Origin: an uncultured Planctomycetia bacterium
GTDB lineage: Bacteria > Omnitrophota > Gorgyraeia > Pluralincolimonadales > Pluralincolimonadaceae
DNA: 64,000 bases
Assembly (NCBI GenBank): GCA_964650515.1
Contig: CAZYUB010000001.1
Span: 1,726 to 65,725 of the forward strand
Direction: 5' to 3'
The notes under the pieces: model-generated
The model's input: the letters and a program-made list of their open reading frames with translations, nothing else
Databases searched by the model: none
What the model was told of the DNA's origin: nothing
Shown here: in pieces, positions 1 to 64,000 of the stretch
Layout of the letters: the number at the start of each line of letters is the position of its first letter
How positions within the stretch are numbered: position 1 is the stretch's first letter
Made by a program: the position numbers and the translations under genes

Positions 1-129
1 CATCGCCCTTCTGACGGTCTCAACGGCTTTCTTATACTGTTTCGAACGGCCGAGGAAGTAACCCTTTGCCGCTTTAAGCACTTTCTTCCTGCGTTGTTTT
101 TTCGCAGGTAAATACTTCGACTTAGGCAT
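1..129 (-). CDS. rplT: 50S ribosomal protein L20, partial (N-terminal part; the gene continues beyond the window start)
   Basis: Reverse-strand translation from ATG at 129 gives MPKSKYLPAKKQRRKKVLKAAKGYFLGRSKQYKKAVETV, typical of L20. It sits downstream of rpmI as in the canonical infC-rpmI-rplT operon. Confidence 0.85.
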   Translation of the reverse strand, partial: MPKSKYLPAKKQRRKKVLKAAKGYFLGRSKQYKKAVETVRRAM

Positions 130-158
130 TTCTTTCTTCTCCTTCTATGTCGTCTTTA

Positions 159-356
159 TTAAGCGTAAGGTAGGAGCTTCGATATCTTTTCGTGGTCATT
201 CTTGCTGACCAGGTCAGACCTTCTCAGCGCTCTCTTCCTCTTCTTTGTTTTGCCGGTCAAGAGGTGGCCCTTGCCACCCTTTCGCCTTATTATCTTGCCG
301 GTCTTCGTCTTCCTGAACCTTTTCTTCACGCCCTTGCGTGTCTTCATTTTAGGCAT
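159..356 (-). CDS. rpmI: 50S ribosomal protein L35
   Basis: 65-aa very basic protein MPKMKTRKGVKKRFRKTKTG...LLPYA, an L35 signature, between infC and rplT. Confidence 0.9.
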   Translation of the reverse strand: MPKMKTRKGVKKRFRKTKTGKIIRRKGGKGHLLTGKTKKRKRALRRSDLVSKNDHEKISKLLPYA

Positions 357-386
357 GTCATGTCTCCTGTTTTGCCCCTGCGGTCC

Positions 387-902
387 TTATTTGGGGCCGA
401 CCACCATGATGACAAAGCGCCCTTCCCTCAGCGGGGGCTTCTCTATCTGCCCTATCTCCAAAATATCCGCCTTAAGCCGCTCTATCACTTTATTCCCGAG
501 TTCCGGATGCGCCATCTCGCGCCCGCGGAACACGAGCGTTATCTTCACTTTATCTTTTCTTTCAAGGAATTTCTTGATGAACCCTAATTTGACAAGGTAA
601 TCGTGGTCGCCGATCTTCGGCTTGAGCCTTATCTCTTTTATGTGGGTCGCATGCTGCTTCTTCCTGGATTCCTTCTCCTTCTTCTCCTGCTCGTACTTAT
701 ACTTGGAGAAGTCCATTATCCTGCAGACCGGCGGTTTCGCCATCGGCGCTATCTCTACCAGGTCCAGCCCCGACTGCTGCGCCAATTTAAGGCCTTCCTC
801 CGGGGCCATTACGCCAAGCTGCGCGCCATCCTCACCTATTACCATTACCTCGCGTATCCTTATCCTATCATTTACCCTGATAGATTTAGCTTGGAACTGG
901 AT
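387..902 (-). CDS. infC: Translation initiation factor IF-3, probably initiating at a non-AUG ATC codon
   Basis: ORF 387..845 encodes the IF3 N- and C-domains (…VIGEDGAQLGVM…). The reading frame stays open upstream to the thrS TAG (IQFQAKSIRVNDRIRIREV…). AGGAGG at 911-916 is followed 8 nt later by ATC at 902. IF3 genes classically use AUU/AUC starts. Confidence 0.8.
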   Translation of the reverse strand: MQFQAKSIRVNDRIRIREVMVIGEDGAQLGVMAPEEGLKLAQQSGLDLVEIAPMAKPPVCRIMDFSKYKYEQEKKEKESRKKQHATHIKEIRLKPKIGDHDYLVKLGFIKKFLERKDKVKITLVFRGREMAHPELGNKVIERLKADILEIGQIEKPPLREGRFVIMVVGPK

Positions 903-914
903 TTCCGAACCCTC

Positions 915-2633
915 CTATTTTTTCTTTTCTACTTCGTCGACGATCTTCTCTACGAAATCGGCGAGTTTCATCGCGCCCAGATCGCCCTTGCCCCTCTCCC
1001 TGACGGAGACGCTCTCCGACTGGGCTTCCTTGCCCCCGACGACCAGCATATACGGGACTTTCTGCACTTCCGCGTCCCTTATCTTATGCTGCATCCTGCC
1101 GCTCTTGTCGTCTATCTCGGCCCTTATGCCCTTATCGCGAAGCATCTGCGCCGCCTTGCAGGCGTAATCCTTGTGGTCGTCCGATATCGGTATTATAACA
1201 GCTTGGACCGGCGAAAGCCATACGGGAAATGCGCCGCCGTAATGCTCTATAAGGGCGCCGAGGAACCTCTCGATCGAACCGAGTATTACCCTATGCAGCA
1301 TTATGGGGGCATATTCCTTTCCGTCCTGCCCCACATACGATAATTTAAACCTCTGCGGCAGCGCGAAATCGCATTGTATAGTCGCGCACTGCCAGGCCCT
1401 TCCAAGCGCATCCTTTAATTTTATGTCTATCTTCGGGCCGTAGAACGCGCCGTCTTTTTCATTTATCTTGTACGGTATCTCCTTCGATTTCAGCGCTTCC
1501 ATAAGCGCGTTCGTAGCCAGCTCCCAATCCTCGTCGGTGCCTATATATTTATCCGGTTTGGTCGATATCTCCGTCTCGAAACCGGAGAATCCGAATACCT
1601 TCAGCGCGTCCCTGACGAAATCTATGACGCCTTTTATCTCTTCGACCGCCTGTTCGCGCAAGCAGAATATATGCGCGTCATCCTGGGTAAAACCGCGGAC
1701 CCTCAACAACCCGTGCAGCACCCCCGATTTCTCATTCCTGTATACAGAGCCGAGCTCAAAATACCTTAACGGCAGGTCCTTGTAGCTCCGTGTCTTCGAC
1801 CTGTATATAAGGATGTGCGCCGGGCAATTCATCGGCTTTACGGCATATTCCTGGCCATCTATCTGGAATATGTACATATTCTCTTTGTAATAACCGTAAT
1901 GGCCCGATTCTATCCAGATGTCGGACTTCAGGATATGCGGGCCGATGACTATCTGGTAGCCGCGCCTAAAATGCTCCCTCTTCTCCCAGTCCTCGATGAC
2001 GGTCCTCAGCATCGCACCCTTCGGCTGGTAGATCACAAGCCCTGCGCCGGCTTTCTCGTCTATGAGGAAAAGATCCAACTCCTTGCCGAGCTTCCTGTGG
2101 TCGCGCTTCCTGGCCTCCTCGAGCCTGGTGACATAGCTTTCGAGCTCCGCCTTGCTCTCGAACGCGGTCCCATATATCCTCTGGAGCATCTTGTTCTTCT
2201 CGTCGCCGCGCCAGTACGCTCCGGTAGCTGAAAGCAGCTTGAACGCCTTTACCTGGCCGGTCGACTCAATATGCGGCCCCCTGCAGAGGTCTGTGAAGTC
2301 GCCGTCCATATAGAGGGTCACCTCCGCATCGGGAAGGTCTTTGATGAGCTCCACCTTATACTGCTCGCCGATCTTCTCAAAGAACTTGATCGCCTCGTCC
2401 CTTTTCATGGACGAATGCTCGAACTTCAGGTTTTCCTTTATGATCCCGGACATCTCCGCCTCTATCCTGGCAAGGTCCTCCTCCAGGAAAGGCTGCGGGG
2501 AGTCGAAATCATAGTAAAACCCGTCCTCTATCGCCGGCCCTATAGCCAGTTTCACGCCCGGATACAGCCTTTTTACGGCCTGGGCCATAATATGTGATGT
2601 TGAATGCCTTAGGGTATCTAGTTCCATGGTCAT
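915..2633 (-). CDS. thrS: Threonyl-tRNA synthetase lacking the N-terminal TGS domain
   Basis: Class II aaRS with the ThrRS editing-domain motif LRHSTSH near the N-terminus and an anticodon-binding C-terminus. The ORF-track N-terminal extension (TTG at 2687) overlaps tRNA-Val, so the start was moved to ATG at 2633 (or 2627). Confidence 0.85.
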   Translation of the reverse strand: MTMELDTLRHSTSHIMAQAVKRLYPGVKLAIGPAIEDGFYYDFDSPQPFLEEDLARIEAEMSGIIKENLKFEHSSMKRDEAIKFFEKIGEQYKVELIKDLPDAEVTLYMDGDFTDLCRGPHIESTGQVKAFKLLSATGAYWRGDEKNKMLQRIYGTAFESKAELESYVTRLEEARKRDHRKLGKELDLFLIDEKAGAGLVIYQPKGAMLRTVIEDWEKREHFRRGYQIVIGPHILKSDIWIESGHYGYYKENMYIFQIDGQEYAVKPMNCPAHILIYRSKTRSYKDLPLRYFELGSVYRNEKSGVLHGLLRVRGFTQDDAHIFCLREQAVEEIKGVIDFVRDALKVFGFSGFETEISTKPDKYIGTDEDWELATNALMEALKSKEIPYKINEKDGAFYGPKIDIKLKDALGRAWQCATIQCDFALPQRFKLSYVGQDGKEYAPIMLHRVILGSIERFLGALIEHYGGAFPVWLSPVQAVIIPISDDHKDYACKAAQMLRDKGIRAEIDDKSGRMQHKIRDAEVQKVPYMLVVGGKEAQSESVSVRERGKGDLGAMKLADFVEKIVDEVEKKK

Positions 2634-2643
2634 AAAATTAAAT

Positions 2644-2719
2644 GGTGGGCCTAAGAGGACTCGAACCTCTGACCTCTTCCATGTCAAGGAAGCGCTCTAA
2701 CCAACTGAGCTATAAGCCC
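2644..2719 (-). tRNA. tRNA-Val (anticodon GAC), CCA encoded
   Basis: Reverse complement GGGCTTATAGCTCAGTTGGTTAGAGCGCTTCCTTGACATGGAAG…GGTTCGAGTCCTCTTAGGCCCACCA has a cloverleaf with a CTTCC/GGAAG anticodon stem and GAC anticodon. Confidence 0.9.
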
Positions 2720-2761
2720 ACAGCGAACCTAAATTATAGCGATTAAAGGGTTTTAAGTCAA

Positions 2762-2801
2762 GGCAAAAACTGCCCCGCCCTCTCTCGGGAAAGGGCGGGG
2801 C
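2762..2801 (-). terminator. Intrinsic terminator of the PEP-CTERM gene 2849..3490
   Basis: Perfect 9-bp GC stem gccccgccc/gggcggggc with loop, followed on the minus strand by a TTTTT run. Confidence 0.7.
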
Positions 2802-2802
2802 G

Positions 2803-2831
2803 CTTCCTCGGGTTAGTTGGGGTTGAGGAAG
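2803..2831 (-). ncRNA. Conserved 3' UTR stem-loop (CTTCCTC-N15-GAGGAAG), copy 1
   Basis: Minus-strand CUUCCUCaaccccaacuaacccGAGGAAG lies between the stop codon and the terminator. Near-identical copies at 4069..4100 and 12227..12255 occupy the same position behind other PEP-CTERM paralogs. Confidence 0.5.
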
Positions 2832-2848
2832 TACATCTTTATGGACGT

Positions 2849-3490
2849 TTATTTAACCGTTTTTTTCCTTAATCCGAGCAGTCCAACAAGGCCTGATCCG
2901 AGTAAAAGAAGGCTTGTCGGCTCGGGAACGGTAAACTGCGTATCGTCAAACCATACTGTGCCGGTGGCGCTTGTGCCGGTCCCGGGAGCAAGCAGGGTCA
3001 GGCGATAGTCGATATACGCCGCGTTGGCAGGCGCTGTCCTCTCGGCCTCCGACCAGGAGCTTAAACTCTGGTACTGCCAATCTCCCGAACCTGAGGTCTG
3101 GTGGACTATGCCTATGCCGCTTCCCAGCTCTTCCTGGCTCGCGTTAAGCCATTTGCACTCCAGGTAGGCCTCTATGTTGCTGAGGTTCTGCCATTTCATC
3201 CATACGCCTCCGTCAACGACATCACCCGGATTTACGGCAAAGACCTGCTTCGCTCCGACCATCTCCCATGAATCGGTCGTAGAACCAGCGGAAATCTTCA
3301 GCGCCTGGCTGCCTCCATGGACTGAATCGGCAGCGTCATAATCGATCGTCCACTGCGGTCCCCAGTTGTAATCAAGCCACGGGCCCTGTCCTGCGCCCTC
3401 AAAGCCGGGATCTCCGATAGCGTTTGCGCACGCAAAAGACGGCGTGGATATGGCCGCCAAAACCGCTAATACTGCAATTAATCCCTTCAT
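2849..3490 (-). CDS. Secreted CBM4_9-like carbohydrate-binding-module protein with PEP-CTERM sorting signal
   Basis: Signal peptide; N(x)GFE motif after the signal, typical of CBM4_9 beta-sandwich starts. C-terminal VPEPTSLLLLGSGLVGLLGLRKK is a PEP motif plus TM helix plus basic tail. Confidence 0.8.
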   Translation of the reverse strand: MKGLIAVLAVLAAISTPSFACANAIGDPGFEGAGQGPWLDYNWGPQWTIDYDAADSVHGGSQALKISAGSTTDSWEMVGAKQVFAVNPGDVVDGGVWMKWQNLSNIEAYLECKWLNASQEELGSGIGIVHQTSGSGDWQYQSLSSWSEAERTAPANAAYIDYRLTLLAPGTGTSATGTVWFDDTQFTVPEPTSLLLLGSGLVGLLGLRKKTVK

Positions 3491-3530
3491 TTGTTCACCC
3501 CCTCTCCTTTTCCTTAGTTTAAAGTCTATT

Positions 3531-3585
3531 TGTAAACGCTTACATATTTACCTAAAAAATAGGGCGCTACACGTAAGCGCTTACA
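3531..3585 (-). promoter_or_regulatory. Twin LacI/cre-type palindromic operators (TGTAAACGCTTACA at 3531..3544; CGTAAGCGCTTACA at 3572..3585)
   Basis: Both are 14-bp near-perfect palindromes with central CG, matching the LacI/CcpA-family operator consensus TGTAAGCGCTTACA. O1 overlaps the predicted TSS and O2 precedes the RBS. Centres are 41 bp apart. Confidence 0.55.
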
Positions 3586-3593
3586 TTACCAGA

Positions 3594-3622
3594 ATAATAC
3601 CACCACCTACATTGATTGTCAA
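3594..3622 (-). promoter_or_regulatory. Sigma70 promoter (TTGACA-N17-TATTAT) of the PEP-CTERM CBM gene 2849..3490
   Basis: Minus-strand TTGACA (plus 3617-3622), 17-nt spacer, TATTAT (plus 3594-3599). Preceded by the AT-rich UP-like element AAAATTAGCAAAATAATAATC shared with other promoters in the island. Confidence 0.55.
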
Positions 3623-3627
3623 GATTA

Positions 3628-3984
3628 TTATTTTGCTAATTTTGAGGAATAAATGAGAGTATTTACGATAGCTATCGCGACAAATAACGTCAATGACCCG
3701 CCGCCGAAGAAGACGATGACCATAGGGTGCGTATCGTCGCGTACCGGAATGAAAAAACACGCCACCGCCGTGACCAATACCGGGACGGACCATATTACCA
3801 TCTGTCGCCCGCCGTATGCGTTTATCTCATACCACAATTCGGGCGACTTAAACGCTTTTGGCAGCCTGAACCCGTACCAGTAATTCATCGGTATCTTGCG
3901 CTTGGCGAGAGGGACTCCCAAAACGATAAACAGCAACCCCATTACCAGGTTTATTGTGATGAATGTCACCTGCGCGTCTGTCAT
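3628..3984 (-). CDS. SdpI/YhfL-family small membrane protein
   Basis: PMNYWYGFRLPKAFKSPELW matches the SdpI-family PxNxxxGxR motif and the protein has 3-4 TM helices. Start set at the internal ATG (3984) with AAGAGG RBS; the track ORF extends to 4032. Confidence 0.5.
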   Translation of the reverse strand: MTDAQVTFITINLVMGLLFIVLGVPLAKRKIPMNYWYGFRLPKAFKSPELWYEINAYGGRQMVIWSVPVLVTAVACFFIPVRDDTHPMVIVFFGGGSLTLFVAIAIVNTLIYSSKLAK

Positions 3985-4030
3985 CTTCTGCCTCTTTTGG
4001 TTAATTATACACCACAGGGCGGCCTCAGTC

Positions 4031-4067
4031 AAAAAAAATAGGGCGAGGATCTCGGGATCCCCGCCCC
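4031..4067 (-). terminator. Intrinsic terminator of gene 4113..4739
   Basis: GC-rich hairpin (gggcgaggatc…gatccccgccc) followed on the minus strand by T8. Confidence 0.65.
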
Positions 4068-4068
4068 T

Positions 4069-4100
4069 CTTCCTCGGGTTAGTTGGGGTGTTTGAGGAAG
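4069..4100 (-). ncRNA. Conserved 3' UTR stem-loop (CTTCCTC-N18-GAGGAAG), copy 2
   Basis: Minus-strand CUUCCUCaaacaccccaacuaacccGAGGAAG sits immediately 3' of the PEP-CTERM gene stop and 5' of the terminator. Confidence 0.5.
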
Positions 4101-4112
4101 ATATTTAGCGCA

Positions 4113-4739
4113 TTATGACCTTTTCCTTAAGCCGAGGAGTCCGACAAGCCCTGAGCCGAGAAGGAGCAGGCTAGCGGGCTCGGGTACAGGCGCCGTATCA
4201 AGGTAAGCATCATCAAAATAAGCGACGCCTGTGCCGCCGTCTACGGTCTGGTTCACGAAGAAAGCCAGGGAAGCGTATGACGCGGTGACCGGTGCGGCTC
4301 CGCTTATATTAAGGGCTGTCCAGTCGTGCGTACCGGTAAGTACCGGGGACGCGCCGGCCGTGCCGACCCATCCGCCCGACGCGTTGAACCAGTCGATCTT
4401 CACGAAGGCCTCTTCGTTGACGAGAGCGTTGGTCTTCGCAAATATGGTCCCGTAATATGTCGTACCGGGCGTAACGGCCGCCATCGTATTGCTGTACATG
4501 AAATAATCGTCGCCGGTGCCGGATGCGCTGTTCGACGTTATCTTCGTCGATTGCGCGCCGGTCCTTGCGGCTTCGGTGCTGCCGTATGTGCCCGTATGCT
4601 GGCTGTTTCCCCAGAGGCCGAGCCACGGGTCCTGGGCCGTATTCTCAAAGCCCGAGTTCGTAAGCATATTAGCGGCTTCCGATATAGAAGCGCTGAACAT
4701 TACTGCTATAGCTAAGGCCAATACTGCGGTAAATTTCAT
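4113..4739 (-). CDS. Secreted CBM4_9-like protein with PEP-CTERM sorting signal
   Basis: Signal peptide, NSGFEN motif, C-terminal VPEPASLLLLGSGLVGLLGLRKRS. Confidence 0.8.
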   Translation of the reverse strand: MKFTAVLALAIAVMFSASISEAANMLTNSGFENTAQDPWLGLWGNSQHTGTYGSTEAARTGAQSTKITSNSASGTGDDYFMYSNTMAAVTPGTTYYGTIFAKTNALVNEEAFVKIDWFNASGGWVGTAGASPVLTGTHDWTALNISGAAPVTASYASLAFFVNQTVDGGTGVAYFDDAYLDTAPVPEPASLLLLGSGLVGLLGLRKRS

Positions 4740-4751
4740 CTCTCTTCTCCT

Positions 4752-5282
4752 TTAGTTTCCTTTTTCTATTGTCACGTCAAAATCGTCAAAACAGGCCTCG
4801 CCTGTTGAACCGGCTATGCCTCTTGCGTATCCGAGCACCCTTGCCTCGATCGCCCCGGCAGGCGCTTTTCCGTTGACTTCCAGCTTCTTCCAGGGTATGG
4901 CGCCTTTCACATGCTCGCTCTCTTTATGCCCCGAACTCAAAGGGCCTGCGCTGCCCCAGAACTCAAGGCGCACAAAGGCCTCGGCACCGTTAGACAGCGA
5001 CTTGGAATCCGGGCTCATCACCCACGCGCTGGCTTTGACTACCTCCCCGGGGCTGACCGGTATCTGCTGCCCATAGCAACCCTGCCCTGCACCTTCGATC
5101 TGCCTGCAAGCCGCCTTCTCCCCGCTGTATTTATACTCGGTTGTTATGATCCCGTTGGTCTCCTGGTCATTCCAGTTGTACCAGCTCTCCTCGTCGGATT
5201 CAAAACCGGGATTGATAACGGTATTGGCATAGCAAACGGAACATATCGACATAGTAATGACCGCCAGGAAAATCTTCTTCAC
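4752..5282 (-). CDS. Secreted CBM4_9-like protein without PEP-CTERM tail
   Basis: GTG start with GGGAGGTG RBS; signal peptide; NPGFESDEESWYNW motif; ends FDDFDVTIEKGN with no PEP anchor. Its stop is 12 nt upstream of the next paralog, indicating an operon. Confidence 0.7.
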   Translation of the reverse strand: MKKIFLAVITMSICSVCYANTVINPGFESDEESWYNWNDQETNGIITTEYKYSGEKAACRQIEGAGQGCYGQQIPVSPGEVVKASAWVMSPDSKSLSNGAEAFVRLEFWGSAGPLSSGHKESEHVKGAIPWKKLEVNGKAPAGAIEARVLGYARGIAGSTGEACFDDFDVTIEKGN

Positions 5283-5320
5283 TTGTTCACCTCCCTCCCT
5301 CTCCCATAAATAAGTTTATC

Positions 5321-6469
5321 TTAACTCAAATGTTTTACTTGTAAAATATACCATCCGTTGCCCATCGCCTCGTCGTCCTTCCTGAGCCATTCCCTGCAAT
5401 CCTGTATCTTCGCCTTGACGAGCCCCGCGACTATAATGTCTTTTGCGCTATATGCCCTGCCTGCGATCTCGTAACAGTTAAGCGCGACCTCCAGGTTCCT
5501 GCGGTCCCCGCTGACGAGCGGAACGCTTAAGCTCCTGACCTTGGACTTATATTCGTCGCCCATGTAAAAACAGATGCCGTAATACGACTTCCTGTCGTCA
5601 GCATCCTCGATACTTTTGATGAAGAGCAGTATCGCGTCCCTTTCGAGGTTACTATAAGGCACGAGGAAACCGGCTTTCTTCATCTGCTGGGACCTGGCCC
5701 GGTATTCGTTTATCCTCTTCTCAGCCGACAGACGTGTCTGCGGGCTTTGGGCGAAACGCGACGCCAGGTCGTAGCAGAGCGGAGCGATGCGGAAATAACC
5801 GAATTCGTCGTCCTCGAACCTTCCTATCTGCGCCCTTGCGGCATAGCAGTCCCCGAGATCTATATATCTTCTCGCGCAGGCCTCTTTCTCTTCGGCCGTC
5901 CCGAGCCCCGCTATTATCCCCGCGATAAGCTCGGAATCCTTTTTATTCGCGGGTTTTACTATCCCGCCGTTCGCGAATTCCTTTTTCATCTCGGCAAGGC
6001 CCATGGACGGGACGGAATTATCGCCATGGTCCATCTTTATTATCTTCTCCGCCCTCCTCTTTACCGTGTCTATGTACGCCATTTGGCTGGCCGCCAACTT
6101 TCCGTACGAAGGGTCTATGTCGATAGCCATCGAGAATTCCGCATCGGCGTGGTCGATCATGCTGTTCTCGAGGCAAAATATCCCAAGCTTATAATGGTCC
6201 TGGGCGCTGTTCGGGGATATCTCCTTCACCTTCCCGGCGTATACCTCCTCCGGGCCCGGCGCGGACTCGTCCTCCTTCCTCACGATCGAGGCGACGAGGC
6301 CCTTCTTTATCTTCTCCGTCGCCCCCGAAGCGCTCCTGAACTTCACGGCCGTATCCGTCTCATCCAGGACTTCTCCCTGCATTATCCCGCCGCTCCTCAA
6401 CAGGACCGTATCGGCATATGAGGGGCTTGATAAGGACAATATGACGAACACGATGATGTGCCTGTTCAT
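5321..6469 (-). CDS. Secreted hypothetical protein, 382 aa
   Basis: Signal peptide (…SSPSYA/DT). No family recognised. Translationally coupled to the GspK-like gene (1-nt overlap at 6469). Confidence 0.5.
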   Translation of the reverse strand: MNRHIIVFVILSLSSPSYADTVLLRSGGIMQGEVLDETDTAVKFRSASGATEKIKKGLVASIVRKEDESAPGPEEVYAGKVKEISPNSAQDHYKLGIFCLENSMIDHADAEFSMAIDIDPSYGKLAASQMAYIDTVKRRAEKIIKMDHGDNSVPSMGLAEMKKEFANGGIVKPANKKDSELIAGIIAGLGTAEEKEACARRYIDLGDCYAARAQIGRFEDDEFGYFRIAPLCYDLASRFAQSPQTRLSAEKRINEYRARSQQMKKAGFLVPYSNLERDAILLFIKSIEDADDRKSYYGICFYMGDEYKSKVRSLSVPLVSGDRRNLEVALNCYEIAGRAYSAKDIIVAGLVKAKIQDCREWLRKDDEAMGNGWYILQVKHLS

Positions 6470-8718
6470 CAGATATCCCCTTCCCTGTAATAGGATATAC
6501 GCACGTCGGGCAGATACGTTATCGTCACATCCTCAAGGGCGATCGTCTCGCTCAGGTACGGCTCGGTCCCGAGGCCGGAAGACGGTGTATCAAGAGTCGT
6601 AAAGTTCGCCCTGAACTGTATGCTCGGCGATGCCGGCGAAATGACCGCGCTTCCCGGAAGGATACCGGGAGACGGCAGGGTCCATGAGGCGCCTCCGTCA
6701 ACGCTTGTCTGGAAATACACGATCTCCGAAGCCGGATTCGCTCCCTGGCTGAGCGTCACGGTAGCCCCGATCGTCCCCCACCTGACATCCCCTTCCGGGC
6801 TCACGAACGGTTTTGATTCGAAATAACCTCCGTCCTGCGGGATGACCCTTATGCCGTCGGCCCAGCACATCGGCGTAGGCGTCATCATAGCGCCGTGCGC
6901 CTGCCAACCGACCTGCCCCGATGTATGGTTGCTCGTATAAGTATTATGGATATACCTCTGCAGCTCGGGCGGCCCGCCCTGCCTATAAGCGTAAAAATAG
7001 TGGTCGGTATCGGATAAGGTGACCGTTATCGAGGTGTTCGTGACATAATATCCGTTGCTGAGCCATCCGGTCATAAGGTTGCCCGGCCCGACCTGCGTCT
7101 GCATCTCCGCCCATGTCGTGTCGGCGGGAGGGTTGCCGTATTCCTGCTTCATCCTTACCGTATCGTCGCTGCCGAGCATGTGCCTGCTTAAGTTCATCAT
7201 CACGTCCCACTGCTTGTATTCATAACCCGTCACCTGCATCTTCCTGTATGGGGATATGCCGTCGGATACCGTCGCCCTGAAGGCAAACCTGTCCCAATCC
7301 AGTTCCGGCGGCAATGATGGCTGCTGCCCGAGGACCGTTATCGGGGCGTTGTAAGGCGCGACCATCTGCGGTATGAATACGAGCTCGTTCTTGCCGTCGG
7401 AATTTTCGTCCTTTATCGTGTTAGAGTCCGTCCGGGGGAACCAGAAATACGAAAGCCTGTTGCTCATCGACGCTTCCATCCAGCGCCCTTCGATATAGAA
7501 CATGGACGCGTCCCCGGAAAATGTGTCGTCCATATTGTCCCAGAAACCGTTCTTTACCGAGTCCGGGACGGTCCTGTAATCCGACCCGTGGTTCCAGCTG
7601 TTCACGGAATTTATCGTCTCGACCGGGCAGGAGTCGAGCGTGTTCGTCTTAAATGCGGCCGGGGCGGTGTCCCCGTCGCTGCCCTGAAAATGCTCTTTTG
7701 CGGTCTGGTTCAATATGCCGTAGATCCTTACGAGCGATACGGCCTTCTTTTTCGCGTTATCGGCAAGTCCTGCCGACTCTATCAGGTACCACCCTCCGGG
7801 ATGGAAGCAGAAGTCGGTCGTATAGCCCGCCGGCTTTACCCGGTTCGGGTTCGCGTTGTCTTTTATCTTCTGCCTGTCGTCGGCGTCCAGCGGAGGGGTA
7901 ACCGGTACGGTATCGATGAATCCCTCGAATTGGCGCCATCCGGTAAAAGGTGACGAGGCCCTGTACGCAAGGATCGCGCCGGCCAATGATTCGGCCTTCT
8001 CCCCGGTAATGACACCGGACAATACGGCCCTTAAGACCTGCGCGCTTGCCGTATTTATGTTAACCGGTGATTTCGGCATATAAGGTTCTCCGCGGACAGA
8101 GTCGTCGCTATTGGCGTCCACATAACCTACAACGGTTATATAATCTTTTATCGCGTCGAATTTTGTCCTGTCGATGGATGAATACACCATTATCTCTTCC
8201 GCGGTAATATATCCCGCGGCCGGGCGGTTGTCGGCTATCGACTGCCCGTCGCTCTCGGAAAGCGGCGATCCGACGGCCACGGCCAGGTTGCCCAGTATAT
8301 CCCTGATCCTCGCGTTGGGGTCGTTTATATTTATGCGGCCCGCGGAATCCGATATCCTGACCGCGAATGACGCCGGGACCCTTTCTCCGGACAGTATGCC
8401 GCTGGCCCCGTTTCCGATGACGCCGTCATATGCATCCAGTGAAGGATTGGCCGCGCCGGGATAAGCCCATTCGTCCAAAGGCATTGCATTGAAATCCGCG
8501 CCGGCGATCTCCCTCATGCGCGCTATTGCAAGCGCTATGCCGGCTTGCGCGGCATATATAGCTTTGGTATTGTCCCGGAAATTAGAGGCAAACTTGTATT
8601 CAGACACCGATAACATCGCAAATGACGTCGCTATAGCCGCCAACAGGGCCAACACGCAGACCGAAACGAGCAAGGCTGCACCGCGTTTCATCCCTTTTCT
8701 CACCAGGCCCATTTTCAT
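6469..8718 (-). CDS. Giant GspK/PilX-like minor pseudopilin (749 aa) with a large unknown C-terminal extension
   Basis: N-terminus KRGAALLVSVCVLALLAAIATSF…AAQAGIALA resembles the GspK hydrophobic segment and following helix. The internal PVNINTASAQVLRAVLSGV is the GspK helix-hairpin-helix NINTA motif. About 400 further residues have no recognisable family. Confidence 0.55.
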   Translation of the reverse strand: MKMGLVRKGMKRGAALLVSVCVLALLAAIATSFAMLSVSEYKFASNFRDNTKAIYAAQAGIALAIARMREIAGADFNAMPLDEWAYPGAANPSLDAYDGVIGNGASGILSGERVPASFAVRISDSAGRININDPNARIRDILGNLAVAVGSPLSESDGQSIADNRPAAGYITAEEIMVYSSIDRTKFDAIKDYITVVGYVDANSDDSVRGEPYMPKSPVNINTASAQVLRAVLSGVITGEKAESLAGAILAYRASSPFTGWRQFEGFIDTVPVTPPLDADDRQKIKDNANPNRVKPAGYTTDFCFHPGGWYLIESAGLADNAKKKAVSLVRIYGILNQTAKEHFQGSDGDTAPAAFKTNTLDSCPVETINSVNSWNHGSDYRTVPDSVKNGFWDNMDDTFSGDASMFYIEGRWMEASMSNRLSYFWFPRTDSNTIKDENSDGKNELVFIPQMVAPYNAPITVLGQQPSLPPELDWDRFAFRATVSDGISPYRKMQVTGYEYKQWDVMMNLSRHMLGSDDTVRMKQEYGNPPADTTWAEMQTQVGPGNLMTGWLSNGYYVTNTSITVTLSDTDHYFYAYRQGGPPELQRYIHNTYTSNHTSGQVGWQAHGAMMTPTPMCWADGIRVIPQDGGYFESKPFVSPEGDVRWGTIGATVTLSQGANPASEIVYFQTSVDGGASWTLPSPGILPGSAVISPASPSIQFRANFTTLDTPSSGLGTEPYLSETIALEDVTITYLPDVRISYYREGDI

Positions 8719-8761
8719 CGGATAAATAACTTTCGTTATTCTAAATTGTTTTATCTTTAAG

Positions 8762-8795
8762 GCAAAAACTGGGCTGCCCTAAAAAACGGGCAGCC
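8762..8795 (-). terminator. Intrinsic terminator of gene 8808..10508
   Basis: Hairpin gggctgccc…gggcagcc followed on the minus strand by AGTTTTTGCC. Confidence 0.65.
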
Positions 8796-8807
8796 GTTAT
8801 CCTCTTA

Positions 8808-10508
8808 TTACGGGGCTTTTTCTAATGTAAGCGGATTAAACTTGTTCTTGGCGAATATGTACCACGAGGCCACGGACACCGTCCCCATATCCGGCCTGCT
8901 CCAGTTATAACCGCCTTCCCTGTTTGCCGTATAAGGTATCGTACGGCCCTTCGCCCCCTTGATATTCCTGTCGACGAGGAAGGCGTCCATCTGGTTGGCG
9001 TAGAAATACCCCCTCTCCCTGTCGCCTTCGGTAATATACGCGCACGCTATATGGCCGGTGCCGTCGAGCCATATATTGTTTACGTTTATATCGGCATGGT
9101 CGAAGAAGCCCATGACTTCCTTTCCGTTCACGTTCAGCGTCTTGCGGTACCTGAGGTCATATTCCGGGATATTCAGCAGGGCCGCCGATCCCCTGCCGTA
9201 TGCGAGGACCCTCCAGGTATAGTTATCCAGCGGAAGCGTGTTGCCTTTCAGCACCGAGTCGAGCCATACGCGTATCTTATCCGCATAGGCGTCCTCCTTG
9301 CAAAGTTTCAACGCGGCATAGCAGTCGATGTTGCCTTCGGGATGCCCGCCGTCCTCGTGGAGCTTCTTGTCCCCGCTCCTCCATCCGTGCTGTATATAAC
9401 CGCCCTTCCCTCCCGGATCGTCCTTATACCATGATATCAGCAGGTCTTTCAGCATCCCCGTGATATCCCTGTATCTCTCCGCCCCGTATTCCTTCTCATA
9501 ATATTTATACGCGATAAGCAGCCATGCCATGTCGCCCATCCAGCGGTCCGCCTTGCCGGGGTTATGGTATGCAGAGAGGTTCCCCTCGTTCCTGAGGTTG
9601 ACGTACTGGAAGAAACCTCTTGCCTCGCCCTTATAAAAGAAGTTCTGGTATGACGGGCACCTGTTCTTTACGACCGTGGACTCCGCGAAGAAATCGAGTA
9701 TACGTTCGGCTCTTTCTTTTTCTCCCTTCACGATGAACGCCATTGCCACAAGGGCGTTGTTGAAAGTATGGGCCTGGTTGTCTTCGGCCGTGGGCAGAAG
9801 TTGTTTTTCCGGAGAAAAATTATCCTGGCACAATTTGAGCCATTCCAATACGAGCGGGTCCTCGGGTATAAGCTCCGCGGCCCTTCTCTGTTTGAAACCT
9901 ATGCCTTTAAGCTCCCTGTCCGGGTCGAGCACCGGGCCCACGACCGAGAATGAGGCCGGCAGCCCCGGCTTGTCCAACCCTATCTCGTCCAGGTCCACCG
10001 TGCCTTTTCCTTTTCCGGAGAAAGCGATCTCGAGGTTGGCGAGTTTATCGAACTTATCATCCCCGCCCCACCCGTATTCAAGGTTATTCCTGTATACCAC
10101 GACCTGCGTCCAATCCGTGTATTTGCCCCTCAAAGGGAATTTCCTGAAGAATACGGAACCGTCCGCGTCGACCAGCTTGATCTCCATGTCCGAAGACGAA
10201 TCGGACTTGATCAGGAACGTCAAAGGGACATCCTCCGGCATCTTCTCCGTCATCTTCCTGCGCATAAGCACCCAGCCGTAATCGCCCCTGAGCTCATATA
10301 CCGCCCGGATACCGTCGTCCGGCTTCTCCGGTATGGGGGATATCTCTATCGTGCTCTTACCGTCCATATCGGCCTTCCATTGGCTAATGTCGTCCCAGCT
10401 CGCCTTAATGGGGGGTTGGGGCTGCTGCCCGGGTTTTTGCGCTTGCTCATACTCCTTGCAGCCGGATATTAACAGCAGGAACGCCGCCAGGCAGACAACC
10501 TTTTTCAT
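8808..10508 (-). CDS. Lipoprotein: N-terminal CBM/CIA30-like beta-sandwich plus C-terminal (alpha/alpha)6 six-hairpin glycosidase-like domain
   Basis: Lipobox LLISGC. C-terminal half (…NTFNNALVAMAFIV…WYIFAKNKFNP) is homologous to the N-terminal half of the 14086..15843 protein, and its N-terminal beta-rich domain to the other's C-terminus. Fold assignment is by pattern only. Confidence 0.45.
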   Translation of the reverse strand: MKKVVCLAAFLLLISGCKEYEQAQKPGQQPQPPIKASWDDISQWKADMDGKSTIEISPIPEKPDDGIRAVYELRGDYGWVLMRRKMTEKMPEDVPLTFLIKSDSSSDMEIKLVDADGSVFFRKFPLRGKYTDWTQVVVYRNNLEYGWGGDDKFDKLANLEIAFSGKGKGTVDLDEIGLDKPGLPASFSVVGPVLDPDRELKGIGFKQRRAAELIPEDPLVLEWLKLCQDNFSPEKQLLPTAEDNQAHTFNNALVAMAFIVKGEKERAERILDFFAESTVVKNRCPSYQNFFYKGEARGFFQYVNLRNEGNLSAYHNPGKADRWMGDMAWLLIAYKYYEKEYGAERYRDITGMLKDLLISWYKDDPGGKGGYIQHGWRSGDKKLHEDGGHPEGNIDCYAALKLCKEDAYADKIRVWLDSVLKGNTLPLDNYTWRVLAYGRGSAALLNIPEYDLRYRKTLNVNGKEVMGFFDHADINVNNIWLDGTGHIACAYITEGDRERGYFYANQMDAFLVDRNIKGAKGRTIPYTANREGGYNWSRPDMGTVSVASWYIFAKNKFNPLTLEKAP

Positions 10509-10620
10509 CGATATCTCCTTCAGTATATGAGTTTCTTATTACTAAATTGTTTTACCAGTTAATAAAGATACCACCGGAATGCGCTTTTGTCAAATAAATA
10601 TTATGCGGAGGGAATAGGCA

Positions 10621-10667
10621 GGAAATAGAAAAAGAGCTTCCAATTCCTGGAGCGGAAGGTTGGAAGC
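10621..10667 (-). terminator. Intrinsic terminator after gene 10703..11335
   Basis: Hairpin gcttccaa…ttggaagc followed by a T-rich tract on the minus strand. Confidence 0.5.
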
Positions 10668-10702
10668 CCTTTTTCGTCCCCCTACTTCTTAAGCTATACT
10701 GC

Positions 10703-11335
10703 TTACTTCTTTCTCGAAAAACCTACCAAACCGATCAGGCCTGAGCCGAGAAGCAGCAGGCTGGCCGGTTCCGGAACGGCTGCGACGTCAAAGTTGAAGT
10801 TGTCGAAATCGCTCTGGCCGGGTACCTCATAAAGCGGAGCAGCACCGTAGGTGCCGAACATGACCCTTGCCTTAACAGCGTCGGTCGGCGCAACCACAAC
10901 ACCGGTATCTCCGAGGTTATACTGATCCCTTGTCAGGGCCTTCATGTCAATCGTCCTTGTGAGCGCGGTTGAGCCGTTGGCTCTGAGGAATTTCACTCCG
11001 ATATAAGATCCCCAAGCGCCGGCTACCGAACCTGAGGGGACCCACGCATAACCCGTAAGACGATACGATTCTCCGCCCGTGATGTTGACTTCCTGCTTCA
11101 AACCGCCATCGTTGTAGTTATGAAGGTTCCAGGCGCCGTTCTGAGGATTATCCTGCACGCCTGCCTGATTGCCGGCATTCCAGCCATCGGGAGCTTCGGC
11201 AGACCAGCCATACGTATGGCTTCCGTCAACCGAGATCTCAAAATCACCGTTGACCAACAGGTTCGCGCTGGCTACGCCAGGCACCAACAGCACTACCAAG
11301 CTTACCAATGCTACTAGTTTACCCATCTTTTTCAC
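10703..11335 (-). CDS. Secreted CBM4_9-like protein with PEP-CTERM sorting signal
   Basis: GTG start, signal peptide, NLLVNGDFE motif, C-terminal AAVPEPASLLLLGSGLIGLVGFSRKK. Confidence 0.8.
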   Translation of the reverse strand: MKKMGKLVALVSLVVLLVPGVASANLLVNGDFEISVDGSHTYGWSAEAPDGWNAGNQAGVQDNPQNGAWNLHNYNDGGLKQEVNITGGESYRLTGYAWVPSGSVAGAWGSYIGVKFLRANGSTALTRTIDMKALTRDQYNLGDTGVVVAPTDAVKARVMFGTYGAAPLYEVPGQSDFDNFNFDVAAVPEPASLLLLGSGLIGLVGFSRKK

Positions 11336-11349
11336 TTCACCCCTTTCTT

Positions 11350-11980
11350 TTACTTTTTCCTCTTGTTAAACAACCCTACTCCCAACAATCCACTTCCCAG
11401 CAATAACATACTGGCGGGTTCCGGAACGGGGGCGGATTCAACGATGAGGTCATCAAAGATTCCCCCTTCCGTCACCACTGCCAGTACCAACATTGTTGAC
11501 TTCCCAAACCATGGTCGCCTTGACTATGTCGGATCCGTAGCTTGACGGGGTCACCAAAGCTGTCATATCATTCCAAACATTGTCCGCAAGCTCATTGCCC
11601 GTAAGGTTTCCCGTGGTCCACGTTCCCACTATGGAATCATCCGAACGCTTGAATTCCACCCTTAATGAAGCGAATGTGCCGTTCCTGAGGGATTCATTCC
11701 CGGCAGCATCATCAAACAAATAACCGCCGACTCTATACACCGAACCGGGATCCGTTATCGTGACATCCTGCCAGCCCGATGTCGCCCACCAACCTGCGGC
11801 GGAATAGCTGCCTGAATTTCCCCATGCATTTATAGTCGCATTTGTGCCGTTCCATTGGCTCCATCCGGTAAAATCCCCGCTTTCGAACCCGGAGTTGGCC
11901 AGAAGATTGGCGTGCGCCATTGAATATGAGGATAGCATCATTGCGAGAGCGATTACTAATGCGGCTTTTCTCTTCATCAT
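11350..11980 (-). pseudogene. PEP-CTERM CBM4_9-like paralog interrupted by a +1 frameshift in a G5 run (~11460)
   Basis: ORF 11453..11980 ends …GDGRGNL*. The next frame continues GIFDDLIVESAPVPEPASMLLLGSGLLGVGLFNKRKK*, the expected PEP-CTERM tail, ending at 11350. The intact paralog 12261..12932 reads GDGRGIFDDLMV… through the same point. Confidence 0.6.
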
Positions 11981-11995
11981 TCCTCAACCCCCTTT

Positions 11996-12012
11996 ATCGA
12001 AACGTGTTTATT
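11996..12012 (-). promoter_or_regulatory. ACACGTGT-type box (ATCGAAACGTGTTTATT) just upstream of the RBS of gene 11980
   Basis: Degenerate copy of the TTCGACACGTGTTTAA box, 17 nt before the start codon. Confidence 0.4.
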
Positions 12013-12084
12013 AATCGGACATAATAAACTGTTTTTGTCATTCGGTTGATTTTGTATTTCAGAAGTTGCTGCCGTAGACCATTA

Positions 12085-12139
12085 TTCGACACGTGTTTAA
12101 GAGTGCCTATAATATACATTAAGAAAGTAAAAGTGTCAA
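12085..12139 (-). promoter_or_regulatory. Sigma70 promoter (TTGACA-N17-TATATT) with a TTAAACACGTGTCGAA operator box at +4..+20
   Basis: Minus-strand -35 is plus 12134-12139 and -10 is plus 12111-12116. The imperfect palindrome around CACGTG at 12085..12100 lies immediately downstream. It carries the same UP-like upstream element as the other island promoters. Confidence 0.5.
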
Positions 12140-12185
12140 GAGAATTAAATTGCTTATTTATAGTTCTTTATTGCTCTATATGAGA

Positions 12186-12220
12186 ACAAAAAATGCGGGA
12201 GGGCGTTCCTGCCCTCCCGC
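12186..12220 (-). terminator. Intrinsic terminator of gene 12261..12932
   Basis: Hairpin gcgggagggc…gccctcccgc followed on the minus strand by ATTTTTTGTT. Confidence 0.7.
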
Positions 12221-12226
12221 ACGCTT

Positions 12227-12255
12227 CTCCCTCGGGTTATTGGGGGTTGAGGAAG
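12227..12255 (-). ncRNA. Conserved 3' UTR stem-loop (CTTCCTC-N15-GAGGGAG), copy 3
   Basis: Minus-strand CUUCCUCaacccccaauaacccGAGGGAG occupies the same position (stop, stem-loop, terminator) as copies 1 and 2. Confidence 0.5.
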
Positions 12256-12260
12256 AATAT

Positions 12261-12887
12261 CTACTTCCTGGAGCTCTTCTTTCCTATTCCGAAAATACCG
12301 ATCAGGCCTGAGCCGAGAAGCAATAAGCTTGCCGGTTCCGGTATCGGCTGTGTATCTACCATCAGGTCGTCGAATATACCGCGGCCGTCTCCAGAACCGC
12401 TGTTATTGACTTCCCATACCAGAGTTACATGGTCGATACCGACACCATAGCTCGACGGCGTAACAATGGCTGTCTTGTCGTTCCATACGTTGTCTGTCAG
12501 GTTGGCGCCGGTCAAATTGCCGGTCGTCCAGGTCCCAACGATGTTGTTGGCGGCATTCTTGAATTCTGCCCTTATCGAGGCATACCCGCCGTTCCTGAGC
12601 GATTCGTTTCCCGCGACGTCATCATAGATGTAGCCGCCGATCCTCACCGACGCATTTGCGTCCGTGATAGCTGCGTCCTGCCATGCTGATGTCGCCCACC
12701 AACCTGCTGCGGAATAATTGCCCGTACGGCCCCAGCTGTTCATTGCCGTATTGGCGCTGTTCCACTGTCCCCAGTTACTGAAACTCCCCGTCTCAAATCC
12801 AGCGTTGCTGAGAAGATTAGCGGCATCCGCGTGAACCGGAATTACGAGAGCTGCTGCAAACAGAAGCACTGCAAACAACTTTCCCAT
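12261..12887 (-). CDS. Secreted CBM4_9-like protein with PEP-CTERM sorting signal
   Basis: Start placed at the internal ATG with AAAGGAGGA RBS (the track ORF extends to 12932). Signal peptide, NLLSNAGFETGSFSNW motif, C-terminal PIPEPASLLLLGSGLIGIFGIGKKSSRK. Confidence 0.8.
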   Translation of the reverse strand: MGKLFAVLLFAAALVIPVHADAANLLSNAGFETGSFSNWGQWNSANTAMNSWGRTGNYSAAGWWATSAWQDAAITDANASVRIGGYIYDDVAGNESLRNGGYASIRAEFKNAANNIVGTWTTGNLTGANLTDNVWNDKTAIVTPSSYGVGIDHVTLVWEVNNSGSGDGRGIFDDLMVDTQPIPEPASLLLLGSGLIGIFGIGKKSSRK

Positions 12888-12908
12888 AACTTTTCCTCCT
12901 TTCTTCAA

Positions 12909-12923
12909 TTCGACACGTGTTGA
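12909..12923 (-). promoter_or_regulatory. ACACGTGTCGAA box, RBS-proximal copy
   Basis: Minus-strand AACACGTGTCGAA about 25 nt upstream of the start codon of gene 12261..12887. Confidence 0.45.
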
Positions 12924-12977
12924 GTTATTCATTACAATAATCCCTTGCCGGAACTAATAGGGATTTATTTAGAACGA

Positions 12978-13032
12978 TTCGACACGTGTTTAATTGTTAA
13001 TTTATTATGCATTAAGTAAGTGTTCATGTCAA
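12978..13032 (-). promoter_or_regulatory. Sigma70 promoter (TTGACA-N18-ATAATA) with a TTAAACACGTGTCGAA box at +3..+18
   Basis: The -35 is plus 13027-13032, the -10 is plus 13003-13008 and the box is 12978..12993. A hairpin TCCCT…AGGGA at 12941-12970 lies between the two box copies. Confidence 0.5.
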
Positions 13033-13063
13033 GATTAATATATTGCTTTTTTTTAGGACTAAT

Positions 13064-14086
13064 TCAGGAGGGCTTGACGGACTCTCTGCGAATGTATTCC
13101 GGAGTGAAAATTACCGTATCGTTCTCTATCTTTTTTCCCGATACTATATCCAATAACATCTGCGCGGCGGTCTTGCCAATCTCGACCAGCGGAAGCCTCA
13201 TGGAACTCAATGTCGGAGATCCCGGCGGAAAAGGGAACATGTCGTTGAAACCTATTACCGAAATATGCTCGGGGACCGAAAGGCCGTCGTCACGTATCCT
13301 TCTTATCGCGGCAAGCGCCATGACGTCGTCCGAAGCCACTATGCCGGTGATCCTCGGCTCCTGCTTCAACAGGATACCGGTAGCTTCGTATGCTTTTTCG
13401 TAGATAAACAGCCCTTCGGCCACAAGGTTTTCGTCGAATCCCGCGCCCGCTTCGGATAACGCCTTTTTGTATCCCGCAAGCCTGTCCTGGTCGAGCTGGA
13501 ACCTTAACGCGCCGCTGAGGAACGCTATCCTTTTATGGCCGGTGTCGAGCAATTCCTTCGTCGCCCTGAAAAGGCCTTCCTTGTTATCTATCAGGACCTT
13601 GGGTATCTTCGCCTCCTTTATGTACCTGTTCACGAGCACTACCGGGAACTTCTTTTCGAAAAGCGTCATCACATCCTTCTCGAGGGCTTCTTCGACGAGT
13701 ATGCACATGCCGTCGACCCTTTTTTCTTCGAAGGCCTTCATGTAATACGGGGAAAGCGGTTCTTCTTTCGGCTTTATCGCACGGGTCAACTGGAAATAAT
13801 AACCGTTCTTCTCCAGCACTCCGGCAATGCCGCTGACTACGTGGCTGAAATACGAATAATATATGTCCTCGAAATCTTTTACCACTACGGCGATGTTGAA
13901 TGTCTTCCTGCTGACAAGGCTGCGGGCTATCACGTTAGGCGTGAAATCAAGGTCCGCGACCACCTTGCTGACACGCTCCTGCGTCTTCTTGCCCACCTTC
14001 TGGAGGTCCTTACCGTTTATGACCCTCGAGACGGTGCTTATGGATACTTTCGCTTTTTTGGCTATGTCTTTATATGTATATGCCAT
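13064..14086 (-). CDS. LacI-family transcriptional regulator
   Basis: N-terminal HTH (YKDIAKKAKVSISTVSRVINGK) and periplasmic-binding-fold effector domain. Its ATG overlaps the TAA of the upstream glycosidase-like gene. Confidence 0.85.
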   Translation of the reverse strand: MAYTYKDIAKKAKVSISTVSRVINGKDLQKVGKKTQERVSKVVADLDFTPNVIARSLVSRKTFNIAVVVKDFEDIYYSYFSHVVSGIAGVLEKNGYYFQLTRAIKPKEEPLSPYYMKAFEEKRVDGMCILVEEALEKDVMTLFEKKFPVVLVNRYIKEAKIPKVLIDNKEGLFRATKELLDTGHKRIAFLSGALRFQLDQDRLAGYKKALSEAGAGFDENLVAEGLFIYEKAYEATGILLKQEPRITGIVASDDVMALAAIRRIRDDGLSVPEHISVIGFNDMFPFPPGSPTLSSMRLPLVEIGKTAAQMLLDIVSGKKIENDTVIFTPEYIRRESVKPS

Positions 14087-15843
14087 TAATTAAGGTATAT
14101 CCTGTGCAGGTTGACCGCGGAATTCCCGCTGCAATCTTCCACCCTCACCTCAAACGTGATCTTCCTCACGCCTTCCCTGTCGAATAAGCCGTTCCCGTAA
14201 TTCTGCAATTCCGGGCTTCGCCTGAACCCGTCCTTCAGGTCCAGGGAAAAATGTTCGAGCTCCCCGCCATAAAGGTATATCGGTATGCTTTCAAAGGGCT
14301 CGCCTTCCCTGTCATACGCTTTAACCTTCATGGACATTTTCTGCGCGCTGCTGGAAAGCTCCAGGTTCAATTTACCGTATTTGCCCCAGTCCTGCGGACA
14401 GAGAAAAGGACGGCTGACCGTACCCCAACAGGCCTTCGCCGACTCCTCCGGCTCGATGGTTATCTTCATCGTATTTACGAGTTTGCCCGTTGATGACGCC
14501 GCAGGCGCCAATTTCCTTGATATCCTGCAGTGCCCCGCCGAGACCATCTCCGACGGATATGCCGTCTCGAACTTTATGCTGCCGTATGTGAAATCGTCTA
14601 TTACGGGGACGAACTGGAAAGCGGGCTTATAATCGATGCTGTCTACTATCTTATTCGCTCGCTCCTCATCCTGCCCCATCGAAAAGGGGTTGAAGTCCTC
14701 CTTCGCGAATATATACCAGCAGGTGCTCGATATGCAGAGCGGCCGGTCCTGCATTACCCAGCTGCCGTAGGCGGTCGTACCCTCATTCGTCGCGTACGGC
14801 AATGCCGAAGCGTTCTTATGGACCGAACTGGCCGTAAGCGCTTTGTCCAGCTCCGACAGGAAATGCGCGCTCTCCTCCTTCCTGCCGGCCCTGTCGAATG
14901 CGAGGGCCATCTGGGCCGTGCCTTCCAGCCATATGGAATCCTTGTCCGGATAATGTGACTTTTCGTAGGTGGAACCGAAATCGAAACCCTCTATCTCGAC
15001 CCCGTTGACCTTATACATCTTCTTCGTCAAACTCTTGTCTATCGCGAAATCGAGCGTGGGCCCGTAAGCGCTCCCGAGTGCCAAGACCGCCCAGCTCGAC
15101 TGGTCGGTCGCGAAATTAGGGTTGTCCCTGCCCATGTTGAACCTGTTCTGCTCTTTGTTCCAGGCGGCGTTCTCCATCCAGAATTTTATCTCTTTCGCGA
15201 CGCCGAGGCACCGCATATCGCCGGTAAGGACGCCGAGGTCCCTGAACGCGGCATAAGAGTCGAGGTTATGTTCGACCGATATCCATGTCATCGGCTCCCC
15301 GTTGCCGTAATACCCGCCGATAACGCCACCCTCTATCGACTGAAGCGACATCAGCCATTCCACGAGCGTCTCCGCGAGATCCGAATACCTCGTATCTTTC
15401 GAGACATACGTATAATGGTTGATCGCTATGAGCATCCACGCGTTCGGGCCCGCGGCCCAGGTTTCTCCCCAGCGCCCGTCCTTGCGGTAGGCGTCGCTGA
15501 ACCCTATGAATTTTCCGTATTTCTTTATCTCCTTGCGGTAAGTGCCGTCAAAGAAATCGAGCACCTGCCTTGCCTTTTTCAGGTCACCGCGGGAAGTAAA
15601 GGCGATAACGGCAAGGGCCTGGTCGTAGGTAAAACAATCCGTCCCGCCTTCATAGCTCGGAAGGAGCCCCTCAGTAAAGAAGATCAAGCGACGGTTCGAT
15701 TCCTGCTGCGCGACAAGCCACCTGTATGCCTTGTCCACGTTATCATCCCGAGCGGGGCCGCCGGGGTCCTGCCCCCATCCTGAGGGCCCGGCGCAGAGCG
15801 CGCACAGCAGCACCGACGCCAAAAATGCGCGTATCTTATTCAT
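14086..15843 (-). CDS. Secreted (alpha/alpha)6 six-hairpin glycosidase-like protein with a C-terminal CBM/CIA30-like beta-sandwich
   Basis: Signal peptide from the internal ATG (the track ORF extends to 15897). DQALAVIAFTSRGDLKKARQVLDFF… and CWYIFAKEDFNPF are shared with the 8808..10508 protein, with the domain order swapped. Confidence 0.45.
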   Translation of the reverse strand: MNKIRAFLASVLLCALCAGPSGWGQDPGGPARDDNVDKAYRWLVAQQESNRRLIFFTEGLLPSYEGGTDCFTYDQALAVIAFTSRGDLKKARQVLDFFDGTYRKEIKKYGKFIGFSDAYRKDGRWGETWAAGPNAWMLIAINHYTYVSKDTRYSDLAETLVEWLMSLQSIEGGVIGGYYGNGEPMTWISVEHNLDSYAAFRDLGVLTGDMRCLGVAKEIKFWMENAAWNKEQNRFNMGRDNPNFATDQSSWAVLALGSAYGPTLDFAIDKSLTKKMYKVNGVEIEGFDFGSTYEKSHYPDKDSIWLEGTAQMALAFDRAGRKEESAHFLSELDKALTASSVHKNASALPYATNEGTTAYGSWVMQDRPLCISSTCWYIFAKEDFNPFSMGQDEERANKIVDSIDYKPAFQFVPVIDDFTYGSIKFETAYPSEMVSAGHCRISRKLAPAASSTGKLVNTMKITIEPEESAKACWGTVSRPFLCPQDWGKYGKLNLELSSSAQKMSMKVKAYDREGEPFESIPIYLYGGELEHFSLDLKDGFRRSPELQNYGNGLFDREGVRKITFEVRVEDCSGNSAVNLHRIYLN

Positions 15844-16495
15844 TAGACAATATGAAATCATCCAGGTATACGGTCGCTCCCGGGCCGTTGCCCACATCCG
15901 CTCCGAAGGCTATGCCGATATTGTCGAGCGACTTTACGTCTATGCCTGATTTGCGCAGCTCGGCTACGGATATCGTTATCTTCTTCCATTCCTTCGTGGC
16001 CGATTCAACCGATATCTTTGCCTGCGGCATATAGCTCGGCGCATGGCTGTCCCTGAGGACTATTTCCATGTTCTCTCCGCCGTTCTCACCCTTTACCCAG
16101 AATTCTATGCTCTTGAAACCGGACACATCCTTGCTCTTGACCTTCTTCGGGACGGGGACAGCATCGGTGACCTGGCCCATGTCTATAGAAAAACTACCCC
16201 ACGTCTCCGACTTCTTGCTTCCGAGGGCGTTGACGAGGCGGAACGACTGCTTGCCGCTATGGACGTTCTTCATGTCATACCCGGGTACGTTCGGGGAATA
16301 GTACCAGCTGAACGGCGTGTTCTTGTCTTCCCAGTTGGGTTCCAGAGACCCGTATACCCCGACCTCGCCCCCGAGATTGTTCGGATGGCCTTCAAAATCC
16401 GCTATGACGGTAATGCTTTCTTCGGAAAACGATTGCCCGGGAACAAAAAATAACACGGCGGCTATTGCCGCTATAAGAAATATCTGTCCTTTCAT
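15836..16495 (-). CDS. Secreted CBM11/CIA30-like beta-sandwich protein
   Basis: Signal peptide. Residues around EFWVKGENGGENMEIVLRD and ATVYLDDFIL suggest a carbohydrate-binding-like beta-sandwich fold. No PEP-CTERM tail. Confidence 0.45.
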   Translation of the reverse strand: MKGQIFLIAAIAAVLFFVPGQSFSEESITVIADFEGHPNNLGGEVGVYGSLEPNWEDKNTPFSWYYSPNVPGYDMKNVHSGKQSFRLVNALGSKKSETWGSFSIDMGQVTDAVPVPKKVKSKDVSGFKSIEFWVKGENGGENMEIVLRDSHAPSYMPQAKISVESATKEWKKITISVAELRKSGIDVKSLDNIGIAFGADVGNGPGATVYLDDFILSNE

Positions 16496-16515
16496 GCCAG
16501 CCTCCTTTTGCCAGT

Positions 16516-16576
16516 ATTATAACTCATTGACCGTTGCGTGTAAACAACGGGGGCCCGCAATCATCCGGGCCCCCGC
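16516..16576 (-). promoter_or_regulatory. Terminator hairpin (16549..16575) overlapping a sigma70 promoter TTTACA-N17-TATAAT for the 16495 operon
   Basis: Hairpin gggggcccg…cgggccccc. On the minus strand, TTTACA (plus 16539-16544), 17-nt spacer, TATAAT (plus 16516-16521), then the AAAAGGAGG RBS. Confidence 0.5.
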
Positions 16577-16587
16577 TATGTTAACTA

Positions 16588-17241
16588 TCAGCTCTTCTTC
16601 CTTCTCCCAAGACCGATAAGCCCAACCAGCCCTGTGCCGAGCAAGAGCATGCTTGCCGGTTCGGGGACGGGCGCAAACGACATATCATCCACCCACAACG
16701 TGCTGTTAGGTGAATACGCACCGCTTGTCGTAAGTGCGACAACGGCGGATACCTTAGCCGTCCCTGCGGGGGCGGCCGCGGCCGCGACAGAAATAGGGTG
16801 CCAGGTGTCTGCTGTTGCCGAGTTGTCGAATAAGGCACTCTCATCTACGCGGATAACGTTGCCAAGCGAGTTATACCATTTTACCTGCAGCTTGGCCGAG
16901 CTGCCGTCCTTAAGCGCATCAGCGGAATTCCACAGGAAATTACCATTCAGTAAGTAGGGGGCACTGAAATCGATCCCTGTAAAGTCCTCGTTGAAATACG
17001 CATAATCGGTGCCGCTTCCGCCCCAGATGACCACCTTCGCCGCCTTGGCGCCGCTCATCGCAACCGAAGAATCATAGAATGAGTCGCCGTTAGCGCCGCC
17101 GCTCCATGTCCACGGGCCATCCTTTATAACAATAGCCGATCCGCCGTTCTCGAAACCCGGATCGCTCAGGAGGTTGGCAGATGCCTGGGATGAAAAAACA
17201 CCGAATACCGCTATCATCAGTATTACCCTGAATATCTTCAT
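16588..17241 (-). CDS. Secreted CBM4_9-like protein with PEP-CTERM sorting signal
   Basis: Start at the internal ATG with GGAGGTG RBS. Signal peptide, NLLSDPGFENGG motif, C-terminal APVPEPASMLLLGTGLVGLIGLGRRKKS. Confidence 0.8.
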   Translation of the reverse strand: MKIFRVILMIAVFGVFSSQASANLLSDPGFENGGSAIVIKDGPWTWSGGANGDSFYDSSVAMSGAKAAKVVIWGGSGTDYAYFNEDFTGIDFSAPYLLNGNFLWNSADALKDGSSAKLQVKWYNSLGNVIRVDESALFDNSATADTWHPISVAAAAAPAGTAKVSAVVALTTSGAYSPNSTLWVDDMSFAPVPEPASMLLLGTGLVGLIGLGRRKKS

Positions 17242-17380
17242 TATTTCACCTCCTTTCATTATTAAGTTAAACGTTTTCCTTTCAAACCTTAAAAAAAGGA
17301 AAACGATTTCCTTTACTTGGAAAGTCTATCATATCCCAGAATAAAGTCAAGATTATTAAATTGTTATTTTGTAGTAATAA

Positions 17381-18031
17381 TTAGAGGTAATCCGGAAGGA
17401 CCTTTACCGCTTCGCGTATGAACTTCCTGCATCTTTCGAGCGCGGCTGTCGTGTCGTTATCCGTTATGGCTGTCCATACCCTTATGGCCGACCCGCCGCT
17501 CTTGCCGCCCTTGAGCTGGTTGATGACGAAATACAACTGCTGCCTGTAGAAATTCTCCGTCATTACATCTCCGGCGGTGTACCAGTCAAGCATCAGCACC
17601 TTGTTCTTCGATATCTGGTAGATCGACTCGTTGGCCGACATTGCCTTCCCCCCTCCAAGGTCGATATCCGCCTTTCCCTGCGTGAGCATCTCGGTGCGGC
17701 CGCTCCCGAGATAGCAATATTCCGGAGGATGGAAACTCTGCCTCTTCTGGTCCGAATATACCACCTGCATCGACACCCTTTCGTTACCAGGCCCGAGGTA
17801 GGTGCGTATCAACACTTTGTCCGTCCCGAGGACCTCGTATACCTGTTTCAGGTATTCTTTGTCCTTGAACTCGACGTTCGTCCCCTTCCACCCGGAGACG
17901 TTCATCGGGAAGGACATCAGCCTTACTTCGCGCGCCGGTGCCCTTTTGATCGACGACATGAAAAATACCGCGGCCGCGCACACGGTGAGCATGGATACGG
18001 CAATTATCGTATTTAGGTCTTTTTTGTCCAC
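17381..18031 (-). CDS. epsI: EpsI-family exosortase-associated protein
   Basis: ~215-aa protein with a single N-terminal TM, overlapping and directly downstream of the exosortase gene. Matches the EpsI (methanolan-locus) family by architecture. Confidence 0.6.
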   Translation of the reverse strand: MDKKDLNTIIAVSMLTVCAAAVFFMSSIKRAPAREVRLMSFPMNVSGWKGTNVEFKDKEYLKQVYEVLGTDKVLIRTYLGPGNERVSMQVVYSDQKRQSFHPPEYCYLGSGRTEMLTQGKADIDLGGGKAMSANESIYQISKNKVLMLDWYTAGDVMTENFYRQQLYFVINQLKGGKSGGSAIRVWTAITDNDTTAALERCRKFIREAVKVLPDYL

Positions 18032-18849
18032 GACAACACTCTCCCTGCTAATATCAATCCCGCTATCGCGAATACATATACAAGGAAACCGAGAAAATCA
18101 TGCGCAAAGGTCCCCGGGGACGCCGCCTTTGCGTCATAAGCGAACGCTATGAGCAAAAGGAGCACGATCCGGATTATATTCGCCCCTAGGGCGATGGGTA
18201 TGGACAGCGCGAATATCACGATCTTCTTGACCGTTGACATCTTGATCAGATAAGCGTAAAGGGCGCCTAAGGCGGTCAGGGCTATCAGCGAACTTAGGCC
18301 GCTGCAGGGGCTGCCTATAGTCAGGAACGTATCCGGCCTCAAGTGCACGATGCTGCCGTCCCTGACGGCCGGGACCCCCATAAGGTTGATCATGAACGTC
18401 GCCGCCTGCGCGGCCATCATCTTCATCTTGAAACTTACGCTTATTATGAAGACCTGCGGCAGCGGGATCATGAACACAAGGAACAGGATCGCGAACGCTA
18501 TCTTCCTCGTTATACCCGAGCCGTAAATGTAAAGCGATAGCCCAAACAACGCAAATATAAGCGTGAACCCGGAGATGAAGTTGATCTCGAAAAAATACGC
18601 GAACAGGTGCAGCAGGAGCGCCGGCAGGAACAGCGCCAAACCGATACCGAGGGGTTTTATTTCCGTGTTCTTTAGCTCGTTCCTTTTCAGCCAGACCAGG
18701 TACGCGAAAACGAAGGGAACGAGGTAACCGTGCGAATAATAGGTGTCGGCTTCTTCAAAGCGCGCCATCATCCAGATGAAAGTCGGCCAGTAGACCGCTA
18801 TCAAAAGAGCTCCGACTATGAAAGGCCCGAACCTGGATATAGTTCTCAT
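18013..18849 (-). CDS. Exosortase (XrtA/EpsH family)
   Basis: 278-aa polytopic membrane protein with ~8 TM helices, sized and organised like exosortases, surrounded by 6 PEP-CTERM substrates and EpsI. Confidence 0.75.
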   Translation of the reverse strand: MRTISRFGPFIVGALLIAVYWPTFIWMMARFEEADTYYSHGYLVPFVFAYLVWLKRNELKNTEIKPLGIGLALFLPALLLHLFAYFFEINFISGFTLIFALFGLSLYIYGSGITRKIAFAILFLVFMIPLPQVFIISVSFKMKMMAAQAATFMINLMGVPAVRDGSIVHLRPDTFLTIGSPCSGLSSLIALTALGALYAYLIKMSTVKKIVIFALSIPIALGANIIRIVLLLLIAFAYDAKAASPGTFAHDFLGFLVYVFAIAGLILAGRVLSWTKKT

Positions 18850-19698
18850 TTATTTGCTTTTGTTTATCGCCTCGAGTTGCTTCTCGGCAAGTTTAGCGAA
18901 AGGGGTGTTGGAGTATTTTTCCGTTATGATGCGGTAGTTTTGGGCCGCCTTCTCCGGCTGGCTCGTCTTCTGTTCGTATATCGCGCCAGCGACGAAAAGC
19001 GCCTTAGGGGCAAGCAAGGTGTCGGCGTGCGCGGCGACAACCGAATCGAGGTACTCCAGCGCCTCCGCCCATTTTCCCTGGTCGGCATAGCATGTCACAA
19101 GTAGGTCTATCGTCACGAGAGCGCCGTACGTCTTGGAATTGCCGGATATATACTTCTTGTACTTGTCTATCGCGGTAACATACGCGGCTGCGGCCTCGTC
19201 GTTCTTTCCCTTCAGTTTATAATATTCGGCGATATGCACCGGGACCTGCAGCGCGGTGCCCGTATCGGGGTAATCGGACATTATCCTGTTGAGGGTCTCG
19301 ATCGCTTTCGGCGTGTCATCGGCCGCCTCATACGTTAGCGCGACCATATACAGGGCCCTCGAGCACAGGTCGGCGTTCTCCGGATGCTCCTTCAAGATCA
19401 TGAGGAACTCGTCCCGCGCCTTCGCGACGCTTCCCTGCATCGCGTATAACTGGCCGATGCTGAACTGCGCCTGGGCGCTGTTGGGCCACATCGGGTACCT
19501 TATAGTTATTTCCCTGAATTTGTCTATTATCTTCTGGTACTCCACGGGCGAGGCCTTGTCCGGGGCCTGCAAGAGCTTGTTCAGGTCCTTCGAGGCGCGC
19601 CAAAACCTCTTCTCGGCGGAATATGTCCCCGAATCACATCCGCTGATGGCGGCAGACGCCAGCAGGACCGCGCAGATGACAGATATCTTCTTAAACAT
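18850..19698 (-). CDS. TPR-repeat lipoprotein
   Basis: Lipobox AISGC and multiple TPR-like helices. Its stop abuts the exosortase start. Confidence 0.55.
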   Translation of the reverse strand: MFKKISVICAVLLASAAISGCDSGTYSAEKRFWRASKDLNKLLQAPDKASPVEYQKIIDKFREITIRYPMWPNSAQAQFSIGQLYAMQGSVAKARDEFLMILKEHPENADLCSRALYMVALTYEAADDTPKAIETLNRIMSDYPDTGTALQVPVHIAEYYKLKGKNDEAAAAYVTAIDKYKKYISGNSKTYGALVTIDLLVTCYADQGKWAEALEYLDSVVAAHADTLLAPKALFVAGAIYEQKTSQPEKAAQNYRIITEKYSNTPFAKLAEKQLEAINKSK

Positions 19699-19701
19699 AA
19701 G

Positions 19702-20544
19702 TTATTTGCTTTCTTTTTCCGCTTCCTGTTTAAGCATGAACAGGTTCGCGGTGCTCAAGAATACCAGGGAATCGGTAATGAAAGATACGATTATGCCCGC
19801 GGCAAGTATATACAACGTTATCTCCGGGAAAGTCAGGTTCATCAGCCCCTGCTGCTTCTGCTTGACCAGCATGAACAACACTTCCAGCAGCCTCGGGAGG
19901 AATACGAGCAATACGGTAGTAAAAAAGACGCGCTTTACGACGCCGAAAGACCGCGCGATCGCCCCGAACACTCCCCTGCGCTCTATCATCAACGCCGGAT
20001 ACGCATATATGAAAAGCGCTTCCACGAGGAACGCGACCGCTATGCCCGTGTACGACAATACCTGCAGCAGCATTACCGACGAAGACGTCCGCTGCATCGT
20101 GGAGGTTATTACCCAGGTCGGCGCCTTGAGTATGACAAATGACAGGATGTATATGACCGCCCATATGCCGAGCAGCGCGAAGTACCTTCTTGCCGCCCTG
20201 TTGAAGCTCCCGAACGCACGCACGCCTTCACCTTCGGAATGCGCCTGCGAGACCATCGTGACCGCCATACCGTACATTATCACGCCGAAGATGACCATGA
20301 CGACCACCTGCCCGTAATAAAAAAGGGTCGGGAGGATGTTGAAATTATACGGATAGTGCAGGTAGGCCGCGCCGAAGATATTCTTTATGGGCTGGGCAAA
20401 TATTGCCGTGAACGGAGGACGCGGGGAATAGAACAATACCGTAAGCACAATGCCTTCAAAAACCGCCTTAAGCAGGAACGGCAGCAGGACGGCCGGATAT
20501 TTCGCGATCATCCTGAAAGTTATCGCCCAAACGGTCCTAATCAT
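19702..20544 (-). CDS. Polytopic membrane protein of unknown function (first gene of the exosortase operon)
   Basis: 280 aa, ~7 TM helices, no recognised family. Lies 4 nt upstream of the TPR lipoprotein gene. Confidence 0.4.
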   Translation of the reverse strand: MIRTVWAITFRMIAKYPAVLLPFLLKAVFEGIVLTVLFYSPRPPFTAIFAQPIKNIFGAAYLHYPYNFNILPTLFYYGQVVVMVIFGVIMYGMAVTMVSQAHSEGEGVRAFGSFNRAARRYFALLGIWAVIYILSFVILKAPTWVITSTMQRTSSSVMLLQVLSYTGIAVAFLVEALFIYAYPALMIERRGVFGAIARSFGVVKRVFFTTVLLVFLPRLLEVLFMLVKQKQQGLMNLTFPEITLYILAAGIIVSFITDSLVFLSTANLFMLKQEAEKESK

Positions 20545-21046
20545 TCTCGAACGACTTCTTTATTACCAATATTTTCTTCTTGAGGTCGGCTTCCTGCTTT
20601 TCGTCGTCAACGAACGATACGCCGATATCATATTTTTCCGGTTCCTGCTCCGCCGGGGACTTGACCCAGCTGACCTTTACCAGCGTCTTTACCGGCTCTA
20701 TATCGTTGCCGGGCATTATATCCAGTGTTATATGCATCTCAGGAACCAGGTCCTTATTGAACTCTTCGCCGTTTCCGTTATCTTCCTTAAGCCTGCATTT
20801 CGAATTATGGACCCATCCGAGGCAATTCGAGCAGCTGTCGCAATGCCATGAGCGCGGCCACTCAAGCAAGGCACCCCCCTCACTTAAGTTCTTTGCTTTC
20901 AATGGGATATCGCCGGAAATATCCGTCTTCTTTTGAGGATCTACAAGCTTCCCTTTAATAGCAACATTTATTTCGACACGTTTAAACTTTCTGCGTTCCA
21001 AGTTTTTCTCCTTGTACACCAAATTTAGAAGTTCAGTATAACACAA
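20537..21046 (-). CDS. PilZ-domain c-di-GMP-binding protein
   Basis: N-terminal RRKFKRV (RxxxR) and D-x-S-x-x-G-like LSEGGALL motifs characteristic of PilZ. Confidence 0.6.
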   Translation of the reverse strand: MCYTELLNLVYKEKNLERRKFKRVEINVAIKGKLVDPQKKTDISGDIPLKAKNLSEGGALLEWPRSWHCDSCSNCLGWVHNSKCRLKEDNGNGEEFNKDLVPEMHITLDIMPGNDIEPVKTLVKVSWVKSPAEQEPEKYDIGVSFVDDEKQEADLKKKILVIKKSFEND

Positions 21047-21077
21047 AAGTAAACCGTGTCAACGGGTTTTGTTGCTT

Positions 21078-21908
21078 TTATGCCGTAATAATTTGCTTTT
21101 CCACCCCCTTTTTTAGTATGCTGCTCCTGTATTCGATCGGAGACGTCTTCATATACCTTTTAAAAACTTTACTGAAATAATTGGGGTCCTGGTACCCGAC
21201 AGCGTAAGCTATCTGGTTAACGTTAAGGTTCCTGTTCTTGAGCATCTTGGCCGCGGCCTCCATCCTTATCTTCGTCAGGTATTCGATGAAGGTTATCTTC
21301 AGCTCGTCCTTGAATATGTGGCTGAAATAATAATGGCTCAGCGCCACCTCAGAGGCGACCTTCTGCAGCGATATGTCCTTATCGTGGTAATTCTTCCTTA
21401 TGAATGTCACGGCTTTCAGGACAGCTTCCTGGTTGCGCGAGTACTGCTTATCCGATTCCGTTACGACAAGGAAATCGAACTCATGCCTGAATATGTAGTT
21501 CACCATTATGGACAGCAGGTCTGCCGCGGCCTTTACCTGTTCTTTCTTGAGGTCCTGGGAGGATCCAGGCGCCTGGGCAGGGCACATCATGACGCCGCCT
21601 ATGGCCTTGTCTTCTATCATGATCGGGATGAAGGCCATCTGTAATTTATTATATTCGCAAAGGCACGGCTTTTTCGAGCTTCCGGCCGCCGCGCAGGATT
21701 TGTTGACGAGTTCGAGGAATGCGGTATCCTTTTTCTTCGAGGAGAGGATGGACTTGCATGAATGCCCTGCAAGCTGGGGTATGATGACAGGCCTGCCCTT
21801 AAGGTCGATGAACGAGAACTCCATCCCGGTCAGCTTCAGGAAGGCGTTCTCCACGTCCTGGAGGACTTTTGTGCTTGCGATCCCTTTAATAGCCAGTGAG
21901 CATTCCAT
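21078..21908 (-). CDS. AraC-family transcriptional regulator
   Basis: C-terminal double HTH (…LSHYYFSHIFKDELKITFIEYLTKIRMEAAAKML…IAYAVGYQDPNYFSKVFKRYMKTSP). Confidence 0.8.
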   Translation of the reverse strand: MECSLAIKGIASTKVLQDVENAFLKLTGMEFSFIDLKGRPVIIPQLAGHSCKSILSSKKKDTAFLELVNKSCAAAGSSKKPCLCEYNKLQMAFIPIMIEDKAIGGVMMCPAQAPGSSQDLKKEQVKAAADLLSIMVNYIFRHEFDFLVVTESDKQYSRNQEAVLKAVTFIRKNYHDKDISLQKVASEVALSHYYFSHIFKDELKITFIEYLTKIRMEAAAKMLKNRNLNVNQIAYAVGYQDPNYFSKVFKRYMKTSPIEYRSSILKKGVEKQIITA

Positions 21909-21956
21909 ATCTTCTTAAAATTTACTACTATCGAGCAATTTTGTCAAGCAAATTAC

Positions 21957-22994
21957 CTACTTGAAATCCAGGAATCCCGAGTCCTTCATCCACCTGTATG
22001 TGACGACCACAACGATGACAAGAGCCGCGATAGCGTACAATCCTTTTATCCCCCTGAAGCTCAGGGCTATCATCCCGAAACATGTCGAAAGGAAATACAG
22101 CGAGAGGACAACCCTCCTCTGCGACTCGTCCCTGAACAGCAGTTTATGGTGTATGTGCTCCTTGTCGGCCTGGAATATATGCTTCTTCTTCGCAAGGCGG
22201 CGTACTATCGCGAGCGTCGTGTCTATTATCGGCACCCCGAGCGCGATAACGGGGACAAAAAGTGTTATTATCGTCTTGCTCTTCTGGAAACTTATGACTG
22301 ATATCGCCGCGAGCGCAAAACCCAGGAACATGCTTCCGGGGTTACCCATGAATATACGGGCCGGGTAGAAATTATACGGCAAGAAACCCGCGCAGGCGCC
22401 GACGAGCGCAAAAGCAAGGAACGCGATTACGTATTCATGCTGGTCGATCGCCGACAGGAATATGAAAAACGACGATATTGCCGACACGCCGGCGGCAAGC
22501 CCGTCAAGCCCGTCAAGGAGGTTTATCGCGTTAGTTATGCCTATTATCCATATCATCGTGAAGATCACGCCCATGAAACCGAGCGAGACCTTCCCGACGA
22601 ACGGTATGGTGAACTCCTCGACGACAAATCCGCATGCCACGAGTATCGCCGCGGCTATCACTTGAACAAAGAGTTTCGGCCTGGCCCTCATCGGTTTTAT
22701 ATCGTCGATGACGCCGAGGATGACTATCATCGCGGCGGCGACGCAAAAACCGGCGTACTTCAGGGAGAACCTGTCCATCGCTCCGGGTATCGCGTAAAAA
22801 GCCACCAGCGTCCCGGCAAAAAAAGCGACGGCAATAGCAACTCCGCCCATCGTAGGCATGTTGCCCCTGTGGACCTTCCTGCCGCCGGGTTTATCGACTA
22901 TACCGAGGCCGATAGCGACGGCCCTTACTATGGGCGTCAGGACCAGCGCAACGGCCCCGGAGACGCAGAATGTGGCCAGGTAACCCCTAAGCAT
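21957..22994 (-). CDS. Undecaprenyl-phosphate hexose/HexNAc-1-phosphate transferase (WecA/MraY-like family)
   Basis: Polytopic protein with the NAINLLDGLDGLAAG motif of the MraY/WecA family. Confidence 0.75.
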   Translation of the reverse strand: MLRGYLATFCVSGAVALVLTPIVRAVAIGLGIVDKPGGRKVHRGNMPTMGGVAIAVAFFAGTLVAFYAIPGAMDRFSLKYAGFCVAAAMIVILGVIDDIKPMRARPKLFVQVIAAAILVACGFVVEEFTIPFVGKVSLGFMGVIFTMIWIIGITNAINLLDGLDGLAAGVSAISSFFIFLSAIDQHEYVIAFLAFALVGACAGFLPYNFYPARIFMGNPGSMFLGFALAAISVISFQKSKTIITLFVPVIALGVPIIDTTLAIVRRLAKKKHIFQADKEHIHHKLLFRDESQRRVVLSLYFLSTCFGMIALSFRGIKGLYAIAALVIVVVVTYRWMKDSGFLDFK

Positions 22995-24176
22995 TTATTT
23001 TATGCCCCCTTCGAATATCTTCTCCAGGTCCCTTATGTTATTTTCCCAGTTGAAATTTTCTTCTGCATATCTTCTCGACATCAACGACAACCTTTCCCTG
23101 AGAGACCTGTCTTCCATTATCTTTACGACGTTCCCGGCAAAACCTTCGGGGGAATCCGACGTCAACACCCCGGTATCCCGCCCCGCCTGCATCCATTGGG
23201 TAGATATCATCGTAGATACCACCGGCAGTCCCATCGCCATGGCTTCCATAACTTTATTCTGCATGCCGGTAGCCGCCCTTATCGGGCAAACGAGAGCGGC
23301 GGCATCGCCCAGATGCGCCCTCGTATCTTCAACGGGTCCGGTAACAAACACATTACTGCCGTCCGCAAGCTTTTTTATCTTCTCCGGCGGATTGGACCCG
23401 ACTATATAAAAAACGGCGCCGGGCCGCGCCCTTTTTACGGCGGGAAAGATCTTATCGTGGAAATATAATACCGCATCCCTGTTCGGAAAACTATGTAAAT
23501 TGCCTATAAACGCTATCTTGTTATCGTCGTAGGCCTTCTTAGAAGGGCTGAAATACTTGAGATCTACGCCGTTCGGGATGATGGATATGCTCTTTTCCGA
23601 GGCAAGCGCTTTTTCTGACCTTAGGTCCGCATCCGAGATTAGCAGCGCCCTGTCGAAGGAGCGCACGGCTTCCGGTTCGTACCTGCGGACCTTGAGCCAC
23701 TCGACCAGGTAGAACAGGTAGAAGACGTGCTTCCTGTATTTCAGCGACCTGTATAAGCTCAGGGACAACGAGTCGGTAAGGTCGAGGACCCTTCCCGCAT
23801 CCTTGCGGCCACTGGCATATTGCGCCATCCTGAGCAGGTGGACGTAAATGCCGTCATATTTTTCGGATGACATCATGCTATCCGCCTTGTCGCGCATCCT
23901 GCTTTCCTTGTAATAGGCGACCTGGAAAGGCACGGCCGTCGGTGACAATAGCAGGCATTTGACGTAGGAATCGACGGGCTTCAAAAGCACGGTCTCTATG
24001 CGCGCGCAATACTTGCCCAGCTCGCCGAGATATTTTTTTTCTTCTTCGGATTCGATGAAAGATAACAGGTGTATGGTATGCCCGGCGGAAAGGTACTTGA
24101 TGAAATTGAACACCCTGAGCTTATCCCCGCCGTAAGGCGGATAGGGCAAGCGCGACGTCAGGAATAATATTTTCAC
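22995..24176 (-). CDS. GT4-family glycosyltransferase (possibly the PEP-CTERM/EpsH1-associated sugar transferase type)
   Basis: GT-B fold with a conserved C-terminal E-x7-E region. Confidence 0.65.
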   Translation of the reverse strand: MKILFLTSRLPYPPYGGDKLRVFNFIKYLSAGHTIHLLSFIESEEEKKYLGELGKYCARIETVLLKPVDSYVKCLLLSPTAVPFQVAYYKESRMRDKADSMMSSEKYDGIYVHLLRMAQYASGRKDAGRVLDLTDSLSLSLYRSLKYRKHVFYLFYLVEWLKVRRYEPEAVRSFDRALLISDADLRSEKALASEKSISIIPNGVDLKYFSPSKKAYDDNKIAFIGNLHSFPNRDAVLYFHDKIFPAVKRARPGAVFYIVGSNPPEKIKKLADGSNVFVTGPVEDTRAHLGDAAALVCPIRAATGMQNKVMEAMAMGLPVVSTMISTQWMQAGRDTGVLTSDSPEGFAGNVVKIMEDRSLRERLSLMSRRYAEENFNWENNIRDLEKIFEGGIK

Positions 24177-24190
24177 CGGTTCACCATATA

Positions 24191-25324
24191 TTAAGGTATC
24201 GGCATTCTGCTTGAATCCCGTATTATTTTGACTATCCTTTTGGCGGCACTGCCATCGCCATAGGGATTCGCCGCTTTTGACATTCTATCGTAGGCCTTTT
24301 TCGAATCCAACAGCATTTTTACCGATGATACTACCCTGTCCTTCTCCATACCGACAAGCATGGCATTTCCCGCCCTGATGCCTTCGGGCCGCTCCGTCAC
24401 TTCTCTCATGACCAAGACCGGCTTGCCTAGAGAAGGCGCCTCTTCCTGCACACCTCCCGAGTCTGTCAATACTATATGGCAATGCTTCATGAGATGGACG
24501 AAAAGTTCGTACTCGATAGGCTCTATGAGGTGTATATTTTTTATCCCGGTCAATATCCTGTTTACCGGAGCCTGGACGTTAGGGTTCAGGTGGACGGGAT
24601 ATACTATCTCAACATCGTAAAGTCGCGCGATTTCCTTAAGCGCATTACATATCGATTCCAGCGGCCTGCCGAAACTTTCCCTCCTGTGGGCAGTGACAAG
24701 GATTATCTTCTTGTTTTCGGAAATTATCCTCCGCAATAGGGGCTCTTTGAATACATATTTTCTTTTCGCGATATCCACAAGCGAATCTATGACGGTATTT
24801 CCCGTTATATATATCTTTGAAGGCGGTATGCCTTCCCTTACAAGGTTATTCTTGGCGTTAACGGTGGGTGCAAAATGCAGGTCCGCAATGACGCTTACGA
24901 TCCTTCTGTTCATCTCCTCCGGGAACGGCCTATATTTATCGTCCGTTCTAAGCCCGGCTTCAATGTGCCCGACCTTAATCTTCAGATAATATGCCGCAAG
25001 GCTAGCGGTAAACGCTGTCGTTGTGTCTCCCTGGACAAGCACAAGATCCGGCCTTTCTTTTTTCAATATGTCTTCGAGTTTCTTCAGGCAGCGTCCCGTA
25101 ACATCGAAAAGCGTCTGGTTCGGCCTCATTATATTAAGATCGAAATCCGCCCTAATATTAAAAAGTTCCAGGAACTGGTCGACCATCTTCCTGTGTTGCG
25201 CGCTTATTATTACTTTGGACTCTATCGAGTCCGGATGCCTTCTCAGTTCCTTTACAACCGGCGCCGACTTTATCACCTCGGGGCGCGTCCCAAATACCGA
25301 GATGACTTTTAATTTTCTGGGCAT
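24191..25324 (-). CDS. wecB: UDP-N-acetylglucosamine 2-epimerase (non-hydrolysing)
   Basis: N-terminus KVISVFGTRPEVIKSAPV and overall length typical of WecB/MnaA. Confidence 0.85.
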   Translation of the reverse strand: MPRKLKVISVFGTRPEVIKSAPVVKELRRHPDSIESKVIISAQHRKMVDQFLELFNIRADFDLNIMRPNQTLFDVTGRCLKKLEDILKKERPDLVLVQGDTTTAFTASLAAYYLKIKVGHIEAGLRTDDKYRPFPEEMNRRIVSVIADLHFAPTVNAKNNLVREGIPPSKIYITGNTVIDSLVDIAKRKYVFKEPLLRRIISENKKIILVTAHRRESFGRPLESICNALKEIARLYDVEIVYPVHLNPNVQAPVNRILTGIKNIHLIEPIEYELFVHLMKHCHIVLTDSGGVQEEAPSLGKPVLVMREVTERPEGIRAGNAMLVGMEKDRVVSSVKMLLDSKKAYDRMSKAANPYGDGSAAKRIVKIIRDSSRMPIP

Positions 25325-25342
25325 GATATTACCTCCGTATAA

Positions 25343-27007
25343 TTATCGCCAAGAAGCTTCGGCGGCATATTTTATGTTATCGAAATTCCCTTCCCAATCA
25401 TACCAGGTAGTCTCTATGATTCCCAGGCAGTTTTTTCTCCCCCTGGCTATCCCGGCCCAATCGGATATATTCCGCTTGTTTTTCCAGCCGGCCACAAGAT
25501 ACTTGAACTGTTTTGAATCAAAGAAATCCGAGCTCTTTATGCAGAAGCTCCTGTCGGGATCATATGCCGCTGTCATCAGTATTATATCATCGGGTATGTA
25601 GTCGATGGCCGCATATGCCTCTCCCGGCATGCCTTCGTATTTCGAATTGAACGCAGGATCTCCCCCGTTATAATAAGGGTTTAACATGTCGTTCCACATC
25701 AATACCTGTACTTCTTCGTCTATATTCTTTATTATACCGTATAGCCTGTTTACGTCCTCGGCGAGGATTTGCGCATTGCTCATGTTCCTGTCGCGGCAAC
25801 GTTTATCCCTGTTCATTCCTCTTATTTCATCATGGCCAATACTTATGTATTTTGGCTTCAGGATGCTCATTACGTTCTGCAGAGTTTTTGACATTATATC
25901 GTATGTCCTCTCGGATGAAGGACAATACGTCTGCGAGGAATCCGGTAAATCAAACGAAGGTTTATTCTCTATGTAAGTATACGATACCGATATGCTCTCG
26001 CCTTCACCTATCCTGCCGCTTGGAATCCTTGTAATACCGGCTGGTGAAGTACCCGCTTTGAAAGGAAAGCGCGGAATCGCGAGTTTTACTTCGTAATCAT
26101 AACCCTCAGCATACGTATTCTTACGGTCCTTGCTCTTTACCAATATTTCGTCTGAGCCGTCTCTTATAACATTCGCGAACGGCTGGCCATCAACAGGACG
26201 TGCAAAATCTCCCACAAACTGGAATTCCCTATTCTCCACCCTGATGCCTTCGGCGGAATAGGGATCTTGGGAAATAATCCCCTGAGCAGACGCAAAGCTA
26301 AGCACCTCCGGAACCGGCTCAAGATAACGTTCCCTCGCGAATCTGAAGATATCCTCCATCATGACCCTGTTTTCCCCTTGCCCTAGGTCAAAATATACTT
26401 GAGATTCTATGATCACCATATTGTACTTAAGCCTAGCGACCTTTTCTATCTGCTCCTTAACTTTTTCTGGATTTATCCCGCTAAAATGGACTGCACGAAT
26501 CCCTATCGCCGGATAATCGGTTATTTTACATAATGGTACATATACCTTGCCTTTATCCTCGCTTACCAACTGGCACAACGTCTGTATACCGTAGAAAGCT
26601 CCTCTGGGCGTATTCGAAAGTATTTCTATATTACCCGGCGAAACCTTCAATACATATCCTTCCTTTACCGACGAAGAAAGCTCTTTTACTTCAGGCTTAC
26701 CGAAACATATGCGGTGCTCTTTCCTTGCACCAGCAGCGCCGTCGAGCTTCAATACCAGGCCGAACTGATCGCTTATCCTGTCTGAAAGGTATGCGGACAA
26801 TCGACAGTTGTCTTCGTCTTTCATATCCTGTATTATACCCCAATTATCAGAGATGACCGCGCTGCCTTCGCCCGTTTCGACCTTCTGAGGGGCGGGAAAC
26901 GCCTTTATCGGGTCCGCTGCATAAGAAACCGCTGCGACTCCCAGCAGTAAAAGCGTTGATATGCAGACTATCGTACTAACTTTGCCAAAGGATCTGTTAT
27001 TTTTCAC
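25343..27007 (-). CDS. Secreted GH20-like (beta-N-acetylhexosaminidase-like) protein
   Basis: Signal peptide. N-terminal domain resembles GH20 domain 2 (…GAFYGIQTLCQL) and the central IGHDEI resembles the GH20 H-x-G-G-D-E catalytic motif. Weak assignment. Confidence 0.4.
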   Translation of the reverse strand: MKNNRSFGKVSTIVCISTLLLLGVAAVSYAADPIKAFPAPQKVETGEGSAVISDNWGIIQDMKDEDNCRLSAYLSDRISDQFGLVLKLDGAAGARKEHRICFGKPEVKELSSSVKEGYVLKVSPGNIEILSNTPRGAFYGIQTLCQLVSEDKGKVYVPLCKITDYPAIGIRAVHFSGINPEKVKEQIEKVARLKYNMVIIESQVYFDLGQGENRVMMEDIFRFARERYLEPVPEVLSFASAQGIISQDPYSAEGIRVENREFQFVGDFARPVDGQPFANVIRDGSDEILVKSKDRKNTYAEGYDYEVKLAIPRFPFKAGTSPAGITRIPSGRIGEGESISVSYTYIENKPSFDLPDSSQTYCPSSERTYDIMSKTLQNVMSILKPKYISIGHDEIRGMNRDKRCRDRNMSNAQILAEDVNRLYGIIKNIDEEVQVLMWNDMLNPYYNGGDPAFNSKYEGMPGEAYAAIDYIPDDIILMTAAYDPDRSFCIKSSDFFDSKQFKYLVAGWKNKRNISDWAGIARGRKNCLGIIETTWYDWEGNFDNIKYAAEASWR

Positions 27008-28208
27008 GATAGATACTTTCGGTTTTCAACGACACCGCTTCCCAGGAGTAGTTATCCTCCGCATATTTCCTCAGTTCTCGGGACCTTCCCGAATAATATT
27101 CTTTTTTATCAAGATATTTCAACATGCCTTTGGCCATTTCCCTAACCCCTGTCCCGGTAAAAAGCATGCCATCGTCGATCTTTCCCAGTATTTCCGGGGT
27201 TGCGCCTACCGGAGTACCGAGGACCGGTATTCCGCAGGATAGGGCCTCTATGGTAACAAGGCCGAACCATTCATCTTGTTCGCTTGGGACAACAAATATA
27301 TCGCAAGACTGGTAATAACCAGGCATTTTGGCGGCCTCGACCGCTCCTTTCAGCATTACGTTATCCTTGAGCCCCTCATCTTCTATTATACCGAGAAGCT
27401 TATCTCGCAGAAAACCGTCCCCGAGTATCATGAGAAACGCCCCTTTCTCCTTATCGACAACATGCCTGAATGCACGGATAAGGTTCTCCAGCCCCATGCG
27501 CGCCACAAGCCTTCTTGCGGTAAGAAATATTACGCCGTCTTCCGGAATAGATAGCTCCGCTCTCTTCGCCCCCTTTTCCGCGTATGGAGAGAACCTGGCC
27601 GTGTCGACACCTCCGGGAACCAACTCTATCATTTTTTCATCCTGACCGTATGTCCCCGTCAGGTATCCTTTGCTGAACATGCTCAATACAACAATAACAG
27701 AGGCGTGCTTGAGGCACTCTATCTCGATCCAACGGATCAATGATATCGCTATGCCGTCCAGGATCCTCGGGAAATACCTCCTCTTCCTTATCTGGACTTT
27801 TACGTCTTCCGACATGGACGAATGAAATGTATAGACCTTGCGCGCATTCCTGCAGGCCGGCGAACGGCTAATTCCGAATGCAGGCAATGGGTGATGAAAA
27901 TTGACCACATCGAATCCGATCTTTCTCTGGAGCACACGGAACAGCGCCCTTGAATTAAGTATGCTGGCGATCGGTCTTAAAACAAAAAGAAGCGGGCCAT
28001 GGAGCGCCGTACCATATCTAAAGACCTTTATCCCGTCGATTATCTCGTGCGATAACACGCTCTTGCCCGTCTTTATCGTAAGTACGTATACGTCATGCCC
28101 GCGTTCCGCCATATTCTTGGACAAGTTATATACGTACGTATGGGCGCCTCCGAACCCGTCGGGATAAAACCCCTCTGTTACCATAAGCACCTTCAACTTA
28201 CTGTCCAT
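26997..28208 (-). CDS. GT4-family glycosyltransferase
   Basis: GT-B fold with N-terminal glycine-rich YPDGFGGAHTY motif and conserved C-terminal region. Confidence 0.7.
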   Translation of the reverse strand: MDSKLKVLMVTEGFYPDGFGGAHTYVYNLSKNMAERGHDVYVLTIKTGKSVLSHEIIDGIKVFRYGTALHGPLLFVLRPIASILNSRALFRVLQRKIGFDVVNFHHPLPAFGISRSPACRNARKVYTFHSSMSEDVKVQIRKRRYFPRILDGIAISLIRWIEIECLKHASVIVVLSMFSKGYLTGTYGQDEKMIELVPGGVDTARFSPYAEKGAKRAELSIPEDGVIFLTARRLVARMGLENLIRAFRHVVDKEKGAFLMILGDGFLRDKLLGIIEDEGLKDNVMLKGAVEAAKMPGYYQSCDIFVVPSEQDEWFGLVTIEALSCGIPVLGTPVGATPEILGKIDDGMLFTGTGVREMAKGMLKYLDKKEYYSGRSRELRKYAEDNYSWEAVSLKTESIYREK

Positions 28209-29352
28209 TAGTTTGATTCGACCCCTTTTTGGCTATTTCGCTGTATAGATTCTCATGCTTGCGGACCATCGCGTTAAGGGAGAATATTTCTTCCACCCTC
28301 CTGCGCCCGGACAGGCCCATGCGGCGGGCTTTCTCCCTGTTCCTTATCAGCTCCATTATTGCCTGCGCGAACGATCTGCAGTCCTTCGGCGCGATTAAGA
28401 ATCCGGTCTCGCCGTTTACGACAAGCTCCGACACCCCTCCGACATCGAACGATATCACCGGCTTCTCCATTGCCATCGCTTCCATGTTCACCACAGCCAA
28501 CGCCTCCGTCAGCGAAGAAAGCGCCGAGATGTCCAGATCGGCTATTATCGCCGGGACATCGGTCCTGTAACCCGTGAATATAACCTTCGATTCGATCCCG
28601 AGGGTTTTTGCTAATTTCTGCTGCTCCTGCAGTAGGGGGCCGTCCCCCACGATCAAAAACCTTGTTTCGGGTTCTTCTTTCAGCACATCTGCAGCGGCCA
28701 TAAGCAGGTATTGATGGGACTTTTGTGCGTTTATCCTGCCAATCATCCCTACGAGCGGGGCTTCTGCCGGTATGTTGTATTCAGCCCTGATTCTCCCCCT
28801 ATCCATGCTCCTGTCGTAAAGGCGGAGGTCGAGGCCTGCATATATGACTTCCAGCTTGTTCCCGTCCGCCTTTTCATATAATACAAGATCGTCGGCGATG
28901 CTCTTTGAAGCGCATATTATCTTAGCCGCAGTGGCAATGGTTATCTTGTCGAAACGAACAAAAGCGGCTCTTTTGAGCCTGCCGATAGGGGACTCGCTTA
29001 TGGAAAGATGCCTGGTAAATATCATAGGCATGCCGGCAAGCCGGCATGCTATTGCGCCGAAAAGATCGAGCCTTGGCTGGTGTGAATGCAAGACGTCTAT
29101 CTTCTTCTCCCGTAAATAGCGCTTTATCTTCAATATTGCAGCGACATCCAGGTGCATGTGCGTGTCCAGCGGCAAAACTTCCGCACCGGCTTCTTCAAAA
29201 TCTTTCCTCATGACACCTTTAGAAGCATAAGCTATCACGAAACGGAAACTCGACCTGTCTATGCTCTTTAGCATCGCGAGGAGCAGGGTCTCGGCCCCTC
29301 CAACTCCCTTGTTCTGTTCCGTAGCCGTAATAAGATGAAGCACGTTTATCAT
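28198..29352 (-). CDS. GT4-family glycosyltransferase
   Basis: GT-B fold with GVGGAETLL motif. Confidence 0.7.
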   Translation of the reverse strand: MINVLHLITATEQNKGVGGAETLLLAMLKSIDRSSFRFVIAYASKGVMRKDFEEAGAEVLPLDTHMHLDVAAILKIKRYLREKKIDVLHSHQPRLDLFGAIACRLAGMPMIFTRHLSISESPIGRLKRAAFVRFDKITIATAAKIICASKSIADDLVLYEKADGNKLEVIYAGLDLRLYDRSMDRGRIRAEYNIPAEAPLVGMIGRINAQKSHQYLLMAAADVLKEEPETRFLIVGDGPLLQEQQKLAKTLGIESKVIFTGYRTDVPAIIADLDISALSSLTEALAVVNMEAMAMEKPVISFDVGGVSELVVNGETGFLIAPKDCRSFAQAIMELIRNREKARRMGLSGRRRVEEIFSLNAMVRKHENLYSEIAKKGSNQTNGQ

Positions 29353-30758
29353 TTCGATCCGCTTTCTTCGGGTTGCATATTCAACGAGATCCCTTTCATC
29401 GCAAGTATCATGCCCAATATAATCCAGAAGAACTTCACGTGTATGGCGGCAACGAACATCGTCGAGATCAGGAACCCGAACAGCCCGATTTCCAAAGCCT
29501 GGCAGAAAACAGTCAATATGTGCTCATTCATCCTTTCCAGTATCCTTCGTGTCTCCTGCGCGTCCCTGAAGGCCCTTACTATAAGCAGGACAAAGAAAAG
29601 CAGTCCGGCGAAACCCGTTTCGGAACCTACCTCAATAAATATATTATGCTGGACAGAGGATGTCTTCGTCCTTACAAGCGGCATTTCAAAAGCTATCGGC
29701 CAATATTCCTGCCGCCACCTGCCTGTTCCTATGCCTATTACCGGATTTTTGGCCATCATCTTGGCTCCGACCATGTATCCGTCAAGCCTCGACCATATAC
29801 TGGGGTCGAGCTCCGCCATGGTAAGGGTCTGCAGCCTTTGCCATATCTTTTGCGGGACAAAAAAGAGCCCCATCGAGAATATGACCGCCAATGCGACAAG
29901 AGCCCAGATCCTTTTAGATCTGTCGACGAATTTCCAGGTGCAAAGGACTAAGACGATCGGAAGCCCCAGGAAAATAGCCCGCGAGAAGGTCAGGCCTATG
30001 ACGAATAGAAATAGGGCAAAAAACAACAGGCAGGCGACCTTCACCGCAATTCTACGGGACCTTATTATTAGCCCCACGGTGAAAGGGATGAGCAGCAAGA
30101 GACTTAAGGCAAGGTCGTTAGGGTCATTGGAAAAGCCCGTGACCCTCAGGATGCCCTCAGACATAAGCAGCCCTATCCCGTGCCTGCTCTGGTATATGGC
30201 CAGGACGGCAGTCATCGACCCCAAGATAAGCAATATAGTCACGATTATCATTATATCTTTCCTGGTCTTGGTGAGGTTGGCTATCAAGAAATAAAGCATG
30301 AATACTTTAAGGAGGTCGAGATAGTAGAATGAGCTTTCATCCCATCTTAGCACCGAGGACAATGTTACGATAAGCGCGAATACGATGAAATACGGTATCT
30401 GCCTGCTTTTGATCAGCTTGAAATCCCTGTATATCAATACGTGAAACGCCCAAACAAGGAATATGACAAAGGCGACCGCCGTGGTGATGTTCGAGTATTT
30501 GAGTCCGGGCATGAACTGCAACGGATGCAGATAGGCCGCAGCAATGAACAGAACCGCGCCGACGAAAGGGTTGAAGAGTATGCCAATGGATATTACGATT
30601 CCGAAAAATGCCGCAAGTACGATATGATAAGGAAAAATCAGAAGGGCCAGCCCCAAACAGAAGAATATAATTACGATAAACGCCTTGACAAGGGCCGGTA
30701 GCTCAAGTAACGGCCTTTCTTCGGCCTGCATATCCTGTCTGTGCTTAGCTCCGTCCAT
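29349..30758 (-). CDS. O-antigen ligase/polymerase-like membrane protein (Wzy-like)
   Basis: 469 aa with 10-12 TM helices and a large periplasmic loop, in the O-antigen ligase family architecture. Confidence 0.55.
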   Translation of the reverse strand: MDGAKHRQDMQAEERPLLELPALVKAFIVIIFFCLGLALLIFPYHIVLAAFFGIVISIGILFNPFVGAVLFIAAAYLHPLQFMPGLKYSNITTAVAFVIFLVWAFHVLIYRDFKLIKSRQIPYFIVFALIVTLSSVLRWDESSFYYLDLLKVFMLYFLIANLTKTRKDIMIIVTILLILGSMTAVLAIYQSRHGIGLLMSEGILRVTGFSNDPNDLALSLLLLIPFTVGLIIRSRRIAVKVACLLFFALFLFVIGLTFSRAIFLGLPIVLVLCTWKFVDRSKRIWALVALAVIFSMGLFFVPQKIWQRLQTLTMAELDPSIWSRLDGYMVGAKMMAKNPVIGIGTGRWRQEYWPIAFEMPLVRTKTSSVQHNIFIEVGSETGFAGLLFFVLLIVRAFRDAQETRRILERMNEHILTVFCQALEIGLFGFLISTMFVAAIHVKFFWIILGMILAMKGISLNMQPEESGSK

Positions 30759-31944
30759 TTTTCTTTATCTCTTTTTCATATATCCGCGCAAATCTTGTGG
30801 CCGCAGTCTCGTTGGAATGGTTCTTCACGACATAATCGAAAGCTGCCGAAGTCATCCTGTCTGCAAATTCTTTACCATTAAGCAGCTTAACGATATTTTC
30901 CGCGATCTCTTCGCTCGAACGCTCCGGGACTAGTATGCCCGTAATGCCGTTATCTATCATCTCCGACAGCCCGCCGATATCCGAAGCTATAACAGGAACT
31001 CTTGCCGCCATAGCTTCTATTACTGACAGGGACGTCGCTTCTTTATATCCTTTCACGTTTATCGACGGCACGAGGACGATATCCGATATTTTGTAGAACC
31101 CGGGCATCCTGTCGTATTCGGCCCCGTCTATCAGGGTCACCGATTCGATGAGTTCCTTTTCGGAGATACAATCGAGTATATTGCCCCTTTCGGGGCCGAC
31201 GCCGACTATCAGGAAGACCAAATCCGTTCTTCCGTATTTCGTCCTGAGTATCTCGGCCGCTTTTACCGCATATATTACCCCGCATTTGAGCACGAGCCTT
31301 CTCGGCACTAGGATTACTTTCTTTGACGGAATTATGCCAAGTCCTCTCTTTACCGATTCCCTGTCCAGAAGATTGAGCTTTCTCCTGAACGATTCGACAT
31401 CGATAAAGTTCTGTATGATCTCGATCTTCCCTTTCGAAAGAGGGGCCAAATCCACGACATGGTCCCTAAGCCTGGTATCTACAGACACGACGTAGTCCGC
31501 TCCTTCGTAAGACCTCTTTTCGGTATCAAGGAAGAGTTTCTTTTCGGATTCGCGTTTAATATGCCCTGCCGATTCCATCTCCTGTGCAAGTTCGCCGTGT
31601 ACCGTGATTATAAGCGGAAGCTCTGTTTTTATGCTTTTTGCCGCCGAAAACGCGATTATATCCTCCGTATTTACGATATCAGGTCTATTTTTCCGTAAAT
31701 ACCTCCCAAGCGCACGCCCCAATATGCATCCGATGGCATTCTGCCGGTAATAGACGCCGAGCCCCAGCGGGTCCAGGATCCTGCCTATCCCGCTTATTAT
31801 CAATGCGTTCAGCGCGGTCCTTTTCGGAAATATAACGTCTACGGAATGGCCAAGACCCTCAAGGCCGCTCTTTAACATCATGATGTGAGTGAACTTGCCC
31901 CCAAGCTGGGCATAATAATCTGCAGTAAGTATAAGTATCTTCAT
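30745..31944 (-). CDS. GT4-family glycosyltransferase
   Basis: GT-B fold with conserved C-terminal EATSLSVIEAMAARVPVIASDIGG. Confidence 0.7.
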   Translation of the reverse strand: MKILILTADYYAQLGGKFTHIMMLKSGLEGLGHSVDVIFPKRTALNALIISGIGRILDPLGLGVYYRQNAIGCILGRALGRYLRKNRPDIVNTEDIIAFSAAKSIKTELPLIITVHGELAQEMESAGHIKRESEKKLFLDTEKRSYEGADYVVSVDTRLRDHVVDLAPLSKGKIEIIQNFIDVESFRRKLNLLDRESVKRGLGIIPSKKVILVPRRLVLKCGVIYAVKAAEILRTKYGRTDLVFLIVGVGPERGNILDCISEKELIESVTLIDGAEYDRMPGFYKISDIVLVPSINVKGYKEATSLSVIEAMAARVPVIASDIGGLSEMIDNGITGILVPERSSEEIAENIVKLLNGKEFADRMTSAAFDYVVKNHSNETAATRFARIYEKEIKKNGRS

Positions 31945-32134
31945 GACGTAAACTCCTCTTTCATTCTCCCGAAATTCCCTAAAATAAATCGCGATAAGCC
32001 GTCGGAAGAATTACTATTCATCACTACAACGGTACGGTTGGTGCACGTCAATGTATCGAGCGACAGCGAACACTCTCTCGTATCGTTGTAATTGCTCCGG
32101 TTAATTAATAATATATATACTTTTGGTTCCACAA

Positions 32135-33457
32135 TCAACTATCCGTTACTGCGTTATTCTTGAATACCTTAATCAGCGACTGCATATCTAGGTTGACTAT
32201 CTTGATGCCGTTCCGTTTCAGCACGATGAACATTAAGACAGTTATTGCCATATGTGTTATCAACACGGAAAACGCGGCTCCGATCGCTTCGGCCTTAAGA
32301 AAATACAACGAGAAGAGCAATAACGCGATATTCAGGATGCCGCCAAAAACATAGATTCTCGCGAAATACCTGCTGAGATTGAACGGCAGCAATGCGAGGT
32401 TCGCAAAAATGTATGATACCGGCATGATAAGAATAAGCGGTGAAAGCACGCACAGGATCGTAGAGGACTTGGAATATCCCGGACCGAGTATTACCGATAC
32501 CACGCTGTTGCTCAATAAGAACACCGCTATGAAAACCGCAAGTGAAAGTATTGCGATCATTGCGAACAGCTTCCTAAGCTTTTGAACGGCTATTTCCCTC
32601 GAAACTGAAGCCGTCTTGGAAATATGCGGGTATACCGCCGCCAGTATAGGGTTAAATGCCTTGTTTACGAACGTTATCACTTTTTCGGCCGCGGAGAAGT
32701 GTCCTACTACGGTGTTATTTGTGAAAAGGCCCAATATGAAGGTGTTGCTGCTGGTATAAAGGCTTACGGAGACCGTGGAGATAAACACATGCCAGCCGTC
32801 CCTGATCACCTTTTTACAATCTTCTGCCGACGGCAATTTGAAGACGATACCGAACATCCTCGCCGCTACTACAAGGCTTATTATGCCGGCCGTGATCGAC
32901 CCGAATGAGGTTATCAGCGGTACGTAAATGAAGTCCTCTTCCCGTTTTATAAACAGGAATATCGCAATAAGGAATATCGTCCTTGCCGTCAGGTTAAGCG
33001 CTGCTATGGTTTTCATTCTTTCCATGCCCTGGAAAAGCCATATCGGGAAAAGCAGGTTCCCGACGACCGCGCCGAAGGAAAATGCGTATATGATCCAGTC
33101 TTGCCTGAATTTCGGTATGAAATACACCAGAGAGGACATTATCACGATGCTGGCAACCATCAGAACCAATTTAACAGCCGTTATGGAATTAAACATCAGG
33201 GACATTTTATGCCTGTCGTCCCTATTCACGGAGACTTCTTTAGTCGCCGAAAGGTTAAATCCGTAATCTGTAAGGATTACAAAATAGTAGGCAAGCGCCT
33301 GAGCAAAGTTCACAAGTCCGTACTTTTCAGGGCCCAGCACCCTCACGAGATAAGGCAAGGTTATGAGCGGGAAAAGATAGTTCGCCGCTTCAACCGACGA
33401 AAGGCTGAAGAAATTCGATATTAGCTGTTTCTTTTCGGCACTGAAGCTGTTGCGCAT
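32135..33457 (-). CDS. Polysaccharide flippase (Wzx-like, MOP superfamily)
   Basis: 440 aa with 12-14 TM helices and a flippase-family N-terminus. Confidence 0.65.
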   Translation of the reverse strand: MRNSFSAEKKQLISNFFSLSSVEAANYLFPLITLPYLVRVLGPEKYGLVNFAQALAYYFVILTDYGFNLSATKEVSVNRDDRHKMSLMFNSITAVKLVLMVASIVIMSSLVYFIPKFRQDWIIYAFSFGAVVGNLLFPIWLFQGMERMKTIAALNLTARTIFLIAIFLFIKREEDFIYVPLITSFGSITAGIISLVVAARMFGIVFKLPSAEDCKKVIRDGWHVFISTVSVSLYTSSNTFILGLFTNNTVVGHFSAAEKVITFVNKAFNPILAAVYPHISKTASVSREIAVQKLRKLFAMIAILSLAVFIAVFLLSNSVVSVILGPGYSKSSTILCVLSPLILIMPVSYIFANLALLPFNLSRYFARIYVFGGILNIALLLFSLYFLKAEAIGAAFSVLITHMAITVLMFIVLKRNGIKIVNLDMQSLIKVFKNNAVTDS

Positions 33458-34171
33458 TTATCCTTCTTTTCTTATTAAGAACCTGAAGTGGCCGCAAAAC
33501 AAAAGCTTCAAAAGGTTTACGTCCTTATCTGATTTGCCTGCGAATTTGCATAAAATTGTCACGGTAAAATTATACGGAGATTCTTTCTCGAAAAAACCGG
33601 AGAGGATCCCCGACAACAGCGGGATCTTGTTTGCCATGCGGGCAAAAATAAGGGTGAAGACGTCTATGCCCGGCCTTATCTCCATGATCCTCAAAGGGGT
33701 TTTGACCATACGGCTGAATCCATAGGGGGTAAAGTTATGCATGCTGAGGGAGTGGAAGGGTTCAAGGTGAGATGTGGACCCTGCAAGGAAACCGCCGTTC
33801 TTCAGCACCCTTGCGGATTCAGAGACCAGCTTCTCCGGCCTCTCGGCGTGTTCGAGGACTTGGTTGCAATAAACAAGATCGAAAGACCCGTCCGCAAATG
33901 GGATGCTGCTTCCGTCGTAAGTCATAAACACGGCGTCTTTCCTTTTTCTTGATTCCACTTCCGGGGAGGATTGTATATCAAGACCCGTCCATTCTATGCC
34001 GGAATCAATTTTTCTGAAATAGTCTACGGAATCTCCTTTCCCGCAGCCAAGGTCCAGCACTCTCTTTACAGCTCCGTATTTCATCGCTTCGTCCAGGAAA
34101 TACGTCGAAGATACCTGGCCGGGATTCTTGTTAGGTACAAAATTCGTTATTAGTTCGTCGCCTGAATACAT
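33458..34171 (-). CDS. Class I SAM-dependent methyltransferase
   Basis: Motif I VLDLGCGKGDS and post-I acidic residue. Confidence 0.7.
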   Translation of the reverse strand: MYSGDELITNFVPNKNPGQVSSTYFLDEAMKYGAVKRVLDLGCGKGDSVDYFRKIDSGIEWTGLDIQSSPEVESRKRKDAVFMTYDGSSIPFADGSFDLVYCNQVLEHAERPEKLVSESARVLKNGGFLAGSTSHLEPFHSLSMHNFTPYGFSRMVKTPLRIMEIRPGIDVFTLIFARMANKIPLLSGILSGFFEKESPYNFTVTILCKFAGKSDKDVNLLKLLFCGHFRFLIRKEG

Positions 34172-34256
34172 GCCTCTCCTCTAAAAAACAAAAAACCAAA
34201 ATCCATTAGCGCGGATCTTGGCTGCCTGATTCACCGAATATCCTCCTGGGCCCGGG

Positions 34257-35114
34257 TTAAAGGTGCCGGTGAATATACTCGGGAATATGGTATTCTATGC
34301 CTGTAAGGACATATCCTAGGATATTCGCACCGACACTTTTTAGCACGCTTTCCGCGCGCGCCACGACTTCCCTGCGGGTCCTTCCCGCCCTTATGACCAG
34401 CACCGTCCCATCCGCGATATGGCTTAATATACGGGCGTCGGAATACGGTATGACTGCCGGCGTATCCAGAATTATCCTGTCGTACTTGCCTTTGAGCTCG
34501 AACAGAACGTCTTTCATCTTCTGAGAGCTGAGCAATTCATTCGGGTTGCCGTGAATATGCCCGGCGGGGATGACAAAAAGATTCTTAGTGTCGCATGCCA
34601 CTAATACGCCGGAGATGTCCGACGAGCCGGACAATAATTCACCGAGCCCCTTTTCCGAGGATATGCCCATCAGGCCTCCGATAGAAGGCCTCCTGAGGTT
34701 GCAATCGATAAGAAGCGTGGGTTTCCCGGAATTTTGCGCCGTGACAACGGCCAGGTTGGCCGCTGCAACACTTTTCCCTTCTCCGGTTGACGCGCTCGTG
34801 ATGATAACAGACCTAAGTTTGCTTTCCCTTTCGGGGCAGAATATATGCGTATATATCGTATGGAACTGCTCGGCTACGGGACTGCCGGGATTATGGTATG
34901 CTACTATCTTCTTGTTTACTCCCGACGACAGAACGGCCTCCGCGCGGACCTGCGACGGCGCATCAACTGCAGGGCGCTGCGCTACAGGCGGGTTGCCAGC
35001 GGACGGAGCGGCCTGCGGAGTCGCCGGGCCGGACTGGAAGGCCTTGCCTTTTTCCTCCGCTGCCCTTTTTATGGCTTCGTTTATCTTGTTTATCCCGTTG
35101 CCGTTATCTTGCAT
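34257..35114 (-). CDS. Polysaccharide co-polymerase tyrosine autokinase (BY-kinase/CpsD-like ATPase domain)
   Basis: Walker A SASTGEGKS, Walker A' LLIDCNLRRP and Walker B RIILDTPA. Confidence 0.7.
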   Translation of the reverse strand: MQDNGNGINKINEAIKRAAEEKGKAFQSGPATPQAAPSAGNPPVAQRPAVDAPSQVRAEAVLSSGVNKKIVAYHNPGSPVAEQFHTIYTHIFCPERESKLRSVIITSASTGEGKSVAAANLAVVTAQNSGKPTLLIDCNLRRPSIGGLMGISSEKGLGELLSGSSDISGVLVACDTKNLFVIPAGHIHGNPNELLSSQKMKDVLFELKGKYDRIILDTPAVIPYSDARILSHIADGTVLVIRAGRTRREVVARAESVLKSVGANILGYVLTGIEYHIPEYIHRHL

Positions 35115-36735
35115 TCTTCTGCACCCCTGCTGCCTTTTCTTTGTTTGCGACCTCGATCACTTTTCTCCTGACCTCATCCTGGCTTACGTTATAGCTGATG
35201 GCGGCTATGGTAAAGAGTGTCACGTACAGGACTATCAAAAATATGGCGAGACCGCGCTGCTTGGCCGCTTTTGCGGCCGCCTCATTCTTGTCTACGATAG
35301 CGGAGATCCCGCCGAATATTTCATGTTTAAGGAAGGGCCTTGCGTCCTCCACACCCCTGAAGGAATGGTCCGCGAACTCCGCCAGGAAGACACATCCGAA
35401 GCCGGAGATGACGCCGAGTAGGAAAGCGACTATCCCTATTATCAGGACTTCAGGTTTTGAGGGTTTGAGCGGCAGCCTCGGCTCGTCGATTACCGTATAT
35501 TTAGTGCTCTTCTCCTGCGCTTCGGCGGATGCAAGCCTGTTCTCTTCGATCTTCAGCATAAGCATCTTGTACACGTTCTCGTTGACCTCGGTATCCCTGG
35601 TCAAAAGCGCGAGCTCCCTCTCCTGCTCGGGCAATGTCTGTATCTTCGATTCGTATTCCTTGACAAGCTTCAGGAGCTGCTCCCTTCTCTTCTTGAGGTC
35701 ATTGACCTCCTTCTCAGCGTCTTTTACTTTCTGGCTTAGGCGCTGGAAGAATAACGGGGCCGTCGTCGACGTGTCGCTGTCGACCATCTTCTCCGTCTCC
35801 AGCCGAAGATTCTCCCTTACATCCTCCATCTGGACCTGGAGGGAAGCGAGATCCGATGATTCCGGCTTTTCCGCCATCATTTGGTCGTACTGTGATTGCA
35901 GGCTCTGCAATTGGGAATTAAGGCGTGAAACCGCGGGATTGAGCTCCATGAGCTCTTCGGATATGATAACCGGGTCCCTTCCCGACATTTGCCTTTTCAG
36001 CAGGTCGAGTTTGCGTTCGGATTCCTTGAGGTTCATCTCGACAGCGGTAAGCGACGTCTGGTAGCTTGTCAGCATTGAGACGTTATAGTCGAGTTCTTTG
36101 CCGGGCAGCTGCATCGGGTATTGCGCGCGGAAATCGAAAAGTTTCTTTTCGGATTCCTCGAGCTTCTTCTTGTATACTTTCGCCTGCTCTTCCGCGAATT
36201 TTATAGCCGTCGCCGCCTGCGTGGTCTTCTTTGTCTTATTCTCGTCGATGAATATCTCGATTATCGTTTTTGTGACGTTCCTTGCCGCGATGGGATCCTT
36301 GTCCTCATAGGATACCTGGAAGACCTCGGGGGACCTCATCTTTACCTCGGAGCGTTTCCTTATGCCCATGAGCATCTTTTCGTACATGACCTGGTCGGTC
36401 ACGCCCTTGTCGAGGCCGAGGGTCCTGACGAGGGTCAGCAGGTGCGGATAACTCAATATTTTTTCTGTCAGTGTCTTCAGCTGTTCGGCAAGCGTCGGGG
36501 GCTGGCCGGTAGCGGAGGTATATACGGGCTCTTTCGTGGCTAACGGATTGACCGGCTTCTCTTCCTCCACCAGGATGAGGACCGAGGACCTGTAATACTT
36601 GGGCAGGAAGAAGCTTCCAATAGATGCGGTAAAGAATACGATGACAAAGGGCAGCATGAAAAACCATTTGCGGTGGAATATGATCTGGAGATAATCCCTG
36701 ATAGAACCCTGCCCCTGCCCAGGCGCCGTAGTCAT
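35104..36735 (-). CDS. Polysaccharide chain-length determinant (Wzz/PCP-like, PEP-CTERM locus type)
   Basis: N-terminal TM, long coiled-coil periplasmic domain and C-terminal TM. Adjacent to the autokinase. Confidence 0.65.
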   Translation of the reverse strand: MTTAPGQGQGSIRDYLQIIFHRKWFFMLPFVIVFFTASIGSFFLPKYYRSSVLILVEEEKPVNPLATKEPVYTSATGQPPTLAEQLKTLTEKILSYPHLLTLVRTLGLDKGVTDQVMYEKMLMGIRKRSEVKMRSPEVFQVSYEDKDPIAARNVTKTIIEIFIDENKTKKTTQAATAIKFAEEQAKVYKKKLEESEKKLFDFRAQYPMQLPGKELDYNVSMLTSYQTSLTAVEMNLKESERKLDLLKRQMSGRDPVIISEELMELNPAVSRLNSQLQSLQSQYDQMMAEKPESSDLASLQVQMEDVRENLRLETEKMVDSDTSTTAPLFFQRLSQKVKDAEKEVNDLKKRREQLLKLVKEYESKIQTLPEQERELALLTRDTEVNENVYKMLMLKIEENRLASAEAQEKSTKYTVIDEPRLPLKPSKPEVLIIGIVAFLLGVISGFGCVFLAEFADHSFRGVEDARPFLKHEIFGGISAIVDKNEAAAKAAKQRGLAIFLIVLYVTLFTIAAISYNVSQDEVRRKVIEVANKEKAAGVQKNAR

Positions 36736-36738
36736 GGA

Positions 36739-38358
36739 TTACTCTTCCTTGATGTCCAGGATTCTCATAAGGTCCTTCTGCATCGCCTTGGACCGCTTCT
36801 CTTCTATCGGAGGGGTAAGCTCTACGCCGCCGGACTTCTCTATTTCATGCTCCAGGATCGGGTCGATCTTCTTTGTCCTGTCAATGCTCTCCTGGTATTT
36901 CTGCCTTGATATGTTCTGGCGGTTATCGCTTGTAAGTATATGGGGAGTTATAAAAACCAGCACCTCTTTTTTCACGTCCTGGTACGACTTGTTCTGGAAC
37001 AACAGCCCTATTATAGGGATGTCGCCGATCAGGGGCACTTTGTTTATCGTGCTCTTCTTGTCGTTCTTTATGAGCCCGCCGAGTATTATCGTCTCGCCGT
37101 CCTTTACCATCATCGTCGTATCCGCCTGCGTCGTGTCCTTCGCGACAACATTATCGACCTCGGCCACCCTCCTGGCCGTACTTACCTCAGGGTGTATCTT
37201 CATCGTAACGAAATTATCTTCCCCGATCTGCGGGGTCACTTCCAGCTTAATGCCTACGTCGACATACTTGATGTCCTGGACCAGCAGTTTCGTGACCGGG
37301 TCCGTCGTGGCGACCGCATAGGGCTCGCTGCTTCCTACGAGGATGTTCGCCGCTTCGCCGTCGATGACCACGATACGCGGGCTCGAGAGCACTTCCGTAT
37401 TCGCGTCGCTCTTCAACGCCTCGAGAGTGACCGTATATTCGTCGGGGGTCAGGCCGCCTATCTTATATATGCCTCCCGTGCCGCCGGTAGCTAGATTGAT
37501 GCCGAAATCCGTAAGCAGGTCGAGCGCGCCGGGATTGTGGTGCGAGTCTTCCCCTGTCCTGTCATACGCATGCTCCCATTCGATGCCGAATTTCATCGTG
37601 TCATCAAGAGTGATCTCGACTATCATCGCCTCTATCATGACCTGCTTATGCTGGGAGTCCCAGCCCTCGATGAAATTATCTATGTTCTTGAGGATGACCG
37701 GCGTCGCCCTCACCACTATACTGTTTGTCCGGTCATCTATGTATACGTCGCCTTTTTCCTTCGGTATGAGCTGGGTCAGCTTCTCTTCCATGTCCGCTGC
37801 CTTGGAATAAAGCAGCTTGTATTTCTTTATCTCCGTCTGCTGGTCGAGCTGCATCAGCGCCTCCTCGACCTCCTTGACCTTCTCCGGCGTGTCGGTTATT
37901 ATGACCTGGTTGCTCTTCTCGTTCGTCTCAATCCTTCCGCGCGCGGTCTTCATGGAAAGCAGTATCCGCTTAAGGTCCGCGACATCGGTGTAATTCAGCG
38001 TTATGACCTTCGTTTGCAGGTTGACGAACCTCTCCTGCTGCTGGGTATCCTGGTAGGAATAAACCGTTATGATCCCGTCATTCACGGAATAGAGGTAGTT
38101 GTTCGCTTTCAGGACCGAATCGAGCGCCTGGACGACCGTGACCTTGTCGAGTTTCACGGTGACGTTGCCTGTGACGTTCGTGCTAAGCACGACGCTCATC
38201 CCGCTCTGGTCCGCGATCATTTTTAGCACTTCTTCTATGCTTATGTTCTGGACATCGAGCGTGACTTCACCGTCTTCCGCGAACAGGGCCGCGTTCGAGG
38301 ACGCCAAGAGGAAAGCCGAGAACAGGAGGCAAAACAACAGTTGCTTACTGGATCTCAT
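36739..38358 (-). CDS. Secretin (GspD/PilQ family) with N-terminal periplasmic domains
   Basis: Signal peptide and the C-terminal secretin-domain signature …IILGGLIKNDKKSTINKVPLIGDIPIIGLLFQNKSYQDVKKEVLVFITPHIL. Confidence 0.75.
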   Translation of the reverse strand: MRSSKQLLFCLLFSAFLLASSNAALFAEDGEVTLDVQNISIEEVLKMIADQSGMSVVLSTNVTGNVTVKLDKVTVVQALDSVLKANNYLYSVNDGIITVYSYQDTQQQERFVNLQTKVITLNYTDVADLKRILLSMKTARGRIETNEKSNQVIITDTPEKVKEVEEALMQLDQQTEIKKYKLLYSKAADMEEKLTQLIPKEKGDVYIDDRTNSIVVRATPVILKNIDNFIEGWDSQHKQVMIEAMIVEITLDDTMKFGIEWEHAYDRTGEDSHHNPGALDLLTDFGINLATGGTGGIYKIGGLTPDEYTVTLEALKSDANTEVLSSPRIVVIDGEAANILVGSSEPYAVATTDPVTKLLVQDIKYVDVGIKLEVTPQIGEDNFVTMKIHPEVSTARRVAEVDNVVAKDTTQADTTMMVKDGETIILGGLIKNDKKSTINKVPLIGDIPIIGLLFQNKSYQDVKKEVLVFITPHILTSDNRQNISRQKYQESIDRTKKIDPILEHEIEKSGGVELTPPIEEKRSKAMQKDLMRILDIKEE

Positions 38359-40387
38359 TCGTGATCTCCTTTGTGGCGCGGACGGTCTTGTTCTTGCCTT
38401 CCGCCTTTGCCCTGTACAGCGCCCTGTCGACGTACTTTATAAGGTCGGTCTTATCAAGAGCGATATCCGGATAGCTCGCGACGCCGAAACTTGCCGTAAG
38501 GTTTATGACATTATCCTTGTTGCCGAACGCGTAATTCTTTATTACCATCCTTATCCTGTCCGCCAGGATATAAGCGCCCTCGAGGTCGGTCTCCGGCAGG
38601 ATGACAGCGAACTCTTCGCCGCCGTACCTCGCCACGACGTCGACTTCCCTGCATATCTTCCTCAGTATCTGGGCGATCTCTTTCAGGACCTCGTCTCCCA
38701 TCGGATGTCCGTAGCTGTCGTTGACCTTCTTGAACCCGTCAAGGTCCATCATTATTAGGCCGAACGGCTGCCTGTACCTCGCCGAGCGCAGTATCTCCTT
38801 ATCCATCGCCTCGCTGAAATACCTGTAGACATAAAGCCCCGTGAGCCCGTCGGTAATCGACAGTTCCGTGATCTTTTTATGCAATAGCGTATTATTGATG
38901 GCTATGCTGGAATGGCGCGAGATTATCGAGAATATCCTTAGGTCTTCACCGCTGAAAGCATTAGGGAAGGAGTTGGTCACCGCGAGCATGCCGATCGGCC
39001 TGTCGCCGGCCGTAAGAAGGTGGGCCTGGAACGAACTGAGTATGTTCCTGTTTTCAGAAAACGAATCGCTCAGGTTGCTGTTATCAGCCTGATCGACCGA
39101 AACTTGTTCCGGCAACAGTCTCCCCCCTGTTAACCTATTGAACGTTTCTATGATCTTAAGCTTAAAACCGTCGACCTCCTTCTGCGAAGCGGGGTATTTC
39201 ACTTCCACTATCACGCCCGTCTTCTTGGCCTCGTCGACAAATAACAAACCGCACAGATGGCAATCCAAAGAGCGTTCTATTATCTCAAGTATCGCATCTA
39301 TGATCTCTTTATAATCGAGCCTTGCGTATATTATATTACTAACTTCCTGGGATATTGTCAACTCATATAATTCGTCATCGAGCGAACGGGCGATATCGGC
39401 GAAAATCTTCTTGCCGGTCTTGAGTTTTTCTATCTGCGTGTTCGCTTCTTCGAGGCGTTTTTGCCAGTGCGACGATTCTATTGCTATCGATATCTCGTTC
39501 GTCAGGATCGTAAGCAGCGACAGGTCGTATTCTGTAAACTGTTCCTTCGAAACCTTGTTATTTACGTTAATGACGCCGATGACCTTGTCCTTTACCCGTA
39601 TCGGCGCGCTCAACAGGGACGAATTATAGTACCTGTTCGAATTCTGCCTCGAGAAACGCTCGTCCGCCTCGACGTCCTTTATAAGCAGCGGGCTGCCCGA
39701 CTTCGCGACCCATCCGGATATCCCCCTGCCGACCTTGATCCTCGTCTTGTTCGCGAGGTCTTCGCTCAATCCCCTCGATGCCCTTATTACGAGCTCCTGC
39801 GAATCGTCTTCCACGAGCATGAGCGACCCGAGTTCCGAGTCGAGCATGTTGGTTATCTTGTCGAGCACTTCGCCGAGGATATCCCTCGCGTGCGCCGAAT
39901 GAAGGCTCTGGGCGGCCTGGTACGCGTCCACGAGCCTGGCCATGAGCTTCTTGAACTGCTCGCTCTGTGACTGGAACTTATTCGTATCCACGCGGCCTTT
40001 TAATTTCTCGATAGCGCCGTCTATGTTAGCTTCAAAATCACTCCTGCCGGTAAACCTTATTATGCTTTGCCCTCGCTGGGGTTTCATGCCGAGGGACCTG
40101 TATGCCTCTTTCTCGTTGGTTATGCAGATCAGCAGGGGGATATCGGAGGTACGTGGGTCGTCTTTCAGCAGTTTATATACACAGAAACCGTTTATGTCGG
40201 TGACGGCGGGGTTCAGCAGGATAAGGTCCGGCATCTCTTCGCAGATAAGCTCTATCCCGTCGAGGCCGTTCGAGGCACGCAGAACAGTGTAGTCCCTGGC
40301 CGAGAGAACAGACGATATCTCCTGCGCTATGCCCTGGCTTTGCTCTATTATTACGGCTTTCTTCCTGTCCAACCCCTGCCTCCACAC
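38345..40387 (-). CDS. Response-regulator receiver – GAF – GAF – GGDEF diguanylate cyclase
   Basis: N-terminal receiver (phospho-acceptor Asp in DLILLNP), two GAF-like regions and C-terminal GGDEF with active-site RYGGEEF. Confidence 0.75.
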   Translation of the reverse strand: MWRQGLDRKKAVIIEQSQGIAQEISSVLSARDYTVLRASNGLDGIELICEEMPDLILLNPAVTDINGFCVYKLLKDDPRTSDIPLLICITNEKEAYRSLGMKPQRGQSIIRFTGRSDFEANIDGAIEKLKGRVDTNKFQSQSEQFKKLMARLVDAYQAAQSLHSAHARDILGEVLDKITNMLDSELGSLMLVEDDSQELVIRASRGLSEDLANKTRIKVGRGISGWVAKSGSPLLIKDVEADERFSRQNSNRYYNSSLLSAPIRVKDKVIGVINVNNKVSKEQFTEYDLSLLTILTNEISIAIESSHWQKRLEEANTQIEKLKTGKKIFADIARSLDDELYELTISQEVSNIIYARLDYKEIIDAILEIIERSLDCHLCGLLFVDEAKKTGVIVEVKYPASQKEVDGFKLKIIETFNRLTGGRLLPEQVSVDQADNSNLSDSFSENRNILSSFQAHLLTAGDRPIGMLAVTNSFPNAFSGEDLRIFSIISRHSSIAINNTLLHKKITELSITDGLTGLYVYRYFSEAMDKEILRSARYRQPFGLIMMDLDGFKKVNDSYGHPMGDEVLKEIAQILRKICREVDVVARYGGEEFAVILPETDLEGAYILADRIRMVIKNYAFGNKDNVINLTASFGVASYPDIALDKTDLIKYVDRALYRAKAEGKNKTVRATKEITNEIQ

Positions 40388-40449
40388 AGCAAAAAGGAGC
40401 CCATGATTTCCGGCTCCGGTTTTGATTGTTATATTAACAATACCATAAT

Positions 40450-40478
40450 AAAATACCCTAATTCGGGGTTTGTGTCAA
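40450..40478 (-). promoter_or_regulatory. Sigma70 promoter (TTGACA-N17-TATTTT) of the GGDEF regulator gene
   Basis: Minus-strand -35 is plus 40473-40478 and -10 is plus 40450-40455. Upstream is the same AT-rich UP-like element (AAATAACAATATAATTTCC) as the PEP-CTERM gene promoters. Confidence 0.45.
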
Positions 40479-40517
40479 GGAAATTATATTGTTATTTAGT
40501 AGTAATTTGTTGGGGTA

Positions 40518-40604
40518 TGGTGCCGGGAGAGGGGGTCGAACCCTCATAACCTTGCGGTCGCGAGATTTTAAGTCTCGTGCGTCTGCCAGTTCCGCCATCC
40601 CGGC
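40518..40604 (-). tRNA. tRNA-Leu (anticodon TAA), type II with long variable arm, CCA encoded
   Basis: Reverse complement GCCGGGATGGCGGAACTGGCAGACGCACGAGACTTAAAATCTCG…GGTTCGACCCCCTCTCCCGGCACCA, 87 nt. Confidence 0.85.
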
Positions 40605-40618
40605 GGTCTTCGGAAATT

Positions 40619-40693
40619 TGGAGGCGACGATCGGAATCGAACCGATGCATCGCGGTTTTGCAGACCGCTCCCTTACCACTTGGGTACGTCGCC
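40619..40693 (-). tRNA. tRNA-Cys (anticodon GCA), CCA encoded
   Basis: Reverse complement GGCGACGTACCCAAGTGGTAAGGGAGCGGTCTGCAAAACCGC…GGTTCGATTCCGATCGTCGCCTCCA, 75 nt. Confidence 0.85.
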
Positions 40694-40761
40694 TTAAACT
40701 AAGGGCGCTTAAGTTTTGGCTTAAGCGCCCCACAACCTGCCGTGAAACACTGCCTGTGCCC

Positions 40762-41172
40762 TTATCTGATCTTTACGTGCCCGCCCTTGTAAAGGTAGAC
40801 ACCGCCGCTGCCGTGGTTAGGGCATGTGATGATAACCACCGTAGAAGCCGTGCTTCCCGTGGGCTGCGCAGCATACGTATAGGCGGTCGTTCCGCTCGGG
40901 CATGTGAACACCGACTGATCGTCTATATACGTAGGAGCGCTCGTCAACCTGGTATTAAGTACGGCTATCGTGGCCGCCGGGTACTGCTCGTTGTTATCGG
41001 CGGTATACATCATGATCGCCGTGCCTATCTGCTTCAGGTTGTTGGCGCACGTCGTCTTCCTAGCCTGTTCCCTCGCCCTGCCGAGTGCCGGCATAAGTAA
41101 ACCTGCTAGTATAATTATGATGGCCATAACGACCAGCAGCTCGATAAGGGTGAAACCTTTTGTTTTACGCAT
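40762..41172 (-). CDS. Type II secretion/type IV pilin-like pseudopilin (prepilin N-terminal methylation domain plus DUF1559-like), copy 1
   Basis: [22 protein letters not shown] prepilin signal and hydrophobic helix, then …CANNLKQIG…Y, characteristic of DUF1559-type pseudopilins. Confidence 0.75.
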
Positions 41173-41634
41173 CTTTTTTCACCTCCTTTCCTGTGAAATT
41201 TGCCGCCCCAGGCGTACAGCCGGGGGCGGCATTAAAACCTACCTGATCTTTACGTGCCCGCCCTTGTAAAGGTAGACACCGCCGCTGCCGTGGTTAGGGC
41301 ATGTGATGATAACCACCGTAGAAGCCGTGCTTCCCGTGGGCTGCGCAGCATACGTATAGGCGGTCGTTCCGCTCGGGCATGTGAACACCGACTGATCGTC
41401 TATATACGTAGGAGCGCTCGTCAACCTGGTATTAAGTACGGCTATCGTGGCCGCCGGGTACTGCTCGTTGTTATCGGCGGTATACATCATGATCGCCGTG
41501 CCTATCTGCTTCAGGTTGTTGGCGCACGTCGTCTTCCTAGCCTGTTCCCTCGCCCTGCCGAGTGCCGGCATAAGTAAACCTGCTAGTATAATTATGATGG
41601 CCATAACGACCAGCAGCTCGATAAGGGTGAAACC
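40766..41634 (-). repeat. Tandem direct repeat: two 392-bp 100%-identical copies (40766..41157 and 41243..41634), period 477 bp
   Basis: Direct comparison of the two pseudopilin genes shows nucleotide identity from the stop codons through codon ~8. Only the first ~7 codons and the upstream regions differ. Confidence 0.85.
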
Positions 41635-41649
41635 CCTCTTCCTGTTCAT
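41239..41649 (-). CDS. Pseudopilin (prepilin N-terminal domain plus DUF1559-like), copy 2, identical to copy 1 after residue 7
   Basis: [15 protein letters not shown]…, 136 aa. Confidence 0.75.
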
Positions 41650-41664
41650 GTCCCCTCCTCTTTT

Positions 41665-42069
41665 TTAACGTATCCTTACGTTAGTGCCCTTGTACAGATA
41701 CACGCCGCCCGCCCCGTGGTTAGGGCATGTAACTATGACCCTCGTGGAAGGCCATGTAGGCATCGGCTGCGCGGCATAAAGGTAATTTGCCCCTCCCGAA
41801 GGGCAGACAAAGATATCGGTATCGTCGATATAGGTCGGCGCCGAGGTCAAGGCCGTTTGCAACTGGCCCGCGGCCGGATAGCGCCATGAATTGGCCATAG
41901 TGTACATCTCGAGCGCCATCCCTATCTGCTTCAGGTTGTTGGCGCACGTCGTCTTCCTGGCCCTTTCTCTCGCGCTGCTTAGAGAAGGCATTATCAGTCC
42001 GGCAAGAATGATTATGATTGCCATGACGACCAAAAGCTCTATAAGAGTGAAACCCATCTTACCCCTCAT
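41665..42069 (-). CDS. Pseudopilin (prepilin N-terminal domain plus DUF1559-like), diverged copy 3
   Basis: [50 protein letters not shown]…, 134 aa, about 60% identical to copies 1 and 2. Confidence 0.75.
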
Positions 42070-42118
42070 CTCTCATCCCCTCTTAAGTATGTTATGTATT
42101 ATTCCTAATTAAAGGATA

Positions 42119-42742
42119 CTATCCGTTCTCCGCCTTGTCAAGGACAAATCTGGCTATTTTATCTTTCGTTGAAAACAATCTTTCCGGCTTTCCCGCGTCT
42201 TTAAGGCATATTACGCGGATCTTCCTGTCCCCGAACGGGCCGGCGCCGTTACCCATCCCGATAGCGAACAGCAGGTCGGCATTTTTCGCCTTCAGTTTCT
42301 TAAGCGCGTTCTTTGCGGTATCCTCCGTTTCGAGCGCGAAACCGATCACCTTTCGCTTGCCTTTGTTCCTTCCCGCCCAGGATAGTATATCCGGATTAAG
42401 GCGCATCTTTACGTTCAGCGCCTCCCCGCGTTTCTTGATCTTGGAATTACTAAACCGCACGGGCCTGTAATCGGCGACAGCGGCTGTCATTATAAGGCAG
42501 TCGGCTTTGAAAAAATGTTTTTTAACGGCTTTTTCCATCTCAAGCGCGGATACGACAGGTATGAATTTGGCGCCTGCGGGAGGACCTATCGTTACCGGGC
42601 CGCTGATCAAAACTACTTCATGCCCGCGGCGGATGGCCTCTTCGGCGATCCTGTATCCGAAATAGCCCGTCGAGGAATTTGATATATAACGGATGGGATC
42701 GAGGAATTCTCTGGTTGGGCCTGCGGTTACAAGGATCCGCAT
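42119..42742 (-). CDS. coaB: Phosphopantothenate–cysteine ligase (CoaB, stand-alone)
   Basis: ILVTAGPTREFLDPIRYISNSSTGYFG matches the CoaB domain of CoaBC. Encoded separately and directly downstream of coaC. Confidence 0.8.
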   Translation of the reverse strand: MRILVTAGPTREFLDPIRYISNSSTGYFGYRIAEEAIRRGHEVVLISGPVTIGPPAGAKFIPVVSALEMEKAVKKHFFKADCLIMTAAVADYRPVRFSNSKIKKRGEALNVKMRLNPDILSWAGRNKGKRKVIGFALETEDTAKNALKKLKAKNADLLFAIGMGNGAGPFGDRKIRVICLKDAGKPERLFSTKDKIARFVLDKAENG

Positions 42743-42743
42743 C

Positions 42744-43286
42744 TTAACCCTTAAGGGATCTTTTTACTTCTGATATTATCGCATCATACCCGGCTATATG
42801 CCCGATACCTTCGTGCCCGCACGCGAGGGGGCCTTTTACCGGACCTACCATCCTGATCCCGCGCTTTTTAAGCTTGCCGATATTCTCCTGCACCGCGGGG
42901 TTTGCGTACATCTTCTCGTTCATCGCCGGCGCGATAAGGACTTTCGCCGACGAGGCCATGACTACGCATGTCAGGAGGTCGTCGCATATGCCGTTCGCAA
43001 GCTTTCCTATTATATTGGCGCACGCCGGCGCTATCAGGATTAGGCCGGCTTTGTCGGCAAGCGATGTATGGACGGGATTCCATTCTGAAGGTGTCTCGAA
43101 CATCTCGGAATATACCCTGTTGCGCGAAAGCGTCTGGAATGTAAGCGGCAGGACGAACTCCTTCGCCTCTTTCGTCATTATGACCGTGACGTTAAATCCC
43201 GCTTTCCTGAGGCCGTTCACTATATCGCAGGCCCTGTAGGCGGCTATCGACCCGGTGACCCCGAGTATGATCTCTCTCTTCGGCAT
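42744..43286 (-). CDS. coaC: Phosphopantothenoylcysteine decarboxylase (CoaC flavoprotein, stand-alone)
   Basis: ILGVTGSIAAYRACDIV…PAMN motifs of the CoaC/Dfp flavoprotein family. Confidence 0.8.
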   Translation of the reverse strand: MPKREIILGVTGSIAAYRACDIVNGLRKAGFNVTVIMTKEAKEFVLPLTFQTLSRNRVYSEMFETPSEWNPVHTSLADKAGLILIAPACANIIGKLANGICDDLLTCVVMASSAKVLIAPAMNEKMYANPAVQENIGKLKKRGIRMVGPVKGPLACGHEGIGHIAGYDAIISEVKRSLKG

Positions 43287-43493
43287 TTATTTCTTCTTTT
43301 CCTTCATGCTGATCTTGCCTGACTTTATCTCCTCGAGCGCGACCGTCGAGGCCTTCTTGCTCTCGGTCTCGACGAGCTTCGGGCTTCCCTCGTTCAGTTC
43401 AAGGGCGCGTTTCGAGGCAAGTATCACAAGCTTGTATATCGAGTTCGTCTTATCGAGGAGCTCTTCTGCGGATACGGGGGTCTTGCCTTTCAC
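43287..43493 (-). CDS. rpoZ: DNA-directed RNA polymerase subunit omega
   Basis: 68 aa with SIYKLVILASKRALEL, matching the RpoZ core motif, in the conserved gmk-rpoZ arrangement. Confidence 0.75.
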   Translation of the reverse strand: MKGKTPVSAEELLDKTNSIYKLVILASKRALELNEGSPKLVETESKKASTVALEEIKSGKISMKEKKK

Positions 43494-43497
43494 TTAT

Positions 43498-44073
43498 TCA
43501 CCTCACTCTGAGCCTTTCGGCGATTATTATCGATTTTAGTTTTGCGACGGCTTCCGCGAAATCGTCGTTTACAACAGCATAGTCGTATTTCTTCAGGTTC
43601 GCAATATCTTTCTTGGCGCAGCTCAACCTTTTCTTTATCTCTGAGGACTTGTCCGTAGACCTTCCTACGAGCCTCTTCCTCAATGCCCCGATCGACGGCG
43701 GAAGCAGGTATATAAGCGTGGACGTCCCGAACTTTTTCTTTATGAAGAACGCCCCCCTGACGTCCAGGCTCAATATGACGTCCATGCCCCTGCTGATGCC
43801 GGCGAGTATCCCCTTTTTCGAGGTGGCGTAATATTTGCCGTACGGCTTGGACCATTCGAGGAAGTCCCCGCTCTTCTGCCGGCGGGCGAACTCTTTTTCC
43901 GAGATGAAATGATAGTCCCTGCCGTCCTTCTCTCCCGCCCTCGGCCTTCTCGTCGTGAAAGAGGCGGGATGCGCAAGGTGCCTGTCTTTCTTCAGCAGCG
44001 CCCTCACGAGCGAGGTCTTACCGCACCCGGACGGGGCCGAGACCACGAATATGCGGCCCTTTGATCGCGCCAT
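43498..44073 (-). CDS. gmk: Guanylate kinase
   Basis: P-loop SAPSGCGKTSL and a GMP-binding region. Confidence 0.85.
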   Translation of the reverse strand: MARSKGRIFVVSAPSGCGKTSLVRALLKKDRHLAHPASFTTRRPRAGEKDGRDYHFISEKEFARRQKSGDFLEWSKPYGKYYATSKKGILAGISRGMDVILSLDVRGAFFIKKKFGTSTLIYLLPPSIGALRKRLVGRSTDKSSEIKKRLSCAKKDIANLKKYDYAVVNDDFAEAVAKLKSIIIAERLRVR

Positions 44074-44075
44074 CT

Positions 44076-44957
44076 TTACTCCACGTTCTGTATCTGTTCG
44101 CGTATCTTTTCGACTTCGCCCTTTATCGATATCGCAAGCTGGGCGATCTTGTAATCGCTTGTCTTCTGCCCCACCGTATTTATCTCCCTGTGCAGTTCCT
44201 GGGAGATGAAATCAAGTTTCCTGCCGACCTCATCCTGCCGGGCTATTGTCTCCCCGAAGCTTTTCAGGTGGGCCTTAAGCCTCGTAAGCTCTTCGGAGAT
44301 ATCCGAGCTCTTGGCGAACAGGGCGACTTCGAGCTCTATCCTGCCTTTGTCGAGGTTTATCTTTCCGGAGGAGAGCTCCTTTATCTTCCTTAAAAGGTGG
44401 AGGCGGTATTCCTTAAGCGCCAGTTTCGAGCGCCGTTCGATCGCCGTCAGACATTTCAGTATCGTCTTCCTCCTGCCGGCTATATCCGCGATAAGCCTCG
44501 CGCCTTCCTTTTCTCTCATTTCTATGAGGCCGTCGATCGCGCGGCCGAGGGCGGACCTTATGTACGGCCACATCTCCGCCTCTTTCCTCGGGCTTTCCTC
44601 GGCATAGATCACTCCCGGGAAAGCTATTATCTGCGAGAAATTTATTTCATCCGTAAGGCGGAGCGAGCGCCTGAGGTCTATCAAAAGGCCTTTGTACTTA
44701 TTCGCGAGGGGCTTGTTTATCGCCAGCTTCGGGTCTGATCTTGCGGGGTTTTCGTAGGTTAGGGAGAGGTTTACTTTACCGCGTTTTACTTTCTTTGCCA
44801 CCTCCGCCCTTATCTTGTCCTCAAATATGTTGAGGTTTTCGGGCATCCTGCTGGATATCTCAAAAAACCGGTGGTTGACCGTCCTTATCTCCACCTGGAT
44901 CTTTCCGCGCGCCGTGGTTGCGTCCGCGCGCCCGAATCCCGTCATGCTCCTGACCAA
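44076..44957 (-). CDS. yicC: YicC-family protein (DUF1732)
   Basis: N-terminal MTGFGRA…RTVNHRF signature of YicC. Located next to gmk as in many bacteria. Confidence 0.75.
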   Translation of the reverse strand: MVRSMTGFGRADATTARGKIQVEIRTVNHRFFEISSRMPENLNIFEDKIRAEVAKKVKRGKVNLSLTYENPARSDPKLAINKPLANKYKGLLIDLRRSLRLTDEINFSQIIAFPGVIYAEESPRKEAEMWPYIRSALGRAIDGLIEMREKEGARLIADIAGRRKTILKCLTAIERRSKLALKEYRLHLLRKIKELSSGKINLDKGRIELEVALFAKSSDISEELTRLKAHLKSFGETIARQDEVGRKLDFISQELHREINTVGQKTSDYKIAQLAISIKGEVEKIREQIQNVE

Positions 44958-44972
44958 TTTAGACTCCGATAT

Positions 44973-45476
44973 TTATCCCCAGACCCGCTTCGTGACGCTG
45001 GATAAGGTCGCGAATTTGGTGGGATACAGGTCCACTATGATCTCGTCCGGCTCAAACCAGAGCTTGATCTCCCTCTCGGCCTCTGATTCGTTCGATGAGG
45101 CGTGTATTACGTTCTCGTAAAGGCCCTTCGTCGTTATGCGGCCGTATGAACCGCGTATCGTGGTCGGGTCGGCCTCTTCCGGGTTCGTCGACCCGGCAAG
45201 TTTCCTCACTTTGTCTATAGCGCCGTCGCCCCAGTATACCATCGCCATCACCTTGCGCCTCTCATGGAGCTCGCCCTGAAGGTACTTTATGAGCTCGTCG
45301 AAGAAGGGCTTGTCTTTCATGTGCTTGTAATGTTCCGCGGCAAGCTCCCTGCTTACGCGAACTATCTTCGCGGCCACAATCTCAAGCTTTGACTCGGAAA
45401 GGCGGGTCAATATATTGCCAGTGAGGGATTTCTTTAGGCCGTCCGGTTTTATTACGACTAGCGTCTTTTGGTCCAT
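44973..45476 (-). CDS. ndk: Nucleoside diphosphate kinase
   Basis: …NVIHASSNESEAEREIKLWF including the active-site His. Confidence 0.85.
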   Translation of the reverse strand: MDQKTLVVIKPDGLKKSLTGNILTRLSESKLEIVAAKIVRVSRELAAEHYKHMKDKPFFDELIKYLQGELHERRKVMAMVYWGDGAIDKVRKLAGSTNPEEADPTTIRGSYGRITTKGLYENVIHASSNESEAEREIKLWFEPDEIIVDLYPTKFATLSSVTKRVWG

Positions 45477-45522
45477 ATGGGGTTTCCTTATTTGTTTAAA
45501 CCTAAATTCTATTATAACCCGG

Positions 45523-47400
45523 CTACTTTGTCAACAGTTCCTTCGCCCGGTCGGAGAAGTACTTCGCCTGCTCGTGCGCGCCCATCCTCGAACAGACCTC
45601 TGAGACGCGCGTATATATCTCAGGGATGTCCGGCGCTATCTGGAGGGCCACCTTATATTCATCAAGCGCAGCAACGAGGTCGCCTTTTCTCGCGTATATG
45701 CCTCCGAGGTTCACCCTTGAATCGAGCAGGTACGGGTAGATCGCAATGGCTTTCCTGTAGGCCTCCCCGGCTTCGCGGTCCATCTTGCCGGCGAGGTAGG
45801 CGTTGCCGAGGCTGTTCCAGTACGCGGCATTGCCCGGGGCTATCTCAAGGGCTCTTTTGAACATCGATACGGAATCCTTGTATTTGCCTTTCCTGTAATA
45901 TATGTCGCCGAGGTTTGCGTATGTCACCGGTACGAGCGGATCGGCTGCGATCGCCTTCTTATACGCATTGAACGCCTCGTCCTCCCTGCCCTGCTGGTAA
46001 TACAGGGCCGCGAGGTTCAGGAGGTGATATACGGTATTCTTCCCGTCCGGCTCAAGCCTCAACGATTCCATGTATTCGTTTTCGGCTTTTTCGAAAAGCC
46101 CGCGGTTGAAATACTCTATCCCGAGGTTGGTATGCAGCCTGGTGCTTTCCGGGGAAAAGGCCAGCGTGTATTTGTAGAACGATACGGGATCTCCCCAGAT
46201 ATGGTTCTGTTTTATCGTCAGGGCCGACAGCATAAGGACGAGGACCACGATAAACGCCTTAACGCATAATCTTATCGACCTGAACCGGGTAAGGCGGGCC
46301 AATAGAACCGAAACGGCGATGAAAAAACCTATGGACGGGAAATAGAGCCAGTGCTCGGCCACAAATGCGTTTATCGGTATTATATTAAGGAAGGGCAGCA
46401 GGCCTATGAAGAACCATGCCGCCCCGAAAAAGAACATCTTCTGCCTGTTGCGCCGGAAGGCGAGTGCCAGGGCCGACGATACGAGCAATACCGCCGGGGC
46501 CAGGAACCGCGGGTCCTTAACGGACGTGATGACGTTATTAATGAAATCCATCCTCTCCATGTGCAGGCCCACCGGCACCATTAATATTTTGATATATTCG
46601 ATGATCACGGCGGGCGCTGTAAGCAGCCTGTAGGACAGCGGAATTGTGCTTATATACGAGCCGTCGTCGCCTATGCCGGCAAGGGCAAGGTGCCTTATAT
46701 ATAGGAAGAGCGCGATCACGGCTAAAAACGGTATATAGGGAACGGCGGAGGAAAGGCGCGGCTTACTCTCTGTGAAACATGACGAATACAGGGCAAAGAA
46801 AGCGGGCAGGGCCAGCGCGGATTCCTTCGTGAAAGCCGCCATCGCAAAAAAAACCACGGATACGGCGTAGAAGGCCGCTTTCCTTGCGCCTTCCTGGCCG
46901 GTGAACTTGATAAAACACAGCAGAGAGAGCAGGCTAAAGAATGCAGCGAGCGGGTCCCCCCGCCCCGATATATAAGTGACCGCCTCTGTATGCACCGGAT
47001 GCACCGCGAATAACAACGCCGCGAGGAAAGGGACGGTCTTTTTCTTTGACAGCAGCCACACAAGGCAATAGACAAGCAGCGCGTTGCTCAGGTGCAGGAA
47101 AAGGTTGAACAGGTGGTAACCGAACGGCTCAAGGCCCCAATAACGGAAATCCAGCGCGAAAGAGGCCATCAGTAAGGGCCTGTAAAAATTGCCCGTTATA
47201 TCCTGGTGATAGCTCCCCTCGAGGAAGAGCCTCGGGACATAACCGAGGTCGCCGATATGGAAATTCCTCACGACCAGCGCTATATCGTCCCATATAAAAG
47301 GGTTCAGCAGCGAATTGACATATGCCGCGGCGCCTGTTAAGAGGATCACTGCGACCGCGATCAATCCTGAGATGTCACGGGACCTGTCCTGATGGGCCAT
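45523..47400 (-). CDS. TMTC-like membrane protein: N-terminal PMT_2/GT-C-type glycosyltransferase domain plus C-terminal TPR repeats
   Basis: Hallmark …AYVNSLLNPFIWDDIALV… N-terminus of TMTC/PMT_2-type proteins, ~11 TM helices, then 6-7 TPR units (…AYWNSLGNAYLAGKMDREAGEAYRKAIAIYP…). Confidence 0.6.
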   Translation of the reverse strand: MAHQDRSRDISGLIAVAVILLTGAAAYVNSLLNPFIWDDIALVVRNFHIGDLGYVPRLFLEGSYHQDITGNFYRPLLMASFALDFRYWGLEPFGYHLFNLFLHLSNALLVYCLVWLLSKKKTVPFLAALLFAVHPVHTEAVTYISGRGDPLAAFFSLLSLLCFIKFTGQEGARKAAFYAVSVVFFAMAAFTKESALALPAFFALYSSCFTESKPRLSSAVPYIPFLAVIALFLYIRHLALAGIGDDGSYISTIPLSYRLLTAPAVIIEYIKILMVPVGLHMERMDFINNVITSVKDPRFLAPAVLLVSSALALAFRRNRQKMFFFGAAWFFIGLLPFLNIIPINAFVAEHWLYFPSIGFFIAVSVLLARLTRFRSIRLCVKAFIVVLVLMLSALTIKQNHIWGDPVSFYKYTLAFSPESTRLHTNLGIEYFNRGLFEKAENEYMESLRLEPDGKNTVYHLLNLAALYYQQGREDEAFNAYKKAIAADPLVPVTYANLGDIYYRKGKYKDSVSMFKRALEIAPGNAAYWNSLGNAYLAGKMDREAGEAYRKAIAIYPYLLDSRVNLGGIYARKGDLVAALDEYKVALQIAPDIPEIYTRVSEVCSRMGAHEQAKYFSDRAKELLTK

Positions 47401-47463
47401 ACCGGGATTATATCAAAACACGGCACCCGTGTATACGGCATACTCGCGGGCATTCTTATTGGG

Positions 47464-47492
47464 TTGACTTTGTAAAATATCAGCAATATAAT
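47464..47492 (+). promoter_or_regulatory. Consensus sigma70 promoter TTGACT-N17-TATAAT giving a near-leaderless transcript for gene 47503
   Basis: The -35 is 47464-47469 and the -10 is 47487-47492. ATG at 47503 is only ~4-5 nt from the predicted TSS and there is no Shine-Dalgarno sequence. Confidence 0.5.
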
Positions 47493-47502
47493 TATCCTGC
47501 AT

Positions 47503-49080
47503 ATGAAAAATTCGGCCTGGGTAATATCCTCGATAGCCCTTTTAGCGGCAGTCCTTTTGTTGGTAATAGTAAACCTCCCGCGGTTCCCTTTATTCCTGGA
47601 CATATACTACCATCTCAACGTAATGCGCGGGTTCGATACGGCCGGCGGCGTCGTCACTACGGCTTTCTGGGAACTTGCCCCGTCGGGCCAGCCGTTGTTT
47701 TACCCCCCGCTGTTCCATATCCTGCTGCTCGGGCTGTATAAGGCAGGGATGGGAATCATGGCCGTAGCGCGTATATCATCGATCCTGCCCGTTATCCTGC
47801 TTTTTACAGCGGTCTTTTCAGTGGCCAAAGGCCTGCATTCGCCCAAACGGGCGTTTTTTACCGCCCTCGCCGTCTGCATCCCTTACTCGTTCTTCCTTAA
47901 AATGACTATAACGGTGCCCGCAGCCATCTCCCTTATATTCATTATCCTGGCGTTTTACGCGCTGGAAAGGCGAAGGGCCGCGGCCTGCGCCATTTTTTTG
48001 GCGCTGGTCTTCTATACGCACCCGGCGCTGCCGTGGATGGCCTGCCTGGCGTTCTTCTTTTACGGGTTTTTCGAGGCAAGGGCGCGCAGGGACGCTTTTA
48101 TCTGCGTCCTGTCCGCCATTTGCCTTTCGCTGCCGCAAATAATCCACACGGTATCAAATATGGGCCGGCTTGCCGGCCCGCTCGGGATACCGATGCCCGA
48201 AGGGAAGATGTTCGAGATATACCCCCTCATATACATCTTTGCCCTGATAGGGCTCATAAGGCGCGAGGATGCGACCGGCAGGAAAATAAAACTGTTCGCC
48301 CTCTGCCTGCTGGCGGCCTTCGTCCCTATGGCGGTCAATTACAGGTTCCGGTTCCTGAGCGCGGAAGGCATGCTGCCGGTCCTGCTCCTTGCCGGCGCCG
48401 GCATTGAGTCGGTTCACGACCGCATGGCAGGCATGCTTAAACGGAAAAATGCGGGCTTGGCCGTTTACTGGCCTTTTACGGCGGTTTTCGCCGCGGCTTT
48501 ATTGTTTATCTGCCCGACGTTCTCCATGTACATCCCGCTCGATCCCCCTTACGACAGGCATGAATTTTCTTTCCACCTCATGGATTCCACGGCGGTAAAC
48601 CTCCTGCCGGATTATAAAACACACAGGAGGCCGTTCGAGATAACATTGGCCGATACCTTTGCGGAAAAATGGGTAAAAATAATAGAAGAGAGGACTTCCG
48701 CCGACGACCTGATATGTTCCAATGACGCTTTCATCGGCGGGATGCTTTCCGCCCTGAGCGGCAGGTCCAATTCGGCGCGGCTGTTCCTAGAGATCGAAGA
48801 ACCCGATATTCCCATATCGGAGTTCGGGTCTGCCAGGCTTGCGCTGTGGATGAGGGAGCCCAACGGGAAGTTCTCGTCCGAGATCAACGAGTGTATAACG
48901 AGGTTCGGTTATACGGTGATCCATATGGACGGAAGGGCCGCGGTATTATTAAAACCCGGCGGAGCTAAGGCGCACCCGGTAAAACCTTTATTGAGGGCCC
49001 CGTTCGCGTTCCTCGCGTTGGCGGCGGCGCTCTATGCCGCTTTTTCGGGCCTTTCGGCGCGTGAAAAAAATGCAAAATAA
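47503..49080 (+). CDS. Polytopic membrane protein, probable GT-C-fold glycosyltransferase (family uncertain)
   Basis: 525 aa with 12 or more TM helices in the N-terminal two-thirds and a soluble C-terminal domain, beside an ArnT-like paralog. Confidence 0.4.
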   Translation: MKNSAWVISSIALLAAVLLLVIVNLPRFPLFLDIYYHLNVMRGFDTAGGVVTTAFWELAPSGQPLFYPPLFHILLLGLYKAGMGIMAVARISSILPVILLFTAVFSVAKGLHSPKRAFFTALAVCIPYSFFLKMTITVPAAISLIFIILAFYALERRRAAACAIFLALVFYTHPALPWMACLAFFFYGFFEARARRDAFICVLSAICLSLPQIIHTVSNMGRLAGPLGIPMPEGKMFEIYPLIYIFALIGLIRREDATGRKIKLFALCLLAAFVPMAVNYRFRFLSAEGMLPVLLLAGAGIESVHDRMAGMLKRKNAGLAVYWPFTAVFAAALLFICPTFSMYIPLDPPYDRHEFSFHLMDSTAVNLLPDYKTHRRPFEITLADTFAEKWVKIIEERTSADDLICSNDAFIGGMLSALSGRSNSARLFLEIEEPDIPISEFGSARLALWMREPNGKFSSEINECITRFGYTVIHMDGRAAVLLKPGGAKAHPVKPLLRAPFAFLALAAALYAAFSGLSAREKNAK

Positions 49081-50431
49081 GCTTATCTTATATTCCGTAT
49101 TCGCGGCGGCGGTATTACTGGCGGCGGTGATGGGATATCGCGGGTTCATGCATTCGCATGATACGACATGGGACGAGAATATCTATATGTATTTGGGCGG
49201 GAAGCTCGCGGCCGGCCCTTTTTCGTACAATCCGTCGTCGATCGCCGATTCTTTCCGCGAGAATAAAGCGCCCGTCCCTGCGTATCTTAACGAGCCGCTG
49301 TTCAAGCACCCCCCGCTCTTCCCGTACCTTATAGCGGCTGTTTCTCATTTAACGGGATCCGCGCTGTTGGCCGCTTTTTACGTCTCGTTGGCATCCGGGA
49401 TCTGCATTGTCATAGCCGTATTCTTTATAGGCAAGGAGGTCTTCGACTCCCGGGCCGGCGCGCTTGCGGCGCTGCTGGCGGCCGTCGATCCGATACGCCT
49501 CACGTGTTCGGTCAAGATGTGGCCGGATTCAACTCTTGCCGCCCTTATGCTTGCGTCCCTATTGTATATAATAAAGGCCGTCAAGCGTGACAGCGCGCGC
49601 TTATACGTTATCGCCGGGATCTTTGCCGGGCTCGCGATGCTTTCCAAATATACGGCCCTGCTGCTTTTCCCTTCGGGCATCCTGATGCTGCTCGTCTTCA
49701 ACCCCCCGTCGATACGCGGAGGGAGGTTCCTGCTGTGGCCGGCGGCGGCTTTCGCCGTCTTCCTGCCGTGGCTTATACTTAATCTTCAGGTATACGGCGC
49801 CGGTTTCGTCCCTAATATGGCGCGCCTGCACGGTATCAGGCCGTTCTTCATATACAATTTCACGGCCGCGGCAGCCGTGGTCGCGGCGGCTTGTTTCGCT
49901 GCGTCCAGGCTGCCTGAAAAGATCCGTTATCTGCTGGTTGCGGCCGCCCTTATCTGGGTCTTCCGCCTGCCGTACGTCTCCAAGTCGCTCGCGGGAATGT
50001 TCAACGTCTCTTTTATCCCGTCGCACGGGTGGATCTCCGGCATGTTCTCTTACGAGCCGCGCCTCTTCTATGCGAGAAGGCTTATAGAGCTGTCGCCTTT
50101 TTTCTTCGTCTCGTTCCTCGGGATCCTGTTCATCGCAAAACCGAAACACCGCTCACTTTTCATCCTGATACCCGCGCTTCTGACACTCGTCTTCTATATA
50201 TTCTGGGGCAGTTACCAGTCCAGGTACCTTCTCTTTGCGTCCCCGCTGTTGATGATAATGGCTTCTTACGTTATAATCTCATTGCGGGACGGGATAGCCG
50301 GGGCGGTTATCCCGCATTACGCGAGGACAGCCCTTTATGCTGCCTTGGCGGCGGCGGCAATCTTCTTCTTCGTCAAAACGATATACGTGGATATCGGCAT
50401 GGCGCTTGTGAACGACCTGGCATACTTTTAG
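49070..50431 (+). CDS. ArnT/PMT-family (GT83/GT39-like) membrane glycosyltransferase
   Basis: N-terminal YMYLGGKLAAGPFSYN…PLFKHPPLFPYLIA resembles the ArnT/PMT_2 signature region. Start taken at ATG 49070 (the track ORF begins at 49034 inside the upstream gene). Confidence 0.55.
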   Translation: MQNKLILYSVFAAAVLLAAVMGYRGFMHSHDTTWDENIYMYLGGKLAAGPFSYNPSSIADSFRENKAPVPAYLNEPLFKHPPLFPYLIAAVSHLTGSALLAAFYVSLASGICIVIAVFFIGKEVFDSRAGALAALLAAVDPIRLTCSVKMWPDSTLAALMLASLLYIIKAVKRDSARLYVIAGIFAGLAMLSKYTALLLFPSGILMLLVFNPPSIRGGRFLLWPAAAFAVFLPWLILNLQVYGAGFVPNMARLHGIRPFFIYNFTAAAAVVAAACFAASRLPEKIRYLLVAAALIWVFRLPYVSKSLAGMFNVSFIPSHGWISGMFSYEPRLFYARRLIELSPFFFVSFLGILFIAKPKHRSLFILIPALLTLVFYIFWGSYQSRYLLFASPLLMIMASYVIISLRDGIAGAVIPHYARTALYAALAAAAIFFFVKTIYVDIGMALVNDLAYF

Positions 50432-50444
50432 GGATACCCCTGGC

Positions 50445-51395
50445 ATGAAAGTCATAATACAGATACCTTGCCTTAACGAGAGCGGGACGCTTCCGGCGGT
50501 CATCAGGGGCATACCGCGGAAGATCGACAGGGTCGATACGGTAGAGGTCCTTGTAATCGACGACGGAAGCTCCGACGGAACGTCCGATGTCGCGAGGGCA
50601 GGCGGCGCGGACCATATCATAAGGTTCAACAGGACCGTTGGGCTTGCGCGGGCGTTCAAGGCAGGGATAGAAAAGTCCGCGGAACTCGGCGCCGACATAA
50701 CGGTGAACACCGACGGGGATAACCAGTACGATTCTTCCTGTATCCCCGATATCATCAGGCCGATCCTCGACGGAAGAGCCGATATAGCAATAGGCGCCAG
50801 GCGCGTATCCGAACAGGGGCCGGTAAAGGCATTCCTGCAGTGGCTGGGAAGCGCCCTCGTCTCGAAACTCTCCGGCATGAGGATAACCGACGCGACAAGC
50901 GGGTTCAGGGCTTTCTCTCGCAATGCGGTAGCGCAGCTGAACATCATGAGCGACTTCTCCTATACCCTCGAAAGCATAATACAGGCCGGCGCAAAAGGCC
51001 TCGTGGTCATGAACGTCCCGGTAAAGACGAACCGGCCGTCAAGGGAATCGCGGCTTTACAGGAACAACCTGCATTACATAAAAAGGTCCCTCGGGACCAT
51101 TGTAAAAGTATACGTCTCCTATGAGGGGTTCAGGGTCTTCTTTGCGTCGGGGGCCTTCTTTGTGCTCGCCGGGATAGCGTTGATCTGCAGGTACCTGTAT
51201 TTCTATATCCTCGGGGTAAATCCTTCGGGCCACATCCAGTCGCTCATAGCCGCCGCGATACTGGTCATCACCGGATTCCTCGCCGTAGCGCTCGGCATCA
51301 TCACGGAACTCGCCTGCGGCACGCGCAGGATCGCGGAAGAGACACTCGCGCGCATGAAGAAACTTGAGAGTGAAAAAAATAGCGGAAATAAATAA
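50445..51395 (+). CDS. GT2 polyprenyl-phosphate sugar synthase (DPM1/ArnC-like)
   Basis: IQIPCLNE…VLVIDDGSSDGT…DGDNQ DXD-type GT2 motifs plus two C-terminal TM helices, as in ArnC/GtrB. Confidence 0.75.
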   Translation: MKVIIQIPCLNESGTLPAVIRGIPRKIDRVDTVEVLVIDDGSSDGTSDVARAGGADHIIRFNRTVGLARAFKAGIEKSAELGADITVNTDGDNQYDSSCIPDIIRPILDGRADIAIGARRVSEQGPVKAFLQWLGSALVSKLSGMRITDATSGFRAFSRNAVAQLNIMSDFSYTLESIIQAGAKGLVVMNVPVKTNRPSRESRLYRNNLHYIKRSLGTIVKVYVSYEGFRVFFASGAFFVLAGIALICRYLYFYILGVNPSGHIQSLIAAAILVITGFLAVALGIITELACGTRRIAEETLARMKKLESEKNSGNK

Positions 51396-52356
51396 TCCGG
51401 GTAAGGTGCTTGTGCTGGCGGTATCCGGCATCGGCGAGAATATCATGCTGCTTCCTTTCCTTCTCCGCCTGAGGAAAGGGCTTCCCGGATCATACATCGC
51501 GGTCGCCGTCAGGTCGGAAGCGGCGGCGCGGCTCATGAAAAAGGCCTCTCCCGCCGACGAGATCATAACCTGCGATTACGGCATCCAGAATACTTTCATG
51601 AAAAAATTATCCTTTATCCGTGAATTGCGCGGGCGGAAATTCGACGTTGCAATAAATACGTTCCCTTCCTCCAGGCCCGACAAAGCCGCTCTCTGCCTGC
51701 TTTCCGGGGCCGGTATGATTATATCGCATGGCGGCGGCCCTGCCCTTACGCGGATACTGTCCGCGCCCTTTGGCCGCAGGATCCCCGTCGACAAAGGGTT
51801 GCATGATATTGAGCAGAACATGCGCCTCCTTTCGCCTCTCGGGATAATACCGGACGAAACGGACGGCCGCGACATACCCGATATACCGGTAAGCGGCCGC
51901 CGGGATGTTTCCGGGAAATTAACGGCCGGCATACACCCCGGGTCGAGCAGGCAATTCGGGATGCTGCGCAAAAGATGGCCTCGTGATAAATTCGCCGCTC
52001 TCGCGGTGAAATTAGCGGACGATAAGGGCGCGAAGGTCCTCGTTTTTATAGGGCCGGATGATGAGGATGCCGTTTTTCCGGTCGAAGATAAATACGCCGG
52101 CAGCATAGTATTCGTGAGGAAACCTGTCGAGGAGATCCCCGCAGAGATAAATAATTGCGGTTTATTCGTCGGCAACGATTCCGCCCTGGTCCATATATCA
52201 GCGGCTTTGGGAGTGCCGACCGTCGCGATATTCGGGCCGTCGGACCCTTCCAGGACGAGGCCAAGGGGCAGGAACGTATCGGTGGTAAGGAGCGCGGACT
52301 TAAATTCTCTCAGCGTCTCCGAAATATTTGAAGCAGCCTGTCGAGGTCTTCGTTAG
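51364..52356 (+). CDS. GT9-family glycosyltransferase (heptosyltransferase-like)
   Basis: KVLVLAVSGIGENIM…LPGSYIAV… and a C-terminal GNDSALVHISAALGVPTVAIFGP motif typical of RfaF/WaaC-like GT9. Confidence 0.7.
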   Translation: MRVKKIAEINNPGKVLVLAVSGIGENIMLLPFLLRLRKGLPGSYIAVAVRSEAAARLMKKASPADEIITCDYGIQNTFMKKLSFIRELRGRKFDVAINTFPSSRPDKAALCLLSGAGMIISHGGGPALTRILSAPFGRRIPVDKGLHDIEQNMRLLSPLGIIPDETDGRDIPDIPVSGRRDVSGKLTAGIHPGSSRQFGMLRKRWPRDKFAALAVKLADDKGAKVLVFIGPDDEDAVFPVEDKYAGSIVFVRKPVEEIPAEINNCGLFVGNDSALVHISAALGVPTVAIFGPSDPSRTRPRGRNVSVVRSADLNSLSVSEIFEAACRGLR

Positions 52357-53158
52357 AATAATACTCTATGAGAATCTTGCCGCGTTTCGCCTGGTGCAAT
52401 AACGTGACTTTCGTCCCGAGTATCCTCTGCAATTCCTCTTCGACGGCCCTTATCTCTGTCGCGTGTTTGCGCGGCCTTGCCGGACGGGCCTTCCCGGTGA
52501 TCTTGCGCCTTACATAATATTCCGCTTCACGGACCGAGAGCCCGCGCCTTATTATCTTAAGGCAAAGGTCGAGCTGCGATTGTTGCGAGTCGAGCATAAG
52601 TATGGCCTTCGCGTGGCCGGCTGATATCCTGCCGAGGTATATCTCTTCTTTTATCTTATCGGGAAGCCTCAGCAACCTGACCGCGTTCGAGACAGAAGCG
52701 CGGTCCCTTCCCACTTTTTCAGATATCTGTTCCTGCGTAAGCGAGAATTCGTCCGACAGCCTCTGGTACGCCTTCGCTTCCTCGAGCGGGTTGAGGTCGT
52801 CCCTTTGTATATTCTCTATTAGCGCTATCTCGAGCGCCTCATCGTCCTTCACGTCCTTTATTATTGCCGGGACCTGCGTTATCCCGAGCTCCTTCGCGGC
52901 CCTGAACCTTCTCTCTCCGGCTATCAGCTCGTACCCGTCGCCTCTCGGCCGGACGATCACGGGCTGTATGAGACCTTTTTCTTTTATCGATTGGACGAGT
53001 TCCCTCAGTTTATCGGGATCGAATACTTCCCTCGGCTGGAACCTGCCGGGCGTTATGTCCGTGATATTTATCTGGACCGTCCCCCTGCTCTCCGAGCTTT
53101 GCGGGACATCGTCGGGGATAAGCGCCTTAAGCCCCTTGCCTAATACTCTCTTCTCCAT
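52310..53158 (-). CDS. parB: Chromosome partitioning protein ParB
   Basis: GKGLKALI…, ParB box (VIVRPRGDGYELIAGERRFRAAK) and HTH. Confidence 0.9.
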   Translation of the reverse strand: MEKRVLGKGLKALIPDDVPQSSESRGTVQINITDITPGRFQPREVFDPDKLRELVQSIKEKGLIQPVIVRPRGDGYELIAGERRFRAAKELGITQVPAIIKDVKDDEALEIALIENIQRDDLNPLEEAKAYQRLSDEFSLTQEQISEKVGRDRASVSNAVRLLRLPDKIKEEIYLGRISAGHAKAILMLDSQQSQLDLCLKIIRRGLSVREAEYYVRRKITGKARPARPRKHATEIRAVEEELQRILGTKVTLLHQAKRGKILIEYYSNEDLDRLLQIFRRR

Positions 53159-53960
53159 CGGGGATCTCCTTTTCTTGCTTCGCGTTCAGCTCCAGCGGAA
53201 AATCTGTCTTAAGGAATTCCTTTGCGAACTCATAATAACTGCGCGCGCCCTGCGAGTGCTTATCATACATGACGACCGGCATCCCGAACCCCGGGGCTTC
53301 GCCGAGCTTAACGGAACGGGGTATCACGGTATTATATACTTTTTCCCCGAAATAACTCCTCGCTTCCTTTATTACCTCGTCCGTAAGCTTAGTCCTGAAA
53401 TCGGCCATCGTCAATAATATGCCTTCTATCTCCAGCGCCGGATTCAGGTTCTGCCTTACGAGGTTTATCGTGCTGAGCAATTGCGACAATCCCTCAAGCG
53501 CGTAGTATTCGCATTGCAGTGGTATGAGCGCGGACTTCGAGGCGGTCAACGCATTAATCGTCAACAGGCCTAAGCTGGGGGGAGCATCCAATATTATATA
53601 GTCGAACGAAGGGCGTATGTGCTCAAGGGCCTGCTTCATGTGGTATTCGCGGCTCTGGGCGTTGACAAGCTCAACTTCCATTCCGGTAAGGTGGACGTTC
53701 GAAGGGATTATATATAAGTTTGTAAGATTTGTGCTAACAATTACTTGTGATATTTCTTTTCCATTGATTAAGACATCATAGATCGACTCTTTTACCTGTT
53801 TCTTATCTATTCCGAGACCTGAGGTCGCGTTGGCCTGCGGGTCGCAATCTACGACCAATACATTGCGCCCTGCCAGCGCGATATATGAAGCGAGGTTTAT
53901 CGCTGTGGTAGTCTTGCCTACTCCGCCCTTCTGGTTACATACAGAAATTATCTTAGCCAT
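53127..53960 (-). CDS. parA: Chromosome partitioning ATPase ParA/Soj
   Basis: Deviant Walker A KGGVGKTTT. Confidence 0.9.
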   Translation of the reverse strand: MAKIISVCNQKGGVGKTTTAINLASYIALAGRNVLVVDCDPQANATSGLGIDKKQVKESIYDVLINGKEISQVIVSTNLTNLYIIPSNVHLTGMEVELVNAQSREYHMKQALEHIRPSFDYIILDAPPSLGLLTINALTASKSALIPLQCEYYALEGLSQLLSTINLVRQNLNPALEIEGILLTMADFRTKLTDEVIKEARSYFGEKVYNTVIPRSVKLGEAPGFGMPVVMYDKHSQGARSYYEFAKEFLKTDFPLELNAKQEKEIPDGEESIRQGA

Positions 53961-53976
53961 TGTTCCACGTGGAACA
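53961..53976. promoter_or_regulatory. parS centromere-like site (TGTTCCACGTGGAACA), abutting the parA start codon
   Basis: Perfect 16-bp palindrome differing from the parS consensus TGTTTCACGTGAAACA only by a symmetric C/G pair. ParAB are encoded adjacent. Confidence 0.7.
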
Positions 53977-54000
53977 TTCTAAACGCAGTCCCTTTTTTTG

Positions 54001-55671
54001 TCAAGATTTTCTTTCCCGGAGTGATTCAACATAAAGATAAAGCAGGGAGGCGTCGCAGGGGGATATGCCTGATATCCTCGATGCCTGGCCTATCGATAGC
54101 GGCCTTATCTTGTCGAGCTTCTCTTGGGCTTCTTTGCGCAACCCACGGACAGATCTGAAATCAAGGCCGTCTGGTATCTTCACGGCCTCCAGTTTCTTCA
54201 TACGCCCGGCTTCTTTAACCTGCCGACGTATATATCCTTCATATTTCGCTTCTATCATTATGCGGCGTTTGATCTCCTCGGGATAATCTGATATCCCTTC
54301 CGGGCGTTTACGTTTTAATGACTCGACGCCTTTATCGATCGATCCTTTCCTTGCGAGCATGCCATCATATTCTTCCTTGGAAATGAGCCCCAACTCATAA
54401 CCGTATCCCATAAGCCTTATATCCGCGTTGTCGTGGCGCAGCAGTAACCTGTATTCCGCCCTCGACGTAAACATGCGGTATGGTTCGTTCGTTCCTTTTG
54501 TTACAAGGTCATCAATAAGGACCCCTATATATGCTTCATCGCGGCCGAGAATGATCGGCGCTTTGCCTTTTATCTCCAGTGACGCGTTTACTCCTGCGAT
54601 GAGCCCTTGCGCGGCCGCTTCTTCATAACCGGATGTCCCGTTTATCTGGCCGGCGAAGTAAAGCCCACGGATAAGTTTTGTCTCGAGGGTCGGCTTTAAT
54701 TGTGTAGGCGGACAAAAATCATATTCTATGGCATAGCCATAACGCGTAACCTCACAGCATTCTAACCCTTTGATAGACCTTAGTATACACAACTGTATAT
54801 CCTCGGGTAAACTTGTTGATATCCCGTTAGGATATATCTCATCAGAGTCGAGGCCTTCGGGTTCCAGGAATATTTGGTGTCGCTCCCGGTCCTTAAACCT
54901 GACTACCTTGTCTTCTATAGATGGGCAATACCGCGGGCCTACGCCCTTTATCTTTCCGCTGTAGAGAGGCGAGCGGTCGAGGTTATCAAGGATTATCCTA
55001 TGAGTATCTTTATTTGTGTATGTTATATGGCAAGGCACCTGCGGGCGATCGATCCGTACGGTAGAAAATGAGAACGCCGTAGGCACGGGATCGCCGGGCT
55101 GGATCTCTGTCTTTGAAAAATCGACGGACTTCTTAAGTATTCTCGCCGGCGTTCCCGTTTTAAGGCGTTTTACTTCGAATCCAAGCGATATTAATGAGTT
55201 AGATAGGTTTGTGCTTGGGGGTTCACCGAATCTTCCGGCTGGACAGGTATTGAATCCTATATGAGTCAGCCCATTCAAGAATGTACCTGTAGCAACGACT
55301 ACTGCCGAGGCATTATAACCGGCGCCGCTTTCGCACAGGACGCCGCATATCCTGCCCGATGACACAAGCAACTCCGATGCGGCTTCCCGGATAATATCGA
55401 GCCCTTCCTGGTTATCGAGCGACTTCCTCATTTCCCGGCAGTAAAGCTTCTTGTCGGATTGGGCGCGAGGCGCCTGGACGGCGGGGCCTTTCTTTGTGTT
55501 GAGAAGTCGGAATTGGATGCCTGTCCTGTCTGCGATCTTCGCCATCTCGCCGCCAAGCGCGTCTACCTCGCGGACTATGTGGCCTTTCGCCAACCCGCCA
55601 ATGGCAGGGTTACACGACATCTGTGCAATATTGTCCGGGCTCATGGTCAAAAGAAGGCATTTTAGGCCCAT
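54001..55671 (-). CDS. mnmG: tRNA uridine-5-carboxymethylaminomethyl modification enzyme MnmG (GidA)
   Basis: Strong MnmG similarity (…MSCNPAIGG…). The frame stays open upstream of the listed ATG and encodes the FAD motif KTYDLIVIGGGHAGCEAALCAARMG. There is no ATG/GTG/TTG before an in-frame TGA, so the true start (CTG or ATA/ATC near 55690-55740?) is unresolved. Confidence 0.8.
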   Translation of the reverse strand: MGLKCLLLTMSPDNIAQMSCNPAIGGLAKGHIVREVDALGGEMAKIADRTGIQFRLLNTKKGPAVQAPRAQSDKKLYCREMRKSLDNQEGLDIIREAASELLVSSGRICGVLCESGAGYNASAVVVATGTFLNGLTHIGFNTCPAGRFGEPPSTNLSNSLISLGFEVKRLKTGTPARILKKSVDFSKTEIQPGDPVPTAFSFSTVRIDRPQVPCHITYTNKDTHRIILDNLDRSPLYSGKIKGVGPRYCPSIEDKVVRFKDRERHQIFLEPEGLDSDEIYPNGISTSLPEDIQLCILRSIKGLECCEVTRYGYAIEYDFCPPTQLKPTLETKLIRGLYFAGQINGTSGYEEAAAQGLIAGVNASLEIKGKAPIILGRDEAYIGVLIDDLVTKGTNEPYRMFTSRAEYRLLLRHDNADIRLMGYGYELGLISKEEYDGMLARKGSIDKGVESLKRKRPEGISDYPEEIKRRIMIEAKYEGYIRRQVKEAGRMKKLEAVKIPDGLDFRSVRGLRKEAQEKLDKIRPLSIGQASRISGISPCDASLLYLYVESLRERKS

Positions 55672-55744
55672 CCTGGCCGCGCAGAGGGCAGCTTCGCATC
55701 CGGCATGACCTCCGCCTATGACTATCAGGTCATAGGTCTTAAAA

Positions 55745-55948
55745 TCAGGATTTGTGGTGTTGATGGTGGGAGTCTTCTTTGAGGATCACTTTTACTTTTG
55801 CCAGCTTCAGGCCGGTCATCCCAAATAATCCGTGATGGCCTTCCGAGAGCACTTTTACGTGGACCTTGTCCCTGGTAACGCCCAGCTTTGACAGGGCTGT
55901 ATGGATAGCTTCTTTTGTCGTCTTGCCTTCAGCTTCTATGGATTTCAT
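55745..55948 (-). CDS. Jag_N-domain-only small protein (KhpB/Jag N-terminal homolog without KH/R3H domains)
   Basis: MKSIEAEGKTTKEAIHTALSKLGVTRDKVHVKVLSEGHHGLFG matches the Jag N-terminal domain. The ORF stops after 67 aa and overlaps the mnmG upstream region. Confidence 0.55.
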   Translation of the reverse strand: MKSIEAEGKTTKEAIHTALSKLGVTRDKVHVKVLSEGHHGLFGMTGLKLAKVKVILKEDSHHQHHKS

Positions 55949-55965
55949 CCTAATGCCTTCGCCTG

Positions 55966-57630
55966 TTACTCCGAATGTTCCACGTGGAACATTTCCTTCT
56001 TGAGGAACAACTCCTGCTCGACAACGGTCAATATGGTGTTCGTCAACCAGTACATTACCAGGCCCGAGGGGAGATTATAGAACAGGAACCCGAACAGGAC
56101 CGGCATCATTACGCCCATCATCTTTTGCTGTTGGGCCATCTGGTCGTTTTGCGATGATGCAGGCGGAGCAGATAGCTTCTGTTGGAAGAACATTGCTACC
56201 GCCATTAACAATGGTAATATATTCAAATCATTGCCTACGAATGGGATAGATGCTTTAAATGTTATGAGCCTATCGGGCTGGGAGAGGTCTTTCATCCACA
56301 GGAAAGGCGCTCCCCTGAGCTCCGGAGATCTCATGAGCACCTGGTATAGCGCGAAGAAGACGGGCATCTGCAGCAGCATCGGAAGGCACCCGCCCATGGG
56401 ATTTATCTTATATTTCTTGTACATCTCCATGATCTCTTTGTTCATCTTCTGGGGATTATCTTTATTCGCCTTACGCAGTGCTTCTATCCTTGGCTGGAGG
56501 GCCTGCATCTGCTTCATGGCTTTTATCCCTTTAAAGGTAAGGGGGAAGAGCAGGATGTTTATGAAGACCGTCAGCGCTATTATCGCGAGGCCCCAGTTGT
56601 TCACGACTCCGTTAAAGAACTTCAGGACAACAAACAGGAGCTTTCCGATGCTTCCGGTAAATCCGAGATAGAGCGAGTTTTCCATGCCCATCTTGAGCGA
56701 GGCAACTGCGTCATAATCGTTGGGCCCCGCATAAAGGATAAAATTATTCGTCGCCGAGGCATTCGGACCTACGGTGAACTCGGCTGATCCTATCTTTGTT
56801 TGTATGTTATTGTCCTGCAACTTGTTAGAAACTATTTTGACAAAAGCCGCGGGCGGCTTTGTGATGACGGAGAAGTAGCGGTTCTTTAGCGAAACCCAGT
56901 TTACCTGCCTGCCTTCCCAGACCGTCTCGGAGTTCGCTTTTATACCCTTTTTATTGGTATTGGCGACCTTTCCGTCTATGTCCCGGACGACCTCGACATA
57001 CATCTCATCCTGTTTTGAGAGAGGGTCGATGCCGCTGCTGGTTATAATGGAATATTTGAATGGGTGCGAGCGGTTTGAGCCGTTTGTTATCGTCTGTTTC
57101 AGTTCGATAGTATACTTGCCAGGACGGAATATATACTCTTTCTCAAGCAGCATGCCGTCGGGTGACTTTGCGGTAAAAACAGCCCTGTCCTTGCCGGCGG
57201 AATAGGCGAACTTCGCTCTGTCCAGCTCTCCGGAGAGGCCTGAGGTATAAAAGATAGAGTCCGACGCGCCGGGAGTGTCGGCCAGAATTATCGGGGAACC
57301 CTTTGAATCATGGAATTTTTTAAGCGTTATCCTCTTTATGGCGCCGAACGCTTCCGCGAATGCGATCTTATATTCGTCCGTCTCAAAAATAACGGTCTTC
57401 TCGTCGACAAATTGGGCTGCGACATCAGCGACAACGGTCTTCTCTGCCGTTGTGGCCTCCTCTTTTACGGCCCCTTTTGGCGCCGGCGCGACGGCCGCAG
57501 GCGCGACAACGGGCTGCTGTTTCGGTTGTGGTTTCAGCCCCGGAAAAAATTTGCCCAGGATCATAGGAGTGAAGATGACAATGAACATCGATATTACTAT
57601 TGCGAACAGGGCTCTCTTTTCAGTATTCAT
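55966..57630 (-). CDS. yidC: Membrane protein insertase YidC
   Basis: Large periplasmic domain plus the conserved C-terminal 5-TM region (…KINPMGGCLPMLLQMPVFFALY…). Confidence 0.9.
   Translation of the reverse strand: MNTEKRALFAIVISMFIVIFTPMILGKFFPGLKPQPKQQPVVAPAAVAPAPKGAVKEEATTAEKTVVADVAAQFVDEKTVIFETDEYKIAFAEAFGAIKRITLKKFHDSKGSPIILADTPGASDSIFYTSGLSGELDRAKFAYSAGKDRAVFTAKSPDGMLLEKEYIFRPGKYTIELKQTITNGSNRSHPFKYSIITSSGIDPLSKQDEMYVEVVRDIDGKVANTNKKGIKANSETVWEGRQVNWVSLKNRYFSVITKPPAAFVKIVSNKLQDNNIQTKIGSAEFTVGPNASATNNFILYAGPNDYDAVASLKMGMENSLYLGFTGSIGKLLFVVLKFFNGVVNNWGLAIIALTVFINILLFPLTFKGIKAMKQMQALQPRIEALRKANKDNPQKMNKEIMEMYKKYKINPMGGCLPMLLQMPVFFALYQVLMRSPELRGAPFLWMKDLSQPDRLITFKASIPFVGNDLNILPLLMAVAMFFQQKLSAPPASSQNDQMAQQQKMMGVMMPVLFGFLFYNLPSGLVMYWLTNTILTVVEQELFLKKEMFHVEHSE
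55974..55993. promoter_or_regulatory. parS site (20-bp perfect palindrome AATGTTCCACGTGGAACATT) inside the yidC 3' end
   Basis: Contains the same TGTTCCACGTGGAACA core as the site at 53961. It encodes the YidC C-terminal residues MFHVEH and lies ~25 nt upstream of the jag_N start. Confidence 0.7.
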
Positions 57631-57633
57631 ATT

Positions 57634-57846
57634 TTATTTTACCGGATCATATCCGCCTTTTGAAAATGGGTTACACCTGATTATCCTGAAGAGCGAGAGG
57701 AGCAGGCCTTTTGCCGCGCCTTTCTTCCCGATAGCTTCCACAGCATATTCCGAACAGGATGGATAGAACCTGCAACAACGTAACTTATATCCTGACAAAT
57801 AGTTACGATATATATTTATTATAAAGATGATGGTTTTTCTGGCCAT
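57634..57846 (-). CDS. yidD: Membrane protein insertion efficiency factor YidD
   Basis: CRFYPSCSEYA…RCNPFSKGGYDPV signature. Start at the internal ATG (the track ORF extends to 57885). Confidence 0.8.
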   Translation of the reverse strand: MARKTIIFIINIYRNYLSGYKLRCCRFYPSCSEYAVEAIGKKGAAKGLLLSLFRIIRCNPFSKGGYDPVK

Positions 57847-57848
57847 TA

Positions 57849-58205
57849 TCAACCTGAAAGTATGCCGGCCTTGCCTGCCGCGCAAATAAAATCCTCGCAG
57901 AACCTCTTATAGTCAAGGCCGGCTGCCTGGGCTCGCGGCATTACTATTATGTCGTAACCCCCGGAGATTCTCTCTTTGTTCAACCTGAAGGACTCCTTTA
58001 CATAGCGGCGCAGCTTGTTTCTTGTAACGGCGAGCTTGAAATTCTCACGCCTCATCGAGACCCCGATCCTGGATATGCCGAGGTTGTTCCTGGATACGCC
58101 TATTTTTATCGATTTTCCGACGTAAAATGCGCTTTTACCAAGCGATAACCTGAATTCCTGCGTGCTGGTTATCCGTTCGCGCCTTGAGAGGGAGAACCTC
58201 TTCAT
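57849..58205 (-). CDS. rnpA: Ribonuclease P protein component
   Basis: 118 aa, basic, typical rnpA position between rpmH and yidD. Confidence 0.8.
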   Translation of the reverse strand: MKRFSLSRRERITSTQEFRLSLGKSAFYVGKSIKIGVSRNNLGISRIGVSMRRENFKLAVTRNKLRRYVKESFRLNKERISGGYDIIVMPRAQAAGLDYKRFCEDFICAAGKAGILSG

Positions 58206-58216
58206 AATGCGGGATT

Positions 58217-58354
58217 CTAGACGGAAAGGCGTTTTCTTCCTTTTTGACGCCTTCTTTTTAGGACCGCCCGGCCTTCCTGGGTCTTCATCCTTTTCCTGAA
58301 ACCGTGGACGCGTTTCCTCTTTAAGTTCGATTTTAATGTAATATTTTTCTTCAT
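58217..58354 (-). CDS. rpmH: 50S ribosomal protein L34
   Basis: Not in the ORF track (below 60 aa). Reverse translation is [45 protein letters not shown], a classic L34. Confidence 0.85.
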
Positions 58355-58420
58355 CTTTTCTCCTTTTAAGTTAAAGCAGGATTATACCACGATTGGCGGC
58401 TTAGTCAAGGCAAAAAGTTC

Positions 58421-58506
58421 TTGCAAACTACCCCTGCCTTTGATATAATCTATGCAGGTAAGTAGCCTTTCGGCGTAATCGGGCCCTGTGAATAAATTGT
58501 GAATAA
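58421..58506 (+). promoter_or_regulatory. dnaA promoter (TTGCAA-N17-TATAAT at 58421..58449) with two DnaA-box-like sites (TGTGAATAA) in the leader at 58487..58506
   Basis: Hexamers and spacing read directly. The two boxes differ from TGTGGATAA by one base each and sit between the -10 and the dnaA start, consistent with autoregulation. Confidence 0.5.
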
Positions 58507-58523
58507 CTTTTCAGTGGTTTTTC

Positions 58524-59885
58524 ATGGAAAATCTTAAGAACGCGACAGAGGTCTGGGACAAGACCAAGGACCTGATCAGGGAAAAAGTAAATCCCCAGAC
58601 CTTCGAGACGTGGTTCAGGCCTACCAAAGGGATAAGCATAACGGACAACGCGCTTATACTGGAGGTGCCGAACAGCTTTTTCAAGGACTGGCTACTCGAA
58701 CACCACCTGGATTTGATAAGGGCCACTCTCAAGGACATATCCGGGCAGGGCCTTGCCCTCGATTTTTCCTATTCCGCGAATGAGCCCGAGAAACGCGCCT
58801 CCGGCGCGGCCGCGCAACGCCAGCCGGTCAAGCCCTCCGACAGAAAACAGGACGCGAACAACAACCTCGGCCTGAACCCCGCGTATACCTTCGACGATTT
58901 CGTCATAGGCCCGAGCAACAAGATGGCCCATGCCGCCGCCATGGCCGTTGCCGAGTCCCCGGCAAAAGCGTACAACCCCCTTTTTATTTACGGCAAGGCC
59001 GGTATGGGCAAGACGCATCTCATGAACGCCATCGGACATTGCGTGGCGGCAAAGAACCCGAACATGAGGGTTGTCTACATAACGAGTGAGCAGTTCACGA
59101 ACCAGCTTATCCAGGCGATACAGAACCGTTCGACGGAAAAGTTCAGGGCGAAATACAGAAGCGTCGACGTGCTGCTTATCGACGACGTGCATTTCATCGC
59201 CGGGAAGGAATCGACACAGGAGGAGTTTTTCCACACCTTCAATACACTGCACGACGCGCATAAACAGATCGTCCTTTCAAGCGACAAACCGCCTAAAGAT
59301 ATAGACGGCCTCGAAGAGAGGCTTGTATCCAGGTTCGAGTGGGGTCTCATCGTGTCGATATCCCAGCCCGATTTCGAGACGAGGGTCGCTATCCTCCGGC
59401 AGAAACTTAAAAGGGAGAATATCGAGGTCCCGGATGACGTGATCTTCTATATAGGCGAAAAGATAAAATCGAACATACGGGAGCTTGAGGGCGCGCTGAA
59501 GAGGGTCGTAGCGAACGCCGTCCTGCTGAAACAAAGCGTCAATATAGAACTCGCGCGCTCTGTGCTTAAGGACATGGTGAAAGAAAAGGAGTCGCGGATA
59601 ACCGCGGAATCTATATTTGAAGAGGTCGCCGCTTATTTCAATGTCCGGGTCTCCGACATAAAAGGCAGGCGAAGGACAAAGCAGATGGTCGTGCCGCGTC
59701 AGCTTTCGATGTACCTTATCAGGAAATTGACGGACCACTCGCTTCCCGAGATAGGGGAATTGTGCGGCGGGCGCGACCATACGACTGTCATGCACGCGTG
59801 CGAGAGCATAGAAAGCGATATGAAAAAGGACCAGAAGGTCAGGGATATGGCCGTGAAACTTACGGCCATGATAAGCGGTGAATAG
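58524..59885 (+). CDS. dnaA: Chromosomal replication initiator DnaA
   Basis: AAA+ Walker [11 protein letters not shown] and the C-terminal DnaA-box-binding domain. Confidence 0.95.
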
Positions 59886-60116
59886 GCTGTTATTTTCTTA
59901 TGGTTTTATTGTGCATAACCTGTTGAGGATTGTGGGTAATCCGGCCCGGATCTGGTTTTGACGCGCGTATAAAAAGATAATGGTATCAACCTGTGTATAA
60001 TTTACCGGCAGGTTTTTGGCGTAACAATAATAATTTAAAAGGTTTTTAGATATATACACAAATCAACACCCGTTACTACTACTGCTATTAATTAAATTAA
60101 TAAAGAAGGAGAAGAG
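59886..60116. other. Probable oriC: DnaA-box cluster and AT-rich unwinding region between dnaA and dnaN
   Basis: Four box-like nonamers (TTGTGCATAA ~59909, TGTGGGTAA ~59931, TGTGTATAA ~59992, TTGTGTATA on the reverse strand ~60053), and AT-rich tracts at 60024..60105. Gene orientation switches at rpmH/dnaA. Confidence 0.55.
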
Positions 60117-61217
60117 ATGGAGGCCAAATTAATGCGCGACTTGCTCCAAAAAGGGATACAAACGGTCCAGAACGCCGTATCCCAAAAAAGCGGGCTACCC
60201 ATACTATCTAATATATTGTTCGAGGCCTCCAAAGATAAGATAAAACTAGTAGCAACAGACCTTGAAATAGGGGTTATCTGCAAGATCGGCGGGATAGACA
60301 TACAGGAAGATGGGAGCATATCCGTCCCGGCCAAGAAAATGAGCGATATAGTAAAGGAATTACCGAACAGCGAGATCCACCTGTCAGCAAAAAAGAACAA
60401 CCAGGTGGTAATAAAGTGCGAAAAATCCACATTCAAGATAATGGGGCTTCCTAAGGACGAATTTCCTAAGGTTCCGGAACTTTCGGATAAGGACTCTATA
60501 ACCATACCGCAAAAACAACTTAAAGCGATCCTGAATTCCACCGCGTTCGCGATATCAAAGGACGAGACGAGGTATGTCCTGAACGGCGTGCTGTTCGCCG
60601 TCGGCGACAAGAGATTAAAGGTCGTGGCTACCGACGGCCGGAGGCTGGCTATGGTCGAGAAAGACCTGCCGAAGCAGGCCGGGTTCTCGAGGAAAGCCAT
60701 TGTGCCGGCGAAAGCCGTCGCGGAGATAATGAGGATATTGAAAGAAGACGGCGACGTGAAGATATCGTTCAGTGAGAACCAGGCGGCTTTCGAGCTGGAC
60801 GATTCCACCCTCATAACAAGGCTCATTGAAGGCGAGTACCCGAATTATGAACAGGTGATCCCGAAGCAGGGGCAGGACAAGATGAAGCTCAGGAAAGACG
60901 GTTTTTACGCCGCGGTGAAGAGGGCGAGCCTGCTCACGACACCGGACTCGCAATCCATAAAGCTGGACATAAGCAGGAATAAGGTTGTGATATCCAAGGC
61001 CTCCCAGGATGGCAGCGAATCGCGCGAAGATGTCGATTGTGAATACGCTGGCGAGGAGTTGACGATAGGGTTCAACCCCGGGTACCTTATGGACCCGCTT
61101 AAGAATGTTAATGAAGAGGAGATAGTATTTGAATTTGCCGGACAGGACAAGAGGGGCGTCCTGAGGGCGGAAGGCGGCGACTATATCTATATAGTCCTGC
61201 CGGTCAGGATGGACTAA
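60117..61217 (+). CDS. dnaN: DNA polymerase III beta sliding clamp
   Basis: 366 aa with three-domain clamp architecture and a conserved N-terminus. Confidence 0.9.
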   Translation: MEAKLMRDLLQKGIQTVQNAVSQKSGLPILSNILFEASKDKIKLVATDLEIGVICKIGGIDIQEDGSISVPAKKMSDIVKELPNSEIHLSAKKNNQVVIKCEKSTFKIMGLPKDEFPKVPELSDKDSITIPQKQLKAILNSTAFAISKDETRYVLNGVLFAVGDKRLKVVATDGRRLAMVEKDLPKQAGFSRKAIVPAKAVAEIMRILKEDGDVKISFSENQAAFELDDSTLITRLIEGEYPNYEQVIPKQGQDKMKLRKDGFYAAVKRASLLTTPDSQSIKLDISRNKVVISKASQDGSESREDVDCEYAGEELTIGFNPGYLMDPLKNVNEEEIVFEFAGQDKRGVLRAEGGDYIYIVLPVRMD

Positions 61218-61220
61218 GCG

Positions 61221-63991
<2,771 letters not shown>

Positions 63992-64000
63992 AAGGAGGAT

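Follow-up and report, generated by a model that had tools for sequence, protein, structure and literature searches.

Subunits of the GspK class cap the filament in which they are incorporated. The minor pseudopilin GspK/XcpX (PDB 3CI0, 5VTM; PF03934) has a hydrophobic N-terminal helix and a prepilin-like site devoid of Glu5; in the T2SS, it belongs to a tip complex with GspI and GspJ and is required for secretion. Modular pilins are widespread and carry a functional module grafted C-terminally: the tip-located PilC of Streptococcus sanguinis combines a pilin module with an Ig-like domain and a concanavalin A (ConA)-like lectin (PMC9934059), and PilB combines a pilin module with a vWA domain (PMC9934059, PMC8179133). 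In type IVb pili, the large tip minor pilins TcpB and CofB, which are homotrimers with C-terminal β-domains, bind the secreted proteins encoded with them, TcpF and CofJ, respectively; the latter are exported colonisation factors recognised via a disordered N-terminal signal (PMC10120004). In type IVa pili, the gene of PilX, a small minor pilin equivalent to GspK, is followed by that of PilY1, a non-pilin tip-associated β-propeller adhesin of ~1,100 aa. These systems are compared here with a four-gene operon in a 64-kb stretch of DNA (hereafter, the window).

Organization of the operon

The four genes are co-directional on the minus strand (8718→4113) and are bounded at both ends by terminator-like hairpins. 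The first gene of the operon (6469..8718) encodes a 749-aa protein, named GspKL in this analysis; translation possibly starts at Met10 (nt 8691), as indicated by the N-termini of the family and by the gene call of the ortholog in locus L067, which is 93% identical and starts with MKRGAALLV. The gene of a 382-aa secreted TPR partner (5321..6469) begins within the GspKL stop codon, sharing 1 nt with it (junction TGATG). It is followed, after a gap of 38 nt, by the gene of a 176-aa CBM_4_9-like secreted protein without C-terminal sorting signal (4752..5282; GTG start with a GGAGG ribosome-binding site ahead) and, after a further 12 nt, by the gene of a 208-aa CBM-like PEP-CTERM protein (4113..4739), of which residues 184-207 (nt 4119-4190) are the sorting signal; both gaps contain ribosome-binding sites of the GGAGG or AGGAG type. 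The upstream hairpin (8772..8795, minus strand) closes the preceding 566-aa gene and is followed by a weak promoter-like site at 8765-8738, and the downstream one (4040..4067, minus strand), a 12-bp stem with a T-run, lies directly past the 208-aa gene. Thus, the four ORFs are located on the minus strand where the earlier note had placed them, and its proposals that the GspKL gene is coupled to that of the secreted protein and co-expressed with carbohydrate-binding proteins agree with the overlap, the short gaps and the single block between terminators. As for conservation in relatives, suggested there as a check, the block is kept in L067, where the whole island containing it is syntenic with 86-98% amino acid identity.

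The last two products had been described as CBM-like proteins, one free and one PEP-CTERM. Their order and the PEP-CTERM signal of the 208-aa protein (Pfam PF07589, 28.6 bits at a cut-off of 20.7; NCBIfam TIGR02595, 24.2 at a cut-off of 16) are clear; both scores for Pfam CBM_4_9 (PF02018) fall under the cut-off of 25.9, just so for the 176-aa protein (24.8 bits) and further for the 208-aa one (19.2 bits). The ortholog of the former in L067, being 94% identical, likewise gives a weak CBM_4_9 match, and in a PDB sequence search with the CBM-like proteins nothing scored better than E ~0.4 (chains named 'S-layer associated multidomain endoglucanase').

Domain architecture of GspKL

The architecture of GspKL is well supported and consists of a GspK module and two additional C-terminal domains. 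The GspK module (residues 1-345; 7684..8718, minus strand) has a hydrophobic α1 helix and a pilin β-sheet, into which an α-domain carrying two HhH-like motifs is inserted. Residues 219-258 (PVNINTASAQVLRAVL...; 7945..8064, minus strand), which include NINTASAQVL, match Pfam T2SSK (PF03934; 36.7 bits, cut-off 24.2) over 35 of the 63 profile positions; residues 12-62 match PilX_N (26.9 bits, cut-off 25.5), and HHH_3 remained under the Pfam cut-off. Residues N220, N222, T223 and A224 are invariant or nearly so across the family. The cleavage-type site KRG↓AALLV has Val, not Glu, at position +5, the family consensus KKG↓VALIx also being without Glu, and the NCBIfam search returned no match of the 749-aa protein to the class III signal motif (IPR012902 / TIGR02532, GFxxxE). 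The score for the NCBIfam GspK equivalog NF037980 was 48.4 bits, below the cut-off of 130. Fold search confirmed the GspK/XcpX fold, that of a pilin whose α1 helix is long and whose β-sheet contains an inserted α-domain, and the 60-sequence AF2 model of GspKL has a pLDDT of 90.5 and a pTM of 0.87. Consequently, the GspK features noted earlier for the first ~350 residues withstood both the profile and the structure checks, the HhH-like motifs falling within the α-domain, and the term 'giant GspK derivative' proved appropriate.

Residues ~346-628 (6835..7683, minus strand) form a jelly roll of the ConA-like lectin/glucanase fold, with conserved edge motifs CPV...KNGFWDN and WADGIRVIP and a hypervariable core. 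Residues ~629-749 (6472..6834, minus strand) form a β-sandwich ending with SETxxLEDVTITYLP, which is conserved in the family alignment and whose AF2 strands (631-748) have a pLDDT of 85-97; this domain occurs also in a PA14 protein of Dehalococcoidales. The earlier note had seen no recognisable family in these ~400 residues, which is correct as regards sequence signatures, since Pfam and NCBIfam (e.g., Laminin_G_3, CBM66, DUF1080) give nothing past residue 260, but not at the structure level, where the β-jelly-roll sandwich of the ConA-like superfamily and the second β-sandwich are apparent. The composition is as it had been described, rich in T (9.5%), S (9.2%), G (8.3%) and aromatics (12%).

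ConA-like folds are found in hydrolases and protein-binding domains too. The GH16-type ExDxxE catalytic motif is absent over the entire GspKL, which favours a non-catalytic, binding role. The ConA-like domain shares 6-13% sequence identity with any lectin, and no sugar-binding residues were identified in it. Matches to solved structures described as carbohydrate-binding modules were weak (E ≥ 0.03, query ranges not given) and may belong to the C-terminal β-sandwich. Variability within the protein is highest in the ConA-like core, with 20-22% identity between paralog classes versus 42-53% in the α-domain, and the GspK fold, including the α-domain and the pilin sheet, is kept at 42-59% majority identity across the family.

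As in modular pilins generally, the pilin module of GspKL is followed by a non-pilin module that folds independently; as in PilC, this has a ConA-like lectin fold, and tip location and glycan binding might be expected by analogy. PilC is a monoderm protein with a short, canonical pilin module of class III, whereas GspKL comes from a diderm phylum and its pilin module is of the full GspK type; further differences are the lectin domain of GspKL, which is invisible to sequence signatures, and the occurrence of multiple paralogous cassettes per genome, in carbohydrate/PEP-CTERM loci. Verru_Chthon cassette protein A (TIGR02600) is another very large protein that has a PilX/GspK-like N-terminus and is encoded with prepilin-type proteins; GspKL matches it weakly at the N-terminus (E 6.8e-5), and membership was rejected (20.9 bits, cut-off 332).

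The TPR partner

The 382-aa protein has a small β-domain at its N-terminus, preceded by a signal peptide (...SYA↓DTV), as well as TPR-like repeats. On its own, the sequence matches nothing in Pfam and only just reaches the cut-off of NCBIfam Lepto_7_Nterm (43.1 bits, cut-off 43); the partner-family profile A3 matches consensus TPR proteins at 1e-28 and, weakly, BamD (2.6e-5) and PilF-type TPR proteins. The protein is homologous to the one encoded directly after GspKL in machine operon L004 (37% identical, E 3e-76) and to the partner in L001 (E 6e-14), one further partner homology being at 1e-7. Every GspKL is paired with its own secreted partner gene, including the tandem pairs in L017; the 382-aa 'secreted protein' of the earlier note is the obligate TPR partner of the GspKL family and not a cargo specific to this locus.

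In having a large minor pilin with C-terminal β-domains and a secreted protein encoded alongside, the pair resembles TcpB/TcpF and CofB/CofJ; TcpB and CofB, however, have no GspK fold and form homotrimers, and their partners are exported factors, unlike the TPR protein retained with every GspKL paralog. The order of genes recalls PilX-PilY1 as well, with its adhesive tip, except that the putative adhesive module is part of the GspK-like pilin itself and a TPR protein of 350-430 aa is encoded next.

Family distribution and genomic contexts

The GspKL family is nearly confined to Candidatus Omnitrophota and is represented by several paralogs per genome. Its members usually occupy the GspK slot of a T4P/T2SS-like operon (GspE-GspF-GspG-minor pilins-GspKL-partner-PilMN-secretin), with the secreted TPR gene always next, as observed in L001, L004 and some 20 other loci. 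The giant architecture is therefore not special to the operon in the window, as might be supposed, and is that of the normal GspK-slot protein of Omnitrophota. As with GspK/XcpX, these relatives are encoded after GspG-, GspI- and GspJ-like genes; in contrast to it, GspKL is more than twice as large owing to the two added β-domains, scores far under the equivalog cut-off (48 versus 130), and has a machine with PilM-PilN instead of GspL/M and a dedicated TPR partner, and the copy studied here lies outside any machine operon. Its closest machine-encoded relative is that of L004 (40% identical), placed in the same clade of the tree.

In at least four separate clades, copies outside machine operons adjoin PEP-CTERM/CBM11/CBM30, GH26, GH94 and LacI/GntR genes, those of LacI/GntR being found in the L009, L012, L016 and B2 loci. 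PEP-CTERM ORFs account for 14 of the 140 within three genes of such copies and for 4 of 531 elsewhere (OR 14.6, p 2.4e-7, with related loci counted as independent); by locus, 13 of the 31 non-machine copies and none of the 23 machine ones have a PEP-CTERM gene nearby. Both kinds of copies occur together in the MAGs CBDUVS01, JBAZJG01, CAZAEH01 and PLNR01.

The surroundings in the window are of the same character. The operon is preceded by the gene of a 566-aa lipoprotein (8808..10508, minus strand) of a widespread unannotated family that also includes its 603-aa paralog at 14086-15897; genes of this family also precede GspKL in L006, L067 and the P0002 contig. The same co-directional island includes a LacI-family regulator (13064..14086, minus strand; Pfam LacI and Peripla_BP) and, besides CBM-like genes, five PEP-CTERM ORFs between 2849 and 17259, and is headed by exosortase EpsH (18013-18849) and EpsI (17381-18031) genes (17381..18849, minus strand; Pfam 201 and 103 bits). 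The 208-aa product, at least four neighbours with PEP-CTERM and the adjacent exosortase, EpsI and EPS locus agree with the PEP-CTERM/exosortase (EpsH) system (PMC1569441). GspKL itself has no PEP-CTERM signal. To our knowledge, no GspK-like pilin has been described as part of PEP-CTERM loci.

The secretin and pseudopilins pointed out earlier are real genes: the former (36739-38358) is embedded in the exosortase/EPS locus, and the latter are three GspG-like prepilin genes (40762-42069) with the class III (TIGR02532) motif. The suggested link of GspKL to them or to exosortase cargo is hypothetical. GspE/GspF, GspI/J, PilMN and prepilin peptidase are all missing from the 64-kb window; coupling to a filament machine thus rests on the relatives only. 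Neither GspI/GspJ nor the T2SS core (GspD, E, F, G) flanks the GspKL gene, and the window contains no second GspKL copy.

Possible functions of the cassette

The explanation we favour, to which we would give roughly an even chance, is that GspKL belongs to a lectin-bearing alternative pilus-tip cassette tied to a carbohydrate locus. GspKL and the TPR partner form a two-gene cassette, normally occupying the GspK slot, of which this copy is outside any machine operon and shares its transcript with the genes of two small CBM-like proteins, the first free and the second anchored via PEP-CTERM/exosortase. When the island is expressed, the alternative tip subunit may prime or cap filaments of a machine encoded elsewhere, the TPR partner probably acting as a periplasmic chaperone or assembly factor. 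Given the capping position of this class of subunits, the two extra domains would lie at the tip and bind glycan; the pilus would share the carbohydrate specificity of the CBM proteins on the cell surface, with the hypervariable lectin core setting that specificity, and could capture substrate or partner cells. Since the non-machine copies sit within carbohydrate and PEP-CTERM loci, these spare copies in Omnitrophota suggest swappable, substrate-specific pilus tips. The substrate-binding tip envisaged in the earlier note thus gains direct support at the structure level from the ConA-like fold and β-sandwich, and comparative support from the recurrence in PEP-CTERM/CBM/glycoside-hydrolase loci, from which we infer the function.

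The main rival, which appears somewhat unlikely, is that GspKL caps a T2SS-type endopilus or T4P and binds co-encoded periplasmic cargo, i.e., the 176-aa CBM protein, the TPR protein or processed, possibly glycosylated PEP-CTERM proteins, which the filament would push through a secretin; if so, exosortase cargo would be linked to outer-membrane export. Such precedents exist, as the pilus-tip minor pilin TcpB binds and exports co-encoded TcpF, CofB/CofJ behaving alike (PMC10120004), and GlyGly-CTERM/rhombosortase substrates, e.g., VesB, are T2SS cargo (PMC6219818). The tip subunit of the T2SS has the GspK fold, and a secretin lies inside the exosortase/EPS locus of the window; however, the machine operons contain PilM-PilN, and Omnitrophota clusters of this kind are classed as T4aP in published surveys (PMC10066038). 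Two products of the operon (382 and 176 aa) have a Sec signal and no membrane anchor, and a dedicated secreted partner accompanies every GspKL, the L017 tandem pairs included, but it does so also in machine operons without cargo-like neighbours and thus looks like an assembly factor, not cargo. The enrichment of PEP-CTERM genes beside non-machine copies accords with the cargo explanation, while the lectin fold points more directly at glycan binding, and we know of no evidence for PEP-CTERM proteins travelling via T2SS.

It is doubtful that the pair is simply the organism's sole GspK-slot pair moved off its pilus operon, with the CBM/PEP-CTERM adjacency having no functional meaning. The presence of the same pair in the L004 machine operon and the same tree clade, and the single copy in the window, would fit this, and PEP-CTERM genes are plentiful around the exosortase anyway (five in 17 kb). 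Nevertheless, the four MAGs named above hold machine and non-machine copies together, two terminators enclose the GspKL gene and the CBM genes in one transcription unit, a like neighbourhood recurs in independent clades, and synteny is kept in L067, all of which speaks against such a relocation without functional meaning.

Least probable, and in our opinion improbable, is a filament-independent lectin whose GspK-like helix is only an inner-membrane anchor and which, with the TPR partner, has a periplasmic role such as handling of EPS or glycosylated PEP-CTERM proteins: assembly genes are lacking nearby, the gene lies in an EPS/exosortase region, periplasmic polysaccharide-export systems often have TPR partners and the partner profile weakly matches BamD and PilF-type proteins, but the complete GspK fold, conserved as given above, argues for selection on filament incorporation, and the pilus operon is the ancestral context of the family.

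The GspKL Operon

The gene of GspKL, a modular GspK-like minor pilin of 749 aa (6469–8718), is followed by the genes of a 382-aa secreted TPR protein, hereafter the partner (5321–6469), a 176-aa CBM-like protein (4752–5282) and a 208-aa CBM-like/PEP-CTERM protein (4113–4739). Our ORF list confirmed these four ORFs, all located on the minus strand, where the earlier note had placed them, as well as the reported coupling of the first two, which overlap by one base in the junction TGATG. The third gene follows after 38 nt and the fourth after 12 nt, both with a ribosome-binding site of the GGAGG or AGGAG type before them. A hairpin rich in G+C and carrying a T-run (8795–8772, minus strand) marks the end of the gene upstream of GspKL, and another hairpin (4067–4040, minus strand) lies 3' of the gene of the 208-aa protein. 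The four genes constitute an operon and, considering the overlap, the short gaps with ribosome-binding sites and the hairpins at both ends, are most simply regarded as a single transcription unit. Judging by an ortholog of 93% identity and by the N-termini of the GspKL family, the true start of GspKL may be Met10 (nt 8691); an exact look-up of the 749-aa protein returned no record.

Domain Architecture of GspKL

In the N-terminal 345 residues of GspKL the Pfam domains T2SSK (residues 219–258, 36.7 bits at a cut-off of 24.2) and PilX_N (residues 12–62, 26.9 bits at a cut-off of 25.5) were recognized, and HHH_3 scored under its cut-off. The top structure matches of an AF2 model built from 22 homologs were XcpX and GspK, so that the similarity on which the earlier note had made its GspK assignment depend was indeed found; the HhH assignment held as well, as an α-domain with HhH-like motifs is present in the GspK fold. 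According to the model, the fold of this module is that of GspK. The protein was filed as a GspK-class modular minor pilin and not as an orthodox GspK, since it scored 48 bits against the NCBIfam GspK equivalog cut-off of 130 and departs from expectation in size and, in the window, in operon context. Its N-terminus reads KRG/AALLV, with Val and no Glu at position +5 (family consensus KKG/VALI). Absence of Glu5 and a capping position on the filament characterize subunits of the GspK class, as was established for GspK/XcpX (discussed in PMC9934059), and by this precedent the two additional domains of GspKL would be displayed at the filament tip.

For the C-terminal ~400 residues no sequence-family match was obtained in Pfam or NCBIfam, in agreement with the earlier note, which had seen no recognizable family there; at the structure level the fold is nonetheless recognizable. 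As residues 393–623 of the 22-sequence model fell below pLDDT 50, making its C-terminal matches unreliable, it was replaced by a 60-sequence AF2 model, in which these ~400 residues form two β-domains; a homolog search seeded by the 60-sequence alignment added one new weak match to what was otherwise essentially the known set of proteins. The GspKL model matched soybean agglutinin in Foldseek (E 2.5e-5). The GH16 motif ExDxxE is absent from the whole protein; a GH16-like enzymatic function of this ConA-like domain was rejected on that ground, and the domain more probably binds than catalyzes. Residues ~631–748 form an additional conserved β-sandwich. Solved structures described as carbohydrate-binding modules were matched only weakly (E ≥ 0.03, 22-sequence model), and their placement on the terminal β-sandwich is tentative, the match output giving no query ranges. 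Taken together, the GspK module of GspKL is followed by a ConA-like domain and then a β-sandwich, a result we consider solid at the level of predicted structure.

Across the GspKL family, both the last domain and the edges of the jelly roll (CPV...KxGFWDN and WxDxIRIIP) are conserved. The least conserved part is the jelly-roll core (aa 401–615), with a majority-residue fraction of 0.21–0.24 versus 0.43–0.59 in the GspK module and with ~20% identity between paralog classes versus 42–53% in the α-domain. A 775-aa PA14-domain protein from a Dehalococcoidales MAG, i.e., from another phylum, matches both ends of the ConA-like domain together with the terminal β-sandwich (E 1e-14 and 1e-6) and carries no pilin module; thus, the C-terminal module exists outside pilins too.

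The TPR Partner

The 382-aa partner is not locus-specific cargo: it shares 37% identity (E 3e-76) with the product of the gene 3' of GspKL in L004, one of the T4P/T2SS-like gene clusters (machine operons) of related genomes, and also matches its equivalent in the machine operon L001 (E 6e-14). In loci of the GH26 type, a shorter gene after GspKL matches the C-terminal half of the partner (hhalign probability 94%), and in locus L049 the corresponding gene matches its N-terminal domain (probability 97%). In locus L017, GspKL is tandemly duplicated, and the partner is duplicated along with it. The partner is obligate to GspKL, each copy having a dedicated one. A ~281-aa gene following GspKL in B2 loci, considered as a further member of the partner family, displayed no detectable relationship to it.

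In members of the partner family, TPR-like repeats occur together with a cleavable signal peptide and a small β-domain at the N-terminus (NCBIfam Lepto_7_Nterm), the family profile matching consensus TPR in the PDB at 1e-28; the probable role of the partner is that of a periplasmic chaperone or assembly factor. Its position after a GspK gene might point to GspL, but this identity is excluded by the cleavable signal peptide and the TPR repeats and is also countered by PilM-PilN, which comes after the partner in machine operons. Nor is the role of a pilotin (PilF/PilW-like) favored, given that the protein has no lipobox and that machine operons have a separate TPR gene adjoining the secretins.

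Distribution of the GspKL Family

A word search of 5.8 billion proteins revealed only 22 clusters of the GspKL family, and the C-terminal half was found in only 68 clusters at 50% identity among 1.8 billion representatives, nearly all of 650–950 aa. In GTDB species genomes, 58 GspKL loci were located, mostly titled Candidatus Omnitrophota, with two from Auribacterota and others under automatic binning labels, e.g., 'uncultured Planctomycetia'. The family is multi-copy and confined to Omnitrophota and close allies; in public records its members are named GspK, PulK, ComEA-like or hypothetical. About 23 of the loci are machine operons of the order GspE(-GspE)-GspF-GspG-small prepilins-GspKL-350–430-aa protein-PilM/PilN fusion-...-secretin(s), a system listed in Omnitrophota surveys as type-4a pili (PMC10066038). 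By this position, the giant architecture is that of the ordinary GspK-slot protein of this Omnitrophota system and no peculiarity of the window's operon.

In machine operons of relatives, this GspK-like N-terminus recurs in a second giant protein (951–990 aa, weak PA14 match), which is encoded together with its own secreted protein just upstream of GspKL and the partner (L001, 6158–9909; L017, 6217–10007; L051, 5227–9888). The secreted protein is of 298–299 aa in L001 and L017 and of 559 aa in L051, a weak Beta_helix Pfam match being recorded for that of L001; L017 contains three pairs of giant and secreted proteins in tandem.

GspKL Copies outside the Machine Operons

The MAGs JBAZJG01, CAZAEH01, CBDUVS01 and PLNR01 have two to four GspKL loci each, and our context script classed one locus per genome as machine-type and the remainder as external to the machine. 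These outside copies occur in the recurrent neighborhoods M48 peptidase-CBM11/PEP-CTERM-GspKL-partner-GH26(+CBM9)-CBM30-GntR-type regulator-GH94; GspKL-281-aa protein-CBM/PEP-CTERM-regulator-~785-aa protein-CBM30-like proteins; UDP-GlcNAc epimerase-small secreted CBM-like protein-GspKL; and, as in the window, 566-aa lipoprotein-GspKL-partner-176-aa CBM-like protein-CBM/PEP-CTERM. Conservation of the window's four-gene block, checked among relatives, was evident from its recurrence in L006, L009, L019, the P0002 contig and L067 (GCA_028718735.1); in L067, synteny with the window extends from the exosortase past the block, at 86–98% amino-acid identity. LacI or GntR regulators are frequent neighbors of outside copies. 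Among genes no more than three positions away from an outside copy, 14 of 140 are PEP-CTERM ORFs, compared with 4 of 531 in the rest of the fetched loci (Fisher OR 14.6, p 2.4e-7, related loci being counted as independent), and a neighboring PEP-CTERM ORF was found in 13 of 31 outside loci versus 0 of 23 machine loci. In the NJ tree, carbohydrate-linked copies are spread over at least four separate clades, and the window groups with L006, the machine-encoded L004, and L009, L014, L016 and L019. PEP-CTERM, CBM and glycoside-hydrolase genes thus recur beside the outside copies, a comparative pattern that we regard as suggestive.

Possible Functions of GspKL

The lectin fold, its variable core and the neighboring genes point to glycan binding as the most likely job of GspKL, each carbohydrate locus bringing its own tip, and we give this reading about an even chance. 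The substrate-binding tip proposed earlier is thereby supported in part, namely by the modular GspK with its lectin fold and by the locus associations. The main rival, in which the tip would export the secreted or PEP-CTERM proteins encoded alongside it, has models in TcpB/TcpF (PMC10120004) and in T2SS export of GlyGly-CTERM/rhombosortase substrates (PMC6219818); it appears possible, at a distinctly lower probability, and the recurrent PEP-CTERM adjacency makes the tips a specific candidate for how exosortase cargo gets to the surface. That the canonical operon has simply been split is unlikely; the multi-locus MAGs hold GspKL copies both in and outside the machine. That GspKL with its lectin fold acts as a filament-independent membrane lectin seems quite improbable for a protein of the GspK class.

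Extending the glycan-binding reading, one T4P/T2SS-like machine of Omnitrophota might be served by a library of interchangeable GspK-lectin/TPR-partner tip cassettes placed in carbohydrate-utilization and PEP-CTERM loci and switched on by local sugar-responsive repressors, a scheme we hold to be rather doubtful. If true, the cassettes would be a pilus-based counterpart of the locus-specific glycan capture by SusD in PULs of Bacteroidota; in a stronger version, the tips would pass exosortase-processed PEP-CTERM cargo to a secretin and so provide the step across the outer membrane that is missing from the PEP-CTERM pathway. To our knowledge, no outer-membrane export step for PEP-CTERM/exosortase cargo has been described.

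Modular pilins with lectin modules are known (PilC of S. sanguinis) and inferred to be widespread (PMC8179133, PMC9934059), so in kind GspKL is not new. It differs from them in the carrier, which is a GspK-type module, in a lectin fold missed by sequence signatures, in the dedicated TPR partner of every copy, and in the presence of several cassettes per genome, dispersed into carbohydrate and PEP-CTERM loci; modular pilins known so far occur as single genes within a pilus operon, in contrast to these multiple scattered paralogs. Our literature searches found no description of such an arrangement. Modular pilins are a proposed answer to how simple type IV filaments gain many functions, and the scattered cassettes make locus-specific pilus tips a concrete hypothesis. 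Omnitrophota are uncultured, and pili are central to the attachment or predatory lifestyle proposed for the phylum (PMC10066038); the GspKL proteins are candidate specificity determinants for what these cells bind. The functional range of type IV filaments, the biology of Omnitrophota and PEP-CTERM export all become more testable.

Genomic Surroundings of the Operon

A co-directional island begins with the exosortase EpsH (18013–18849) and has the operon at its distal end. After EpsH comes EpsI, followed by a PEP-CTERM protein, a CBM30-like protein, a 603-aa protein and LacI, and further by PEP-CTERM proteins, a 566-aa lipoprotein, the four operon genes and one more PEP-CTERM protein. At least eight small secreted paralogs (~175–223 aa) with the N-terminal motif NLLxNxGFE are encoded within 2849–17259, five of them with PEP-CTERM and one (15836–16495) above the Pfam CBM30 cut-off; these putative surface lectins form an unusually dense array downstream of the exosortase. 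The 566-aa lipoprotein (8808–10508) and the 603-aa protein (14086–15897) are paralogs (26% identity, E 2e-25). The former belongs to a conserved secreted family, hypothetical in all annotations and without a Pfam domain in any member, that has >400 homologs at 50–60% identity labeled Omnitrophota, Verrucomicrobiota, Planctomycetes, Hydrogenedentota, KSB1, Bacteroidota, Elusimicrobiota and, in one case, Vibrio, some of them with T9SS sorting domains. PDB sequence searches with the 566-aa, 603-aa and 208-aa proteins gave no usable match.

Upstream of the exosortase lies an EPS locus (glycosyltransferases, Wzy, Wzx, Wzz/GNVR, a kinase-like ATPase) with a secretin and a GGDEF regulator. The secretin (36739–38358) is full-length (STN, N0, Secretin_N and Secretin domains) and is flanked by a response-regulator-GAF-GGDEF protein on one side and the Wzz/GNVR chain-length protein on the other (region 35104–40387). 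No Wza-type exporter was present among the genes scanned, and the secretin could be an export channel for polysaccharide or PEP-CTERM cargo. A PilZ-domain protein (20537–21046, borderline at 22.6 bits) and the GGDEF diguanylate cyclase (38345–40387) flank the EPS/exosortase genes, which suggests control of the locus by c-di-GMP.

Three tandem GspG-like prepilin genes (40762–42069) adjoin tRNA-Leu (40518–40604) and tRNA-Cys (40619–40693) on one side and coaBC on the other, with no assembly genes next to them; copies 1 and 2 are identical across 300 nt with a period of 477 nt, and copy 3 is 70–78% identical. GspE, GspF, GspI/J, PilMN and prepilin peptidase were all absent from the 64-kb window. 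At the far end of the window, parB, parA, gidA/mnmG, yidC and dnaA are clustered at 52310–59885 and the GC skew changes sign at ~58–60 kb, so the window spans the chromosomal replication origin region; with the GC content being even as well, a mobile-element or phage origin was dropped. At the opposite end, the threonyl-tRNA synthetase ORF as called mechanically (915–2687) runs with its 5' end into tRNA-Val (GAC) at 2643–2719, and the real thrS start is consequently further downstream.

Follow-up and report, generated by a model that had tools for sequence, protein, structure and literature searches.

Two adjacent promoters in this Omnitrophota contig each carry the same short box twice, once just past the promoter and once near the start codon of a gene for a PEP-CTERM surface protein. 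The locus raises the question of which protein would read these boxes and what it would do there. The initial annotation had ascribed them to a second repressor controlling the genes that it named 12261, 11980, and 10703, with an AraC-family protein or a regulator not recognized in the window as candidates. The window is the whole stretch of DNA analyzed here (64,000 nucleotides).

Duplicated boxes at two PEP-CTERM promoters

The exact 12-mer ACACGTGTCGAA was present in the 64-kb window in three copies, all on the minus strand (12085..12096, 12909..12920, and 12978..12989), and a copy with two mismatches, ACACGTTTCGAT, was located at 11996..12007. About 0.008 exact copies would be expected in 128 kb (both strands). 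When up to two mismatches to the 12-mer were allowed, there were 11 matches, part of this count being the palindrome counted on both strands, compared to 3.05 ± 1.81 in shuffled sequences, and 0 of 100 shuffles reached 11. The four sites scored between 23 and 28 bits with the PWM, and the next independent match in the window scored 12 bits; the scan of the 64-kb window found nothing comparable away from the two promoters. Exact matches, shuffles, and PWM scores thus confirmed that the box is duplicated at two adjacent promoters, as the initial annotation had described. The features of the two transcription units are as follows.

13004..13032, minus strand: promoter P1 (TTGACA at 13032..13027, 17 nt, CATAAT at 13009..13004; 11/12 consensus positions)
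12977..12993, minus strand: P1 box 1, TTAAACACGTGTCGAAT (PWM, 27.8 bits), with its central CpG at about +12 to +13 from the inferred transcription start site
12939..12966, minus strand: leader hairpin AAATCCCT...AGGGATT followed by a U-rich run, between P1 boxes 1 and 2
12908..12924, minus strand: P1 box 2, CTCAACACGTGTCGAAT (PWM, 23.4 bits), 6 nt 5' of the AAGGAGG ribosome-binding site
12261..12887, minus strand: target gene 1, encoding a secreted CBM-like domain with a PEP-CTERM anchor (208 aa; Pfam PEP-CTERM, E = 1.5e-5)
12193..12222, minus strand: intrinsic terminator of gene 12261 (12-bp stem with 9 GC pairs, T-run), separating the two transcription units
12111..12139, minus strand: promoter P2 (TTGACA at 12139..12134, 17 nt, TATATT at 12116..12111; 11/12 consensus positions)
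12084..12100, minus strand: P2 box 1, TTAAACACGTGTCGAAT (sequence search and PWM)
12040..12069, minus strand: a third, partly conserved island, GCAACTTCTGAAATACAAAATC..., in the P2 leader, holding a box-like GAAAyAC
11995..12011, minus strand: P2 box 2, ATAAACACGTTTCGATA (PWM, 24.3 bits), abutting the AAAGGGGG ribosome-binding site
11340..11980, minus strand: target gene 2, a PEP-CTERM paralogue whose frame is disrupted here by a single additional G within the G-run at 11458..11473
10703..11335, minus strand: target gene 3, a PEP-CTERM paralogue (Pfam PEP-CTERM, E = 2e-7)

Box 1 starts 11 nt past the -10 hexamer and spans about +5..+21, so the downstream placement given in the initial annotation held, but its span of +3..+20 did not. 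The second copy does lie near the start codon, at distances of 21 nt (P1) and 14 to 17 nt (P2) from the end of the box; the initial annotation gave 17 to 25 nt. Measured from the centers in the window, the start codon is 98 to 112 nt from box 1 and 23 to 29 nt from box 2. The order of promoter, operator 1, operator 2, and ribosome-binding site is shared with the LacI-type sites at 3530..3586, in agreement with the two-operator layout proposed earlier.

P1 drives gene 12261..12887, whose paralogues match Pfam CBM_4_9. The start of this gene was placed at the ATG at 12887, which is preceded by AAGGAGG and agrees with the MGKL start of the homologues. The ATG at 12932 given by the ORF finder, which would put box 2 within the coding sequence, was rejected. 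Intact orthologues of target gene 2 are present in two related contigs (L079 and L083). The gap of a few bases between gene 11980 and gene 10703..11335 showed neither a promoter nor a terminator, and for this reason the coregulation of gene 3 with gene 2 is plausible and the two are probably cotranscribed. The claim that a repressor controls all three genes is partly supported: the boxes are operator-like and gene 10703 is plausibly included, and it is repression itself that we infer.

Conservation among related cassettes

An alignment across relatives, which the initial annotation had called for, was made with 19 promoter cassettes from related Omnitrophota contigs; for the orthologue contigs P0008 and P0009 (ENA), gene order alone was used. 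The box core was invariant in all 19 cassettes while the leaders diverged, and CACGT was found in 25 of 25 unique sites. Within the P2-type leaders (n = 9, alignment A2), invariant columns made up 13 of 14 core columns in box 1, 13 of 15 in box 2, and 19 of 74 in the rest of the leader, with columns A73, C75 to C78, A82-A83, and C86-A87 of the P2-leader island among the invariant ones. P1 box 2 was kept in L079, L082, L093, and L098, and the leader hairpin was present in all P1-type cassettes and appeared in the predicted fold. The -35 and -10 hexamers of P1 were invariant in orthologous cassettes, as was promoter P2 in the nine aligned P2-type cassettes. In 15 of 19 cassettes, box 1 had the same position as in P1, at 47 nt counted from where the -35 hexamer begins, and its central CpG was 45 to 47 nt from that point, at about +12, in 18 of 19 (50 nt in L006). 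Several of the contigs with cassettes come from JGI sample Ga0265297. CBM-like PEP-CTERM paralogues followed the cassettes in every case (19/19), and in a total of 780 kb from LacI-family loci, sites above 18 bits occurred nowhere else. These comparative data confirm that the box is under selection.

P1 and P2 share box 1 at 17 of 17 positions, while their coding sequences show only 62% identity and no alignment is possible for the leaders between the boxes. Because the promoters are tandem paralogues, the identity of the P1 and P2 boxes is not independent evidence; its persistence beside such divergent genes and leaders is the stronger test. The clear paralogy of the two promoters and their genes could also mean that the repeats are functionless and were left over from tandem duplication of a promoter-gene unit. 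This explanation is hardly credible, as the boxes remained identical despite the divergence of the genes and leaders and are invariant in 19 cassettes, including those of contigs whose LacI identity is as low as 76%. These contigs are not near-identical strains, and the conserved footprint contradicts a mere remnant.

The left/right asymmetry of the box (TAAAC on the left and TCGAA on the right) was kept in 24 of 25 unique sites. Such conserved asymmetry is unusual for the operator of a homodimer and could be explained by shared descent of the sites. The arrangement of the boxes varied. The cassette type of L090 and L094 has one box only, the boxes of L006 are 14 bp apart with one inverted, those of L096 are 35 bp apart, and the other spacings are 68 to 71 and 87 to 89 bp. 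Since these spacings share no common helical phase, lac-type looping, which calls for phased spacing and a tetramerizing regulator, is unsupported. The LacI protein encoded next to P1 has, judging by its 340 aa alone, the length of a member without the tetramerization tail.

Candidate binders and other explanations

The window encodes a LacI-family regulator directly beside the two promoters, which the initial annotation had overlooked, and also contains a third type of box, here named O_C.

13064..14086, minus strand: gene for a LacI-family regulator (Pfam LacI, Peripla_BP_1, and Peripla_BP_3; recognition helix I-S-TVSR)
17264..17314, minus strand: two GGAAAnCGnTTTCC-type boxes (O_C) in the promoter of PEP-CTERM gene 16588..17259

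The LacI gene ends 31 bp before the -35 hexamer of P1, and the adjacent protein could be a local repressor binding the ACACGTGT boxes of the two promoters just downstream. It was favored at first for its adjacency and the CpG palindrome. In contigs with a LacI of at least 76% identity to that of the window (L005, L006, L008, L009, L010, L082, and L093), the cassette lies directly downstream wherever sequence is available, and among 77 LacI-family loci, sites above 18 bits occurred only at these. The box has the form of a LacI operator, and AA at NT-5/-4 of its left half-site is accepted by the I-S class. Orthologues of at least 75% identity also differ from the rest near the HTH, with K/R13 and Q29 compared to G13 and H29 in more distant ones.

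However, the distribution of O_C, the recognition code, and cassettes without LacI led us to downgrade this assignment. In the LacI recognition code, I15 and S16 specify AA or CA at NT-5/-4, and R20 specifies G at NT-6 (PMC2978694). The prediction for the adjacent protein (I15/S16/TVSR) is G-A-A at -6 to -4, and O_C fits it. The box instead reads A-A-A in the left half and C-G-A in the right half, so that both half-sites are without the R20-linked G at NT-6 and the right half has GA at NT-5/-4. The O_C box GGAAAACGTTTTCC was found in the window at 17264..17314 and 16424..16437, at operon heads in L012, L014 to L017, and the window, and, in L006, L011, and L003, at 26 to 29 nt 5' of the start codon of LacI. 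The HTH and hinge are invariant across the orthologue family of 50 to 100% identity. The whole orthologue family, including that of L006 (76%), thus has GGAAAACGTTTTCC in autoregulatory or operon-head positions with an exact fit to the code, and the promoter serving the LacI gene carries a box different from ACACGTGT. O_C accompanies the LacI family over 50 to 100% identity, whereas the ACACGTGT box was found only in loci with a LacI at least 76% identical to that of the window. One LacI of this family was detected per genome (peptide-pattern scan of incomplete MAGs). Intact box cassettes directly follow EpsI, with no LacI between, on four contigs (L080, L088, L089, and L098), and the adjacency could be inherited synteny in one genus-level clade. 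The recognition code is statistical, and by this comparison the adjacent LacI is probably not the binder; its role as the local repressor of P1 and P2 seems unlikely. A regulator gene beside a site is not automatically its binder. The O_C boxes at 17264..17314, in turn, are probable operators of the LacI of the window. The O_C boxes (window; L003, L006, L011, L012, L017, and L102) resemble the box in target class, genomic island, and architecture (TTGACA, 17 nt, -10, about 11 nt, operator, leader, second operator, and ribosome-binding site) but differ in the half-site, GGAAAAC compared to TAAACAC/TTCGACAC of the box.

The AraC/PocR-family protein of the exosortase locus (21078..21908) is the sole other transcription factor in the window and belongs to a conserved AraC-PilZ-TPR-exosortase-EpsI core preceding the cargo island. 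AraC-family proteins usually bind asymmetric sites about 17 bp long, and binding of this protein as a two-HTH monomer would explain the asymmetry of the box. Sites of AraC/XylS regulators would be expected to be asymmetric or direct repeats at or upstream of the -35 hexamer and to track their regulator. In contrast, the CACGTG core is a perfect palindrome, the box lies downstream of the start site rather than upstream of or over the -35 hexamer, and one site in L006 is inverted. AraC orthologues (61 to 73% identity) are without cargo in L101 and L103 and have cargo with another box type in L102; no box was found within 10 kb of the orthologues, and a search of their loci L100 to L103 showed no co-occurrence. 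The sole box-like sequence near the AraC gene is inside the PilZ gene. This copy codes for the PilZ motif ERRKFKRVE, varies along with the protein sequence in L101, and shows conservation as coding sequence alone; it was rejected as a fifth site and had rightly been discounted in the initial annotation. The AraC candidate found no support in these comparisons, and we regard it as very improbable.

The boxes may also act in the mRNA, with a long-range 5' untranslated region stem between box 1 and box 2 controlling stability or access to the ribosome-binding site. Every copy is in a transcribed leader, nearly all in the same orientation, and the minimum-energy fold of the P1 type pairs the boxes around the conserved hairpin (z = -1.85 in the window and -4.77 in L005). 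However, two copies of any palindrome are bound to pair when a fold is predicted, and the P2-type leaders do not show such a fold (z = +1.0 and +1.6). The compensatory changes of a conserved structured leader were not seen either: all 25 sites have C at position -2, whereas G, T, or A occupies +3, with which it would have to pair. The stem also does not suit the single-box cassette of L090 or the closely spaced boxes of L006 and L096. In Rfam, the sole match in 10500..17500 was a chance-level PhotoRC-I at 16743 (17.6 bits compared to a gathering score of 45). An RNA element was rejected on these grounds and appears improbable.

Most likely, neither the adjacent LacI nor AraC binds the box, and the binder would therefore be encoded outside the window. 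A second repressor accordingly remains the best reading, as the initial annotation had proposed, though its AraC candidate fell away and the neighboring LacI gene had been missed. No other regulator gene was found near the cassettes in contigs L079 to L098, and no transcription factor beyond LacI and AraC was found in the window, where small ORFs were checked only at 40700..42120 and were pilin-like. Metagenome-pattern matches in L081, L087, and L092 (ArsR-like genes) and in L099 (an HTH-nucleotidyltransferase gene) were dismissed as chance and unrelated.

Operator form and a possible cargo island

The box, TTAAACAC|GTGTCGAA, is symmetric at 12 of 16 positions and is a 16-bp even palindrome centered on CpG; L005 carries a near-perfect palindrome, TAAACACGTGTTTA. 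Even palindromes of 16 to 22 bp are the criterion for LacI-family operators, and among LacI-family motifs, 1,251 of 1,303 were even palindromes, 1,173 of them with a central CG (PMC4052901). The box agrees in its length, in its central CG pair, and in its location over the promoter and 5' leader, most such sites being 30 to 140 bp before the start codon. This form points to a binder of the LacI family. The lacO1 operator is centered at +11. A CpG-centered even palindrome near +12 is the textbook form of a LacI-family operator, and the description of the box as novel was too strong. A literature search for ACACGTGT operators found nothing relevant. Like lacO1 and the RegPrecise LacI-TF motifs, the box has its primary site at about +12, a second operator nearby, and carbohydrate-related genes under its presumed control. 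It differs from LacI/GalR operators in that its half-sites, TAAACAC|G and TTCGACAC|G, are without the G at -6 of the dominant TVSR class (PMC2978694), its targets are PEP-CTERM surface proteins rather than catabolic enzymes or transporters, the operator spacing is unphased, and a cognate LacI-family protein was not found in the window.

On balance, we lean towards the view that the boxes form a genuine pair of operators whose repressor is encoded beyond the window, is probably of LacI type, and is most likely neither the adjacent LacI nor AraC. A dimeric, sequence-specific repressor would bind box 1, centered near +12, and block RNA polymerase. It would also bind box 2, just 5' of the ribosome-binding site, as a second operator that acts as a roadblock or a cooperative site. 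Together, the boxes would keep the genes for a small family of CBM-like PEP-CTERM surface proteins silent until the repressor was released by a signal, which is probably a carbohydrate. We infer the family of the binder and its effector along with this scheme, and a repressor on a palindromic operator is an ordinary class of mechanism. The arrangement suggests that the production of PEP-CTERM surface proteins with carbohydrate-binding folds is not constitutive but is turned on and off by specific signals. Omnitrophota are uncultured, and their gene regulation is almost unknown; with strong consensus promoters, a short box, and clear targets, the cassettes offer a clean testable promoter-operator unit.

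Two other CpG-centered palindromes of the same island have the same layout of promoter, operator, operator, and ribosome-binding site, and a LacI-family protein is linked to one of the two. A broader and rather doubtful reading is that a hypervariable cargo island lies between the exosortase genes and tRNA-Val/thrS. In this island, each of the paralogous CBM-like PEP-CTERM proteins would be connected, via an otherwise identical promoter-leader cassette, to one of three or more orthogonal CpG-centered operator types. The ACACGTGT type would then be read by a regulator with unusual, intrinsically asymmetric recognition, which could be a non-TVSR protein of LacI type or belong to a family with no previous link to sites of this kind. 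If true, the wiring of the cargo island would be a modular, signal-specific program of cell-surface switching in Omnitrophota.

Through L086, another metagenome-pattern match, we came upon a clostridial LacI subfamily whose sites resemble TAAACACGTGTTTA. Members of this subfamily (recognition helix E-T-IVSY; L086 and L104) are encoded beside TAAACACGTGTTTA and ATACACACG sites, and the sites at their operon promoters share the TAAACAC|G half-site with the left half of the box. Because a non-TVSR LacI adjoins such sites, the half-site of the box is compatible with the LacI family. The clostridial case differs in that it comes from an unrelated phylum (Clostridia), with a sulfatase/ABC-transporter operon, and the link between site and protein was drawn from only two loci; no Omnitrophota relatives of this LacI were found among the best 120 hits. 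Spo0A is not known outside endospore-forming Firmicutes, nor bHLH factors outside eukaryotes, and nothing at this locus points to either protein. The resemblance of the right half of the box (TGTCGAA) to the Spo0A 0A box and of its core (CACGTG) to the eukaryotic E-box is one of letters alone.

Operator-like boxes at two adjacent PEP-CTERM promoters

The ACACGTGT box occurs twice behind each of two sigma-70 promoters, P1 and P2, on the minus strand, which encodes every gene in this region. One copy (box 1) is promoter-proximal and the other (box 2) lies near the ribosome-binding site.

Promoters, boxes and genes of the P1-P2 region
13032..13004, minus: promoter P1; TTGACA, 17 nt, CATAAT; sigma-70 consensus 11/12
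12993..12977, minus: box 1 of P1, 17-mer TTAAACACGTGTCGAAT, 11 nt after the -10 hexamer
12924..12908, minus: box 2 of P1, CTCAACACGTGTCGAAT, just 5' of the ribosome-binding site
12261..12887, minus: PEP-CTERM gene driven by P1, 208 aa; true start the ATG at 12887, after AAGGAGG
12222..12193, minus: strong terminator between this gene and P2
12139..12111, minus: promoter P2; TTGACA, 17 nt, TATATT; sigma-70 consensus 11/12
12100..12084, minus: box 1 of P2, 17-mer TTAAACACGTGTCGAAT, identical to the P1 copy, 11 nt after the -10 hexamer
12011..11995, minus: box 2 of P2, ATAAACACGTTTCGATA, just 5' of the ribosome-binding site
11340..11980, minus: PEP-CTERM paralogue driven by P2
10703..11335, minus: third PEP-CTERM paralogue, downstream of 11340..11980

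The exact 12-mer of the box is present in 3 copies against about 0.008 expected, and a position weight matrix scored the four sites at 23-28 bits, with the next independent match in the 64-kb window at 12 bits. Sites, promoters and matrix scan thus bear out the duplicated box described in the initial annotation, with slightly adjusted coordinates. The third paralogue probably shares the P2 transcript. An additional G in a G-run at 11458..11473 (GGGGG; GGGG in the related loci L079 and L083) shifts the reading frame of gene 11340..11980; the gene may be a pseudogene, or the extra base may come from misassembly or slippage.

Conservation and form of the box

Identity between P1 and P2, which are tandem paralogues, proves little by itself. 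Yet box 1 matches at 17 of 17 positions, whereas the two coding sequences share only 62% identity and the inter-box leaders are not alignable. The window belongs to a Candidatus Omnitrophota MAG. From related contigs we gathered 19 such cassettes, in part at loci with orthologues of the LacI gene next to P1 (L005, L006, L008, L009 and L010) and in part by searching metagenomes for a promoter-plus-box pattern, where 12 of the 22 matches were true loci. Nine aligned P2-type leaders had invariant columns at 13 of 14 positions in the box 1 core and 13 of 15 in box 2, compared to 19 of 74 in the remaining leader. The consensus of 25 unique sites is TAAACACGT(G/T)TCGA(A/T), with CACGT invariant. In 18 of the 19 cassettes, 45-47 nt separate the start of the -35 hexamer from the box 1 central CpG, which puts the CpG at about +12, and a CBM-like/PEP-CTERM family gene follows every cassette. 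The alignment across relatives proposed in the initial annotation found the box conserved. Taken together, the comparison gives the clear phylogenetic footprint expected of a functional element: the boxes are genuine sites of operator type, under selection.

The box is a 16-bp even palindrome with CpG in its centre. Among LacI-family motifs, 1251 of 1303 are even palindromes, and 1173 of those 1251 have a central CG (Ravcheev et al., PMC4052901). With its primary site centred near +12 and a second site downstream, the arrangement follows the logic of lacO1. The same layout, built from other CpG-centred palindromes, recurs at two more PEP-CTERM gene promoters in the window, upholding the earlier comparison with the sites at 3531..3585.

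Further operator-like pairs at PEP-CTERM promoters
3530..3586: TGTAAGCGCTTACG and TGTAAGCGTTTACA
17264..17314: AAAGGAAATCGTTTTCCTTT and AAAGGAAAACGTTTAACTT

The box halves are unequal (TAAAC left, TCGAA right), an asymmetry that 24 of the 25 unique sites retain; one site, in locus L006, is inverted. Shared descent may explain this asymmetry, and an intrinsically asymmetric binding mode is also conceivable. Spacings between boxes 1 and 2 are 14, 35, 68-71 and 87-89 bp, and cooperative looping is not supported because they have no common helical phase.

Many cassettes also carry a hairpin followed by a U-run between the two operators (window 12939..12966; related contigs L011, about 1345-1375; L012, about 535-565; L017; L102, about 14665-14705). 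In GGAAAnCG-type cassettes it is GC-rich, with stem covariation (GGGCTTT/AAAGCCC versus GGGCC/GGCCC) followed by GTTTTTAAGG, and resembles an intrinsic terminator or attenuator. An island common to P2-type leaders (window 12040..12069; AACTTCyGrAAyACAA, including a box-like GAAACAC) may be a weak third site.

Candidate regulators

Most likely, the genes are repressed through these boxes by a dimeric regulator, probably of LacI type, whose gene lies elsewhere in the genome; its targets would be a few related carbohydrate-binding-like proteins anchored at the cell surface. Such a mechanism is ordinary; this instance of it is new. A role at the RNA level is the weaker reading: pairing of box 1 with box 2 in a leader stem is predicted for P1-type leaders, but only for these. 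The would-be paired positions lack covariation, one cassette type has a single box, another has boxes 14 bp apart with one inverted, and an Rfam scan gave no match supporting an RNA element.

By position, the obvious candidate for the binder is the product of a LacI-family gene overlooked in the initial annotation.

13064..14086, minus: LacI-family gene (Pfam LacI and periplasmic-binding-protein domains), ending 31 bp before the P1 -35 hexamer

Moreover, across 77 LacI-family loci (780 kb), high-scoring boxes were found only directly downstream of its close orthologues (at least 76% identity). However, on three independent grounds, we consider it unlikely that this protein binds the ACACGTGT box. 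A different palindrome, GGAAAACGTTTTCC, accompanies the regulator family over 50-100% identity. In L006 (76% identity to the window LacI), L011 (60%) and L003/L013 (59%) it follows a consensus promoter and precedes the LacI start codon by 26-29 nt; in L012, L014-L017 and L102 it is found at operon-head promoters, and in the window it heads the run of genes of which LacI is the last. A common operator is expected for the family because its HTH and hinge (VSISTVSRVIN, PNVIARSLV) are essentially invariant. The recognition code also disagrees: Arg at AA-20 of the TVSR class goes with G at operator -6 (Camas et al., PMC2978694) and the pair (I15, S16) with AA or CA at -5/-4 (Camas et al. Table S1, PMC2978694). 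The window LacI is I-S-TVSR, and GGAAAAC|G fits the prediction exactly. In the ACACGTGT box, position -6 is instead A on the left side and C on the right, and the right half, which is strongly conserved, reads GA at -5/-4. Finally, intact ACACGTGT cassettes directly follow the EpsI gene, with no LacI between, in L080, L088, L089 and L098. Family tracking, code and cassettes without the gene thus place the neighbouring LacI at the GGAAAACGTTTTCC boxes, and the second repressor proposed in the initial annotation survives. This third type of operator, written (A)AGGAAAACGTTTTCC(T), accompanies the LacI orthologues from 50 to 100% identity, often 26-29 nt ahead of their start codon, agrees with the published code for I15/S16/TVSR, and is probably what the window LacI binds (window 17264..17314 and 16424..16437; L003 4972; L006 2506; L011 1334/1393/3642; L012 521/580; L017 1228/1288; L102 14644). 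The 3530..3586 boxes, called LacI-type in the initial annotation, have G-T-A at -6 to -4, which goes with Ala at AA-16 in CcpA/GalR-like classes (Camas Table S1, PMC2978694); being unlike the I-S LacI code, they imply a further regulator, not seen in the window.

The initial annotation had offered the AraC-family protein or an unseen regulator; the latter stands and the former falls.

21078..21908: AraC/PocR gene, in a conserved core of glycosyltransferase, AraC, PilZ, one other gene, TPR, exosortase and EpsI

The AraC orthologues in L101, L102 and L103 have no ACACGTGT box within 10 kb, and a palindromic, downstream site is unfit for an AraC-type activator. The weak copy inside PilZ (GTTTAAACGTGTCGAAA, 20971..20987) was rightly discounted: it encodes ERRKFKRVE, the PilZ RxxxR c-di-GMP-binding motif, is conserved only as coding sequence and changes along with the protein in L101. 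No transcription factors besides LacI and AraC were found in the window, the rest of which holds exopolysaccharide and exosortase genes, a GGDEF response regulator, pilin-like genes and the dnaA-dnaN-gyrB origin region.

Clostridial relatives and the surrounding island

Two chance matches of the metagenome pattern contain the perfect palindrome TAAACACGTGTTTA. In L086 (5724..5776) it heads a sulfatase/ABC-transporter operon whose last gene is LacI-family, with recognition helix E-T-IVSY rather than the TVSR class. Two ATACACACG sites lie upstream of a 70% identical relative in Angelakisella (L104, 9900..10000). The half-site TAAACAC|G thus appears compatible with a non-TVSR LacI-family protein. 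The best 120 relatives of the clostridial LacI include no Omnitrophota member, and those with a named source come from Clostridia; the lead supports the family assignment and names no gene. L099 has a 38-bp palindrome (1113..1164) with TAAACACGTGTTTA at its centre, placed after the -10 hexamer and ahead of the start of an HTH-nucleotidyltransferase gene. The gene that follows may be HEPN-like, in which case the two would form a toxin-antitoxin pair; this palindrome is unconnected with the box finding.

The PEP-CTERM, CBM and LacI genes all lie in a variable island (2643..17380) between EpsI (17381..18031) and tRNA-Val (2643..2719)/thrS. After EpsI, L101 and L103 have only tRNA-Val and thrS, with no genes in the island slot, L102 has a GGAAAnCG-type cassette, the window has a 14.5-kb island, and P0125, a contig with an AraC orthologue, has a single 204-aa gene. 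The longest thrS ORF (915..2687, TTG start at 2687) overlaps tRNA-Val, so the true start lies further downstream. Elsewhere, two tandem prepilin-like genes (40762..41172 and 41239..41649) are identical (136 aa), with a third, diverged copy at 41665..42069 and tRNA-Leu and tRNA-Cys adjoining.

Follow-up and report, generated by a model that had tools for sequence, protein, structure and literature searches.

A secretin in the usual Wza-type position of an Omnitrophota polysaccharide operon suggests polysaccharide export through a secretin

To our knowledge, a Wza-type OPX exporter forms the outer-membrane exit of every characterised Wzx/Wzy-dependent pathway. Its gene belongs to modules with a polysaccharide co-polymerase (PCP) and a BY-type tyrosine kinase, in the order wza-wzb-wzc in E. 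coli and OPX-PCP-kinase in the XrtA/PEP-CTERM loci (TIGR03027-TIGR03007-TIGR03018) of Vibrio alfacsensis pVa1 and Desulfovibrio (Nitratidesulfovibrio) vulgaris pDV. In proteobacterial and Desulfovibrio loci the kinase gene is followed by that of an XrtA/PEP-CTERM-associated ATPase, seen in pDV as an ExeA/GspA-like gene. In Aeromonas, ExeA aids assembly of the ExeD secretin, and the XrtA-associated ATPase is an existing, so far unexplained hint of a connection between exosortase/EPS loci and secretins.

In the secretins known so far, it is a pilus, pseudopilus, needle or phage that opens the gate. A precedent for a non-protein cargo comes from cyanobacteria and Myxococcus xanthus, whose PilQ and GspD secretins are described as slime nozzles required for exopolymer secretion; in that work they are ordinary T4P/T2SS secretins of organisms that also possess Wza homologues, and the discussion consulted proposes no PCP/Wzc link for them (Zuckerman, So and Hoiczyk 2025; PMC12475490). 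C-terminal sorting is paired with T2SS exit in the GlyGly-CTERM/rhombosortase system of Vibrio and the MYXO-CTERM/myxosortase system of Myxococcus (PMC11980579).

The cyclase-secretin-PCP-kinase unit

The window, i.e. the whole stretch of 64,000 nucleotides analysed, originates from a member of Candidatus Omnitrophota. Four genes on its minus strand form a compact unit with flanking signals:

40450..40478 (-): promoter-like -35/-10 site, TTGACA-17-TATTTT, before the cyclase gene (consensus match only)
38345..40387 (-): diguanylate cyclase (DGC), 680 aa, receiver-like + GAF + GAF + GGDEF
36739..38358 (-): secretin of clade A, 539 aa (intact ORF and domain matches)
35104..36735 (-): PCP, XrtA-type chain-length determinant, 543 aa
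34257..35114 (-): BY-type tyrosine autokinase, cytoplasmic, 285 aa
34194..34223 (-): terminator-like hairpin and T-run directly after the kinase gene (consensus match only)

The end of the DGC gene and the start of the secretin gene share 14 nt, 3 nt separate the secretin stop from the PCP start, and the kinase gene overlaps the end of the PCP gene by 11 nt. From these overlaps and gaps, the secretin is co-transcribable and translationally coupled with the DGC upstream and with the split PCP and BY-kinase downstream. The promoter-like site, of a consensus that may not fit Omnitrophota promoters, is a candidate start of the unit and the hairpin (12-pair stem, T-rich tail) its candidate end. An earlier note on this DNA had placed the secretin downstream of the Wzz-like and autokinase genes; on the minus strand the order of transcription is reversed and the secretin lies upstream. 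That note also overlooked the operon structure, including the DGC between secretin and pilins.

Its assignment of a GspD/PilQ-family secretin is borne out. The intact ORF has a signal-peptide-like N-terminus and a Shine-Dalgarno-like AGGAG upstream, and all domains are kept: PF00263 Secretin (155.8 bits), PF03958 Secretin_N twice, PF07660 STN and the GspD N0 domain. The AlphaFold2 model comprises N0 (residues 31-100), two ring domains (115-171 and 176-233), a barrel (239-475) and C-terminal helices (477-538), and its best Foldseek folds are PulD, GspD, ExeD and PilQ (E 1e-27 to 1e-23). NCBIfam equivalog scores are below cutoff for both GspD (281.8 against 351.35) and PilQ (275.2 against 284.35). 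The protein thus shares the fold logic of T2SS GspD and T4P PilQ (N0, rings, gated beta-barrel, C-terminal helical tail) but has two rings after N0, no AMIN domain in the domain check and no gspC/pilMNOP neighbour; the N-domain composition had been named in the earlier note as a point to check. The helical tail is roughly 60 aa long; its median length across clade A is 64 aa, compared with about 40 in paralogues. Only four positions are clade-A-specific, so that N0 closely resembles that of the T2SS paralogues, whose N0 and gate-region motifs are kept; judging by this resemblance, it might still bind a GspC/PilP-type partner.

The DGC carries GGEEF at 589-593 and an RxxD I-site at 580-583, and its receiver shows VIIEQS and LILLN where an acidic pocket and a phospho-acceptor Asp are usually found. 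In the PCP, transmembrane helices at about 24-42 and 493-511 enclose a periplasmic domain of roughly 450 aa; family matches are TIGR03007 (275.1 bits, just under the cutoff of 278.85), GNVR and Wzz. The kinase, with P-loop and C-terminal tyrosines present, scores 152.4 bits for TIGR01007 (above the cutoff of 108) and 154.4 for TIGR03018 (below 230.65), and its separation from the PCP is a PCP-2b-like split arrangement. The PCP, kinase and cyclase of clade A yielded no docking domain of the GspC-HR, PilO or PDZ-like type.

The surrounding polysaccharide, exosortase and pilin genes

The unit is accompanied by the following genes:

40762..42069 (-): three tandem prepilin-type genes, 134/136/136 aa (prepilin motif)
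21957..34171 (-): Wzx/Wzy-type assembly genes
32135-33457 (-): Wzx flippase
29349-30758 (-): Wzy/O-antigen-ligase-like polymerase
21957-22994 (-): WecA-like priming transferase
17381..21046 (-): exosortase module of PilZ-like protein, 6-TM protein, TPR lipoprotein, exosortase (XrtA-like) and EpsI
2849-3490, 4113-4739, 10703-11335, 12261-12932, 16588-17259 (-): five PEP-CTERM cargo genes
6469-8718 (-): GspK-like protein, PilX_N, 749 aa (weak matches)

The assembly genes also comprise a methyltransferase, three GT4 glycosyltransferases, a GH20-like protein, a WecB epimerase and an stp1-type XrtA glycosyltransferase. The PEP-CTERM genes (2849..17259) are interspersed with CBM-type proteins and the GspK-like gene. 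Exosortase and stp1 scores, like those of PCP and kinase, lie just below or below the NCBIfam XrtA-specific cutoffs. The PilZ-like protein has RxxxR and NxSxxG motifs; the 6-TM protein, with no family assigned, adjoins the exosortase together with the TPR protein in clade-C loci too. The exosortase of the window stands 18 kb from the secretin with no T2SS gene beside it.

Compared with the OPX-PCP-BY-kinase modules, the window has the same PCP and kinase families, the same order (outer-membrane protein, PCP, kinase) and the same locus company (Wzx, Wzy, priming transferase, GT4, stp-type, exosortase, EpsI, PEP-CTERM), whereas its outer-membrane gene is a secretin and its operon incorporates a diguanylate cyclase. 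No XrtA-associated ExeA/GspA-like ATPase was found in the window, which instead encodes a secretin itself. That Wza is absent, as previously claimed, holds for the 64 kb: the assembly genes include no OPX gene, the best OPX/Wza HMM hit had E 3.9, no match, and neither Pfam Poly_export nor SLBB was detected in the window or in loci L011, L013, L014, L107 and L108. Across 1.10 Mb, made up of the window plus 98 Omnitrophota loci, nothing scored better than E 0.83 with an OPX HMM whose leave-one-out E-values were 1e-26 to 1e-47.

The three pilin genes (41665-42069, 41239-41649 and 40762-41172, all on the minus strand) are as the earlier note reported, each with a KG|FTLIELLVV motif, and the second and third form a tandem duplication of 477 nt. 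They do lie 2.4 kb from the secretin, but this space is filled by the DGC gene. With a promoter-like site of their own at 42141-42113 (consensus match), they probably form a transcription unit distinct from the four-gene unit, and their family is lineage-specific and differs from the canonical GspG of T2SS operons. The GspK-like gene is likewise present, though weakly matched (PF03934 36.7 bits; PilX_N; NF037980 48 bits against a cutoff of 130). The reported lack of a GspE/PilB ATPase and a GspF/PilC platform stands: GspE, GspF, PilO and GspC-like proteins were absent from the 64 kb by Pfam (about 50 ORFs), and home-built HMMs for them found none in the six-frame window (best E 0.35). Pilins and GspK-like protein depend on an assembly ATPase and a prepilin peptidase, neither of which is encoded in the window; their processing and assembly must therefore rely on genes located outside it, an option already put forward for these genes, and relatives have full T2SS operons with their own secretin. 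A single dispersed system of secretin, pilins and GspK-like protein finds no support in view of the distinct pilin family, its own promoter-like site and its absence from more distant members of the secretin-PCP clade.

Secretin clades in Omnitrophota

Omnitrophota secretins divide into paralogous clades. In neighbour-joining (NJ) trees, clade A, which includes the window secretin, was monophyletic with bootstrap 100/100 (71 sequences) and 50/50 (171 sequences, 94 in the clade). The PCP and then the BY-kinase follow the secretin in all 27 clade-A loci with a visible downstream gene, at gaps of -8 to +159 nt and 45-96% identity to the window secretin. Both the phylogeny and the synteny that the earlier note had wanted examined set this secretin apart: its clade is monophyletic within Omnitrophota, paralogous to T2SS/T4P-like secretins, and has conserved the secretin-PCP-kinase arrangement. 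Upstream of the secretin there are three kinds of context, one with a DGC, one with a tRNA_bind gene and one further type. Among the 23 clade-A loci with a visible upstream gene, 18 have a homologous DGC immediately before the secretin, mostly overlapping it. Across about 100 loci, HMM matches for PCP, kinase, Wzx and Wzy were confined to clade A.

In sister clades the secretin gene is immediately preceded by PilO and a GspC-like gene or stands in a full GspE-F-G-H-I-J-K-L-M-C-D operon, neither of which was ever seen in clade A. In clade C, exosortase and EpsI lie inside the T2SS operon, directly after GspE, echoing the sorting-enzyme/secretin pairing of GlyGly-CTERM/MYXO-CTERM type that clade A does not echo; no exosortase was found within 10 kb in clade-A loci other than the window. 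Clade A and clade B secretins coexist in two MAGs (GCA_004196255.1 and GCA_043814605.1), in the former on one 684-kb contig. GCA_024231215.1 has a clade-A secretin and a GspE-GspF-GspG cluster without a secretin within 10 kb. No ATPase or platform gene is linked to any clade-A locus. The order coaB-pilin(s)-DGC-secretin-PCP is kept down to about 64-69% secretin identity; pilins are not found next to more distant members of the clade, being absent beside its basal and 51-60% identity members.

Possible exits for the polysaccharide

The gene before PCP and kinase is a secretin in clade A where the Vibrio and Desulfovibrio XrtA loci have an OPX exporter. A secretin in the usual Wza-type slot of this bacterium and its relatives suggests that the lineage exports polysaccharide through it. 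The reading we prefer, at about even odds, is the proposal that the clade-A secretin displaced OPX as outer-membrane conduit of a Wzx/Wzy pathway under c-di-GMP control. The WecA-like enzyme and GT4 transferases would assemble repeat units on undecaprenyl phosphate, Wzx would flip them, and Wzy would join them into polymer under control of the PCP/kinase oligomer; the long periplasmic PCP domain would reach the secretin N0/N-ring, as Wzc reaches Wza, the polymer would leave through the secretin pore, and c-di-GMP from the co-encoded cyclase would switch the system on. The tight packing of DGC, secretin and PCP genes between promoter- and terminator-like sites supports this proposal, as does the slime-nozzle precedent. 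The earlier suggestion of a secretin used in place of Wza is favoured on comparative grounds (PCP-kinase adjacency, OPX slot, no OPX in the sampled loci, monophyly of clade A and its paralogy to T2SS/T4P-like secretins, PCP, kinase, Wzx and Wzy matches in its loci alone), its function being predicted from sequence. Against it, we know of no way for a PCP or glycan to open a secretin gate, a PCP octamer would face a 12-15-mer secretin in a symmetry mismatch, prepilin genes stand just upstream in the window's sub-lineage, gene neighbourhood can mean co-regulation instead of physical coupling, the clade-A PCP, kinase and cyclase show no docking domain of the types sought, N0 is close to that of T2SS paralogues, and OPX absence extends only over loci (the window and 98 others).

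Less probable, though a serious contender, is that the secretin belongs to a T2SS/T4P-like machine as its outer-membrane component; genes for the ATPase, platform, alignment proteins and prepilin peptidase of this machine would lie elsewhere, and its cargo would be PEP-CTERM proteins after exosortase processing, other matrix enzymes or a fibre of the adjacent pilins. The polysaccharide would then exit otherwise, and PCP/kinase adjacency would reflect only c-di-GMP co-regulation of matrix protein and polysaccharide. The prepilin and GspK-like genes require such a machine, the secretin-less GspE-GspF-GspG machine of GCA_024231215.1 could use its clade-A secretin, and N0 and gate motifs are T2SS-like. 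The exosortase inside the clade-C T2SS operon makes secretin-dependent PEP-CTERM export plausible in the phylum, and GlyGly-CTERM and MYXO-CTERM cargo uses the T2SS (PMC11980579). However, paralogues in the same phylum and genomes own a secretin next to PilO and GspC-like genes, which clade A never does; what invariably adjoins it is PCP and kinase rather than exosortase or cargo, its gene order copies OPX-PCP-kinase, no other polysaccharide exporter was found in any sampled locus and pilins are missing from its more distant loci. The last point, the pilins' separate promoter-like site and the lack of a linked ATPase/platform also weigh on a combination of both mechanisms, in which the polysaccharide would exit through the clade-A secretin, driven or gated by a pseudopilus that the short pilins nearby would form with a T2SS/T4P core encoded elsewhere. 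A scheme of this kind has been put forward for type IV pilus-like systems and the hormogonium polysaccharide of filamentous cyanobacteria. MshEN, a c-di-GMP-binding domain, is carried by the GspE ATPases of the phylum's T2SS operons and would fit the co-encoded cyclase. The combination gains further from the pilins being a distinct family found together with the window's sub-lineage, from the coaB-pilin(s)-DGC-secretin-PCP order kept down to about 64-69% secretin identity and from the slime nozzles (PMC12475490); we nonetheless regard it as rather improbable. An adjacency of no functional meaning (relic or chance) or a decaying secretin gene has nothing in its favour and is scarcely credible given the intact ORF with its domains and ribosome-binding-like AGGAG, the 94 clade members and the context kept across three upstream arrangements.

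Under the proposed export through the clade-A secretin, the window would resemble the slime nozzles in using a PilQ/GspD-family secretin as exit for a non-protein exopolymer, and differ from them in that the secretin is a dedicated paralogue, operon-fused to PCP and kinase, with no OPX nearby (PMC12475490). Since the exosortase and five PEP-CTERM proteins share the locus, the wide secretin pore may, speculatively, pass matrix proteins too.

The secretin and its operon

Almost all genes between 0.9 and 47.4 kb of the window are carried by the minus strand. In the order of transcription, three prepilin-type genes are followed by a gap of 374 nt and then by genes for a diguanylate cyclase (DGC), the secretin, a polysaccharide co-polymerase (PCP) and a tyrosine autokinase (BY-kinase), with polysaccharide assembly genes further downstream.

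42141-42113, minus strand: promoter-like site of the pilin genes (consensus match only)
41665-42069, 41239-41649 and 40762-41172, minus strand: three prepilin-type genes
40478-40450, minus strand: sigma-70-like promoter site before the DGC gene (consensus match only)
38345-40387, minus strand: DGC, 680 aa, receiver-GAF-GAF-GGDEF
36739-38358, minus strand: secretin, 539 aa
35104-36735, minus strand: PCP, XrtA-type chain-length determinant
34257-35114, minus strand: BY-type tyrosine autokinase, separate from the PCP
34223-34194, minus strand: hairpin and T-run directly after the kinase gene (consensus match only)
32135-33457: Wzx-like flippase, a weak assignment (NF041871, 60 bits)
29349-30758: Wzy/O-antigen-ligase-like polymerase
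21957-22994: WecA-like priming transferase

The DGC gene runs 14 nt into the secretin gene, only 3 nt separate the secretin stop from the start of the PCP gene, and the latter in turn overlaps the kinase gene. Given these overlaps and the promoter-like and hairpin sites, the most economical transcription unit is DGC-secretin-PCP-kinase, the pilins forming a separate one. This operon fusion was missing from the earlier note, which had placed the secretin immediately downstream of the Wzz-like and autokinase genes. The adjacency stands but not its direction, since on the minus strand, which carries all these genes, transcription reaches the secretin first. The distance of 2.4 kb to the pilins is likewise right, although it is no empty gap: the DGC gene fills it.

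The secretin gene of the earlier note is real and intact, and its product belongs to the secretin superfamily. PF00263 matches residues 314-475 with 155.8 bits, preceded in Pfam by an STN/N0 domain (residues 34-100) and two Secretin_N domains, and the hydrophobic N-terminus ends in AALFA like a signal peptide. The AlphaFold2 model, of the monomer only and with a mean pLDDT of 75, comprises N0 (31-100), two N domains (115-171 and 176-233), the barrel (239-475) and C-terminal helices; its closest structures according to Foldseek are PulD, GspD, ExeD and PilQ (E down to 3.6e-27). By score, architecture and neighbourhood it is neither a GspD nor a PilQ equivalog. It scores 281.8 bits against the GspD model TIGR02517 (cutoff 351.35) and 275.2 bits against the PilQ model TIGR02515 (cutoff 284.35), at about equal sequence distance from both. 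The N-domain composition, a check proposed in the earlier note, consists in Pfam and in the model of N0 and two ring domains rather than the N0-N1-N2-N3 of GspD; Pfam finds no AMIN domain, which many PilQ proteins carry, and a DGC gene instead of the pilMNOP genes of the PilQ type directly precedes the secretin. Poly_export (PF02563) and SLBB also give no Pfam match, either in the secretin or in the other window ORFs; it is proposed to be a functional analogue of the Wza-type outer-membrane exporters (OPX) and not a member of their family.

In the PCP, transmembrane helices at about residues 24-42 and 493-511 enclose a periplasmic domain of ~450 aa. In the DGC, the GGEEF motif and the I-site are intact. 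Its receiver (residues 1-100), whose Pfam score is barely above the cutoff (32.6 vs 30.2), shows EQ where the acidic DD pocket is usual and N at the position of the phospho-acceptor Asp (VIIEQS ... DLILLN); judging from these residues it is probably an unphosphorylated pseudo-receiver.

The three pilin genes reported earlier are present and all encode the canonical prepilin signal KG|FTLIELLVV. The second and third (40762-41649) form a 477-nt tandem duplication, 100% identical over 300 nt, with proteins differing in their first five residues only; either the duplication is very recent or the assembly was collapsed or expanded here. Next to the pilins, at 42119-43286, two adjacent genes, coaB (207 aa) and coaC (180 aa), stand in place of the usual fused coaBC, an arrangement kept in four loci of relatives (L001, the 96% identical locus of the JBAZJG01 MAG, L005, L008 and L009).

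Polysaccharide and exosortase genes of the window

Downstream of the kinase are found a methyltransferase, Wzx, GT4 transferases, a Wzy-like polymerase, a GH20-like protein, WecB, an stp1-type transferase and the WecA-like priming enzyme. The weak Wzx-like gene is homologous to the Polysacc_synt genes of three relatives (L011, L013 and L014). With priming transferase, Wzx, Wzy, PCP and BY-kinase in one locus, this is a Wzx/Wzy pathway in which only the OPX is lacking. Further downstream follow an AraC regulator, a PilZ-like protein beside the exosortase module, a 6-TM protein, a TPR lipoprotein, exosortase (TIGR02602, 148.5 bits, cutoff 105.55), EpsI (80.5 bits, cutoff 42.8), five PEP-CTERM proteins (PF07589) and a 749-aa PilX_N/GspK-like protein. 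The last is the GspK-like gene of the earlier note; the gene exists, while its assignment to GspK is weak. The exosortase, EpsI and the multiple PEP-CTERM proteins make up an exosortase/PEP-CTERM system. The models specific to XrtA systems stay below their cutoffs (XrtA, 173 vs 208; PCP TIGR03007, 275.1 vs 278.85; kinase TIGR03018, 154.4 vs 230.65; stp1 TIGR03087, 300 vs 316.65) and the XrtA-specific OPX (TIGR03027) is absent from the window: the locus is XrtA-like and not a canonical XrtA system.

The absence from these 64 kb of the secretion machinery and of Wza, both announced by the earlier note, was borne out. Pfam scans of ~50 window ORFs gave no match to GspE, GspF, PilD or Poly_export, and our own HMMs for GspE, GspF, PilO and GspC-like proteins gave no match in a six-frame search. 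An OPX profile was built from seven OPX proteins of the comparison loci described below, each of which it recovers in leave-one-out searches at E 1e-26 to 1e-47. In 1.10 Mb, consisting of the window and 98 Omnitrophota loci, its best E was 0.83. Candidates for hidden components were rejected as well: the 6-TM protein (19702-20544), considered as a prepilin peptidase, has no GxGD motif and no family match, and the proteins at 14086-15897 and 8808-10508, considered as exporters, show neither an OPX signal nor a family match.

The same 6-TM protein and the TPR lipoprotein (YbgF/BamD-like) accompany the exosortase in the window (18850-20544) and in clade-C loci (L010, 19699-21380; L007, 16197-17965, where a GGDEF protein follows); they appear to be core partners, so far uncharacterised, of this type of exosortase. 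A 175-aa secreted protein (11453-11980) resembles the N-terminal part of the PEP-CTERM protein at 12261-12932 and has no PEP-CTERM tail, and may be a truncated or tail-less paralogue of it. At the far end (52310-64000), the minus strand carries parB, parA, gidA/mnmG and yidC, the plus strand dnaA, dnaN and gyrB. This origin-type gene set and a change of sign of the GC skew at ~58-60 kb place a replication origin inside the window, with the EPS locus starting ~10 kb away.

Secretin clades of the Omnitrophota and the OPX slot

Ten relatives were found in species-representative genomes, eight of them labelled Candidatus Omnitrophota and two, both MAGs, Planctomycetia/Planctomycetales; the best 120 of 788 protein homologues are labelled only Omnitrophota/Omnitrophica, PVC-group or plain 'bacterium'. 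Another 80 loci came from a metagenome scan. Neighbour-joining trees and a classification of the loci by neighbour genes, the phylogeny and synteny checks suggested earlier, divide the Omnitrophota secretins into paralogous clades, each with its own gene context.

Clade A comprises the window secretin among 94 distinct sequences (bootstrap 100/100 in a 71-sequence tree and 50/50 in a 171-sequence tree). In all 27 loci with a visible downstream gene, the secretin is followed by a PCP and then a BY-kinase, at gaps of -8 to +159 nt, and Wzx, Wzy and GT genes come next wherever the contig goes on. The gene upstream is that of a DGC, as a rule overlapping, in 18 of 23 loci; the four basal loci examined have a small tRNA_bind gene there, and one locus has something else. 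Since this upstream neighbour varies, the conserved core is secretin-PCP-kinase. At every clade-A member examined, GspC-like, GspE, GspF and PilO genes are absent beside the secretin. A longer C-terminal helical tail (median 64 aa vs ~40 in the paralogues) is the one clear structural difference of clade-A secretins; the clade-specific residues are four only (Y88, R110, G232 and M417), too few to argue for a new interface.

The other secretins keep T2SS/T4P-like neighbours. The gene order is MBL-PilO-GspC-like-secretin-peptidase in clade B (44-47% identity) and PDZ-(GspG)-PilM/N-PilO-GspC-like-secretin-PDZ-GspE(MshEN)-(GspF) in clade C (40-44% identity); directly after the latter come either exosortase-EpsI or a priming sugar transferase and PEP-CTERM genes. 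HMM matches to PCP, kinase, Wzx and Wzy are confined to clade-A loci, and those to exosortase beyond the window to clade-C loci. GspE homologues, sought on the contigs of clade-A secretins, came up only as the database proteins P0069 and P0195 and in a secretin-less GspEFG cluster of GCA_024231215.1. P0069 and P0195 were discarded: in the P0069 group the secretin closes a complete GspE-F-G-H-I-J-K-L-M-C-D-type operon and is outside clade A. Two MAGs encode a clade-A together with a clade-B secretin, GCA_004196255.1 with both on one 684-kb contig, and GCA_043814605.1; this makes clade A a specialised extra paralogue rather than the general T2SS/T4P secretin of the cell.

Some loci show further particularities. 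The tRNA_bind gene (PF01588, 106 aa) directly precedes the secretin in L011 (9460-9780), L014 (9616-9936), L107 (7572-7892) and L108 (2678-2998); its fold is presumably that of the Bacillus subtilis secretion chaperone CsaA. In the clade-A locus L013, a gene for a 136-aa protein of the 23S_rRNA_IVP family (13376-13786) is inserted between PCP and kinase. In clade C, exosortase and EpsI follow GspE after a 5-nt gap (L010, 6440-18794) or GspF (L055) inside the T2SS-like operon, with a priming sugar transferase and PEP-CTERM genes next in line, and an exosortase is also found within such an operon in L006, L007, L064, L068 and L093.

Used as a query, the window PCP matches 'XrtA system polysaccharide chain length determinant' genes on plasmids. 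Plasmid pVa1 of Vibrio alfacsensis encodes, in order, an XrtA/PEP-CTERM exopolysaccharide export protein (OPX), a PCP and an XrtA-associated autokinase, and pDV of Nitratidesulfovibrio vulgaris an OPX, a PCP, an autokinase and then an ExeA-like ATPase. The same logic is followed by wza-wzb-wzc and gfcE-etp-etk of Escherichia coli and by a Sphingomonadaceae and a Diaphorobacter plasmid. With an OPX before PCP and kinase in these comparison loci, the Omnitrophota secretin sits exactly in the OPX slot.

Proposed outer-membrane exit of the polymer

The genomic pattern of a secretin-PCP operon has good support, while the mechanism is unproven. The genes are fused in an operon, the linkage to PCP and kinase is invariant and exclusive across a deep clade, the position is that of the OPX, an OPX is lacking in every locus sampled, and clade A is paralogous to secretins that keep T2SS/T4P neighbours. 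To our knowledge, all characterised Wzx/Wzy- and ABC-dependent capsule or EPS systems cross the outer membrane by an OPX protein. Both types of pathway rely on the PCP and OPX families according to the introduction of a published study (PMC12475490). Non-orthologous displacement of the OPX by a secretin in the Wzx/Wzy pathway of clade A is a reading to which we give about even credence. The periplasmic domain of the PCP would reach the N0/N-ring of the secretin as Wzc reaches Wza, the polymer would exit through the secretin pore, and the DGC would supply the c-di-GMP that switches the system on. The same study identifies PilQ and GspD secretins as the slime nozzles of cyanobacteria and Myxococcus, which lends experimental plausibility to the passage of a glycan through a secretin (PMC12475490).

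Other observations sit less easily with displacement, and two rivals therefore remain. A fibre or needle is what normally opens a secretin gate, and the symmetry of a PCP octamer would not match that of a 12-15-mer secretin. A GspC-HR, PilO or PDZ-like docking domain was looked for in the PCP, kinase and DGC of clade A and none was found, and the absence of an OPX applies to the loci sampled. The earlier note had already considered machinery encoded elsewhere: the secretin may serve such a T2SS/T4P-like machine and share no more than its regulation with the polysaccharide genes. For this arrangement speaks the clade-A MAG GCA_024231215.1, which has a GspE-F-G cluster and no secretin found within 10 kb of it; against it stands the specialised clade-A paralogue coexisting with a clade-B secretin, and in our view it is rather unlikely. 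In a hybrid, which appears improbable, a pseudopilus of the neighbouring short pilins would drive or gate polysaccharide exit through the secretin. It gains from the short pilins just upstream, a family private to the sub-lineage of the window and unlike the canonical GspG of T2SS operons, and the most economical transcription unit leaves these pilins outside.

A bolder and improbable form of displacement has clade-A secretins docking on the PCP/BY-kinase as a fourth kind of Wzx/Wzy outer-membrane exit whose pore passes a PEP-CTERM protein-polysaccharide conjugate. The exosortase would couple folded PEP-CTERM proteins, in the periplasm, to the nascent polymer or its carrier; the wide secretin pore would be used because such a conjugate, exported in one piece, is too bulky for a Wza-type channel.

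In full-text literature searches, no description was found of a secretin-PCP operon, nor a paper tying secretins to Omnitrophota, exosortase loci or Wzc in such a manner. The available passages on slime nozzles draw no genetic link between these secretins and polymer-assembly machinery (PMC12475490). Such a link would be provided by a secretin clade that is hard-wired to PCP and kinase, takes the OPX position and has no OPX close by; the N0/N-ring of the secretin and the periplasmic domain of the PCP would then be a testable partner pair. The same wiring has a bearing on the passage of PEP-CTERM/exosortase cargo across the outer membrane, a route that the founding paper, in which secretins are not mentioned, left open (Haft 2006). 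In this phylum, secretins are wired to polysaccharide genes (clade A) as well as to exosortase (clade C). The clade-C exosortase inside a T2SS operon gives a direct hint, from the gene order, that the T2SS might be the exit of PEP-CTERM cargo, as it is for GlyGly-CTERM and MYXO-CTERM cargo (PMC11980579). If the conjugate reading were true, it would, taken with the clade-C loci, single out secretins as the outer-membrane route long sought for the PEP-CTERM/exosortase system.

In the canonical XrtA locus of N. vulgaris pDV (L103, 7385-8465), the ExeA/GspA-like gene right after the kinase is annotated 'XrtA/PEP-CTERM system-associated ATPase'. Because ExeA-type proteins help secretin assembly in Aeromonas, proteobacterial XrtA systems may, by analogy, also depend on a secretin.
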